Assembly: GCA_002269645.1 (NCBI GenBank)
Contig: NIVC01000472.1
Location: forward strand, 1-64,000
Direction: 5' to 3'
From: Macrostomum lignano
Taxonomy: Eukaryota
Length of the DNA stretch: 64,000 nt
In this document: piece after piece, positions 1 to 64,000 of the stretch
Layout: the number at the start of each line of letters is the position of its first letter
Position numbering within the stretch: the first letter of the stretch is position 1
Notes under the pieces: generated by a model
The model's input: the letters and a program-made list of their open reading frames with translations, nothing else
Told to the model about the DNA's origin: nothing
Databases searched by the model: none
Program-made: the position numbers and the translations under genes

Positions 1-1320
1 GAGGCTCTTGGTTTCTAGCGTCCAGTGAGTCTGGCTAGCACTATACGTTCGGCGCACTTGGCGACGCAGCTCGTAAGCGCGACCGTCGATAGCTGCTCGG
101 GAGTTTTGGGTCCTTCCCCTTTTTTGGCACTGGGATGATGACCGCTCGCGCAGCTGTTCGGCGTGGAGCCGTCTTTCCAGCTGCGGTTGATGAGGTGCAG
201 CAGGCGTTCGTCAATCTCCGCTGGTAGGTGCTTAAGCATTTCGTTGCTGACGCCATCGGGCCGGCCGCTTACCGGACTTCAATTTACGGAGCGCGGTGCG
301 GAGTTCGCCAGCATGAAGTCGGCCGCAGTCGGGTCTTGGGCCTCCTCTTCGGACTGCCGGAGGCCGCTGTTGGCTTCGTAGCGGATGGCTGCGTCATTCG
401 CCCGTCGTTCAACCCTGCTAACCTCGGCATAAAGCTGGCAGAAGAGATTTGCCTTTTCTTTATCGGAGTTGCAGGTGCGCGCCGGGCGGCTGCCGGAGGC
501 CGGACTGCTAATTGCCGCAGGGTCGCGTCCCGTGGGCGCTTCGCCGCGCATAGATCTGAGCAGCTTAAAAAGGTCAGAGTTGGCATCGAGCACTTCCGTG
601 CGCTGTTCGAGGTGATCGCGGCGCTGTTTTCTAATGACCTTGGCGGCTTGGTGACGGGCTCTGTTGAAGGCTGTAATGGCTCTTGGTCTGAAGTTCCTCA
701 GCTTGGGACCGGGCAGCTTGGGTTTCCGCGCAAGCATTTGAGCAGGCTTCGGACTAGAATGGGGCCCGACGTCCCGCCGTGCTGCCTCTCGGGATGCTCT
801 TATGTGCGCTTCAGGATCATGCTGCTGAGCGCTTCGGCTCCTGGTCAATGGTCATGGCGTTCGCCGCTGACCCAATAGGGTTGGGCTGTTGGGCGCAATG
901 GTTGGCCTGGAGTTCCGACTTGTAGGTTGTCCAGTTCGCTTTGCGATAGTTCCAGCGGGGGGGCCTCGTTTATGCACTGGACGGGGCGCCGCGGCGTTGA
1001 ACAGGATCGGGAGGTGGTCGCTACCGCAGTCTGGTCCAGTCCTCCAGCTGCGTGTGACCGTTTTGGCCAAGGAGCCGGAAACGCAGGTAATGTCCGGGGT
1101 TGACCGTTTGCCGGTGGCGGGGCTAGTCCTGGTATGTGCATTGCTGTTGCAGATAGCCAGCCCATTTCTGGTTGCCCATTCCTCGACGCGCTGTCCTCGC
1201 TGGTCCTCTTCCATGTGGTAATCCAAGCGCCGTGGGCGTTGAAGTCGCCTCCGATAATAGTGCGATTATTGGTCGGATGCGCTCCAGTGGGTTGTCTTCG
1301 GTATTTTTGCCATGTTGTGC
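1..1320 (-). mobile_element. Decayed non-LTR retrotransposon (I/Jockey group): APE endonuclease + start of reverse transcriptase, runs off the left edge
   Basis: Minus-strand pieces give GGDFNAH (1232-1252), TPDIT...GSDHLPI (ORF 852-1226) and LKHLP...LINRSW / IPVPKKGKDPKLPSSYR / VALTSCVAKCAERIV (ORFs 15-239, 41-256). Several frameshifts separate them. Confidence 0.9.
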
Positions 1321-2699
1321 TGCTGCTGCTGGTGCTGGTGCTGGCTAAGCATAGTTTGATGTCTGGACCATAGATGTGTCAACAGGCCCTTTGTTGAGCC
1401 ACATGCAATTGAAATAGTTGCTTCACAAATTTTACACAAGGCATGAACCTTGTTGACTTTTTGTGTGCTTTGTGTGCCATTGTTAAATTGACACTGAAAT
1501 TGAAATATTATTTCATTTTAAAGCACTTGTTATATATATCTAAATGTAACATTAACAATTAAAATAAAATATATGCAAGCATAAATTATACCTACAAGGT
1601 AAATTTTCTTAAGTTGACCTAGATAAATTTGTAATGAAAATTTTAGAAACACACTAAAGTACTCATGATAATTATAATTTTGTGAAATTAAAAGCTCTGA
1701 AATTTTTTACTGATACATATGATGACAACCCAAGTTAGTATAACTCATTATAATATATAATTATATAGTACTTAAAACTTACTTTAAATTTAATTATGTT
1801 AGTATAATCATTTTTGTTAGCTTAGCACTTCACTTTAAACTTTACTTTAAGTTAAAGTTAAAATTAAAATAGGAGTATAGAACATTATTACAGAATTTGA
1901 TACCATGATACACTGAAATATCTGCATTTAAGCATAAATAGGAGGGATATTAAATCAAAGAGTGCTAGCTGGTCTAGGATTCTAATTAATAAGATAAGCA
2001 ATTTTAAAGTGTCTTGGCCCTCTTGGGACTAAGTTTTTTTAAAAACGAAATAATGAACCTAGAGTACCAGGTAGACCTTAGATGATTACAAGTTACAATT
2101 ACAACCATAGTCATACCTTTATAAATACTACATTACTTACTGCTAGTATAGTAAGCAAGCTTGGCCTACTATATCTAGAAGTATATTAGTAGATATAGAG
2201 AGTAATAATAATAAATAATTTTGTGACAATTTTTAATAATAATATTACTAATTATAATGATATTTATAATGATAGCTAATGGTCCAAACTGGTATATTTA
2301 TGCAATAAACTTCTCTTTGCTTAGTTATTGTACAAGTAGAAATATAAGATTGTTTGATAATAATAAATAATATTTATCAATAAAAGATATTTGATAATAA
2401 TTGATTACAACAATAATAACTTGTTTTAATATAGGTTATATAGCTAGCTATGTAATATCAATGTAAATTATCAAAGTGAATGTCATGTTTAATGCCACGT
2501 TATAGTTTTAGACATCACGCAACTCACAAACATGTGAAATTAAATTACACCTTACAACTGCTCTAACAAATTTTGCTGCTTTTTATGTGTGATTTCGATA
2601 CAGACATGCAGGCTGCAGTTATATTATTTCATATTTTTTAAAGTTGAATCTTTTTTTAAATTTTACATGATTATTTTAGTTAAAACAAGAGAATTAAAA

Positions 2700-2875
2700 T
2701 CAGTTTGAATCCCAAAACAATCCCAGGATTTAAGCCTTAAAATCCTAGGATCCCAATCCCGCACTGTTCTAATCCAAGGATCATAAATCCCAAAATTTCA
2801 AGTCTCAAAAAATCCTGGGATTGAAATCCCGTGTTTTGAGGCTAAATCCCTGGATCCCAGTATTGAAATGCCTAA
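2700..2875. repeat. AATCCC/GGATCCC-rich dispersed short repeats, probable MITE end
   Basis: Repeated aatccc/aatcctggga motifs end in gatcccagtattgaaatgccta, which resembles the gtcccgattgaaatccctta end at about 21590. Confidence 0.4.
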
Positions 2876-2949
2876 TTGGCTGAGACCTTGTCAGGTGCCT
2901 CAGATGTTGAACTAATGCGTACACAGTACAAACTAAATGTATATTTCAG

Positions 2950-3110
2950 GTCCTACTATAGATATACTGTGGTGTGAGTGTCAATGTTCAATGCGCACTA
3001 TACAACACCAACTGTTTGATCACATGATTGGTTTGGTGATGAATTTTGGTCCGTTGACTGACCTCAGTGCTATAGAATTTTTGAGGTGTGTCACCAATGA
3101 CTGCGGGGCA
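2950..3110 (+). pseudogene. Possible degenerate CACTA/EnSpm transposase fragment
   Basis: One frame reads IQHQLFDHMIGLVMNFGPLTDLSAIEF, like the H-L-x-H...FGPL...SA-x-x-F motif of EnSpm transposases. Short match followed by stops. Confidence 0.35.
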
Positions 3111-4119
3111 TGATTCAGGGTTGTCACAGGCCTGGTACTGAGCACAGGAACTATATTAGTCAATGTATCAGAGTATTGCAACTGAATTGCGCTTTGCCTA
3201 AGAACATGCAGAAGTCAACTGGTGGTAGCAAGATTAGAATTAAGTTTCCATCAGGAGCAGAGGTGTATGGAGTTAATGCAAATAAGCTATAGTGTCATAG
3301 GACCTGACATTCAAAAGTTTTAAGCCCCTACAAGATGCTGGAAGGATTACATCACCATCATTTGTTTAGTTTAAAGTTTCGCAGAGTACAGAGCATAGAT
3401 GTGACAGAGTAGACAAGTCATTTAACAATGCTACCAGCCAGGTGCATGTAACTGTGAGGGAGCTTGACACTCGAAGTGTGAAAGTAATCGACTTGAGTCA
3501 GCAATATGATTAATCTGAATGCAGTTGTTCTACTATTAACGGAGTTGATCCATTAGCAGTAACAACTGAATGGTGCACTGTGGATCCAGAATCCATTAAT
3601 TATTGCCTTGTGCACAGTCTCAACTGAGGGCCTAGCTGTCATACCTTGGGTTCAATCGGCTTCATGTAAACAACCAGGATGAGCTCTTGCTCTGAAATCA
3701 GATGCTCCTTACATCTTGAAGTTGTTTTCAGTACATTTCTATGATACTCAGAAAACACAAACAAATTAAATTTTTTGCAGAAAGCAATACTTTCTTCCAA
3801 TATATGCTCCTAGCATAACGATAGCTTTACTTTATTCACTACTCATCACTAATATATTCACCAATTGGCACACTGGATTGGTTGAATAGAACCCTGGGAG
3901 AGTTTTTCCTAATTAATTTATAACCACAGCAGTATTTGTTATTTGTTTGCAAGCAATTGAATGCACTGATCATTAAACGGCCAGGGAATATTTGTCTTAA
4001 ATAATTTAAAAGCTGGTAGATGAAACACTAAAGTTTATAAAAAAATATGCTACACAAAAACTGCATTATTATCGACACACATGACTAATTTTACATTCAC
4101 TGTCCCTTCTGTTATTTCA

Positions 4120-5491
4120 GGTTGCACATGGAGCCCCAATCAAACAAATGGTTTGTAGTTCGCTTTGCTCATAATGCAATACAAGCCGTAAATGAGCAGG
4201 ACCTGTACGTCATTTCTGCAGTGAGCAAAGAAGAGGCTCCTCTACCTCTATGCTACGGGAGGAAAGTGCATGTAGCTGCAGCTGGACGCTCCTCAAGCAG
4301 TTTAAAACCCGGAACTCTGATGGGTCCTGCTTTGCCTACCTTTGAGCTCGCCCAGTCGATGTGTACAAGCTTCAGTTTATTTCAAAAATCGATGAGTCCT
4401 GCCAAATCTAAAAGCGTTGCGATGCCCAACCGCTGCAACCGTTGCAAAATTTTGCAGCAAGAGCTCGCCGCTGCGAAAAGTAAAATTGACGGACTGCATA
4501 AAACACTCTCTGATCAGGAACCGCCTCCCAATCATGGGAATAGAGACGGTGAGAATCATATGCTGGACAGCGCCTGGCACTTATTTGTCAAAGTAGACAG
4601 CTGGTAAATTAAAAACTAAATTAGAAAATGCAGTTTAGCTGTACAGCAGTTGCGTTACGTTTCGTTTCATGAATTCTCCTTACCTTTTTTAGGGGCATCG
4701 ACAATCGGCAATGTGCGACTGGAGCAGATGAGCAAAAAGCTCGATAAGTTGATCGAATTGTGCAGCGCCCAGAGTCACGGTGGTAGGACCGTTGGACAGG
4801 TTACAGAAGAAGGCACGCCTGAGGCTGAACCACAGGACAGGTTGATGGAGGAGCGAAATGGCATCGCAACTGGACAGGACGGCGATGAAGGGGGAGGTAC
4901 ATGTCATCTGGTTGAAGAGCTCCCGGCCGTAACAATAAATAAACAACGACTCATCGCCATTCAGGCTAATGCTGCTGAGCTCGATGTTACGGCAGCCACC
5001 AAGTTTGTTACTAAGGAGTTGCTAATCGAACTAATAGGTATGGAGGCTTATCACTTTCTACGAATTGTCCCAAAAAAAATTTAAATTTGCTTTTTTCGAA
5101 ATGTCTGTCACTTCACGATATTTCAGGCCGTGATGCTCTCACATGCGACTCCGGCTCCTATGTTGCTCCTTCGTCTGGAGGCAGAGTTTTATATGTGAGC
5201 CTAAAGCCGGAAACCCTATTAGCGGACAACCGTCACGACAATAGGATTAAAGCTATTGTTCTCTTCGTTCACCGAAAGTGGTCAATAGACTGTTCAGTTG
5301 CGCTGATTCGCGTCCGTGAGACCATCCGGAGTTGGAGGAAAGTGCTAATAGCCAGCCGAAAGAGGTCTGCAGCAACAGCAACGGCCTCATCAGCCAGCTT
5401 CAGACAATCCTCCGCCAGTCCCGAGGCCCATGATTTAAATGGCGAAGACGCTGTCCACGTCTACTTACTCGACAAGCTGCTCGCTCCCTAG
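4120..5491 (+). CDS. Spliced gene with coiled coil and C-terminal BEN-like domain (5' end not found)
   Basis: Exons 4120-4548, 4693-5037 and 5127-5491 join through GT-AG introns, and the two internal junctions are both phase 1. The product ends ...TKFVTKELLIELIG|RDALTC...DNRIKAIVLFVHRKW...VRETIRSWRK, which has a BEN-like pattern. The domain call is by eye. Confidence 0.6.
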
Positions 5492-8374
5492 AAGTGTGTG
5501 AGCTAACTACCATTAATTTACAAAAATATTGTCTTTTTGTACATAAAAATGTGGATAAATTCAATTCCTAAATTGTAACCACGGGCTAGGTACAAGAAGA
5601 AGAATGTCGTTCCTTTTATCTCGGGCGATCGGCGCAACACTCCTCTGTGCCTGCAACTGCCCGTGTAGTCTCATGCCTTTTTTATACAATACCCCTTTTC
5701 ATTCCACTGTGGTGGTGTCCTACTCAAGGTATTAGTTGGGATAACTCTGTCTTTTCGGTACTCGGTACTTGGTACTTAGGATAAATTTTTAGTATATAGG
5801 AAGCTATTGAACGATATGAATTAAATTACGAATATATAAGGGTGCGCGAGTACTCGATATCAATACTCGGAAGTGACAATCAGTACTACTTCGATCAGTA
5901 CTATCAGAGGCCCAGGAGCCTCCCACTCCCCTGTTTTTTCATGCTATATAAGACTGTTGCTGTTCTTAATCCCTATTTCCCCCTGTTAGTAGCATAGTTA
6001 ATACATTTACTTGTTTTTTCTAACTTTGTTTCTCAATAATTTCCATTATTTGCAAATTGTTCATTATTTTCTTATAGACATAGTGTAAATACACGCACGT
6101 GCATGTTTTTGTCATTAAACAGACTCGTATCCTTGATAAGAGTTGCGTACTTTCGCCAAATTCAATAGTATGAAAACGCTGCTACGGCAAGCCAAAAACT
6201 ACTGAGATTTGGTGCTAAGGGCTTCTAAACACGAAATTCCTCATTTGGATCACTACTACTGCCAAAAACTTTGCGCACTACTAACTGCAGTAGATAAATT
6301 CGGACATAACTCCTAAATTTGTGAGGCGCTTATTTAATTTTACAATTCTTCCGTCTTCCAACTTACCTGATCGGCTGGCTAACATGGAAGAAAGTGACTT
6401 TAACTAGGAATAGACGTCGCATTTTTCAAGTGGGAATTGATTGCTTATTCGCATACGTGTACAAACATTCTTTTTGTTCGCGTTGAAAAAAACTTTGGCT
6501 CTATTCTTTACCCTGGAATTCGCGTAGACTATGGTCAACGACTTAATTTATAACATGGCCTCAACTTGAGTCTGGTTAGAATATTTATTTGGCCAAATTA
6601 TACATGTACGCCCTCGTGTGCAACAGCAAAAACATGTAAGAATAAATAAAACGCTGCTGCTAGTACGACAAAACTGCAAAAGTACATGTACATGTATAGT
6701 CCTTATTATTAATCACTCGTACAGTAGTCACTCCCACGTAATGGGTCACGATGTAATTGTCAGTGCCGTTGGCTATGAACTTGCTCTTAGAAGAGACCCG
6801 TTGAAAACGATAACGAGACAAGAGTTGCTTAAAATTCGTTGCAAACAAATCTCTCTAGTGCGTCTGGGGCGACTCTTAGGACTTTTTAACAACTCAAATG
6901 CGACGGAGAGGCGATCCTGTTGCATCACATGCGCGTCACGTGAGTTTTAAAGTCGTAAAAAAGTAGCGAAAAATTAGTAGTCTAAGAATCGTTGTGCTGG
7001 CGCTCAACTTTATACTAACTCAGTAGGCTCGTTAGAGTGCAATTAGAGTTCAATAGGCTAAAACTGAGTGTTTATTGCCCGATGAAAACGGTGCCTAGGC
7101 CAAGAGGTGGGGATGCTTAGATGCAGCTAGTGAGCACGAGAATCCAAAGCTATATGCAGCTCTCGACAGCACTGCTGCGGTGACCCAATGATTCATGCAA
7201 TCAGTCACTGCGTTTGACGCCAGCTTGGTTTAGGGTGGTAGCACACGTCTTCCGAAGCGACTGCAGGTTTAGTGAACCTTTCAGAAGCCTTTGTGTTCAG
7301 CCGCGCCAGAGTCAATTAATCACTAGCACTAGAATTTAGTCTATGGTACTGAAAGTTCCCTCCCTTTCCTGTCCTTCCATTCGCCTTGATCGCGCCCGCC
7401 CTAATCGGTTTCACCCGTCGAAATTTTGTCTATGTTCGAAAGTCCTTTTTCGTCCTTTTTCCTCCCGGTATTAAAAGAATATGGAATTTCGCTTGCGGCG
7501 CCAATCAAATATTCGTCGAAAGGATCACTTGTGTAAAAACAATGGCACCATAATTCATTTTTAGAATCTCAGCTCAGCTGACCGCCTGCCCTGCCGCCCC
7601 CTTTAACCATATATAAAATCGGGTGCATAGTCAGCATCCTGGATGCAGGATAAGTCGAAAAATCTAGACGGATTAAAAACTCGTAATCTCTGCAGCAGTG
7701 TGTGTGGCAACCAGACAGCACTACAGAAGCCTTCGATCTGGAAAATGGCAGGCATTTTCTAGCTAGTCAATTAGAATAATTTTCTTAGATTTGTTTTAAC
7801 GATTTTACTCTTTCGTTATAGTATCCTACCACGGGTTGGCTTATAATTTTTAACAACTTAAGCCCTCTGAGGTCGTCAAGCGTTTGCTACCAAAGGAATA
7901 AAGATCCTCGGGGCTTTGCGAAATACATAAATGTACAAATTTAGCTTGGCTTCGAATCAGTTCCATTATGATTTCTACATGTGAATTTTTGACAATATCA
8001 AACTGAATATGTAATTTTCTCGGCAGTCATAAATTCATTTACTTGAATAATTCGCGTGAGGGGGTGAAAAACTACATGTTGCATTGGAAAAGATCTAGCT
8101 GCTCCACCAAAAGCTCATAAATTTATGTATTTTCTCTGCGAGAAAGTCATATAGTCCCGTCGGTTCTGCCAGCTCAGCTAGAGGACACTAATCTTGCAGT
8201 TTTTTATCAATGCATGCATATCGCAGCTTCATGGATTAATTGAAAAGGCAACTGCGAAACATAAGCAGTAAATCTTTTAAGGAAATCGCTGTTCAATGTC
8301 CTTCTCCCAGCGGCGTACGCAGGAGTTATATTTCAAGTGGGCTGCTGCCCTAAGGGGCGCCAATATTTGATGTC

Positions 8375-8948
8375 TTGGTGGGCGCCCCTGTCTCTTTGGT
8401 AGGCGCCCCTGTCTCTTTGGTAGGTGCCCCTGTCTCTTTGGTAGGCGCCCCTGTCTCTTGTTTGGCGCCTCTGTCTCTTGTTTGGCGCCTCTGTCTCTTG
8501 TTTGGCGCCTCTGTCTCTTGTTTGGCGCCTCTGTCTCTTGTTTGGCGCCTCTGTCTCTTGTTTGGCGCCTCTGTCTCTTGTTTGGCGCCTCTGTCTCTTG
8601 TTTGGCGCCTCTGTCTCTTGTTTGGCGCCTCTGTCTCTTGTTTGGCGCCTCTGTCTCTTGTTTGGCGCCTCTGTCTCTTGTTTGGCGCCTCTGTCTCTTG
8701 TTTGGCGCCTCTGTCTCTTGTTTGGCGCCTCTGTCTCTTGTTTGGCGCCTCTGTCCCTTAGCGGGCGCCTCTGTCTCTTAGCGGGCGCCCTGTCTCTTAG
8801 TGGGCGCCCCTGTCTCTTGGTGGGCGCCCCTGTCTCTTGGTGGGCGCCCCTGTCTCTTGGTGGCGCCCCTGTCTCTTGGTGGCGCCCCTGTCTTTTGGTG
8901 GCGCCCCTGTCTCTTGGTGGCGCCCCTGTCTTTTGGTGGCGCCCCTGT
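8375..8948. repeat. 20-bp minisatellite (CCTGTCTCTTGGTGGGCGCC / CTCTGTCTCTTGTTTGGCGC)
   Basis: Direct tandem units with a homogeneous centre and variant edges. It is the reverse complement of the array at 25985-26525. Confidence 0.95.
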
Positions 8949-10531
8949 CCAAGAAGTAGAGCTCCCGTTATTTGCAAAGCTTGATTGCTTTTTCATTTAG
9001 TTTTTGGAGGAACGCATTATGTGGGGCCGATTTATGGGGGTGGTAAGGGGCCGCGACACCTCGCTGACCCCACTGTCTGCATGGGCCACTGGCTTCTACA
9101 TAACGTACCGGGGCATGCAACATTCGGGAAGATCCATTATCAGTGTAATCTGACGCCTAGTTCTTTCATAAGCTCCACAGATGCACAAAATTGAACACCG
9201 CGGGGATCGTGGCGCGGAGTCAGATTTTTTTACATCTGGATCAGAGAGCTGTGTTGCTTTGAGATCGATTTCACTTCACAATAATGGCTGCTATTTGAGT
9301 CTGCAATATCTAACCTGGCAGCCAAGGAAAGGCCAAGTAAAAGTAAGCGCGATGAAGTTGTGAGCGGAATAAGAGTCGGACATACTGTAGATCGCAAGGC
9401 AGGGATAGAACTTGAAGACAAACAAAGTGCTAACAGACAACTTCTGTGTTTGCTGCACATTGAGCCGCAAACTTTAATATATGACAGGAAAAGCTACGGT
9501 TCAATCTACAGCGATTAAAAGGATTTTTGTCTTACTGGGAGCAAAGAGTAAGATTTCACCCCAGCTGCAGAACACGAATACCCTCTGGATTCATCCTGGC
9601 TTCATCATACAGTGGCTTCATCCGCACAAAAAGATGTTTGACGCTAAACCAACAAATGCAGAACTTGCTTCCTACGACCGCGTGTGTGTGGCTTCCTTTT
9701 TTCAGATTGATATTTTGCCGCTCAGTAATTCCATGCGGTTCTCTGGAAATCAAGACTGTGTGATCACTTCGGGTGTAACCCAGACGTTTATCCATCAGGT
9801 CTGTTCAGACCTTCGCGGTTCCAAGCGCCCGCTAAGTCCCGTCAGGCTCCATTCCACCTCAGACAAACAGACAGACAGACAGTCTATTGTTTTCAATAGT
9901 TGGATTGCTGGGCTGGTCTATAGACTTTTGTAGTTGAGGGTAGGATTCTATAGATACATGTACGCATCTGCTAAAATAGGAAATAAATGCTCCGAACATG
10001 TTGTCAGGAGAACAAACATTTCTTTGTTTTATTATTGTACCAATTTGTCAAATTTTGAGTCGAATATTTAAAAAAAGATTATTAAAATAAGACAACAGAA
10101 ATATTAAGTCGGTATGGCTTTTAAGCTTTGCAAAACTTTCTCAAAGTTGTCAAGCAATAATTATTCCAAATCGTTGATTTTCAGTTACGATTTTATTTAT
10201 TTTCTGTCGCGTTGTTAAAATGGTTCATGTTGTAAAGCAGTTTGGCTGGGCAGGTCTCGATCAAATCGGATGCATTCGCACATTTCAACTTTTCCGACAA
10301 GTGACCGTCGGTCGTCATAACCAAACTTTGTCAGCATTCAGAGCTTCAGTACCTGAACGAATTCGCGAAGAAGCTCCCGATCTTGGCCGTTCAAATGTCC
10401 AGAGTGAGCCATTTTCTAAAAATAGACAAATGCAGGAAATAATATATTGTTCGTTGAGCAGCTCTAAGAAAAAAATTGAGATGGATTTATGCCCCGCCGC
10501 CGAGGCTAAAGAGATGGATGAGCGTTGAACT

Positions 10532-11056
10532 TCAGGAGACAACTACTAAATTATTCACCTGGGCCCCGGATCCGAGGGCAAGAATTGCAGATTTAGCATC
10601 AATGAGTGGTTCAGGGCGTACGGAAATAAACAGGGAAACCCAACCGCGTTGGGGGGGGGCACTAAAAGTCTGTTGGTGGATCTTCTCACGATCGATGTGG
10701 CATGCCGGGTCACGATTGAGCACAGGTTCTGAGCGACTACGGTTCTGACAGAGATGCAAATAATACGTGATCGTCAAATAAGCATCGTTGGAGGACGATG
10801 TCTGTCCCGTGCTCACCGCCAGCCGGGACAGCACGGCGACGTCAACCTCGTTCAAACCGCCGCAGATCTCGCCGGCGGCCTTGCGCAGCCGGAAGAAATG
10901 GTAGCCGCGCTTCAGCCGGAAGGACTCGTAGCCGGCGCGTCGCTGAGCCTCGCCGGCCAGCCCGTCGGAAGCGGCGGCATCGGCGCTCAGGGCGATCAGG
11001 GCGAACGAAGCCAGCAGGAGTGGCAGCGCCAAGGAGACGATCGGACGGTTGGCCAT
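10532..11056 (-). CDS. Neuropeptide precursor (xxFRL peptides AGYESFRL and GYHFFRL)
   Basis: Hydrophobic signal peptide MANRPIVSLALPLLLASFALIALSADA, then RR-AGYESFRL-KR-GYHFFRL-RK dibasic cleavage sites and a Cys-containing tail. The start context is ctgccATGG. The C-terminal limit is uncertain. Confidence 0.85.
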   Translation of the reverse strand: MANRPIVSLALPLLLASFALIALSADAAASDGLAGEAQRRAGYESFRLKRGYHFFRLRKAAGEICGGLNEVDVAVLSRLAVSTGQTSSSNDAYLTITYYLHLCQNRSRSEPVLNRDPACHIDREKIHQQTFSAPPQRGWVSLFISVRPEPLIDAKSAILALGSGAQVNNLVVVS

Positions 11057-11135
11057 GGCAGAGTTGTTTAGAGAGTTGTTGCCTGTCTGAGAGTGAGAAG
11101 CGATGAGCGCAAGCGTGTGAGGGCTCCGGCTGGGT

Positions 11136-11145
11136 CTATTTTATG
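11136..11145 (-). promoter_or_regulatory. TATA-like box upstream of the neuropeptide gene
   Basis: CATAAAATAG on the minus strand about 80 bp upstream of the ATG. Supported by position only. Confidence 0.3.
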
Positions 11146-11867
11146 CTGCTGTACCGCTTGGACCCCGCGCCCCTATTCTGTTTGCCTAGCCATTAATCTA
11201 AAAGCCTGTGAAAGCTGCTAAAGCACATTCGAGAGGGACTTGAAGCCGATTGAAACCAAAAAGGGAATAGCAGAGCGGCAAAGATTAAAGGCCCCTCCTA
11301 GTCAAGAGTGTCCCCTTCCTGGACGAATAACGGACAGCTCACATCGATATTTTGTGATCAAAATAGACTAACGAGTTTATTTTTTGGGGAGAAAATAGCC
11401 ATTAGCAAAGGATTCAAATGCTGGTTAGAAACCGTGTTACATTTAAATAAAAACAAAATAAGCGACTCACACTTTGAGAATGAAGTGTTCTCGACGGGAT
11501 TGTCGGCGGCCGCTTTGATCTTGGCGAGATGGCAAGCGAGCGGTAAACTGCGGCAACGAGTCACCTCAAGGATCCTGTCCAGTTTTATAGACGGGCATGA
11601 TGGCAGTTTGTCAGCCCTGTTCAGCTCCTGCCACAATTTGATTGGATCGCTCAATTCCAGGCCGTGAGCCTCCATCTCATAATTTAGTGTCACCCGCCAT
11701 CCAGACATGCTCCTTGTGCTCATGTGCCAATGAAATGCTGCTGTGTGCTCAGTCTATGCTTATTAACCATATCTGAGGACATGGCACGCTCGTTTGAGTG
11801 CACAGGTTTTGGGGCTTGGAAAGTCTAGAAATTTTTTCAGTTTAAGCAAACTAATTTGTTTAAACTG

Positions 11868-11922
11868 AGGAGTGAATTCGAAAACTGAGGAGTGAATTCG
11901 GAAACTGAGGAGTGAATTCTGG
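11868..11922. repeat. Three copies of a 20-bp unit AAACTGAGGAGTGAATTCGR
   Basis: Visible direct tandem triplication. Confidence 0.8.
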
Positions 11923-12371
11923 AATTGGTGAACTAAAAATTAAGACGTGCTGGTTGTGTTAAGACATATTGTATTCAATCATACATGTACGTGTAAGCCT
12001 TGCTTAGAATGAATTTCAAATCTTAAAGAAAGAATCTTATAAGAATGATAAGCGGCTGTAAAATATACTTCTTTGAATGTCATCCACATGTACTTGACTC
12101 AACCCAGTCCAAATCTTGTACTTGTACTTCAAGCTAAGTGTAATAGTTATTTCGGTTCATTGCTCAATTGAGAGGCCTGCCTTGAAGCTGCTGCGGTGAT
12201 CACACTCTGTAGGTGGTTCCAGTGACTCAGTACCTCCTTGCTCCAATAATTCCATTAGCGAACTGGAACAAGCCGAGTCGTGATACTAATAAACAGGCAA
12301 TCCTGCCGCATCATCACTGATGCGGAGTCATGTGTGCGAGCGAGCGACAATAGCCTGCGGCAGTAAATGAG

Positions 12372-12389
12372 AAAGACAGACGGAGACAA

Positions 12390-12458
<69 letters not shown>

Positions 12459-12460
12459 GG

Positions 12461-12518
<58 letters not shown>

Positions 12519-12529
12519 AACAGACACTA

Positions 12530-12570
<41 letters not shown>

Positions 12571-12575
12571 TACAT

Positions 12576-12606
<31 letters not shown>

Positions 12607-12625
12607 GGCAGACAGACAGACAGGC

Positions 12626-12674
<49 letters not shown>

Positions 12675-12689
12675 GGCAGACAGACAGGC

Positions 12690-12742
<53 letters not shown>

Positions 12743-12833
12743 CTAAGACAGACACTAAGACAGACAGACAGACACTAAGACAGAAAGACAGACAGACAGA
12801 CAGAAACTAAGACAGACAGACACTAAGACAGAA

Positions 12834-12882
<49 letters not shown>

Positions 12883-12885
12883 GTC
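12372..12885. repeat. (GACA)n microsatellite
   Basis: About 500 bp of GACA with GGCA and CTAA interruptions. Confidence 0.97.
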
Positions 12886-13644
12886 AATAAGACAGAGTAA
12901 TTTAATTAGATGATAGACAGACAGAGACGACAGACTAAGTAAAGACGTACAGCTTCTATAATTTTCCATAATGGATTCTCAGACTGTCTATCGATTTCTG
13001 TTGGGGGAATTAGGATTCTATAATTTCATGTACGCAAGTACATGTATACAAGTACATGTACAAGTATGCAATTGTTTTATTTGTCAGCTTGTCGGTGTCG
13101 GGGTGAGCGACTTGATTTATGTGTTTTACATGTGTAGCTATTACATTCGCCGCAAAGACCAGCTCTACCGATCTACGCAACGGCCCGCTTACTATATTGC
13201 TCTGCTAGACTCCCGCACGAAACAGAAGTTTGATCGCACATCCAGGTTCCTCTGCCTTGCTTAAACGCGTAATGTTAGTTTATTATAACAAACTTTAAAA
13301 AAACTTTTAGAAATTTTGCCACATGCTGCATTTAAAATATTTAAACTGTATATTTTAATACTGCTTATTTTAATGGAATAAAACTATACATAAGTACTAC
13401 CCTTTTCTTCGAAATTGAAGCGTGGACAATTCAACTTGCGCATTGTGTGGAAGTTAGACTAAAAAAACTTATAAAATCCTAAATCCTAAGTAGGTACATC
13501 TGACTACCGGCATACTCGGTCGGTTTACTATCAGAAACAATTTTCATTTCGAACCAGGCCCACATTATAGGCCTATGTTGTATTCGCAAAATATTGTAAT
13601 TTAAACAGGTGGTTATCATTTTTCTCAAAAAATGCATTATTTAG

Positions 13645-16600
13645 GTGAAAGCTCATTCAACCTGGATGAGTTGTATTTACTCTGCGTCAGATTCATTAGA
13701 GGTGAGTCGTGAGTGTAGTTGATTTTGATTGAAAAATCTTTAAAATTAAATATTTTTTTTAGTCTATCTATAGTTTTTAATACAATATTCTACTACCTGA
13801 AATAGATTTAAATGTTTTATTTTGCTTTACTTAGGCCCTAATTACTACTACATTACTACCACCTACTATATTGCATTGCATTTCTATCGCATTAAAACTA
13901 GGCCTAAGCCTAGCCTAGATTTTTCTTGCTATTACTTATGATGCAATTGCAAATTGCATCTAATAATAATATTTAATTTGAGATACAATTTTGAATTTGA
14001 AAGTTAGAATGCTAGGTAGGGCTATTTATTAATATATAAAATAGCATTCCTATTGCAAAAAATACTAAGTAAATTACTGAAATTCCTTAGTCACTAAGTA
14101 TAGTGTCTAAGTAATAGGATTCTATGATTTTATATCTCCTTATAAAAGTTTAGAGTGTTAGGCCTACCAATTGATAAAAGTTACATATTAGGCCCTATGT
14201 GTTGTAGGGAATCCTTCCTTCTTAATAAGATCCCACCGCTGAGACCAAAAGCTGTTGCAGGGCTCTGTCTCTCTATAAAAGATTCCCTCTGCTAAGTCAC
14301 CAAAAGCTGTCGCAGGGGCAGTGGTCCCAGGATGGCGCGAATTCGTGCCAGGCGCGAATTTTGAGTAAAGTGGCGCAAATGCGCGAGTTTTTCTGCTGTG
14401 GCGCAAATTTTTTCTAACTGAGTGGCGCAAATTTTTTGCAACTGAGTGGTTCTTTTGACATTGGTTCTCTCGAAGTAGAGGCTCAACTGCATCAAACCGA
14501 AATTGATTCCACAGCCAATGTCGATTTGGACATTGTTACATTCTGGCAAAGACTTTCCGAGCAAGTGGGGGACAAGTGCCCTCTACTGATTCAACTTGTT
14601 TGCGCACTTCTAATCCTTCCTAATGGAAGTGCAGAAGTTGAGCGCGTCTTTAGTACTTTGAGTGACACGGTCACAAAGAAACGCTCAGTTTTAAAACCGG
14701 AAACAGTCAGGGCATTGGTTGTGGCTCGTTCCTGCCTTTAAGCTCAACCAACAGGTTAGAGCAGTTGCCATAGAAAGGCAAGACCATGGTCGGGCAAGTT
14801 TTTAACATATCCTTATCAGAAGCAAAACTCGGTTTGTTCATCATTTTATTAGAGATAAATCTATTGATTTCACTACAAATGATATTCTTGGGAAATTGAT
14901 TCATTCTCAGAATTTTGGTGAGATTGTTAACTTCAATGTTGAAATTGGTCCAAGAGCTGCAAACCGTGTAGGCCCTGTGCAACAAACAACGAATCAGGCC
15001 AACTTTCCACTGTCTGGGACACACAGCTCCAAAATTAAGCATCAAGTTCATGAAAGTGGGCTTGCGGTAAACTTTAGTGGAAACCGAATTACTGTGGATG
15101 TCAACGTCAACATCAAGGAAAGGGAGTTTCTTGTCACCAACTTCAACCGTGAACTGGATGTTTTTGTGAGTGGAGTTCAGAGCAGCAAGAAACTCTTCAT
15201 GATCCGATCCCCCTTTGAAAATGGCAAAGGTGTCATCAATGTAGCACTTGTAGAATCTAGGAGCACATTGCAGGGTCATCCACTCTTTCTCCAAATGAGT
15301 CATACAAATGTTGGCAAGAGTGGGCGCAAGGGGGCTACCCATCGCGCAGCCATCAGTTTGGCGGTAGTACTTATCATTAAAAAGGAACAGACCAGAGGTG
15401 GCAAAGTTCATAAGTTTTTTTAAAGTACTTTTTGGGAATTTTGGAGGGGCATGCTCATAGACATAGTCAGCGGCCAGATTAATAGCAAACTGCAGAGGAA
15501 CATTTGTGAACAGAGAGGTCACATCAAAGCTACAAATGTAGTCATTGTTAGTTGGGGTAACCTCTTTCAGATGGTTCATAAAGTCAGTGGTCGAGTTGAT
15601 GGAATGGTCACGTGGGATGGTGGGCTTGATCAGGTGATCAAGAAATTTGGCTAATTGGTACTCAGCAGTATTAATCATGGAAACAATAGGTCTAAGAGGT
15701 TTGTTCGGTTTGTGAATTTTACAGACACCATAAAGTTGACCAGGCTGACTGCTATTTGGCATGATGCGTTTGAAAGTTTCGTCTTCAATGTGTTGTTTCA
15801 CATGGTTGCGCAAAAAACTCTGCAGGGATCTCTCAGCTTTCAGAACAGGATGCGCAGTGGAAACTTCAGTTATTGCTCCCAGACAGTGGAATTTGGATTG
15901 GTCTTGAACAATCTCGTTCATTTTCATGTTGTAATCATTTTCCCGCAACGCTATTGCTAGCAAGAAAAATAGGCTTACTCACAAGACTATGAAAGGCCTT
16001 AGGGAGAACAAAGAGATAAAAATTGTTAGCTATGATAAAGGATATGGCATTGCCATCATGGACACCAATGATTACAACATGAAAATGAACAAGATTGTTC
16101 AAGACCAATCCAAATTCCACTGTCTGGGAGCAATAACTGAAGTAGTCTAATATAAATTAGACTTTATATGACTTCTTTATACTATGGCCTGGGTTGCATT
16201 TGTTTTTGTGCAAAGGTATCCTATCCTTCAGTTGTATATGACCCATGGTTAAGCAAAGGTATAATTGGCTTTGGCTTAAGCATTTGCAAATAGTTTCAAC
16301 CAATCTTCCTAGTTTTACTGGCTTTGTATTTTGTTGTTTACCCTTTTACTAATTGGTTGCAGCTAGCTTTGCCCTTTTAGCTATGTTGTCATGCCAATGA
16401 TTTGCTAGGCCAGGTTGCTGCTATTTTTAGGTCTTCAGAGGATGACTCTGTAATCTGTTTGGCTTACTAGCTATAGAGACAGTGTCTTACTGCAAAGTAT
16501 GCATTTATTGCCATACAGGGCACTTGGGTAAAAAAATATCAAGAAGGTCCACTACTTTGCAATGGTCCTGAGTATAAACTATGATTGCCTATCATACAAC

Positions 16601-19600
16601 TATTTAAGTAGGAAATTTTGCCAGAAATATCCCATCTTGAGCCAAGATCCATGTGGGGGGGGGGGGAAATGCTAACTAGCAGAGTTACCCAATGACTAAA
16701 GGATAGGGTTTTCCTTACACTCCTAACATCTGAATTTTTTACCTGAATTTTTGTGTGAAAATTTTTTACATTTTATATGAATTTTATAACAAAATAAATC
16801 AATTCCATTTTCCCTAATGTTTGCTAAACCATCAATTGAAATTTTATCTAAAAAACAAGTTAAACAAACTTAAAATGTATAAAGATCTGATATTATTGTT
16901 GATCAGGCTGAATGACACTGTCATTTAACTACATAATTAAGCTACATTCATGCACCAATCTCATTGAAATTCTCAGAGAAAGAAGGCAAAGCATTTCACC
17001 TGAGCTACCAGGACCGGCTTCAGTTAGCGGCTCACTGCAAGCAGGTGGCCCACGGCCCCTACAAGTCTGATGCTTCGCCTGGCGTCGGGTGGCTGGATGT
17101 GGTTGGCAGCGATAGAAAGTAAACTTGGCTAATTAATTAACTGTTGCTAATTAGACTATGCGAGTTAGGAAAATTATCCCAATAAACAAATTATTCACGC
17201 ATGTCTCTTAACCAGGGCTACCTGGCAGTCGCTCGGAGACCTGAGTCGAGAACGGGCTCAAGAGAAATTCGTGGAAATTCTTGACCGAGCCTGTCCTCTG
17301 CTGGCGCCCTACCTGGAGGCGCATCTCAATGAGAAACGGGATCGGGAGAATAAGATTAAGGAGGAGGCCGAGGCCAAAGAGTGAGCGATTGATGGGTTGT
17401 AGTATGAGATTGACATTGAGATATGGGATTTGCAGATTAGAGTATGCGAGATTTATAGATTGGAGTCTGAGATTGATAGACGAGTGTGAGATTGATAGAT
17501 TGGAGTGTGAGATTGATAGATTGGAGTGTGAGATTGATAGATTGGGATGTGAGATTGATAGATTGGGATGTGAGATTGATAGATTTGAGTGCGAGATTGA
17601 TAGATTGGAGTGCGAGATTGATAGATTGGGATGTGAGATTGATAGACGAGTGTGAGATTGATAGATTGGAGTGTGAGATTGATAGATTGCAGTGCGAGAT
17701 TGATAGATTGGAGTGCGAGATTGATAGATTGGAGTGCGAGATTGATAGATTGGAGTGTGAGATTGATAGATTGGAGTGCGAGATTGATAGATTGGGATGT
17801 GAGATTGATAGATTGGGATGTGAGATTGATAGATTTGAGTGCGAGATTGATAGATTGGAGTGCGAGATTGATAGATTGGGATGTGAGATTGATAGATTGG
17901 AGTGTGTGATTGATGGATTGGAGTGTGTGATTGATAGATTGGAGTGCGAGATTGTTAGATTGGAGTGTGTGATTGATAGATTGGAGTGTGAGATTGATAG
18001 GTTGGAGTGCGAGATTGTTAGATTGGAGTGTGTGATTGATAGATTGGAGTGTGAGATTGATAGATTGGAGTGTGAGATTAATAGATTGGGATGTGAGATT
18101 GATAGATTGGGATGTGAGATTGATAGATTTGAGTGCGAGATTGATAGATTGGGATGTGAGATTGATAGATTGGAGTGCGAGATTGATAGATTGGAGTGCG
18201 AGATTGATAGATTGGAGTGTGAGATTGATAGATTGGAGTGCGAGATTGATAGATTGGAGTGTGAGATTGATAGATTGGAGTGCGAGATTGATAGATTGGG
18301 ATGTGAGATTGATAGATTGGGATGTGAGATTGATAGATTTGAGTGCGAGATTGATAGATTGGAGTGCGAGATTGATAGATTGGGATGTGAGATTGATAGA
18401 TTGGAGTGTGTGATTGATGGATTGGAGTGTGTGATTGATAGATTGGAGTGCGAGATTGTTAGATTGGAGTGTGTGATTGATAGATTGGAGTGTGAGATTG
18501 ATAGGTTGGAGTGCGAGATTGTTAGATTGGAGTGTGTGATTGATAGATTGGAGTGTGAGATTGATAGATTGGAGTGTGAGATTAATAGATTGGGATGTGA
18601 GATTGATAGATTGGGATGTGAGATTGATAGATTTGAGTGCGAGATTGATAGATTGGAGTGTGAGATTGATAGATTGGAGTGCGAGATTGATAGATTGGGA
18701 TGTGAGATTGATAGATTGGAGTGCGAGATTGATAGATTGGAGTGCGAGATTGATAGATTGGAGTGTGAGATTGATAGATTGGAGTGCGAGATTGATAGAT
18801 TGGAGTGCGAGATTGATAGATTGGAGTGCGAGATTGATAGACTGTAGTGAGAGATCGATAGGTTGAAGCATGAGATTTATCTTTAGAATCATAAAAATAA
18901 AAGAAACTGACATGCAACAATGCGCCCTATTTAAAAAATTCTCAGACGCGAAATTCAACGCCAGAAGCAGCAAGAGCAGGAGCAGATGCAGCAGCAGCAG
19001 CGTAAGCAAGCCGAAGCGGCAGCCAAGCAGAACTTGGCCAATCAGAAGACAAACTCAGTGTCTGGTCCTGTAACCAACAGAGATGACTCGCGGCGTCATC
19101 AGCAGGAGTGAGTGACAGCTCCATCTTTTTTTAGCAGCTGAACTAGCAATGCAATTCGCTTATTGAAAAATCTCGTCAAAGAGTCGCTTTAGAATCACTG
19201 AGTTGCGTGAGACTCTTTTACGATTCTGAAAATCGCGCCTCCGTCGCATTTGAGTCGTTATGTTTTCAACGGGTAATATAATGTACTGCAGGAATGGTGT
19301 GGGCCACCCTGGCGGCAGTACTGCCCATTCTGCAGACTCCTGAGATGTTATTGGCACTGATTGGCCCTAATGGTTTAATAATAATTAATAGTTAGTTGAT
19401 TATACCTGCCTTTAATGCTCAGATGTGCAACCGACAGCTCAGCCGCAGCTATTGCTGGGGGGTCGCCACAAACACCCTCAATTACCCCAGCTAATGCTGG
19501 GACCCATCTTGCTCAAGGTCACAAATTGTTCCTAGTGGTAGTGGGATTCGAACCCCCAACCTTTCAATCATAACTCCGACGCTCTAACCACTAGGCAACC

Positions 19601-22600
19601 TAGGCATGCCTCGCCATACTACTTAGGTGGCGAGGCATTTAGCCTTAAAAATATGGTTACTGTTGCTCCTTCCGTTTACCCAAAATTACGTTTCTTTTGC
19701 TTAGCTTTCTTTCAAAGGCATGTATGACTAGGCTACAGCCCCATCAAGTGCGGCTGGATTCAGCATAGCGCATCAGGCACTCATCTCCCCCCCCCGTTCT
19801 CACCATATCCGAGCAGAGCTCAGATTCGGGCGGCGCTGAACCAGCAGACGGCTGTCCAATTTCGCCAATACGCGGCCGAGCAGCATCCAGACGACGCCTA
19901 CAAGCAGGCAGAGCTGATCGCTCAGCTGCAGGAGCAGCACTTCCAGCAGTACATGACTCAGGTCTATCAGCAGCAGTTGAAAATTCAACAAGAAGAAGAG
20001 CAAGCAAAACTGTTGCAGCAGCAGCCAAAGCAAAGTCAACAGAATTCTACGAATGAGTCTGCAACTGTTGAGGCGGCTGCAGCTGAGGGTGAGACGGGAT
20101 TTATTTTATGGGGATTTGTTGCTTTTGTTTTATTAGGGTTTCGGGACTCTGCAGTATTGGGGTCAGGGATCTGGAGTATTGGGATCAGGGATCTGTAGTT
20201 CAGTGATCTGGGACTCTGGAGTATTGGGATCAGGGATCTGTAGTTTAGTGATCTGGGACTCTGGAGTATTGGGATCAGGGATCTGTAGTTTAGTGATCTG
20301 GGACTCTGGAGTGTTGGGATCAGGGATCTGTAGTTTAGTGATCAGGGACTCTGGAGTGTTGGGATCAGGGATCTGTAGTTTAGTGATCAGGGACTAGAGT
20401 ATTGGGATCAGGGATCTGTAGTTTAGTGATCTGGGACTCTGGAGTATTGGGATCAGGGATCTGTAGTTTAGTGATCAGGGACTCTGGAGTGTTGGGATCA
20501 GGGATCTGTAGTTTAGTGATCAGGGATCTGTAGTTTAGTGATCAGGGACTCTGGAGTGTTGGGATCAGGGATCTGTAGTTTAGTGATCAGGGACTCTGGA
20601 GTATTGGGATCAGGGATCTGTAGTTTAGTGATCTGGGACTTTTGAGTTTTGGGATTCAACATCTATAGTGTTTAAAAAAAGTTGCATATAAAATATTTTA
20701 ATTCTGTTTTTTTTAAGTCAATTTTTACTGCTTTTTAAGCCAAGTATTTTGTTTAGCATCGCGACAACTTTTTATTATTTTTTTGTAATTTTATTAAATT
20801 ATTCAGTTTATACTACTGCTACTACTCTCGTACTATTGGTCAGCAGTATTTTGGTATTGCGCATCTGAAAAATATCCAATTTAATTAAGATTTCAATCAG
20901 CAGCTGCAGCAACAGCTGCAACAAGATGGAGATGATGAAGCAGAGGCTGGACCAGAAATTCTTCCGGCCAGCATGTGGACGAGAAACAATGCGGCCGAAT
21001 TTAAGAAAGAGATTCTGCGCGACAGCCGGCACTGCTGCATTAAGATTGGGTCGCTGGCTACGGCTACGGTAATCCGACTGACTGCCTGCTCTTCTCTAGG
21101 CTTAGTCCCGAGTTTAGTCTCGAGTTTAGTCCCGAATTTAGTCCTTTAAATGTAGTATTTCAATGTTCTTCTTTTGCGAATACATGAGTCCCACTTCTAC
21201 ATTCCCCAGATGTCCGAATCGAAGATCCCTAAATAGTCCCGATTGCTAAGAAGTCCCGATCATTGCAGATCCCTAAGAAGTCCTGATCATTGCAAATCCC
21301 TAAGTCTTGATCATTGCAGATCCCTAAGGAGTCCTGATCATTGCAGATCCCTAAGAAGTCCCGATCATTGCAGATCCCTAAAAAGTCCCGATCATTGCAT
21401 ATCCCTAAGAAGTCCCGATCATTGCAGATCCCTAAGAAGTCCCGATCATTGCAGATCCCCTAAGAAGTCCCGATCATTGCAGATCCCTAAGAAGTCCCGA
21501 TCATTGCAGATCCCTAAATAGTCCCGATCATTACAGATCCCTAAAAATCCCGATCGCAGATCCCTCATACAGTCCCGATTGAAATCCCTTAAACTCGGAC
21601 CCCAAATAAAGGTTATTACTGCTTTTATAAATGATATATCCTGTAGTTTAGCGCCGAAAACAGAGATCGACAACAATGAACCACATTGTCAATTTTGTTA
21701 TAATCATGCCACATTCCTGCAGTTGATTATTTATTAAGTAGTAGACTATGTAATATTGCCTAAGTAGGTATATTTTTTCTTAGAAGTGTACTACAGTCTA
21801 GTAGAAGTCTCTATTATTTCTACTCAGCTAATATATTATTTTCACGTGTCGCTTTCCGAAACGCATGTGTGTTAAATGCGTTTGCTCATAGCGGTGTACA
21901 TCATGCACTTCATTTTTGTTGTCAATAATCTTTGCACGCTCTAAACGGATTAGCAATGCTACTTTTTTTCCTTTGTGAAAATTCTACGTAATTTTTTAAA
22001 TTAAATTTGGTTTACTAACAGTAGAGTAATTTGGGTGTTCAACTGTTTTTTAGGAAAATTCCTGAAAAATTTGCGCTTAACAACAATGATAAATTTATTG
22101 CAGCCTTGCCTGACAAACCGGCCCCGGTTTTGACCAACGGCAACGCGGCGACTTCAAAAGTGTCGCCCGAGCTGCAGCCGCAGTCGCCCAGCGGAGAAGC
22201 GGCAACAACAAACAGCCTGATGGCCGCGCCAAGCATGTGGTGCGATAAGCAGCTGACAGCCGCCCAGTTCAAAGCTAAACTGGCCGCTGACAGCAATGCC
22301 AGGCTCAAGATTGGCCCTGGGGAGGTTGTCACTGTAAGGATGCTGGAGACAGTGGACTAGATGTGTAGATAGGAGAGTATATTGTGGGGTAAAGGAGAGT
22401 ATATTGAGGGGTAGATTTGTAGATATGAGAGTAGATTATAGGGTAGAATGAGTAGATAGGAGAGTAGATTGTGGGTAGATAAGTAGATAGGAGAGTAGAC
22501 TATAGGGTAGATTAGATAAGAGTAGGTAGGTACTAGAGGTTACATTAGTGAATAGGAAAGTAGATTATAGAGTAGATTTTAGTATATAGGAAGTAGATAT

Positions 22601-24787
22601 AAGAGATTAGATTATAGATTAGATAAGTAGCTAGGAGAGTGGATTGTGGAGTAGAGGAGTAGATAGGAGAGTACACAATAGGGTAGATTAGATAAGAGTA
22701 GGTAGGTACATTTTAGAGGCTAGATAAGTAGATAGGAGAGTAGATTATAGTGTAGATGAGTAGATAGTGGAGTTAGGATGGTTGAGTAGATGGGAAAGTA
22801 GACTAGAGAATAGATTAGCGAGTTAAGTGGAGTTAAATTAGAGAAGGAGGGGAGATTAGAGCGAGAGAGAGAGAGAGAGAGTGTGTGTGTATCAATCAGG
22901 GAAAGACGAGTTGCTCTGATTTTAATCAAGCATTATAATTATTTTAAAACTTTCACAAGTTAATTTTTTAACTATAAATAGTTTCTTTAATCTCTTACAT
23001 TTAATTTAACAAATATTCGATAATTGGTCTTGCAATAATGGCAATTATTTAGCTGGATGATCTGAAAGCTCATTCATTAGACACAGCCGGTACTTGGTAA
23101 TACCCTTTAATCCTTTAATTATTAATATTTATAATTTGTTACAAAATGGCATATTTAATCATGTTGAATTATTGCAAACTGCAGAGAATGTGGCAACTCA
23201 GTTGACAATGTGTGTTGTGTCCCTGTGTTTTGTATCGGTTAAATTCTTAGTTAATACTACTACTCACCAGCTCTTGTAAGTAGTGCAAACCGGGCATGTC
23301 TATGGTTTATTTTTTCAGGTTCGCGTGCCAACTCACGAGGAGGGCTCGTGCATAGTCTGGGAGTTCGCCACCGACCATTACGACATCGGGTTCGGCGTGT
23401 ACTTCGAGTGGACCATCTCGCCCTCTGACCGCGTCACCGTGCACATCAGCGAGAGCTCAGATGAGGAGGAGGAAGAGGAGGCCAACGACGATGGCAATAA
23501 TGAGACTGGCGAGGCTGAGCATCAACAGCTTGACGGAGGTGGGTCGGAGTTGGCATCTATTGGTATTTGCTAAAATGATTCGGGTGACCTACTTTGCTTT
23601 TTAAACGGTCCAAGCAAACCGATTTCAATTTGTCCTGTTCGAGTCATGCTTGACCCATCTGAGTCCTGCTTGACCCATCTGAGTCCTGCTTGACCCATCT
23701 GAGTCCTGCTTGACCCATCTGAGTCCTGTTTGACCCATATGAGTCATGCTTGACCCATCTGAGTCCTGCTTGACCCATCTGAGTCATGCTTGACCCATCT
23801 GAGTCATGCTTGACCCATCTGAATCCTGCTTGACCCATCTGAGTCCTGCTTGACCCATCTGAGTCCTGCTTGACCTATCTGAATCCTGCTTGACCCATCT
23901 GAGTCCTGCTTGACCCATATGAATCCTTCTTGACCCATCTGAGTACTACTTGACCCATCTGAGTCCTGCTTGACCCATGTGAGTCCTGCTTGACCCATCT
24001 GAGTCCTGCTTGACCCATCTGAGTACTACTTGACCCATCTGAGTCCTGCTTGACCCATATGAGTCCTGCTTGACCCATCTGAGTCATGCTTGACCCATCT
24101 GAGTCCTGCTTGACCCATGTGAGTCCTGCTTGACCCATCTGAGTACTACTTGACCCATCTGAGTCATGCTTGACCCATCTAAGTCATGCTTGACCCATCT
24201 GAGTCCTGCTTGACCCATGTGAGTACTACTTGACCCATCTGAGTCCTGCTTGACCCATATGAGTCCTGCTTGACCCATCTGAGTCATGCTTGACCCATCT
24301 GAGTCCTGCTTGACCCATGTGAGTCCTGCTTGACCCATCTGAGTACTACTTGACCCATCTGAGTCATGCTTGACCCATCTAAGTCATGCTTGACCCATCT
24401 GAGTACTACTTGACCCATCTGAGTCCTGCTTGACCCATCTGAGTCCTGCTTGACCCATCTGAGTTCTGCTTGACCCATTTGAGTCCTGTTTGACCCATCT
24501 GAGTTCTGCTTGACCCATCTGCAAGTCCTGCTTGACCCATCTGAGTCCTTGTTTACCCATCTCCAGATTCCAAACCCGCTGATGGAGCTGCATCAAAGCG
24601 GCGACGTCCTGACGATGACAAAGCGGTTGACGAGATCATCCCGGTGTTCCGGCGCGACTGCCACGAGGAGGTGTACTGCGGCAGCCACCAGTACCCTGGC
24701 AGAGGTGTGTACCTGCTGAAATTTGACAATTCCTACTCGCTATGGCGATCCAAGTGGCTGTACTATCGAGTTTACTACACAAAGTAG
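13645..24787 (+). CDS. ACBD3: Golgi resident protein GCP60 / acyl-CoA-binding domain protein 3 (ACB + Q-rich + GOLD); first exon not located
   Basis: Exons 13645-13701 ([13 protein letters not shown]), 16977-17118 ([17 protein letters not shown]...DVVGSDRK), 17216-17380, 18946-19107, 19817-20088 ([18 protein letters not shown]...LQEQHFQQY), 22104-22333 (AAPSMW...GPGEVVT), 23319-23538 ([28 protein letters not shown]) and 24567-24787 ([43 protein letters not shown]). All junctions are GT-AG and phase-compatible. An extra exon copy lies at about 20891-21068. Confidence 0.95.
14436..14741 (+). mobile_element. hAT transposase C-terminal dimerisation-domain fragment (intronic)
   Basis: FWQ...[42 protein letters not shown] matches the hAT dimerisation motif. 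Short GCGCAAATTTT subterminal-like repeats lie at 14330-14440. Confidence 0.85.
14745..16143 (-). mobile_element. Penelope-like element RT, 3'-truncated (no GIY-YIG), with inverted 5' segment
   Basis: ORF 14707-15963 has [54 protein letters not shown] and LLHRAY, all typical of PLE RT. Plus-strand 15962-16143 encodes the upstream [28 protein letters not shown] part. Confidence 0.9.
17440..18855. repeat. 21-bp minisatellite (GAGATTGATAGATTGGAGTGT) in an ACBD3 intron
   Basis: About 65 tandem units. It explains the CEIDRLE and LQSINL pseudo-ORFs. Confidence 0.97.
19450..19600 (-). mobile_element. tRNA-derived SINE
   Basis: The minus strand has an A-box-like CTAGTGGTTAGAGCG and a B-box GGTTCGAATCC, followed by a non-tRNA body (GTGACCTTGAGCAAG...). 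There is no intact cloverleaf. Confidence 0.75.
20135..20665 (+). repeat. 45-bp minisatellite (GGGATCAGGGATCTGTAGTTTAGTGATCTGGGACTCTGGAGTATT)
   Basis: About 11 tandem units in an ACBD3 intron. Confidence 0.93.
21208..21592 (-). repeat. 27-bp minisatellite (GATCCCTAAGAAGTCCCGATCATTGCA), inverted relative of the 45-bp array
   Basis: Tandem units whose reverse complement shares AGGGATCTG and TGATC(T)GGGACT with the 45-bp unit. Confidence 0.9.
22360..22880. repeat. Purine-rich low-complexity tract (GAGTAGATAG-like)
   Basis: Degenerate AGTAGA repeats ending in (GA)n(GT)n. Confidence 0.7.
23640..24560. repeat. 20-bp minisatellite (GAGTCCTGCTTGACCCATCT) filling most of the last ACBD3 intron
   Basis: About 45 tandem units that run directly into the 3' splice site at 24566. 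Confidence 0.97.
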
Positions 24788-25914
24788 ATCTGTTATAGAT
24801 TAGTAGAGAATTCTGTTGCTTTTTTCAATGTTTTGTTCAGTGATCAATTCTTTTTTTTCAAAATTTAGAAATAAAAACTATAAAGCTATTCCCCATTTAT
24901 TTCAATTGCGAATGTCAAAATAGTTTTATTAAAATGAAATTATGATACACTGAGAACTACATCTGACTTAAAAACCTATACTGTATATAGAAAGTCACAT
25001 TGATGTCCTTGAACCGTAGCTGTTTCTTGGAATTTTGATTATTTGGGTTCTTCTGACAAATTTTTCACTCTTGTCTTCCTAGTAGAGTTTAAAAATTTCT
25101 GTCGCAAAATATACGTTCAGTCTACTCTCTTTTTTCAGTAGCAAAATTAGCATTTTTTATCCTTTTTTAAAATGAGAAAAAAAATTTAGTTCCCATGCAC
25201 TCTTAGTTTAGGAAACTACTGAAAAAAGTAGTCACAGCGGGTTTTTTCAAAATTTTCCTCAAATGACGCATCTAATTAATAATTGATAGAACTTTTTTCG
25301 AATAATATCGGATTATAACGGCTAATTAAATTATGTATGTATACAATATTTAATATGCATATTTACATGCTAGTACTATGTACTGCAGTTCTGGCTCACC
25401 CAGAAACATCCATGGTGTTGTGTATTCCTTCAGTTAGTTCTATGCTACTTTGAAAATTTTTATTTATAAAATTACGAGTACGTTCTGAGTTGTGCATAAA
25501 AATATGGATGATTAATTTCTATTAATGTAATAATTAAAGCATTACGTTTGGTTTGTTTTGTTTAAAATTGTTTACAAATCCAAATTGACTTGACTGGCAT
25601 GAATGTCGAGTTATTGTTAATCATCTCTCTGTATTTCTCTTAGAGTCATATATTTGCTGAAATGCGTGAGTTTCCCGATATGATTATTATAACAATTGCT
25701 ACATGTATCTAGATTATCTAGATAAATTGGTTTTAATTCAGCAATATGCAGTTGTTGGTGTTACAATTGACAAGGTGAGAAGGATATATGAATAAATATA
25801 TGCATGCTATTGACAGAACTTTATTTAAGATTTCTGTCGGTGTTTATTTAATCCGTGATTTTTCTCTGTATAATCTGCTACTGTGAGCCTTCAATAGTTT
25901 TGTTTATTTCGTGT

Positions 25915-25987
25915 GTTTTGATTTGTGCTTAGCGGCAAAACGCGTCCGACTCTCGCGCCACGAACCCTGGTTCGATTCCACCAAGAC
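25915..25987 (+). other. Degenerate tRNA-Glu(CTC)-like sequence (pseudo-tRNA or SINE head)
   Basis: GTTTTG...CAAGAC pairs as an acceptor stem, the B-box GGTTCGATTCC is present and the loop CTCTCGC resembles a Glu anticodon loop. The D and anticodon stems are poor. Confidence 0.5.
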
Positions 25988-26525
25988 CGGGGTGCCCAAT
26001 AAGAGACAGGGGCGCCCACCAAGAGACAGGGGTGCCCACCAAGAGACAGGGGCGCCCACCAAGAGACAGAGACGCCCACCAAGAGACAGGGGCCCCACCA
26101 AGACGCCCACCAAGAGACAGGGGTGCCCACCAAGAGACAGGGGCGCCCACCAAGAGACAGGGGTGCCCACCAAGAGACAGGGGCGCCCACCAAGAGACAG
26201 GGGCGCCCACCAAGAGACAGGGGCGCCCACCAAGAGACAGGGGTGCCCACCAAGAGACAGGGGTGCCCACCAAGAGACAGGGGTGCCCACCAAGAGACAG
26301 GGGTGCCCACCAAGAGACAGGGGTGCCCACCAAGAGACAGGGGTGCCCACCAAGAGACAGGGAGCCCCACCAGGACGCCCACCAAGAGACAGGGGTGCCC
26401 ACCAAGAGACAGGGGCGCCCACCAAGAGACAGGGGCGGCCACCAAGAGACAGGGGCGCCCACCAGGACGCCCACCAAGAGACAGGGGAGGCCACCAGGAC
26501 GCCTACCAAGAGACAGGGGCACCCA
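25985..26525. repeat. 20-bp minisatellite (CCACCAAGAGACAGGGGYGC)
   Basis: Tandem units of the same family as 8375-8948, in the opposite orientation. Confidence 0.95.
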
Positions 26526-26905
26526 CGAAAAGCACTGAGCGTGCAAGTGCATGGCGCATTGTGCAGTCCACGCCAGGCTAGATTAGCTGGTGTTACAGTG
26601 TAGGTTGTTTTTACTTTGGTTTAAGTTATAAGAGCAATGTGCGCATCGAAAGCTCCTCGGGGTTTGGTCGCCTGTCTTTGGTGCGCTCGCTCTGTCTGGA
26701 AGGACTGTGGCTGTTTTGTCACGCTTGGTTGCTTTCCACTGTTTATTATTCCATTTATTAGCTGTATCATTCTTCTTGCGCCCCTTTATAATGCTGCAAT
26801 TAGTTTAAATCTGGCCCGGCTTGGCGCTCCCTGGCTTGTGTGGCAATAAAGTCTGCAGCCACTACATTTATAAGCTTGTACTATCGTGATACGAAAGGCC
26901 CACGG

Positions 26906-29796
26906 ATGATCAACGATACACCGTCTACTGAGCATCCGGCTGCAGCTTGGGCAGGTGAAAACATTGAACAAATTCTTGACATAATTTACCTGGCTAAGAG
27001 CTCAGCAGACCAGCAAGAGATACCAGCTGATGAATTGCGCAAAATTCAAGAGCGCGAGCTTCGGCCCATGTGGCTCGACCAAACCGATAATCCATTGTCC
27101 AACATGGCTAGAAATGCAGTTGCTGGGGACAATGCAGACTTGGACCGCACGCTGGCGTACCTGACCGACCAACAGACGAGTCTGCTGCTGCGCCATTGTA
27201 TCTTGCTTGGTCACCTGGCTTTGGCGCTTACCCTGCTGACTCGCGTGTCCGATGTCGACTGGAAGATGAGCAACAACGAAACGGCGCTTATGCTGGCTGC
27301 CGGCGCGGGACATCACGAGATCGTCACGGCGCTTCTCCATCGTGGCGCCTCAGTGGAAGCTGAGGACAGCGAAGGCTGGACCGCTCTGTCCAGGGCGTGT
27401 CGTGCCGGCCAGCTCAGAGTCATCAGGCTGCTGCTGGACGGAGGATCTGACGCGGACCACTTGGACCGGCTGGGCCGCTCGTGTCTGCAGCTGGCCGAGC
27501 AGTGCGGACACCAGCGACAGTTGCTGCGGCTGCTGTCGGAACAGAGTGCTGAGCAAGATGTTGGCACCGCGTCAGCCACTCTGGATGGCCAATCGATCGG
27601 CTCTCCGGTTGACAAGTAATGCCACATGTACATGTCCATGAGACGTTTTTCATGAACTCTGAGTGAATGTACGAGTTAGGCGCCTTGCTGCTGTAACGCA
27701 CTGAAACGAATTTATTGTCAATTAACGCCATCAAATCTTACATTTCTAGCCAATCGCTTGATGAAGAGCAAAGTCTGGAGTTGCACCAGTGGCTCAACAG
27801 TGCCGGGTTCACTTCCGAGCGAGCCCAATCTCTGCAGCGATTTGCAGACTTTATTCAACAAATGGCACGTGGAATGCTTCCGGAAAATTGGACAATGACA
27901 GGCAGTTATGCAGATGGCTGGGCCAACAGTCTGATTCAGGTGAACGGCAGGACGGGAGCAGATTCCGACATTGACTGGACAATCATAATGCCCCAAGTGT
28001 TTCATCTGGCAGGCGGCTGCCACTGCGAGGAACTGCGAGGAAACAAGCGACTTCAAGTAGTTCAAGGTCACGCTCAAGTGGAGGTCGGAACAGGTGATAG
28101 CCTCTGATCATGCTGATACCAGAAATTGAAGACGAAAACTTCGTTCCTCCCGGCATGGTCAGCAGGGCCAGCCATAGACTATGGCCATAGACATAGATCT
28201 CTAGTCGAGGATAGCTCTGCTGACCACGACCTTCGCACCTCGTCAATGTGCAGTCATAAAGTACAATTCAATACTTTTCTCTCACTGTTATTCAGGAAAT
28301 CAGCCAGCTGTGGCGGCGGCGGCCTGCGGAATGAGGCCAGCCCAGGACACCTGCTATGCCTTTGATTGCTGCAGCGGCTACTGTAAACAGGCGCTGATGG
28401 ATTTGCAGGAAATCACTCGAGAAGACAGCATCAGGGACTGTGTCCACCTTGTTAAAGCGACAAGACCGAACGCATCTAACGAGCTCAGAGTGAGCTTCAG
28501 CTTTGAAGAAAAGAAAATTCTACGTAAGATGAACTCCGTTCAGGGCCAGCTGTTTACTCTGTTAAAGTTCACGTTCAAGCGGTACCTGCCGGGGAATCTG
28601 GACACACCTGGACTCAAGACCTACAATGCGAAGACAATCATGTTCTTCATGCTGAAGCGGCACCACAGAGAAGAGGAAGCTGAGTGGCAGCCGAAGAATC
28701 TCATCAAGCTGCTCAAAGAATCGCTCGACATGATGCTGAGCTTCATCGAATCGAACAGCTCACCTGACGAGTGCATGCCTCACTTCTTCATGCCTGACGC
28801 GCCGCTCTACTTCAAGAATGCTGGACTTGGCGGCGACTTTGACAACACTAAGTCAATGGTTCGAGACCGATTGAGGCAGGTGAGAAGCAGCACCGAGGAC
28901 TTGTTTCAAGCTCTCCAGAAACTCATGCAACCACTGCAGTCGAAGAGCTTCTATTTCCATCCGTTCACTCTGCTCCCGTTGACTCAACCTTCAATTAAAA
29001 GAAAGATACACATCAGTGGTGGCTATCCACACTATGCGGATGTGTACGGTGTTATATGCTACTGTGTTAAGAAATTGCATTCGAAGAGTTGCGACAAGGA
29101 GGACCTCTTGAGCCAACTAAAACTGCTCGAGAGCCTGCCTTGGTGCAAGTCCGCTGTTATCTGCCTGACTGCCATGGCCCACTTGAAATTCAAGGATATT
29201 ACTTGTGCTGTCCAACTGATGAAGGAGCTCATTAGTCACAAAGTAATGAACGGACTCAAAATCGAGCACTGTGGACGGAGAAACAATTGCACAAAGTTTT
29301 TTCTTTGCTGCCAGTCTCACGGCTTGGACTGGGCGTGGAGGTTCTGCTTACCATGGACTGCAGTACCCGAGTTCCCTTTCCTGCCTGAGTTCACGAGTTC
29401 CCTGCTCACCGCCAGGATAGAGCACCCTCGCTCGTCTCACCTGTACCTGAACTTCCGCTGCCTGAGCTGGAGTCTGCAAGCTGAGCTGCTGGACAGGGGT
29501 TGACTGACACTGCCTCGTGGATGCCAGAGCTGCAGGACGACCCGGACTTGGAGGAGCTGCTCACTCTGGCTCACTACAGCGACAGTAGAGAGCAGGTGGA
29601 GTTCAGTCTACGCCAAATGGAAATGGTCCGAGACGAAAGACGCGTTGCCATGGAGAAGCAGGACTATGAGAAGATTGAAACGGTCAAAAATAAGTTAAAA
29701 AGCTTGACTGGCGACGAGAAGAATTCACCTGCTTGGAGCGCGACAAGCCAGAACAGCTCACAAGCTAGACCTGAGCGCTGTTGCTTTTGCTGTTGA
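26906..29796 (+). CDS. Ankyrin-repeat + Mab21/cGAS-like nucleotidyltransferase (cGLR-like)
   Basis: Exons 26906-27615, 27750-28093 and 28296-29503 join through phase-2 and phase-1 GT-AG introns. Ankyrin motifs are ETALMLAAGAGHHEIVTALLHRGA and WTALSRACRAGQLRVIRLLLDGG. NTase signatures are GSYADG...DSDID and RDCVHLV. The Mab21 C-lobe shows RVSFSFEEK, LLK, KTYNAKTIMF, W.PKNL and PHFFMP. A probable extra C-terminal part (29500-29796) lies in the -1 frame. Confidence 0.88.
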
Positions 29797-30139
29797 TAAA
29801 TAAAACTCCGGATTTTTACTGAAGGTGAAGAATGAAGAGTAACTGCAATTAATTCTCTGTTTGTATAGCGTTTGTAAAATCCAATTATTGCATAATCAAA
29901 CGTCACATTGTGTAGAGTAAGAGAGCCTCGTATAGCTATTTAAATTTTATGCTTAGCTATTGAAAATTTATACTCGTATTTTTAAATAAAACATGATTAT
30001 TTTGGAATAAAATATTTTTTCAAACTAATAACTAATAACTAATAACCAACTAATTGGCTTGTGCTTTTTAAGTGGTTAAATTTTGAGTCCCAAAATCAAT
30101 AGGAATAGCCTCGCTAGTTTGGTAGCCGCATTTGGCGAA

Positions 30140-34414
<4,275 letters not shown>

Positions 34415-36289
34415 CTTCAATTTCTGTTGAAACAATTAGAATCTAAAAATTTTTAGTTCAAAAAATTGCCGCTAAAAATCCTAAAAAAACTTTTTTTTTA
34501 GTTGGCTTACCTGATCAATGGACAGAATTTGTACCGATTAAAAACGTAGAGTAGGAATATTTGCTTTTTTGCAAGCCTAAATCTTATATACTAAAAATCT
34601 TAAGCCTAAAGGTCTTTCTTATCGAATGGACTAATGGACTTATACCCAGATAGACTGGACGATCTTCATTTGGCAGAGAAAGCAAATGTCAATTCCAGTA
34701 CACACTCGGTGCTCTGAAAAACTTTAGTTAGCACGAGTTGAACGAGTGACACGACAGTGCCCACCGTTATCGCAATCAGGCAGCCGAAGCAACTGACTAT
34801 AGCTTACCCAGTCCACACAGCACAGACACTGTACTGCCAGTTCACTTTGAGGCAAGAAGTGCAAGACAGTCAGTTATCGCAAATGTCAATCCTCGACTTG
34901 ATTTAAAGTTCAAACTTATAGCTGGATAATTGCCTATGTCACGTGTGGTACGGCCGTTGTCTTGGAAAATACTTATTTTTGTGTTTGCACCAACGGCCAA
35001 CGTCCATCTAGCTGATACGCGTGTTTTAGCTACTGTTGTTTAATGAGTACATCAATATTTAAAAGTAATTGAGAAGTTAGGCTATATTTTCTGACTAATT
35101 TAATGAATGTGCGTACCTCACGAATACGACAAAAACTATGCCAATCAAATAATTGCCAACGTGTTTTGATGCTCTTTTCCAGTCATGCAAAAATGAGTCT
35201 TCACAGTCACAGATCGTCTTTTTGGCCACTCATGTCCAATGCAACAAAATTTACTAAATTTAAAAACACCACACTCCCTCTGGAGTGAGACACCACAACT
35301 TTAAATTTGCGCACTCACCTCTCACTTACGTAAAAGAGGGGTGGGTGCTGAGCACACGCGTACATGACTCAAAACTGGGGGTTGGGCGCTACAAATGTAC
35401 GGTACAAGATCGGTACAAAGCAAACAAAATATTCTAAATATTTTAAATAAAAGTAAATAAATATAACGTGTATTTTATGTAGTACATGGGTCGATTCCAA
35501 GTGCAGTCAGATTAATTTGTAAATAAGTATATTTTTATTTATTTATTTAGTCAACTTGACATACCTTCCAATTCCGAACTGCTTAAAAGTCAGGATTCCC
35601 GTCCGGAAAGCTAATTAAAAGAAACACTCATGTTAGTAACTTTTTGTGTATAATTATGCTCTAATTTTTTTAAAACTACTCTTTGTCTACTGTGTTAGTA
35701 GTATTCTTCTGTTTTTATGGTAGAAGTCCAACATTAGTCATATTCAAATAAGAATTCAACAAAGCAAAGTACATGTCAATTTGCAAAGACCAATTTTACT
35801 AAATTGGTACAAAAGTTTTATAGAAAAGTGGTGATTTTTTAAGAAAATCAGATTAGATAAATTTAAAAGTTGGTGTATTTGTAGTTAAAAAATCGATAGG
35901 GTTTAAACTGCGTTTTAGTTAAAATAAAAAAACTGGGAATGAGAGGGTTAAGCAAAAAATATCTGGGTAAAATTCAACACGGTTTTGTGACAATGTCACC
36001 AGGGTTCTTATGTCGCCAAACAGCCCCCCCCCCTACATCTTTTGTTTAATTTTTTGTTGACTTTTTATTCGGCGCTGTAGTTTGTTATAATTAAAAAAAT
36101 ATTAGAAGCAAAATAATATGAATATGGCAATCATATAATATATTATTACTAATTATTTCAAGTTCTTTTATAGCTAATATTTCGGTTATAGCGTCAATTC
36201 TGTGAAGAAGTGTTAGCACACGGTACATTTAAATTTTGTAATCAGTCTCTAAATAAGCAAACAGGCAGGGCAGGATTGGCACATTTCGG

Positions 36290-39200
36290 TCACTCGTCCT
36301 TCCCATTGGCTAGAAAAGTACTCAATGAGTCATCCATGGCGCTCATGAAAGGCGTGGTTGGAGGTGCGGCCAGTTTCCCGGTGAACTTGCTGACATACTG
36401 ACCGTCTCTGTAGGTGGTGATGTCCTCATCTCGACTATCGAACCACTTGTAGAACAGCTGGGACGCGTCAAGGTCGAAGCCATAATTAGCCTGTTTGGCC
36501 AGCCCAACCGTGTAATCCGTCTGAAGATCGACAGCTTCTTGGTGGCTTTTCAGCGCTGCCTCTCTGAAAAATGAAAGTTAACCAATTAAAATTCCAACAA
36601 CTGAGCGCATAAAAACGGGTGGACGTGTTGTACCCAAGCACGCACTCATACACTTCCTTCATGCTCACCGCTCCAGCCAAGGTTTCGTGTCGGCGTCCAT
36701 CTCGGCAGAACTTGGCAGCTGGATGCCGCCAGTCAGGTAACGAACTGTCCACAGCGCCTGTGCATCGAACATTGGGAAGCTGTAGAATTGGTTCTGAGCT
36801 CCCACATACATCAGGCGGTTGTTGCCACCAGCGAGCCAAATGATGCCTTTGTACAGTCCGGCCGGGTACAAAAGGTTCGGACCGCGAAGTCGCAGTTGCT
36901 CGGCCAGGTACGGGTAGTGATGCAGGTAGCCGGTGGCCAGAATGATGCAATCGATCTAAATTTAGGGGAACATGACAATTAGAAGGTCAGACCATTCATT
37001 TTAGGAACCGATAGAATTCATTGATCATTTGTTCGAGTCCATTTCTCTGACACAATTTTTAGGAAGTTATATTTGAAAAGTGCATTATTTGTTATAGTGA
37101 AACAACAGAAGTACATATAATTATCAAATAATGTCTGAGCCACTTTTTCAACTGCAAAATAAGACAATACAAGACTTCCAAGAAGCATATTGACAACCTT
37201 TTCCACCGAGCCATCAGCGAATCGAGCCCAGCCTTCTGTGCCTCCGCCGTCGCTTGGACCGACCTCCGTCACCAGGGGTCGCTCGGACACGCTTTCCGGC
37301 CAGCGAAATCCTAGCGGGTTGGTGCGGTAGCTGCTGATCACCCTGGAGGCGCCGAACTTGACTGACTGCAGCACCGAGTCCTCAGCTGAGTAGCTGGAGC
37401 CGACAACCAGCACCCGCTTGCCGGCGAATTCTCGCCAGCTGCGCAGGTCGTGCGTGTGCACCACGCGTCCTGGGAAGCGCTCGATGCCTGGATTAGATGG
37501 TCAATTATAGATAATTGAGAGGTTTTCTACAGATTCTCCATTCTAATTAAGATAAAATGTACTTTTAAACTAATTGAGCTGGGTTGTTTCGCGACTGTTT
37601 TTTCCTGCAGCCGTTGCAGGTACCCTAGCCTGTAGGTCATTGCGCCAACTGTAGCTGGAGCCCCGCAAAAAGCTGGAGCACAATGGAAGATATTCAGGCC
37701 GCACATTCATTTACACTACTAGACCCAGGTGAGTTAGCCCAATGCTTACTGCAGCAGAAAAGTAAGTATTGCTTTCCGATTTTTTTATTGCGTTGAGTTC
37801 CAACGCAGAGCTGCATATGGTGTAAGACTGTTTAGCTACTCACTGTGGCCGAGATCAGTAGCTAATAGACAAAGGCACTTCTTTCATTTCACTTAGTCGT
37901 TGGCCAGAGCAAGACAACGCGGGGCCATAAATTATATTTTATTGTTGAACAAACAGCCCGCTATAGCTTCAAGTGTCAGCCTGAAGGTAGACAGCACAAT
38001 AAAGCGTCTGAATAAAAAAATGAAATCATTCTTTGAAGGAGGGTTCGCTTACACAATCAAGTGAAGAGGCTGAGAGATTTAAAGCTGAGCTCTACGCTAA
38101 AATGACGCGTGGACGAGGCGCCAGCACCAGGGGCTTTAGCACCAGGGGCTTTAGCACCAGGGGCTTTAGCACCAGGGGCTTTAGCACCAGGGGCTTTAGC
38201 ACCAGGGGCTTTAGCACCAGGGGCTTTAGCACCAGGGGCTTTAGCACCAGGGGCTTTAGCACCAGGGGCTTTAGCACCAGGGGCTTTAGCACCAGGGGCT
38301 TTAGCACCAGGGGCTTTAGCACCAGGGGCTTTAGCACCAGGGGCTTTAGCACCAGGGGCTTTAGCACCAGGGGCTTTAGCACCAGGGGCTTTAGCACCAG
38401 GGGCTTTAGCACCAGGGGCTTTAGCACCAGGGGCTTTAGCACCAGGGGCTTTAGCACCAGGGGCTTTAGCACCAGGGGCTTTAGCACCAGGGGCTTTAGC
38501 ACCAGGGGCTTTAGCACCAGGGGCTTTAGCACCAGGGGCTTTAGCACCAGGGGCTTTAGCACCAGGGGCTTTAGCACCAGGGGCTTTAGCACCAGGGGCT
38601 TTAGCACCAGGGGCTTTAGCATCAGGGGTGCCAGCACCAGGGGCTTTAGCATCAGGGGCTTTAGCATCAGGGGTGCCAGCACCAGGGGCGCCAGCACCAG
38701 GGGCGCCAGCACCAGGGGCGCCAGCACCAGGGGCACCAGCACCAGGGGCGCCAGCACCAGGGGCGCCAGCACCAGGGGCGCCAGCACCAAGGGGCGCCAG
38801 CACCAGGGGCGCCAGCACCAGGGGCGCCAGCACCAGGGGCGCCAGCACCAGGGGCGCCAGCACCAGGGGCGCCAGCACCAGGGGCGCCAGCACCAGGGGC
38901 GCCAGCACCAGGGGCGCCAGCACCAGGGGCGCCAGCACCAGGGGCGCCAGCACCAGGGGCGCCAGCACCAGGGGCGCCAGCACCAGGGGCGCCAGCACCA
39001 GGGGCGCCAGCACCAGGGGCGCCAGCACCAGGGGCGCCAGCACCAGGGGCGCCAGCACCAGGGGCGCCAGCACCAGGGGCGCCAGCACCAGGGGCGCCAG
39101 CACCAGGGGCGCCAGCACCAGGGGCGCCAGCACCAGGGGCGCCAGCACCAGGGGCGCCAGCACCAGGGGCGCCAGCACCAGGGGCGCCAGCACCAGGGGC

Positions 39201-40380
39201 GCCAGCACCAGGGGCGCCAGCACCAGGGGCGCCAGCACCAGGGGCGCCAGCACCAGGGGCGCCAGCACCAGGGGCGCCAGCACCAGGGGCGCCAGCACCA
39301 GGGGCGCCAGCACCAGGGGCGCCAGCACAGGTTAACTCGGGGATAAAATATTGTATCTGTTGGATTTCGAAGCGCACCCCAGAGACTAGAGTCATCCTAC
39401 CTTTGAAGTAGGGCACATTAGGGTTGGAGAAGTGCCCGCTGCAGTTGACAACGTAGTCAAACTCTTTTGGATCAAGTACACGGTTTTGCTCCAGGTCCTT
39501 CACCAGCACACTGAACTTCTCCTTGGCTGGGTCGAAAGTCACGCTTTGAACCGAGTGTAGCAGAGTCACCTTGGGCTTCAGGTTGTACTGGTTCCAGCGG
39601 CCTGAAATTTGACAAGAAATTTCAATTAATTTAGTGTGTAATAACGTTTAAAGGTGATCTTTTAATACGCTGATACTGAATGAGCTCCGATACTTTCTAG
39701 GGCTGTAGGGTAAATTTAAACAAAAAAGCTCTCAAACTTTAAGAGTAAAAATGTCTAAGTCACACCTGCCGCAGGAAAATAACAATTATCATTAGATGGT
39801 TTAAACAAGCGCGCCAATACTGTACGCAGGCACGAACTCATACACACGCTCACACAGGGCGACCCAAAGCCAAACACGTCAGCGACTGAACTGCTTTGCC
39901 CCATTAACAAGTAGTAGAATACAAAATTGCAAAATTACAACCGGTTGAAAACCACTCAACTTCAACGTACCAGACAGATAGTCCCTAATCGCTTCTCTCG
40001 GCAGAAACGATGGTGTCTTACGACCGAAGTGCTGCTCAAAAGTATAGTCGGGATATTCAATAGTCTCCTTGGGGTTGTTGGACCACAGGCTGCGGTACAT
40101 GCTGCCGTGAACGGTTTCACCGTATTCGTCAGTGCCTGCAAAGGTTGAAACACTTGCGGTTGTATAGCACTGAAATAAAGTACATGTGGACCTACGCACC
40201 AGTTCTCCAGGTGTAGTTCCACAGACCGCTCCAGTCGTTCTGTTTCTCAAAGCAGGCCACCTGAGGCATTTCTCCAACAGCCCTGCCGCCTTGAAGCCGC
40301 AGCTTCTCCAGGTGGTAGAGCACCGACATTCCCGAGGGTCCGGCCCCGATAACGCAAAGTGATCTTTTGGCTGCCTGCAT
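36290..40380 (-). CDS. Flavin-containing monooxygenase, Tmm/mFMO-like, copy 2
   Basis: Six exons: 40380-40200, 40135-39971, 39601-39401, 37487-37198, 36955-36669 and 36563-36290. Intron positions and phases match copy 1, with the same motifs (WSNNPKE, GSSYSAED). Confidence 0.93.
38109..39329. repeat. 15-bp minisatellite in two blocks (GGCTTTAGCACCAGG then GGCGCCAGCACCAGG) in FMO copy 2 intron 3
   Basis: About 80 near-perfect units. It explains the RGFST, GRQHQ and GAPGA pseudo-ORFs. Confidence 0.97.
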
Positions 40381-41876
40381 CTTCTCTTTGTCTTTTTCCG
40401 AAAATAACAAGCTTAAATGAAACCCGTGGCATTGTGTTTTATTTTTATCCCGATGCTGCACCAAAAAAGTTGATAAAAAGTTAACGAGACAATTTAATAA
40501 TTTTTTTTTTCGATCAAGTCAAAAAACGCATTGTTTATCTTTTACAAAAAACGGAAGCAGCTTTTATATATCAAATTAAAATTAAAAACAAAAAATACAG
40601 TAAAAATTATTTTAGCAAAACTTATTGGTCAAAAATTGATTCGATGGTAGCTAAATTTTGCAGATAAAACAAAATTTATATTAATGGTCTTTGGGTGTTT
40701 TTCTTAATACGACAAAATCTATCATACAAGCGTATTAACAGTAAACGATAAGAATATATAAGTAGTTTTCGCTGCATTAAGAATAAATATTTAAGTAGAC
40801 TTATAACTGGAAAAGTAGAAAACGATTCATTCCATTGCATTAGAAAAATCGTGATATTTTATTTCAAAAAAATTATTTTAGAAAAAAATAATTTACCGCC
40901 ATTTTTGCATGCGCAATTTAACGATCGTCGTCTTATTTTTACAATGTAAAATGCGCCGCCTACAGCGAACAATATACCAGCTGGTACAAGCACAACGTGT
41001 GCACACAGATCAGACCACACTTAAGGGATTTTTACATCTGAAGTTGCTGATTTATACAAATACACGTATATTATAGCTACAGCTAAATTGAATAAATGGT
41101 ACTTAATGAGTAAAGATCTAAAGGCCAAAGGTTTTTCTACTCAATAGTTTTTGTCCGAGACGGGCTTAAACAAAAAAACGTTAAAAGTAAATTTTGTCAA
41201 TTTTTTGCAAATCTATTGCATAAAACATTTGCTATTTTTTAGCTTCTACCATTCCTGCTAACCTATTTTTTACACTTATCAGGTCAGTCTGACCCTGTGT
41301 GCTATCTGTGCATCGGCTTAGTATTTTTCGCTTAGCTAATTAAAATACGAGTTTGCGCAGTAAAGTGCTAATTAACTTTGCTAAATAAATTAAAGCCAAC
41401 GCCTAAGGTTCTAGAAAAAGTGGATAAAATAAATGCCTTTAGATTATACAAGGGGCCTATAGAATTTGATATTTAGACTTATTCAACATGAAAATAAAAT
41501 CTAGCTTTAAAAAGTACGATCTATTGAATTTAATTCTCACGAGACTTTTCTCTCATGAACTAACCTGAACTCAGTTCAGCAGACTGCTACTAGTGTGTTC
41601 AGTTCAGCTTAGGTTTAAAATGCCACGTGACATTAAGACAATTTAAAAAAAAAATCTTGTCTTTTTCAAATTTATTGCACTTAATTCTTACAATATAATA
41701 GTCAAATTTCATGCAGAACCCTGCAGTTGCTCAAAATGGCACCTGCAATGAGCTGCGCAGTTTCAATAAGGATAAGTCAATATATATGCAGCTTGTGTAG
41801 GGCCGAGCTAAGCAGCACTTCTAAACAGTTTAAAAAAATATTCAGTTAGTCTGTAGCCCTGTAATATAGCCTCTCG

Positions 41877-43139
41877 ATGATTCCGGTGAGTTTTCCTGCA
41901 GCTTATACAACCATTTTTAATAGCTAAAATTAGTTGCTTTGGCTAATTGAAAAGAAGCCAACGTCCAATTGACCCACTTATTGAGCCTCAAACTGGCTTG
42001 TATGTACATTCCGCAACATGTTCATGTGTGCACCCCGAAACTACAGTGACCAAAGAGTGGCAGCTTTTAATCCAACTCATAGTCGTAATCTAACTTTCAT
42101 TCAGTACAGCTCTTCTTGCGATACCTAGTGAAATCAGTAAACAAAGCCGATTGCAAACGTTACATTCAGACCGAGAAAAATGGATCGAGAGGGTGGGAGA
42201 GACTAGAAAGAGTGAATCGAGTGCACAAAAATACTCATAAAAATATTCATTGCTTGTCTACTCGGCTCTGTGAAATTGCAGTTACATGCACTGGCAGCAG
42301 GCGTCCTGTGCGCTGCCCTGGCACTATGCGCAAGCGCCAATGAAGACCTGATGCACCGGCGCTGCTCTGCCCAGTGGACTCTGGTGGCCACGCACCAGAA
42401 CTGGAGCCCGAAACCAACTGAGAAATCGTTTCACTATCAAGTGGGCGCGCACAAGCTTCAAAACTCCCGGAACTTACTGAAGTCCATTCTAGTGACAGTC
42501 AAAGACGATGGGATGCGATTCCCATCTACAGCTGCCGGCATAGGTACTCCGAGTACTAAATATGGCACTTTTAAAGTTCCAGCCTATGCGACCGTCAATG
42601 TTTGGCAGCTGGTTGCTCGAACAGGCAGCGAGGTTGCGAGCCTTGAGAAAACGATCGCTCTCAGAGATCAACGAAAGCCGTATTCAGTAGTATCTTGCCA
42701 AGTCACTTACCAGCTGCCGCAGCGCATCACTGGCAACACCTGGGTGCAGCTCAGGCACGACGGCACCGGAAAGTACTTGACAACCACCAACAGAAAGGGT
42801 TGGGACGCTGGGACGCTGAGCTCAAGCAAGAACAACAAGTTTAGATTCGAGGAGATCAGATCGGGTGTCTACAGAATAGTTGCCGACTCAGTCCGTTTCT
42901 CTGGATACAATTACCTGTACTCCTCCTTTGCCGGGGGCATCTATTTGGATGATAGCGACACCTCAAACGGGAAGCAGCTCTGGACGCTGAGCACCAGCGA
43001 CCTGAGAGCCGGAGACTCCATCGCCATCGAGAATGTGTACTACCCCGGTGCCTACATGATCAGGTACGAAGGCTCAACTACCAATGTGTTCTGCGAGTAC
43101 ACGAGCCACCCAGACTATTGGACTGTTGAACTGGCCTGA
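41877..43139 (+). CDS. Secreted lysenin-like protein 1 (aerolysin-type N-module + beta-trefoil)
   Basis: Micro-exon ATGATTCCG (41877-41885, gtgagt donor) splices in phase 0 to 42282-43139, giving signal peptide MIPLHALAAGVLCAALALCASA. C-terminal RKGWDAGTL, FSGYNYLYSSFAGGIYLD, KQLW, LRAGD and TNVFC match lysenin as I recall it (RKSWPAATL, YSGYEYAYSSDQGGIYFD, KQRW, LRHGD, TNVYC). Confidence 0.85.
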
Positions 43140-43689
43140 TCCAACAATTACTGAATTAACGAATTAACAATCGTACACAACACGGGCTGAATTCTAATAT
43201 GGTCGATTTTCCTAGATTTTTATTTTATAGAATCTTTAGGCAAAATAATTAGTAATATCTACAAAGACGTTCGAACCTTTTTCTGAAACTCTACCGGATT
43301 ATTTTTGTTTCATCCAAATAGCATACGTTGCAGGTACAGAAATTATTTGCTTCACCCTCACTGTTCGAATAACCAAATAAATGAGCAATTTAAAACCGCT
43401 ATGGATGTTTGGCGTAACCGAAACAAAACGCTGCATGTCTTGTCTTCCACTTTTCAGTAGAGAGAATGGGAAATTTCCGTCAGATCCTACGGCGCAGCTG
43501 CATCAGCGGTTTCGCTCTTAAATGAGTCGCCATCTGAGAGTTTGACAGGCAATTTTGTTGCTGAGTTCGTTCGGCCTTCGTTAACTACTTTTCCCAGAAG
43601 TGCACCATGTGACACTGACTTCTCAAGACCCTGACGAGTATTTTTTTGTTGTTGTTGAAAGCAAGCTAAAACTCAGTCAACAAGGCTGT

Positions 43690-43970
43690 CAGGGCTGAGG
43701 TCAGTGTCGGGGCTGAGGGGTGTCAGGGCTGAAGTGTGTGGGGGCTGAGGGGTGTGGGGGCTGAGGGGTGTGGGGGCTGAGGGGTGTCGGGGCTGAGGGG
43801 TGTCAGGGCTGAGGTGTGTGGGGGCTGAGGCCGGTGTCAGGGCTGAGGTGTGTGGGGGCTGAGGGGTGTCGGGGCTGAGGCCGGTGTCGGGGCTGAGGGG
43901 TGTCAGGGCTGAGGGTTTCAGGGCTGAGGGGTGTCAGGGCTGAGGGTTTCAGGGCTGAGGGGTGTCAGGG
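43690..43970. repeat. About 18-bp G-rich minisatellite (GGGCTGAGGGGTGTCAG-like)
   Basis: Variant tandem units between the two lysenin-like genes. Confidence 0.88.
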
Positions 43971-44382
43971 CACAAATTTACTTATGTTTATTCTTAAGTC
44001 TGGTTAATGTGAGCTTAAAGATAGAGTACCAGAAACAAGTCAGTCGATTTTCGCGCAAAATTTTTAACCATTTAGAAATCCGCATCTCAGAGCTGCAGAA
44101 CTGCAGAACCAGAATTGACAGGTTCCAAACTAGTTTTAGTTATGAAAACTTGCTAATAATAAAATTTGTTGATCTGTTATTAGTGTTATTCGATAGTCAG
44201 GGCCTCTCTTTAAACTGTTTACATTTAATTTAAATAAACTAATGTTAATATCTGAAACTAAGTTTAGTCAGCCCCAAGCCGATAATTCAATCTAAGATAT
44301 AAATTCTTTAAATTCGTGCCTCTCCGGCTTTGGAGTTCCGCAAACTTTGTACCCAGCATCCGACGTTCTTCATCGCTCCGAA

Positions 44383-45676
44383 ATGGTTCGAGTAAGTGCG
44401 CTAACTTTTTGTTTGAATCATATAATACTCAGTTATATTTTATAGATAACAAATTATTAATGTTCAAGCATACCTGCAGTTAAAATTTGCATTCCTGTTC
44501 TTTTTAAATTTGTTTTAGTTTTGGAAGTCACGTTGTTAGCATTTTGCAGCAAAACAAGATCTGAGTTCATTCGATTTTGTTTGAATTTGTCAAATTAAAC
44601 CATATTAAAAACTTGAGTATTAAAGAGTGACAAGGTTAAACTATTCTTAGATAAAAATGATAAAACAGAAAGTAAGAAAAGAAACCTATTTAACGTTGTG
44701 TGCCTTGAAGACGTGACTGAGTCATTGTAGCAAGATTAGAGGGGTGACCATATTTACCATTGCTTTTCATCATTTCATATTTACAAAAATTCTCCAGGCG
44801 CTCAGCCTCCTGGCCCTGTGCGCTCTGGCGATATGTACATCTGCCGAAGCCGCAGGCGACACGGTATCCAAATCGTGCAGTGCTCAATGGACGCTGGTTG
44901 CTACGCTGGAAAATTCTCAAAAACGAGCAGTTCTGCACAATTTTCACCACCATGTCGGGTTGCGCAGCCTGCACAATGCTCATAAAGTCCCTTGGGAGAC
45001 TTTGATATCGATTTCGGTGACCACCCAGATCCTTGGCGACCCTCATGGAGTGTCGGAATTTATTTCCACCAATCTCGGACGTCCGAGAGCGACACTCGGA
45101 TCCGTGCTTGTCCCAGCAAAGTCGGTCGCCAAAATCTGGCAGCTTGTTGTCCGCACCCACGGCGAAGTCTTTAAATTCCGAAGAACGAAATCGGTCAGAG
45201 GGTCGCAGAGCCCGCCACCGATTCTGTCCTGCCACGCGTCTTACCAAGTGAAGAGACGCATCACGGAGCAATCTTGGGTGCACTTGAAGCACGAAAGCTC
45301 GAATATGTATTTGGTAACCACTAACAGAAGAGGCTGGGACGCCGGCACGCTGGGGTCCTCAGCTAGCAACAAGTTTCGCTTTCAACAAATCAGGCCAGGT
45401 ACCTACAGGATCGTTGCCTACTCATACAGGTTCAGCGGGTACAGGTATCTTTACTCGTCCATGGCCGGTGGGATCTACCTAGACGACAGCGACTTGTCGA
45501 ATGAGAAGCAGCTGTGGACGCTGGATAGAACTGATCTGAGAGAGGGTGACTCGATCGCCATCCAGAATGTGTACTACCCCGGAGGATATATGATTAAATA
45601 CGAAGGCTCAACTACCAATGTCTTCTGCGAGTACACTAACTACCCAGACCGTTGGATTGTTGAACTGGCTGACTGA
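44383..45676 (+). CDS. Secreted lysenin-like protein 2
   Basis: Micro-exon ATGGTTCGA (44383-44391, gtaagt donor) splices in phase 0 to 44798-45676, giving signal peptide MVRALSLLALCALAICTSAEA. It is a clear paralogue of copy 1 (RRGWDAGTL, FSGYRYLYSSMAGGIYLD, KQLW, LREGD, TNVFC). Confidence 0.85.
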
Positions 45677-46084
45677 TATACGAGTATTTAGTCTCTAAAC
45701 TGGTAACTTATGACGTCAAATCAATGATTATAAGATTTTCTGTTTAAACCAGACACTTTCGACTTGTATGAATCAGAATTTTAATAATAAATACGCACCC
45801 CACTCTTTACTTATAGAAAATCTTACAAAGCGTTAACTACAATTTATCTACAAATATTTCTGGACCTGAAACTACTAACAGTAGCGTGAAAGCATATTTG
45901 TGTTGCCCCTTAAGCTAGGCCATATTATATTATCATAAAAATCGAAATACCAGCTTAGAGCTTCACATTTATTCAGTATTTCAGTGTTCAATACAATATG
46001 CGCTCCATATGCCATTTACTTTAGAAACTTTACCTGCTTTGTTTAAATTAGTAAGTTTTTGCAAGACTACATAAATATTATGAT

Positions 46085-46830
46085 GGGTTTCGGCCTTTCG
46101 GCCCCCTTGTGGGGAAGCCTTCGGGCCTCAGGTCTCAGAAATAAATCAATTAGAGTCCTGGCCCCCCACTCCTGTCAGATGGTCAGCCCCATGGTAGCTT
46201 GATCGTGTGGCGAGCAGTCCAGGCCCTATAGCTAAGAGAGGGACAGCGAGAGACAAGCAGGGAGAATTTTGAAGGTAGAAATTAGTTAACCCGCAGGTTA
46301 GCCAACTCGCTGCCACCAGCCCGTACGTCCTGGCTCACCACACCGGGACTCTCGAAATCGGGCTTCCGACTAGAAGGGGCTTCGCACTTACCTGCCAACC
46401 AGTGTCTTTTTGCTGTCAATCTCGAAGTCATAGCCGATGATAAGGGACACTGCTGGGACTAGATCGCATTGGCCATGCAGGTACAGAGGGGACTTGTGCA
46501 GGGGATTCTTGCAGTTGCGAGTCTATGGGGTAGCTACATGTACTATTACATTGCTAAATACGAAGATATGTACTTTTGGCCTTCAACGCGCCAACTAGCC
46601 TCTCATAGCGCTGATGATAGACTAACTCGAACATCAGAGACCTCATGATTCATTTACCCGAGCCGCTTGGCGAATCTAGAGTGCACAGAGTACATCTCCA
46701 GCGCCGATTTTGCACTATTGGCAGTTTTGCTCACTGATTTGATAGATTGATCGACTGAGGACTGCCTTGCCATTGGTCCACTGTGACCGGCGCCTACTAG
46801 CTTAGCTACTCATCTGAGCCATCGGCGAAC
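46085..46830 (-). mobile_element. Unclassified dispersed repeat with hairpin-rich end
   Basis: The reverse complement of 46228-46305 recurs at about 63920-64000 (ctccctgcYtgtctctcgctStccctctcttagctata). No coding similarity seen. Confidence 0.5.
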
Positions 46831-46856
46831 AAAGAAATAAAACCGATAAAAATAAC

Positions 46857-47531
46857 TGTCAGATTTATTAACCTTCTCCTTAGATCATTTCACACTTCAG
46901 ATTGAATTGGAGTTTCAGACTACTAGCAGTATTATTGAATGACTTCTGCCTCAGCAACAGCACTACTGAACAAAATGAGCAAAAGTGTGCGCCTAATTCA
47001 GCTACTGAAATAGGGGGCAGATAAGGGACCAACCAATCAAGCAAGTCCAGGTAGCCTCTCACCCAACCAATCAGAAACTCAACAGCCGGAGACCAGGTAA
47101 TCCACAGTAACCGAATCGGCTTAGTGCTTCGCAGCTGTAGACTCGGGATGATGCTGTCACAGTCTTCGCAGATAGCTAGCAGGTGATGCTCTTCGCTTGA
47201 TGCTTGCTGCTGATGACCGGGGGACTCGTCCTTGATGATGATGGGGGGGGGGTTGTCGCAATCCGGTGATCAAGAAACGACGGTCGCGCTCCGGGAACCA
47301 GAAGTTGCGTGCTGGGCCCGAGCAAGTTGGAGTCCGAGCGGGCCAAAAACACCGGTTTAAATAGCCGCCAATTGGACCGCAGTTTGTTATAATGGAACAC
47401 GTCGATTCTGATTGGCTGACCCGTTTTGTTAAAATGAGCGCCGAATTTTCTGATTGGCTAAGCTTGTTGCTACCCAGAATCACGTGACCGGGAGATCCTA
47501 TCAGTTCCCACAGGGTCGTAAAAAGATGACA
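46857..47531 (-). mobile_element. Candidate LTR-like segment
   Basis: TGTCA...TGACA termini. On the minus strand there are two CCAAT boxes, TATTTAAA and an AATAAA near the 3' end. No TSD or PBS found. Confidence 0.3.
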
Positions 47532-48189
47532 GGTGCGGCCATAAATCAATCAAAATCGCAACAAAATGATTTATGACTTTTCGCGTAGGATTGACAGAAA
47601 TTAATGAAAAAAATACACTAGAAAGCTCTTATTAAATAGAAGGTGAAGATAATGAAGAGAAATCGCTAATCGCTAATCCCAAAGTACTTTTAGGGGTAAA
47701 ACGCATAGCTGTCAAAACTGTCACACGCTTGAGTGAACCCGAACCATAGGCTCTGACCTCATAAATCTTGATGGCCTGTCAAAATGATGAGAAAAAAGCT
47801 ACCGCCCGCATCCTCTCAGACCATCTGGCGCCCGCCTCAACACTGAGTGAGGCGCAGGTGGCTGTCAGACCAGCTTCGAAAGCGATGATTTATGACCCAA
47901 AAAGCTGCGCCTACGTTATTATGACTACTAGTATGACCAAACATTATATCTAGTATAGATTCTATGACTATTCGCAGAAAAAGGATAAAAATGCCCACTG
48001 CCCACTGTTAGTAGGCTAGTAAGTTTAGAGCCCAGTGCTAGCGCGGGGTTTGGAAAAAAGTGCGTCCTCATCAATTATTAAAAATTTTCTGCTACCATTT
48101 TATTTTTAATTAACTCTCCTATAGAAATAAATTTTCGTTCATGAGTTAAACTTGTCAGATGGAAATGATCGATCAGTAGTTTATTGTGC

Positions 48190-48906
48190 TGAGCGCCGAG
48201 TGTCGAATGTCGAGTGTCGAGCATCGAGTGTCGAGTGTCGAGTGTCGAGTGTCGAGTGTCGAGTGTCGAGTGTCGAGTGTCGAGTATCGAGTGTCGAGTA
48301 TCGAGTGTCCAGTGTCCAGTGTCGAGTGTCGATTGTCGAGTGTCGAGTATCGAGTGTCGAGTGTCGAGTGTCGAGTGTCGAGTGTCGAGTATCGAGTGTC
48401 GAGTATCGAGTGTCCAGTGTCCAGTGTCGAGTGTTGATTGTCGAGTGTCGAGTATCGAGTGTCGAGTGTCGAGTGTCGAGTGTCGAGTGTCGAGTATCGA
48501 GTGTCGAGTGTCGATTATCGAGTGTCGAGTATCGATCGAGTGTCGAGTGTCGATTATCGAGTGTCGAGTATCGATCGAGTGTCGAGTGTCGAGTATCGAG
48601 TGTCGATTATCGAGTGTCGAGTATCGATCGAGTGTCGAGTGTCGAGCATCGTGTGTCGAGTGTCGAGTGTCGAGTATCGATCGAGTGTCGAGTGTCGAGT
48701 ACCGAGTGTCGAGTGTCGATTATCGAGTGTCGAGTGTCGATTATCGAGTGTCGAGTGTCGAGTGTCGAGCATCGAGTGTCGAGTGTCGAGTATCGAGTGT
48801 CGAGTGTCTAGTATCGAGTTTCGAGTGTCGAGTGTCGAATGTCAAGCATCGAGTATCTAGTGTCGAGTGTCGAGTGTCGAGTGTCGAGTGTCGAGTGTCG
48901 AGTATC
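48190..48906. repeat. 7-bp CpG-rich microsatellite (TCGAGTG)n
   Basis: About 100 units with variants. Confidence 0.96.
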
Positions 48907-49279
48907 GAGAATGCTCGTAGCTGGTATTTTGTTAACGCAATTCAACGCAGTAACTGCTTTGTGAATCAAACTAGGAGCATATTTTCAAACTTTCACTAAC
49001 ACAGGTTTTGTTGGTAGTTACTCGTACTTCAGTTTTGAACCTACGCTCTGCGAACTCTGCGCATGCAGAGTGCACGGAGACAGAAAACCTGCCGGTTTTG
49101 ATCAAAGATCAAAGCATACCTTCAACGAATTTAGTACACGATATAACTTTGTATTCGTTGGTGTGCATTAGAAATACAGATTTCATATTTTTGAAATTTT
49201 TTAATTGTCCATACATGCTAATAAAGCAGTCTGAACTGTGACCACTCCAGCACACACTGGTGTCTGACTCGGGATCCTT

Positions 49280-50493
49280 TATTCCCTATTCCTTATCCAT
49301 TATCCCTTATCCCCTATCCTTTATCCCTTATCCATTATCCCCTATCCCTTATCCATTATCCACTATAACCTATTCCATATCCCTTATCCATTATCCCTTA
49401 TCCCCTATCCTTTATCCCTTATCCATTATCCCCTATCCCTTATCCATTATCCACTATAACCTATTCCATATCCCTTATCCTTTATCCCCTATCCCTTTCC
49501 CCTATCCCTTATCCTCCATCCCTTATCCTTTATCCCCTATCCCTTATCCTCTATCCCTTATCCTTTATCCCCTATCCTTTATCCCCTATCCCTTTCTCCT
49601 ATCCCTTATCCTCCATCCATTATCCTTTATCCCCTATCCCTTTCCCCTATCCCTTATCCTCCATCCCTTATCCTTTATCCCCTATCCCTTATCCTCTATC
49701 CCTTATCCTTTATCCCCTATCCTTTATCCCCTATCCCTTTCTCCTATCCCTTATCCTCCATCCATTATCCTTTATCCCCTATCCCTTTCCCCTATCCCTT
49801 ATCCTCCATCCCTTATCCTTTATCCCCTATCCCTTATCCTCTATCCCTTATCCTTTATCCCCTATCCTTTATCCCCTATCCCTTTCTCCTATCCCTTATC
49901 CTCCATCCATTATCCTTTATCCCCTATCCTTTATCCTCTATCCCTTATCCTTTATCCCCTATCCTTTATCCCCTATCCCTTTCTCCTATCCCTTATCCTC
50001 CATCCATTATCCTTTATCCCCTATCCTTTATCCCTTATCCATTATCCCCTATCCCTTATCCATTATCCACTATAACCTATTCCATATCCCTTATCCTTTA
50101 TCCCCTATCCCTTTCCCCTATCCCTTATCCTCCATCCCTTATCCTTTATCCCCTATCCCTTATCCTCTATCCCTTATCCTTTATCCCCTATCCCTTTCTC
50201 CTATCCCTTATCCTCCATCCATTATCCTTTATCCCCTATCCTTTATCCCCTATCCCTTATCCCCTATCCCTTATCCATTATCCACTATAACCTATTCCAT
50301 ATCCCTTATCCTTTATCCCCTATCCCTTTCCCCTATCCCTTATCCTCCATCCCTTATCCTTTATCCCCTATCCCTTATCCTCTATCCCTTATCCTTTATC
50401 CCCTATCCCTTTCTCCTATCCCTTATCCTCCATCCATTATCCTTTATCCCCTATCCTTTATCCCCTATCCCTTATCCCCTATCCCTTATCCCT
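49280..50493. repeat. TATCCYY 7-mer satellite with higher-order structure
   Basis: Built from tatcccc, tatccct, tatcctt and tatccat units. The marker ccactataacctattccata recurs at about 49360, 49450, 50065 and 50280. Confidence 0.95.
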
Positions 50494-50495
50494 TA

Positions 50496-50932
50496 CTGAG
50501 TTGAACCAAAAGTCCGTGCGCTTTTTGTATGCACATTTTTAGGCGCTTATTATTTCTCTCATGAACAACATGCATAATCAAGTGACGTCTCATTCGAAAG
50601 AGCATATTTTGCCGAACCAAACCACGCATGTTTTAATTCTGGTAAATATTTCCAGCCACTGTCAGCTCTACTGAAATGAGTGCTACCAGTCGCGATAATC
50701 TCGCTATTCTGCGACATTACTGGAAGCTCGGCTTCACAGCAACGGACGCAGCTCAAAAGATTCGCGAAACTGAAGGGCAGGATGCCCTTCAGGACAGAAC
50801 AGCACAGAAGTGGTACCAGCGCTTTTCGAGTGGCGACACGAGCCTCGAAGTTCGGCCACGTTCTGGTCGACCTACCGACCTATTCTGTCTATTTTAAGTC
50901 AGAAAAACGCACGAACTTTTGGTTCACCCTAA
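50496..50932 (+). mobile_element. Internally deleted mariner element (437 bp)
   Basis: About 30-bp TIRs (CTGAGTTGAACCAAAAGTCCGTGCGC / TTAGGGTGAACCAAAAGTTCGTGCGT) flanked by TA on both sides. ORF 50676-50897 is a mariner N-terminal HTH (ATDAAQKIRETEG...RTAQKWYQRFSSGDTSLEVRPRSGRP). There is no catalytic domain. Confidence 0.92.
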
Positions 50933-50934
50933 TA

Positions 50935-51300
50935 TCCCTTATCCCTTATCCCCTATCCCTTATCCCCTATCCCTTATCCCCTATCCCTTATCCCCTATCC
51001 CTTATCCTCTATCCCTTATACCCTATCCCTTATCCCCTATCCCTTATCCCCTATCCCTTATCCTCTATCCCTTATCCCCTATCCCTTATCTCCTATCCCT
51101 TATCCCCTATCCCTTATCCCCTATCCCTTATCCTCTATCCCTTATCCCCTATCCCTTATCTCCTATCCCTTTCTCCTATCCCTTATCCCCTATCACTTAT
51201 CCCCTATCCCTTATCCCCTATCCCTTATCCCCTATCCCTTATCTCCCTCTCTTTTCCCCATTCCTTATCCCCTAGCCTTATCGCTTATCCCTTTCCCATA
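50935..51300. repeat. TATCCYY satellite, continuation right of the mariner
   Basis: Same unit and strand as 49280-50493. Confidence 0.95.
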
Positions 51301-51792
51301 TTTTAAACTACCCGTACGACTTATTTGGTGAATAACAAAATTTTGACGCAAATATTTAAAGATATTAAAATCATGCAGTTTCTTAAGGTTCGCTCGAATA
51401 CAATACTTATAAGGCGTTCGTTTCGTTAATTCGTTTGTCTAGCCATGAGTGCATTAGTGGTCAATGCCGAATTTCCCCATAACCAATGCAGTAAGTGCCA
51501 AAATTTGCTACTGAAATGAAAAATGCTTTTTAGTCAGCAAACAAAGTGACTTTCTGAAGCATTGATTGCCACCAGTTAGACAGTGACTGAGCGAGCAGAA
51601 ACCGAAAGATTAATAGAAAATAAAAAATTATACTTCTCAATCACCACGAAACTAAAGGACGCTGCAAAAGTTTCTTTCAAAAAGCTTATGTCAAATTCAA
51701 AATTGCTTTACCTGATTTAGCTTCCTCCTTTGTAAACCGTAGCGACACTTGTGAAGATCAAATGACAAAAGTTAGTTCGGTTTTTAGTTTAT

Positions 51793-52700
51793 TCATGAGT
51801 TCACGAGTTCATGAGTTCACGAGTTCATGAGTTCACGAGTTCATGAGTTCACGAGTTCATGAGTTCACGAGTTCATGAGTTCACGAGTTCATGAGTTCAC
51901 GAGTTCATGAGTTCACGAGTTCATGAGTTCACGAGTTCATGAGTTCACGAGTTCATGAGTTCACGAGTTCATGAGTTCACGAGTTCATGAGTTCACGAGT
52001 TCATGAGTTCACGAGTTCATGAGTTCACGAGTTCATGAGTTCACGAGTTCATGAGTTCACGAGTTCATGAGTTCACGAGTTCATGAGTTCACGAGTTCAT
52101 GAGTTCACGAGTTCATGAGTTCACGAGTTCATGAGTTCACGAGTTCATGAGTTCACGAGTTCATGAGTTCACGAGTTCATGAGTTCACGAGTTCATGAGT
52201 TCACGAGTTCATGAGTTCACGAGTTCATGAGTTCACGAGTTCATGAGTTCACGAGTTCATGAGTTCACGAGTTCATGAGTTCACGAGTTCATGAGTTCAC
52301 GAGTTCATGAGTTCACGAGTTCATGAGTTCACGAGTTCATGAGTTCACGAGTTCATGAGTTCACGAGTTCATGAGTTCACGAGTTCATGAGTTCACGAGT
52401 TCATGAGTTCACGAGTTCATGAGTTCACGAGTTCATGAGTTCACGAGTTCATGAGTTCACGAGTTCATGAGTTCACGAGTTCATGAGTTCACGAGTTCAT
52501 GAGTTCACGAGTTCATGAGTTCACGAGTTCATGAGTTCACGAGTTCATGAGTTCACGAGTTCATGAGTTCACGAGTTCATGAGTTCACGAGTTCATGAGT
52601 TCACGAGTTCATGAGTTCACGAGTTCATGAGTTCACGAGTTCATGAGTTCATGAGTTCACCAGTTCACGAGTTCACGAGTTCACCAGTTCACCAGTTCAT
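51793..52700. repeat. 16-bp near-perfect minisatellite (GAGTTCACGAGTTCAT)n
   Basis: About 55 units, each a dimer of an 8-mer. Confidence 0.97.
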
Positions 52701-53991
52701 AAGTGAAGTACATGTAGACAACTGCGAGTACAACCAAGGGACAATTCTAAACTTCCAGCATCAGATATTTACTGAAGAATAAATAACCAGTGACTGCATT
52801 AGCACGAGACAATGTCCCATGTTAAACGTCATGCTTGTATGTAAATTTGGCTTAAATTTATTTGCATAAAAATGCCATAGATACTATCTGCCTACCGAAT
52901 GGAGACAGAAGCTTTCAAATAATGTAATTGGCTGGTTTCACCCGCCTCAAATGTCAAACTAGCGGGACTGTGCCCAGAGCAAATACTAGATTGGGAGATA
53001 AAGGTTCTGAGTTTTCCTCAGTCATCATGCAGAATCCAGTTTGGAAAATATTACTCACGGGGATTCTGGGATTTGCATTTTAACACTTCAATGAAATTCG
53101 CCACCTTCGTGCAGGTAGGTGGATCTGTTTCTCTGATGTAATAAATTGTAATTAATGAAAGCTACTTACTGCTGACATTAGCAACTACGAGCTAGAATGC
53201 TCTGTGAAACTTTCAGCTCTCCGTGCTGCTCACGGTGGCAGTTTTCGGTGTTCAAACTAGCGGCGACACTTCTGTCAGCTGCCAGAAGACCGAAAGCTTG
53301 CGCCAATGCAGCTTTGACACCAGCTGGAGAGATTTCCAATCTAGCGGGGAATCGAGCTTGGCGCACTTTGTCACCCGGTGCGAGCTGGCCGGCTGCCCCG
53401 ACACCTCAGCGGTCACCAGCAACCGCGAAGTGTTTCGGCCAATGAAATCAACTACCACGGCAGCAACACTGCATGTGGCAGTAGAAAACCCGAAGGGCGA
53501 TTCTGACCCAGTGTTGTCATCGGATGTGTCAGCCTCATAGAGTTGCTGCTGCAGATGGCACCGAATGGGTAAACTCAATTTAAAGCAGTCACTAGTGATT
53601 GGCAACTCTCAAGTATGAGCCTGTATGACTATCAATCCAGTGTATGAATATTAATGAGCTCGATATATTTAGTCCAGAAGCCACATGGCTTTGTAAATTA
53701 TTTGCCTCCGCAGGAGGTGAAGCGTCTATAGAAATAAATCGAAGTATATTCAAGAGAAAATAAGCTAATCCAGACGTCGTGTTTAGGCCCCTCTGGATGA
53801 TGGTGAGCTTCTATACTTGTATGAGTCCTAAAGTGAAATTATTCCCTTATAACCATAATGACTAACTATAATTTAATCATCTCAGTTCATGCATCCAGTT
53901 ACTCTGCTATGTCTATTTAGGATCCCAGATGAACGGCTTGGAAGAAAATTTTAGGATATTATGATATTGCACGCACTGTACTTAACCATGT

Positions 53992-54808
53992 TCTGGGTTG
54001 GGTGCTCAGGGTGGTTGCTGGGTTGGGTGCTCAGGGTGGTTGCTGGGTTGGGTGCTCAGGGTGGTTGCTGGGTTGGGTGCTCAGGGTGCTTGCTGGGTTG
54101 GGTGCTCAGGGTGGTTGCTGGGTTGGGTGCTCAGGGTGCTTGCTGGGTTGGGTGCTCAGGGTGGTTACTGGGTTGGGTGCTCAGGGTGGTTGCTGGGTTG
54201 GGTGCTCAGGGTGGTTGCTGGGTTGGGTGCTCAGGGTGGTTGCTGGGTTGGGTGCTCAGGGTGCTTGCTGGGTTGGGTGCTCAGGGTGGTTGCTGGGTTG
54301 GGTGCTCAGGGTGGTTGCTGGGTTGGGTGCTCAGGGTGCTTGCTGGGTTGGGTGCTCAGGGTGGTTGCTGGGTTGGGTGCTCAGGGTGCTTGCTGGGTTG
54401 GGTGCTCAGGGTGCTTGGTGGGTTGGGTGCTCAGGGTGGTTGCTGGGTTGGGTGCTCAGGGTGCTTGCTGGGTTGGGTGCTCAGGGTGGTTGCTGGGTTG
54501 GGTGCTCAGGGTGCTTGCTGGGTTGGGTGCTCAGGGTGGTTGCTGGGTTGGGTGCTCAGGGTGGTTGCTGGGTTGGGTGCTCAGGGTGCTTGCTGGGTTG
54601 GGTGCTCAGGGTGGTTGCTGGGTTGGGTGCTCAGGGTGGTTGCTGGGTTGGGTGCTCAGGGTGGTTACTGGGTTGGGTGCTCAGGGTGGTTGCTGGTTGG
54701 GTGCTCAGGGTGGTTGCTGGGTTGGGTGCTCAGGGTGGTTGCTGGGTTGGGTGCTCAGGGTGCTTGCTGGGTTGGGTGCTCAGGGTGGTTGCTGGGTTGG
54801 GTGCTCAG
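53992..54808. repeat. 25-bp minisatellite (CTGGGTTGGGTGCTCAGGGTGSTTG)
   Basis: About 32 tandem units. Confidence 0.96.
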
Positions 54809-54829
54809 GCTGAAAGAGCGCTGAAAGAG

Positions 54830-55430
54830 GTTGAGAGTGCGGGGTTCACCGTCAGATAAGACGTGAAGCGCAGAGGTCGGCGTGGGGCAGAAGCTTGCGC
54901 TTAGCCATGGCCCTATGGGGCAGGATACGAATGTCAGCGTCAATCAGACGGCGGGAAGTCTTAGCCGCATACCTGCGGACAAGATGTCCAGCGGAGGAAT
55001 GTTGAGGAAGGCGTTGAGGCCATCGTAAGGAGCAGACGGAGGGGCGCTCATGATCATGCGACATGCGCGCCCTTGCGTTCTCCTGAGAGCCTCAAGGCAG
55101 GTCTTTATCTGCAGGGCGCCAGCCCAGATCAGGCCGCCATACGAGATAGCAGGCCTAACCATTGCAGTGTCGATCCACCAGAGGCGCTTGGGGGTGAGAC
55201 CCCAGGTGGTGCCGAAGGCTAGGTGCAGCTGCGCGAGGACTGCGAGGGCTTTCTTGGCTTTTGCTTCAACTTGGGGCGACCAGTTGAGCCTGAGGTCCAG
55301 GGTAATACCGAGACATTTAGTCTGCTTGCAGAAGGGGATTTCCCTTCCGTAAAGCGTGAGCGGCCGAGTCTGCCACTTGGTCCTGCTGGTGAACATGATC
55401 GCTGCGGTCTTAGTCTCAGAGAGCCTTAAT
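54830..55430 (-). mobile_element. Non-LTR retrotransposon fragment, RT C-terminus/thumb (I/LOA/R1-like)
   Basis: KCLGITLDLRLNW..VEAKAKKA...TWGLTP..LWWI.TAMVRPAISYG..IW...QGRACRMI. Confidence 0.85.
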
Positions 55431-55457
55431 AGTGGATAAATAGTGGATAAATCCAGG

Positions 55458-55560
55458 CACAGGGTGAGTGTTCAGGGTGAGTGTTCAGGGTGAGTGCTCA
55501 GGGTGAGTGCACAGGGTGAGTACACAGGGAGAGTGCACAGGGTGAGTGCTCAGGGTGAGT
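55458..55560. repeat. Short about 14-bp repeat (CAGGGTGAGTGYTC-like)
   Basis: About 7 units that share GTGCTCAGGGTG with the 25-bp array. Confidence 0.75.
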
Positions 55561-56326
55561 GCCCAGAGTTGGTGCCCGCTATGCGATGCGGAAAGGCTGC
55601 ACAAACGTGGCGGGAAGAAATGACAGCAGACAAAGTCACCAGTCCTCAACAACACAAAGTGATCGATTACCTGATGCATGCACCCTTGTGCCATTGGCGT
55701 ATCAGACGTCTTCTTTGACAATAAATTGACGTTTTCTTTGCGATGCCACTCAATTTATTATAGACGAAATCCAAATAATACACAGATACTACACAAATCT
55801 CTCAATGAAAATATAAAATTAAGCTATACTCGAATAGTTGGTAAACGGATTGTTCAAATTTGAAACTATGTTCCAATTACTCTTAACTAAAGTCCATTTA
55901 GTGGCGCTTGCAATGTCCTTTGGCAGGTATACTTCCAATCTGATTGATTGGTAAATTCAAAATAAGCAATAACTGACGACAACGATGGGGTTTGGGACAT
56001 GCACAATCCGATAACAAAAGGATCTTTGAGCTACTCGAAAATCAGATAAATGATTCTAATTAGGCACGTATGTGATTGATTTTTTAAATAAATTTTTAAA
56101 CACCATAATCCTCAACATTTGTAAAGTTTTTTTCACTTTCAATGAAATACTCGTAAGCTGCACAATATTCAATCAACTAGCAATAGCGCACGCGGTTACA
56201 ATAGTACGTGCTAGCAATTAAAAATAAGCAAGTTACCAATAAAAAGTTTGCAGCAAATAGCAATACAACTAGTGTCCCCCATTCCTTATCAATTATCCCA
56301 TATCCCTTATCCCCTATCCCCTATCA

Positions 56327-57923
56327 CAGGGGGCGTGGCAATGGATTTTATGGGGGCTGGACAAAGCCAAGAATTCTATATGTACATCTACACGACTAAA
56401 TTCCTACATGTACATTCTTTTCAGAATCGGGTGTTGTCAGCACTAATTTTAGCGCCGCAGGCACTCATTTTAGCGCCGCAGGCACTCATTTTAGCGCTAC
56501 AGGCACTCATTTTAGCGCCGCAGGCACTCATTTTAGCACCGCAGGCACTCATTTTAGCGCCGCAGGCACTCATTTTAGCGCTACAGGCACTAATTTTAGC
56601 GCCGCAGGCACTCATTTTAGCACCGCAGGCACTCATTTTAGCGCCGCAGGCACTCATTTTAGCGCCGCAGGCACTCATTTTAGCGCCGCAGGCACTCATT
56701 TTAGCGCTACAGGCACTCATTTTAGCGCCGCAGGCACTCATTTTAGCGCTACAGGCACTCATTTTAGCGCCGCAGGCACTCATTTTAGCGCCGCAGGCAC
56801 TCATTTTAGCGCCGCAGGCACTCATTTTAGCGCCGCAGGCACTCATTTTAGCGCCGCAGGCACCATTTTAGCGCCACAGACACCATTTTAGCGCCACAGA
56901 CACCATTTTAGCGCCACAGACACCATTTTAGCGCCACAGACACCATTTTAGCGCCACAGACACCATTTTAGCGCCACAGACACCATTTTAGCGCCACAGA
57001 CACCATTTTAGCGCCACAGACACCATTTTAGCGCCACAGACACCATTTTAGCGCCACAGACACCATTTTAGCGCCACAGACACCATTTTAGCGCCACAGA
57101 CACCATTTTAGCGCCACAGACACCATTTTAGCGCCACAGACACCATTTTAGCGCCACAGACACCATTTTAGCGCCACAGACACCATTTTAGCGCCACAGA
57201 CACCATTTTAGCGCCACAGACACCATTTTAGCGCCACAGACACCATTTTAGCGCCACAGACACCATTTTAGCGCCACAGACACCATTTTAGCGCCACAGA
57301 CACCATTTTAGCGCCACAGACACCATTTTAGCGCCACAGACACCATTTTAGCGCCACAGACACCATTTTAGCGCCACAGACACCATTTTAGCGCCACAGA
57401 CACCATTTTAGCGCCACAGACACCATTTTAGCGCCACAGACACCATTTTAGCGCCACAGGCACCATTTTAGCGCCACAGACACCATTTTAGCGCCACAGA
57501 CACCATTTTAGCGCCACAGACACCATTTTAGCGCCACAGACACCATTTTAGCGCCACAGACACCATTTTAGCGCCACAGACACCATTTTAGCGCCACAGA
57601 CACCATTTTAGCGCCACAGGCACCATTTTAGCGCCACAGACACCATTTTAGCGCCACAGACACCATTTTAGCGCCACAGACACCATTTTAGCGCCACAGA
57701 CACCATTTTAGCGCCACAGACACCATTTTAGCGCCACAGGCACCATTTCTGCGCCACAGGCACTCATTTTAGCGCTACAAGCACTCATTTTAGCGCCGCA
57801 GGCACCATTTTAGCTCCGCAGGCACTGATTTTAGCGCCACAAGCACTGATTTTAGCGCCAAAAGCAGATCTTTTACTGGGGGGACATGTCCCCCCCCCCT
57901 GTCCCCCGTTGGCGACGCCCCTG
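56327..57923. mobile_element. MITE (possibly hAT) carrying a 20-bp satellite
   Basis: Termini CAGGGGGCGTGGCAA ... TTGGCGACGCCCCTG are inverted repeats. The flanks CCCTATCA/CCCTATCC could be an 8-bp TSD, but they lie inside a TATCC repeat. The internal array spans 56445-57850. Confidence 0.7.
56445..57850. repeat. 20-bp minisatellite (CATTTTAGCGCCGCAGGCACT-like, then CACCATTTTAGCGCCACAGA)
   Basis: About 70 units in two sequence blocks. Confidence 0.96.
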
Positions 57924-58445
57924 CCCTATCCCTTATCCTCTATCCCCTATCCCTTATCGCCTATCCCCTATCCCTTATCCCCTATCCCCTATCCCTTATC
58001 CCCTATCCCCTATCCCTTATCCCCTATCCCCTATCCCTTATCCCCTATCCCTTATCCCCTATCCCTTATCCCTTATCCCCTATCCCCTATCCCTTATCCC
58101 TTATCCCCTATCCTTTATCCCTTATCCCTTATCCCTTATTCCTATCTCTTATCCCTTATTTTTATCCCTTATCCCATATTCCTATCTCTTATCCCTTATC
58201 TCCTATCCCTTATCCCTTATTCCTATCTTTTATCCCTTATCTCCTATCCCTTATCCCTTATTCCTATCCCCTATCCCTTATCCCCTATCCCCTATCACTT
58301 ATCCCCTATCCCCTATCACTTATCCTCTATCCCCTATCTCTTATCCCCTATCCCCTATCCCTTATCCCCTATCCCCTATCACTTATCCTCTATCCCCTAT
58401 CTCTTATCCCCTATCCCCTATCCCTTATCCCTTTTCCCTTATCCT
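57924..58445. repeat. TATCCYY satellite
   Basis: Same family as the 49-51 kb arrays. A short left part lies at 56280-56326. Confidence 0.95.
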
Positions 58446-60800
58446 CCACCCCTGATAAATGAATGGAATTTGGCCCAGACGGTGGCATTTAAAAAACAAA
58501 GAGCGCCGCCTCCTCGCTTTTTCTGTGGTATTTCTCGATTTAAATCGCCAATGCAAAAGTACTTTTTGGCAGCTGGTACTGGCTCGTTCTGCTCGGCTTT
58601 CTTTTCGGAGACGCACCATTTTGAATGATCCGTTCCAGACTTTATATCAGTGTTAAAGTATTTTCTGTTGTTAACTCGGCTTACACTTAAAGAGGCAGGC
58701 AAATCATCATTTCTGCTCCGTAAATATGTCTGAACTCGCAGGCGCCCGGCGTCAATCAAATTTGAAACAAACTCGTAAATATCGATGCCTTCATCGTCAA
58801 ACTTTGATTTCGCAATGTGGATGAATTCCACTCCGCCATAGGATGTCAGCCTGGTGCTTGATATTTCTCCGTCTGCGTTGGACTGAAGAAGAACGTTGCC
58901 GATATATTTATGCACCTGCATTCTCGCTAACTGGTCTAGAATCACAGGCCGCTGAGACGTCGGTATGGTGACGCAAAAAAATATTTGCGCATTTTGAAGG
59001 TTGAATCCATCGTTCGCTCCGGGGGGCCAGGTGTAACTAGCTTCCGAAAAATTTGGAAACTTTGGCATTGAGTGCATCAGCCAGAATCCAGTTGATTCAC
59101 CAAACATGACAACTCCCTTAGCGTGAGCACTACCACTTGGCGCACTTCCGATTGGAGGCTGGTCACTGTAAGAGTAAATACTCGAACTACGTCCCGGGCC
59201 ATTCCTGATTGGCAGAAGAAATTCTTGATCTAGTGTGGCCTTGAGAGGAATGTTATGGTTGATCCGACCGTTCTGACCTCTGATGTTCTGATTGTTTTCA
59301 TGCCATTCATTATCCCGAGAGGACAAATATTTGTAAGCATGATTACCACTGTTCTTCACCATGACGAACCAGTCAACTGAGTTCCCCTCGTCAATCTTGC
59401 ACGTGAAGCCATCTGCACCTGGCACATCCTGTCCTTGATTGGTCAGCTCGTTTCCAGCTGTTATGGTATCGTTCAGTAGGTTCCACAGCCCCACATTTTC
59501 CATGCACACCAGGCAGCCAGCTCGATCCTGATGTGCCTTCACCCGGTCCAAGTCGCCTGCGCACACAAATTTCCTGCTCTCCCCACCTTCCACTGGGATC
59601 TCTCCGATGCTCCACTTTGAGTTGTCCTGGCTGAACAGCATGCCAATAAATTCATTTCCAAGTTGAAACTTAACAGCAGGCACATTCGCTGCATCACCGT
59701 TTGATGGTAAAGGCCGAGAAGTGCCGAGACGGTGGGACTGGACTTGGACTTTTGTCAAGCTGCGACCATCTACCTGTATTCCACTGTAAATATCCCTTGC
59801 ACGGCGAGATGGCTTGATATTGACGTGCAATTTTTTACCGTCTTTCGTGCGCAGCTGTGTATACGAAATTTCGGCTGGAGGTTTGTCGTTTAGCAATTTT
59901 GTTACCATGCTTTCTACATTTTTAATTTCCGGCCTTTTCAGCGTCACGCAGAAGAATGACTGGCCATCGAGTTCCTCCCAATTGACATTCAAATTCATCT
60001 GCGGCACGCTGTGCATCATCCAGAATCCGGTGTCTTCACTGCTGGAGCCGTGAAGAATCACGCCCTTCATGTGAGCTCCTGAATTTCTGGCTGCTTGACG
60101 ATCAGGAGGATGATCGTTGTATACAAACAGTTCTGATGCGGTTCTTCTGTATTTGGCTTGTTCAAAAGTTTTTAACACAGGTCCAAGTTCTGGATCGGAA
60201 ATCCATCCGCCTCCCTCTCCGTTGCTCGCCACATAAATGAGCCGCTTCGAGCGGTCCTGCTTGATGGCGAAGAACCAGTCCAATTTTTTGTTCTCGTGAT
60301 CTCGACACGAAATTTTTGATGCGTCATCTGCTGCAGTGGATTCTGTCTTAGGTTCCTCACCATGCTTCACCGTTTCTGGTTTATTGTCACCAGTAGCAGC
60401 GACTGTGCTGTGCTTCTCAGCTGTTGCACCGGCTGCATCGCCTTTGCTCACCTCAGATTGCAAATATTTTGGGCCAGCTTCACCTGCTTCGCCATCCATG
60501 CACTTTCGTGGCTGCCACACTTTGGAGTTGCAGCTGCACTTGTCGAACTGCTCAGCCGCTGCGCCTCGCTCTAAAACTTGTTGCCATGGTTACTGGAGTG
60601 TTTGAACTTGTGGGCCAAATTACAAGTTGTTTGAGTCCTTCTAGAAAAAATGAGTCACTGACCTGATCCACTCCGATCCCAACAGTTCGGATACCTCGAA
60701 TCACAAGTTTGGAGTTCTGGGCGGTGGCGCAGCTGCGAGTAGCAGAGGCCGCACTCGAAGGCCGCGGCAAGCAGCAGCAACCGCAGAATTGCTGCATCGA
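58439..60800 (-). CDS. Deoxyribonuclease II (plancitoxin-like) with two complete DNase II units in tandem
   Basis: ORF 58439-60520. Unit 1 reads SCRD..NKKLDWF, YNDHPP, AHMKG, GFWMMHSVP, GQSFFCVT, QDNSKW, VCAGDLDR. Unit 2 reads TCK..GNSVDWF, YSDQPP, AHAKG, GFWLMHSMPKFP, AQIFFCVT, TDHSKW, CIGDLNR...RGGGALC. A probable upstream exon (about 60800-60663) encodes a hydrophobic AILRLLLLAAAFECGLC stretch and joins in phase 1 to 60570. The start codon is not resolved. Confidence 0.9.
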
Positions 60801-61934
60801 AAAAGAAGCGCTGAGCGTCTGAGTTTCCTTGCACAACTGGGTTATGCACTGATTGGCCTACTGTTAGTAGGATATAAATTGTCTTTGGTGTCAGTTTATT
60901 AGTCGTTTGCTCTGACAGCACTATCGCATCGATACTGCCGTGAACAGAAAAGCCGTGAACAGTGACGAACATTTTTTCACGGAAAATGCAGTGGAACTGA
61001 GTGCCTATAGTACCTAGTTCACTGGTGGAATGAAGGGTTTGCTCAATCCAGTGAGAATTATCTCGTAAAATAATATTTGCTCAATGTTTTGGGAATTTCA
61101 AAAATTTCCTCAGACTTTGCTTCGAATCGATTGTGTCTAACAGCTAGTAAATAGTTTAGAAAATAGAAAAATAGAAAATAGAAACTAGTATCTTTATAGT
61201 ACATACCTTTATCACTTTCGGTTAAGAACATGCCTTGTCTTTGCGATTTCCAATTGCTTACGAGCTTTCTCAACCGCAGCCATAATCCAAACAGACCAGC
61301 TCCAGACCAGCCGACCTCAATGCACAATGGCTGCTGAGGTTTAAAGGCAAAAGCCAGCAACCTACTGCGAGCGTGGGACACAGAAGACTCGCAGCTGAGC
61401 AAAAGCTTGGGGGTGGGTTGTTGGTTGCCAAGCAACGGCGCAGGGACAAACTGATTTAGCGCTAACCCTACCCCCCTCAAACCATTGAATTTTTTCTTTC
61501 ATTGAGCCTATGCGCTGTCGTTGACTATAAAATACAGCCGGTTTAAAAATTCTCACGAATTTTATGGCGTCCGTTAGAACAGTTCATGTCCGACACTTTT
61601 CGTGTCCCGCGGATGCCTAAGTCGGGCTCAAAGGGACGAAAATCGGACTCAAAATTTTCATAAAAATGTTACTCTAAGCATAAAGTTTAACTTAGTACGT
61701 AAGTTTTAGTTTTTTTTTGGTTAAAAATGACAATTACTGTGGGATCATGACGATTACAGAGACAGTTTAATAATTTGTAGTGTTGCATTTACATGAAAAC
61801 AGTTATACAATATCTCGCAGCAGTGCATTTGTATCAGTTGGCAGCACCATATCAGTCGAAAGAAAACACGCAAATGCATAAATATTGCTTTCAAGGCACT
61901 CGGCTGCATGTCTATACTGTATTATACGGCTCGT

Positions 61935-63075
61935 ACTGTCTATACTGTACTATACTGTACTATACTGTACTATACTGTCTATACTGTCTATACTGTCTAT
62001 ACTGTACTATACTGTACTATACTGTACTATACTGTACTATACTGTACTATACTGTACTATACTGTACTATACTGTACTATACTGTACTATACTGTACTAT
62101 ACTGTACTATACTGTCTATACTGTACTATACTGTACTATACTGTACTATACTGTACTATACTGTACTATACTGTACTATACTGTACTATACTGTACTATA
62201 CTGTACTATACTGTACTATACTGTACTATACTGTCTATACTGTACTATACTGTACTATACTGTACTATACTGTCTATACTGTCTATACTGTCTATACTGT
62301 ACTATACTGTACTATACTGTACTATACTGTACTATACTGTACTATACTGTACTATACTGTACTATACTGTACTATACTGTACTATACTGTACTATACTGT
62401 ACTATACTGTCTATACTGTACTATACTGTACTATACTGTACTATACTGTCTATACTGTCTATACTGTCTATACTGTCTATACTGTCTATACTGTACTATA
62501 TTATCTGTACTGTACTATACTGTCTGTACTGTACCATACTGTCTGTACTGTACTATAATGTCTGTACTGTACTATACTGTACTATACTGTCTATACTGTA
62601 CTATACTGTCTGTACTGTACCATACTGTCTGTACTGTACTATACTGTCTGTACTGTACTATACTGTCTGTACTGTACCATACTGTCTGTACTGTACTATA
62701 CTGTCTGTACTGTACCATACTGTCTGTACTGTACCATACTGTCTGTACTGTACCATACTGTCTGTACTGTACTTTATTGTCTGTACTGTACTATACTCTC
62801 TGTACTGTACTTTATTGTCTGTACTGTACTATACTATCTGTACTGTACTATACTGTCTGTACTGTACCATACTGTCTGTACTGTACTATACTGTCTGTAC
62901 TGTACTATACTGTCTATACTGTACTATACTGTACCATACTGTCTGTACTGTACTATACTATCTATACTCTCTGTACTGTACTTTATTGTCTGTACTGTAC
63001 TATACTATCTGTACTGTACTATACTGTCTGTACTGTACTATACTGTACTATACTGTACTATACTGTACTATACTT
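61935..63075. repeat. (TACTG/TATAC)-based 10-bp satellite (TATACTGTAC)n
   Basis: About 1.1 kb with CTGTC variants that increase towards the right. Confidence 0.96.
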
Positions 63076-63107
63076 TCTGTACCGTAATACGGTACGGCGA
63101 ATTCTGA

Positions 63108-63690
63108 GACAACAACAACAACAACAACAACAACAACAGAGTACGCTGCCAGTTCGCAAAAGCAGCGTCCAGATGGCGCGCTTCGAAGCTTGGGCGCGAA
63201 CAAAGGCAGAGTCCGGGGCGCCGGCGTCAGCCAGCAGACAGTCGACGTAGCGCCGAGTCCTCGCCTCATCGCGAGGACTCGGCATCGCGCGGATGACGTG
63301 GCCTGCCAGCTGGAGTCGCCGACGGCGCAGCAGATCGCTAGGACGGGCCAGGCCGGCGCGATGATAGAGCGCCGTGTTGGTGACTCGCTCGTTGCCGATC
63401 TTGAAGGCGGCGCGCAGCAGGCCAGCGTGCGCCGCGTCGACTTGAGCCTCGAGCGAGTCTGTCAGCGTCCAGGTCTCGGCGTTGTATAACAGGACGGTCT
63501 CGATCACCGCCTGGAACAGCGCCGCTCTCTGGCGGTCCGGTAGGGCCTCGGACTGCAGGACTGACCTTATAGAACGAAAGGCAGCCCAGGCAAGTCCTCG
63601 GCGACGCCGCAGATCCTCGCGGACGTCGGGAACCAGACCGCCGAGGTAGACGAACTGCTGACATCTTGGAAGCTCTGAGACAACACTCAT
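63108..63690 (-). mobile_element. 5'-truncated RTE-like LINE 3' fragment with (TTG)n tail
   Basis: FVYLGG...DLRRRRGLAWAAF...LF.AVIETVLLYNAETWTLT...RRRRLQLAGHV.R, followed on the minus strand by a TTG repeat at 63108-63137. Confidence 0.88.
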
Positions 63691-64000
63691 TATAGGGCCT
63701 TTAGAGACGCCAGTGTTTCGAAAATATTTCTGTCATTTGAGCAGCAGATAGCCGGAAAAGCAAACCTGTCAGCGCCACTGCAAGTAAGGTTTTAGTAAAG
63801 CTTAAAGCAAGACTTCCGCTCTGCAAAACTGCAATGACTGGGACAACAAGATGAATCGCAATAATTTGCGTTAGTTACAGCAATTCGATCGAAAATCATA
63901 GCTTTGAGATCTCCGAAAGGGTTAGTTAATCTGCGGATAAGCTAATCTCTACCTTCGTAATTCTCCCTGCCTGTCTCTCGCTCTCCCTCTCTTAGCTATA

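Follow-up and report, generated by a model that had tools for sequence, protein, structure and literature searches.

Two adjacent genes of the flatworm Macrostomum lignano were found to be members of the lysenin family over both of their domains, an assignment that we regard as solid. Specifically, each encoded protein consists of a signal peptide, an N-terminal module homologous to the aerolysin-type pore-forming module of lysenin, and a lysenin-type beta-trefoil at the C-terminus. Our preferred reading, to which we attach a probability of roughly 55%, is that these are two functional, anciently duplicated lysenin-family genes encoding secreted defensive or offensive cytolysins. As far as could be found, lysenin-family membership in a flatworm is unpublished. 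The searchable literature describes the family from lumbricid earthworms only, and a genome paper reports it to be missing even in the annelid Enchytraeus.

Gene structure, secretion signals and selection at the tandem locus

The window analysed here is the whole stretch of bases 1-64000 (64,000 nucleotides) of M. lignano contig NIVC01000472.1, which bears out the suggestion of an earlier note on this DNA that its source was a non-annelid, probably a flatworm. The two genes lie in tandem on the + strand, as do all features given below unless otherwise indicated, with gene 1 at 41877-43139 (288 aa) and gene 2 at 44383-45676 (295 aa), and a tblastn search of the window returned exactly two copies. 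The first exon of gene 1 (41877..41885) consists of the three codons ATG ATT CCG (Met-Ile-Pro) followed by the donor GTGAGT, and is separated by a 396-nt, phase 0, GT...AG intron ending in TTGCAG (41886..42281) from exon 2, which includes the stop codon (42282..43139). Gene 2 has an exon 1 of ATG GTT CGA (Met-Val-Arg) with the donor GTAAGT (44383..44391; exon and donor are the same at both homeologous loci), a 406-nt, phase 0, GT...AG intron ending in CTCCAG (44392..44797), and an exon 2 that again includes the stop codon (44798..45676). The intron position is identical in the two genes, each intron being ~400 nt long. No in-frame ATG precedes the signal peptide within exon 2 of either gene, and gene 2 has its first internal Met at residue 173, so that the 3-codon mini-exon is required.

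Outside the coding sequence, pattern matching provided candidate TATA-like motifs 96 nt 5' of the gene 1 ATG (TATATAT, 41781..41787) and 85 nt 5' of the gene 2 ATG (TATAAAT, 44298..44304), together with candidate AATAAA poly(A) signals 237 nt past the gene 1 stop (43376..43381) and 110 nt past the gene 2 stop (45786..45791), also pattern matches only. An intergenic minisatellite with the 16-nt unit TGTCAGGGCTGAGGGG spans 17.6 copies (43687..43971, no strand). A bacterial promoter and terminator scan, of no relevance to a eukaryotic locus, showed no enrichment. With respect to existing annotation, the spliced product of gene 1 is a 100% match to PAA82408.1 / BOX15_Mlig014210g2 (P0001), an M. 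lignano protein from an annotation built purely from RNA-seq (PMC5730564). It was deposited as a hypothetical protein, a label repeated in its three copies.

In terms of secretion, the signal peptides continue after exon 1 up to 42338 in gene 1 and up to 44845 in gene 2. Their hydrophobic cores reach mean Kyte-Doolittle values over 10 residues of 2.8 and 3.0, compared with 1.2 for lysenin, and small residues then occupy positions -3 and -1 (ASA before N in gene 1, TSA before E in gene 2). The spliced models and this N-terminal sequence test both agree with the earlier description of two paralogues, each having a 3-codon first exon and a signal peptide. By the same test, the lysenin/LRP clade has no signal-peptide-like N-terminus, and so the contention that the signal peptide sets these proteins apart holds with respect to lysenin and the LRPs. 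It does not extend to the family as a whole, however, because two members of the wider lysenin family, P0019 and P0046, also have a signal-peptide-like start. To judge from these N-terminal sequences, the lack of a signal peptide describes the Eisenia clade and does not define the family.

The two proteins are 57% identical overall, with values of 73% for the C-terminal domain (~138 aa, in line with the conserved domain of about 135 aa first noticed) and 35% for the N-terminal domain. At the nucleotide level the C-domain coding part alone aligns (74.8%), and comparison of the gene 1 and gene 2 units revealed no non-coding similarity; with alignment so limited, the extent of the original duplication is untraceable. 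Between the paralogues omega is 0.28 (dS 1.35, saturated), with 0.18 for the trefoil and 0.35 for the N-terminal module. Moreover, three homeologous loci each carry the pair intact and in tandem beside the same FMO-like gene, on contigs of 92, 558 and 676 kb with the same arrangement. Omega among the homeologs is 0.12-0.30 for both genes and 0.14-0.23 for gene 2 alone. The start codon, donor and acceptor of gene 2 are kept at all three loci, the sole indel among its homeologs is of two in-frame codons in a loop, and one copy (L012) has Y at the position of lysenin W187. Both genes are under purifying selection.

These observations bear on two rival accounts. The first, in which one or both copies are decaying, functionless duplicates, gene 2 being the likelier candidate, draws on the fact that gene 2 has no annotation at any of the three loci and no entry in the protein collection searched, and on the lack of any mention of Mlig014210 in the full-text literature or in the supplementary tables of M. 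lignano papers searched for expression. Nonetheless, both reading frames have stayed intact despite synonymous saturation, and the low omega values, the retained start and splice sites and the single in-frame indel of gene 2 across its three loci render decay very improbable. The second account, in which the DNA is not of flatworm origin or was acquired horizontally in recent times (a contaminant from an annelid, say, or a toxin gene from a bacterium), we consider more improbable still. It would fit the very patchy named distribution of the family (Eisenia and M. lignano only), and lysenin-like fragments do occur as contaminants in bacterial assemblies. Against it stand the spliceosomal GT-AG introns of both genes, the three homeologous copies arranged alike beside the FMO-like gene, the identity of only 25-29% to every other family member, from which the flatworm pair is set off as its own deep branch, and the finding of no two-domain bacterial relative among 1.84 billion representatives.

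Homology to lysenin across both domains

When the two proteins were compared with all PDB sequences using phmmer, lysenin was the sole match (E 3.4e-21 for gene 1 and 1.3e-23 for gene 2), the alignments starting at the IPP/WQL block and reaching the C-terminus. AlphaFold models of the pair (pLDDT 82.9 and 86.5) cannot count as wholly independent of lysenin, since relatives of lysenin sat in the input alignment, and the lysenin structures also predate AlphaFold2 training. With these models, Foldseek ranked the lysenin monomers 3ZXD, 3ZXG and 3ZX7 first, over ~290 columns, with TM scores of 0.59-0.75 and E values of 1e-20 to 1e-19. The next non-lysenin matches were trefoil-only, covered the C-terminal half and were ~15 orders of magnitude weaker (E>=2.6e-5). 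The earlier note had allowed that the N-terminal half might prove to have no lysenin fold, or that the C-terminal similarity might be no better than to generic trefoils; the fit found here is end to end, and the trefoil-only matches are far behind.

The N-terminal module homologues (42339-42725 in gene 1, 44846-45259 in gene 2) were also analysed by themselves. Scored with an HMM built without flatworm sequences, the N-terminal halves alone reached 17.7 and 12.5 bits, as compared with a best score of 9.3 in 4000 shuffles, and hhalign of the N-terminal halves alone gave 91.8% probability (E 7.2e-7, 121 columns). Within this region the motifs W-x5-[QE]N...G and VP-x6-WQL, which had been likened to lysenin before, prove to be real, conserved alignment columns, namely W20, N28, G43, P108, W116 and Q117 in lysenin numbering. 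All five tryptophans common to lysenin, LRP-1 and LRP-2 (W20, W116, W187, W245 and W291; PMC3760042) are present in both flatworm proteins, and the non-conserved lysenin W206 is replaced by R. The lysenin-type trefoils (42726-43136 in gene 1, 45260-45673 in gene 2) likewise align with lysenin block by block, as had been proposed; the common blocks are R-K/R-x-W, SGY-x-Y-x-YSS, GGIY-x-D and KQ-x-W, and further GD, TNV-F/Y-C and D-x-W-x-x-E. Taken together, the phmmer, Foldseek and hhalign results are specific over both domains and uphold the lysenin-family identity first suggested for the pair.

A Pfam scan of both proteins returned nothing above threshold: gene 1 matched RicinB_lectin_2 at 16.7 bits, short of the 25.6-bit cut-off, and gene 2 had no match to it. 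This null result is uninformative, since lysenin itself has no Pfam hit. The sub-threshold match and the many trefoils in the Foldseek list are what could be said for a reading in which the pair are ricin-type beta-trefoil lectins of a generic kind, the N-terminal extension is unrelated and the likeness to lysenin is superficial. This is the least probable account of all. A generic ricin-type identity is ruled out by the lysenin-only sequence match in the PDB, by the full-length structural fit (trefoil-only structures cover half the protein), and by an N-terminal half that is homologous to lysenin on its own, and Pfam is in any case blind to lysenin. No aerolysin-family structure besides lysenin occurs among the best 50 Foldseek matches listed, and there is no Pfam ETX/MTX2 or aerolysin hit. 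Because lysenin has no Pfam hit either, the aerolysin-type assignment of the flatworm pair rests on published structural work, in which the N-terminal module of lysenin is a member of the aerolysin structural superfamily (PMC3526787).

Lipid-contact residues and a shortened barrel hairpin

With respect to lipid recognition, the phosphocholine pocket of lysenin is formed by K185, S227, Y233 and Y282 with Q229 as a gate, and its sphingomyelin site by K21, Y24, Y26, Q117 and E128 (PMC3526787). At the former, the flatworm proteins have K or R in place of K185 and retain S227 and Y233; Y282 is replaced by F and Q229 by A in both. Of the sphingomyelin-site residues, one in five is kept (Q117), the others being changed to T (K21), A (Y24), H or L (Y26), and S or K (E128). 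This site, which sets the specificity of lysenin, varies in the wider lysenin family too. In lysenin, binding and lysis are almost gone in a Y24A/Y26A double mutant (PMC3526787). Owing to the replacement of the sphingomyelin tail platform, the flatworm pair, as read from these residues, probably differs from lysenin in lipid specificity.

A second feature concerns the barrel hairpin, which in lysenin spans V34-I107 (74 aa). Its equivalent is 54 aa long in gene 1 (residues 49-102; 42417..42578) and 61 aa in gene 2 (residues 48-108; 44930..45112), and is hence 13-20 residues shorter than that of lysenin, whereas 13 of 16 other family members have hairpins of 73-78 aa. The missing residues fall in and just after the tongue, a region that, according to De Colibus et al., bears an additional hairpin and a 3-10 helix specific to lysenin. 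In the lysenin pore, the tongue (M44-G67) lies within V34-I107, and V54-S86 alone protrudes below the cap, by ~4 nm (PMC4865846). Linear scaling, which assumes a lysenin-identical cap, gives a protrusion of ~1 nm for gene 1 and ~2 nm for gene 2, so that with the same cap geometry the barrel would be too short to cross a bilayer. The combined Ser and Thr content of the hairpin is 0.18-0.20 in the flatworm pair and 0.31 in lysenin, and amphipathic alternation is partial. The short hairpin and the replacement of K21, Y24 and Y26 are the largest differences from lysenin, and neither appeared in the earlier note.

Given this short hairpin, pore activity is in real doubt, and the main competitor of a cytolysin role is that the proteins are secreted lysenin-fold binders of membranes or of lipid or glycan headgroups that have lost the pore through truncation of the insertion hairpin, acting for instance as an opsonin, a lectin or an adhesion factor, or arresting in a prepore-like state. 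We take this seriously while holding it to be doubtful. It is favoured by a hairpin length well below a strongly conserved family norm, by the small scaled protrusion, by conservation that is much stronger in the trefoil than in the N-terminal module, as seen in both identity and omega, and by a phosphocholine pocket mostly retained where the sphingomyelin tail platform is gone. On the other hand, purifying selection (omega ~0.3) continues to act on the N-terminal module and the hairpin, and the three homeologous copies of gene 2 hardly differ in their hairpin, which holds a plausible strand-turn-strand (LISISVTTQIL-GDPHG-VSEFISTNL). W20 is retained, as are the blocks of the collar sheet on which oligomerisation depends, and the geometric argument presumes a cap identical to that of lysenin.

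For the preferred cytolysin reading, we infer toxin, effector or pore activity along the following lines. The protein would be secreted by the classical pathway, and its trefoil could then dock on a foreign membrane, where the largely conserved pocket would receive a lipid headgroup of the phosphocholine type or a related one. With the rigid twisted sheet as their contact surface, monomers would assemble into oligomers, and the tongue, which lies between beta3 and beta7, would unfold into a beta-hairpin contributing to a barrel, the putative end product being a secreted defensive or offensive cytolysin. Membrane perforation is the least secure part of this model, given a barrel that would fall well short of lysenin's in length.

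The lysenin family and related systems

When 1.84 billion representatives were searched exhaustively with a profile, the gene 2 query being the exon 2 translation, only 27 proteins reached E<=1e-3; those of full length have the lysenin-type two-domain form. The LRP-1/2/3 clusters were recovered in this way, as were lysenin-like proteins. A further search with a 19-sequence profile returned 4 proteins, adding little beyond P0045 and P0046. Two giant bacterial Ig-repeat proteins, P0012 and P0033, were judged to be spurious or repeat-driven matches to a short strand segment and were set aside.

Lysenin is in wide use as a sphingomyelin probe and as a nanopore scaffold. Natural variants with a short hairpin and an altered lipid-contact surface bear on the part played by hairpin length and by the Tyr24/Tyr26 platform in pore formation and lipid specificity. 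A conserved flatworm branch under selection makes the lysenin family older and wider than the literature says. Extending this, one might suppose that lysenin is one twig of an old, patchily kept family (spiralian or wider) whose flatworm branch is classically secreted, has the shorter hairpin and acts unlike the 10-nm lysenin barrel, a proposal that we consider speculative and on balance unlikely. If true, the flatworm branch could be a non-lytic sensor of membranes or lipids, or a much shorter pore with another lipid receptor, such as an invertebrate or microbial sphingolipid instead of sphingomyelin. In practical terms, a candidate secreted cytolysin sits in a model flatworm capable of transgenesis and RNAi, so that a biological role in defence, prey handling or immunity is testable in vivo. 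The annotation is also corrected for one 'hypothetical protein' gene and one missed gene, each in three copies.

Among known systems, the same domain order as in the flatworm pair is found in lysenin of Eisenia fetida (O18423; monomer 3ZXD/3ZX7/3ZXG, nonameric pore 5EC5/5GAQ), LRP-1, LRP-2/fetidin and LRP-3, at 24-28% identity and with a size of 297 aa as compared with ~270 aa for the mature flatworm proteins. Unlike lysenin and the LRPs, the flatworm pair has a classical signal peptide, a 54- or 61-aa hairpin and altered sphingomyelin contacts. It also differs from lysenin in a conserved pair of additional cysteines (C30 and C148 in gene 2), its 3-codon first exon, and its origin in Platyhelminthes rather than Annelida. 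The other relatives come from transcriptome or metatranscriptome contigs (SRR23076769-82, SRR27386368, ERR7672947 and JGI 3300032168). P0008-P0011, P0014, P0015, P0018, P0019, P0028, P0045 and P0046 are full-length two-domain proteins with 25-29% identity to the flatworm pair; the hairpin of P0008 is short too (62 aa), whereas those of the remaining transcriptome-contig relatives measure 73-78 aa.

The lysenin-type trefoil also occurs as a module in a MACPF fusion (P0021), a beta/gamma-crystallin fusion (P0023) and a Bacteroidota protein (P0030), which share with the flatworm pair the pattern GW-x-x-G-x-LG ... GY-x-Y-x-YSS-x-x-GGIYF-D ... KQ-W-W ... GD-x-V ... W-x-I-x-L. With another pore-forming partner or none, these are domain relatives and not whole-protein relatives. 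Aerolysin, epsilon-toxin, parasporin-2 and LSL are linked to the flatworm pair via lysenin, with no direct sequence or Foldseek match listed. By analogy with this family, the expected common mechanism would consist of binding, oligomerisation and the unfurling of an insertion loop to form a beta-barrel. The receptor-binding trefoil is C-terminal in both the flatworm pair and lysenin, unlike in LSL.

Gene structure and products of the tandem pair

Coordinates in the window, which coincide with those of the record (Macrostomum lignano contig NIVC01000472.1, assembly GCA_002269645.1, first 64 kb), place two long + strand open reading frames (ORFs) at 42270-43139 and 44744-45676, and in neither is there an in-frame ATG before the hydrophobic N-terminal segment. 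Both genes possess a 9-nt mini-exon ~400 nt upstream of the main ORF. Specifically, that of gene 1 lies at 41877-41885 (+; ATG ATT CCG, donor GTGAGT) and that of gene 2 at 44383-44391 (+; ATG GTT CGA, donor GTAAGT), with exon 2 beginning at 42282 (+; acceptor TTGCAG, then TTA) and 44798 (+; acceptor CTCCAG, then GCG), respectively. The intervening introns are 396 nt (gene 1) and 406 nt (gene 2), each in phase 0 after codon 3. Once spliced, gene 1 encodes a 288-aa protein with the same sequence as PAA82408.1 / BOX15_Mlig014210g2 (UniProt A0A267G8R5, "Uncharacterized protein"), and because the M. lignano annotation was made solely from RNA-seq-derived transcripts (PMC5730564), gene 1 and its mini-exon are RNA-supported. 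Gene 2 (295 aa) carries no annotation and is absent from a 5.8-billion-cluster protein collection.

Both N-termini are signal-peptide-like, with a hydrophobic core followed by an AXA-like site, and cleavage is predicted after A22 (gene 1) and A19 (gene 2). The same N-terminal analysis revealed no comparable segment in lysenin or the lysenin-related proteins (LRPs). The two proteins are 57% identical overall, with 35% identity in the N-terminal domain and 73% over the C-terminal 138 aa, and they represent exactly two lysenin-like copies within the 64-kb window. The earlier note had described a tandem pair with 3-codon first exons, signal peptides and a conserved C-terminal domain of about 135 aa, and the ORFs, splice sites, N-termini and C-domain identity confirm every detail of that description. 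Both proteins also keep a cysteine pair that is absent from lysenin (C31/C142 in gene 1, C30/C148 in gene 2), one member lying in the N-terminal strand that precedes W20 and the other in the strand that runs into the C-terminal beta-trefoil; this pair may form a disulfide, as expected of a secreted protein.

Assignment to the lysenin family

When each protein was searched with phmmer against all PDB sequences, lysenin was the sole match (E 3.4e-21 and 1.3e-23), the alignment extending from the VP...WQL block through the C-terminus. Neither flatworm protein has a Pfam match above threshold, and the "hypothetical" label is explained by the fact that Pfam misses even lysenin itself. When 1.84 billion cluster representatives were searched exhaustively in HMMER with a two-protein profile, only 27 proteins reached E≤1e-3, about a dozen of which are full-length lysenin-like two-domain proteins on short transcript-like contigs; the named relatives recovered were lysenin, LRP-1, LRP-2 and LRP-3, all from Eisenia fetida.

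AlphaFold2 yielded confident, all-beta models for mature gene 1 (pLDDT 86.5, pTM 0.70) and mature gene 2 (pLDDT 82.9, pTM 0.66). In Foldseek comparisons with the PDB, lysenin monomers ranked first (~290 alignment columns, E 3e-21 to 6e-19, TM 0.58-0.75), followed by lysenin pore protomers (TM ~0.5, a value to be expected given their refolding), and the remaining matches covered only the trefoil, with E values of at least 2.6e-5. As the AlphaFold2 input alignment contained lysenin relatives, the N-terminal half was also tested purely at the sequence level. An N-terminal-module HMM from which the flatworm proteins had been left out scored them at 17.7 and 12.5 bits, versus 9.3 for the best decoy among 4000 shuffles, and profile-profile alignment of this region gave 91.8% probability (E 7e-7, 121 columns). 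Taken together, the phmmer results, the full-length Foldseek matches and the N-terminal homology uphold the proposed family membership: the lysenin fold extends through the N-terminal half, and the C-terminal similarity is better than that to generic trefoils. The gene 1 and gene 2 products are therefore lysenin-family members, and in a neighbor-joining tree they form a separate deep branch with 25-29% identity to all other members.

With respect to other relatives from the database searches, P0019 and P0046 (loci L003-L010; runs SRR23076769-82 and SRR27386368) constitute a separate lysenin-like clade and share the signal-peptide-like N-terminus, which is thus not unique to the flatworm pair. 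The lysenin-type C-terminal trefoil was also found without the lysenin N-terminal module (P0020-P0023, P0025, P0026, P0029-P0032). P0021 joins it to a MACPF domain (PF01823, E 8e-30) and P0023 joins it to a beta/gamma-crystallin domain; P0020, P0022, P0025, P0029, P0031 and P0032 are small secreted proteins that carry a GWPHGRLG motif. Bacterial examples are P0030, a Bacteroidota MAG protein (MCZ6595998.1), and P0026, on a 97-kb metagenome contig. This distribution suggests a mobile membrane-targeting module common to two different pore-former superfamilies. The partial "bacterial" proteins P0058-P0061, from Hyphobacterium sp. SN044 and Erythrobacter sp. SN021, fall in the 90%-identity cluster of lysenin/LRP-2 (that of P0002); their contigs measure just 329-529 bp, so these proteins almost certainly reflect contamination of the assemblies concerned.

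Homeologous loci, selection and genomic surroundings

Three proteins of M. lignano make up the 90% cluster of gene 1: Mlig014210g1, g2 and g3, on 676-, 92- and 558-kb contigs, in keeping with the hidden polyploidy already known for the DV1 line (PMC5730564). The two other homeologous loci, L012 and L013, hold the same tandem pair, ~1.2-1.3 kb apart and downstream of the same flavin monooxygenase (FMO)-like gene. At each of these loci gene 2 encodes an intact 293-aa protein, its mini-exon (ATGGTTCGA/GTAAGTGC) and acceptor (TTCTCCAG) are unchanged, and it again lacks annotation (L012 12459-13736, L013 12494-13778); the L012 copy has Tyr in place of Trp at the equivalent of lysenin W187.

By the Nei-Gojobori method, dN/dS (omega) among homeologs was 0.12-0.30 for gene 1 and 0.14-0.23 for gene 2. 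Between the two genes, dN was 0.38 and dS 1.35 (saturated), for an omega of ~0.28, with values of 0.18 in the C-terminal and 0.35 in the N-terminal domain. Gene 2 copies differ in length only by a 2-codon in-frame loop indel. At the nucleotide level, the gene 1 and gene 2 units resemble each other only in the C-domain coding region, and the duplication is therefore old. An intact tandem pair at three homeologous loci, low omega and an old duplication together render a pseudogene, contamination or recent transfer very unlikely.

Part of the spacer between the genes, which measures 1244, 1194 and 1323 nt across the three loci, is filled by a G-rich minisatellite at 43687-43971 (16-nt unit TGTCAGGGCTGAGGGG, 17.6 copies, 85% matches). 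Upstream of the pair, two FMO-like genes occupy ~31877-40400 (-), one of them spanning a very large coding-frame-neutral minisatellite (38033-39569). An ankyrin-repeat ORF at 26840-27619 (+) is followed by two further ORFs, the last of which (28310-29503, +) matches Mab-21_C at 24.4 bits versus a threshold of 24.1; the region 26840-29503 may correspond to a single gene that combines ankyrin repeats with a Mab21/cGAS-like nucleotidyltransferase-type part. An uninterrupted 693-aa ORF at 58439-60520 (-) contains two tandem DNase II domains (PF03265, E 1.9e-89, 3 stretches). Reverse-transcriptase (RT) fragments lie at 14707-15963 (-; RVT_1) and at 54944-55396 and 63058-63690 (both -), the latter two resembling non-LTR RT tails. 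Long minisatellites are present at 8333-8984, 12255-12810, 17453-19009, 25891-26603, 48152-48999, 49260-51306, 53961-54859, 56248-56871, 57886-58628 and 61793-63250.

Functional sites, barrel hairpin and comparison with lysenin

Published functional sites (PMC3526787, PMC3760042) were placed on the lysenin sequence (UniProt O18423). W20, which is required for fold, oligomerization and lysis (PMC3526787, PMC3760042), is retained in the flatworm proteins along with N28, G43, P108 and W116-Q117, as are all five Trp residues conserved in lysenin and the LRPs. In the phosphocholine pocket, K185 is Lys in gene 1 and Arg in gene 2, and S227 and Y233 are unchanged, whereas Y282 is replaced by Phe and the gate residue Q229 by Ala. 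The sphingomyelin site on the pore-forming module is altered at four positions (K21 to T, Y24 to A, Y26 to H or L, E128 to S or K). Since the Y24/Y26 platform is replaced, and sphingomyelin binding and pore formation are almost abolished in a Y24A/Y26A double mutant of lysenin (PMC3526787), lysenin-like specificity should not be assumed; sphingomyelin bound in the lysenin manner is probably not their target.

In the lysenin pore, V34-I107 (74 aa) refolds to one long hairpin of the 10-nm barrel, and V54-S86 alone protrudes below the cap, by ~4 nm (PMC4865846). With the invariant G43 and P108 columns as anchors, the equivalent hairpin measures 54 aa in gene 1 and 61 aa in gene 2, versus 73-78 aa for 13 of the 16 remaining family members. 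The relative P0008 independently possesses a short hairpin (62 aa), and the trait is thus not unique to the flatworm. The missing residues fall within and just after the tongue (M44-G67), a region whose extra beta-hairpin and 3-10 helix were described by De Colibus et al. as lysenin-specific elaborations (PMC3526787). Linear scaling from lysenin, assuming its cap geometry, would give barrels of ~7 nm (gene 1) and ~8 nm (gene 2), of which ~1 and ~2 nm would remain below the cap. The hairpin Ser+Thr fraction is 0.18-0.20, versus 0.31 in lysenin. With a hairpin that is both short and Ser/Thr-poor, we rate pore formation by the flatworm proteins at no higher than about even odds. The short hairpin speaks for the main rival reading, in which the end state is a non-perforating membrane-bound assembly or lectin-like binder; this is a real possibility that we hold only tentatively, given that the gene 2 hairpin offers a plausible strand-turn-strand (LISISVTTQIL-GDPHG-VSEFISTNL) and that the segment is under purifying selection (omega ~0.3), being nearly invariant among homeologs, including the gene 2 copies.

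In terms of mechanism, both proteins combine a secretory N-terminus with the lysenin-type two-domain architecture, purifying selection on both domains, a conserved trefoil whose phosphocholine-type pocket is for the most part retained, and conserved collar-sheet landmarks. Following secretion, the trefoil would dock onto a lipid headgroup of a foreign membrane, after which the docked proteins would oligomerize and the tongue would unfold toward the membrane. The best explanation, to which we assign a probability of roughly 0.55, is that this ends in a shorter transmembrane barrel and that the protein is a cytolysin.

Full-text searching found no literature link of lysenin to Macrostomum or any flatworm, and papers using the terms lysenin-like, lysenin-related or lysenin family treat the family solely as one of earthworms such as Eisenia and Dendrobaena. 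The flatworm sequences were already public though uncharacterized, with gene 2 unannotated; what is new is a branch of the family in a flatworm, with classical secretion, a short hairpin and an altered lipid site. The pair is thus a clean, somewhat surprising phylogenetic extension of the lysenin family, not a new kind of system, and provides a mechanistically informative natural variant of it in a tractable model organism.
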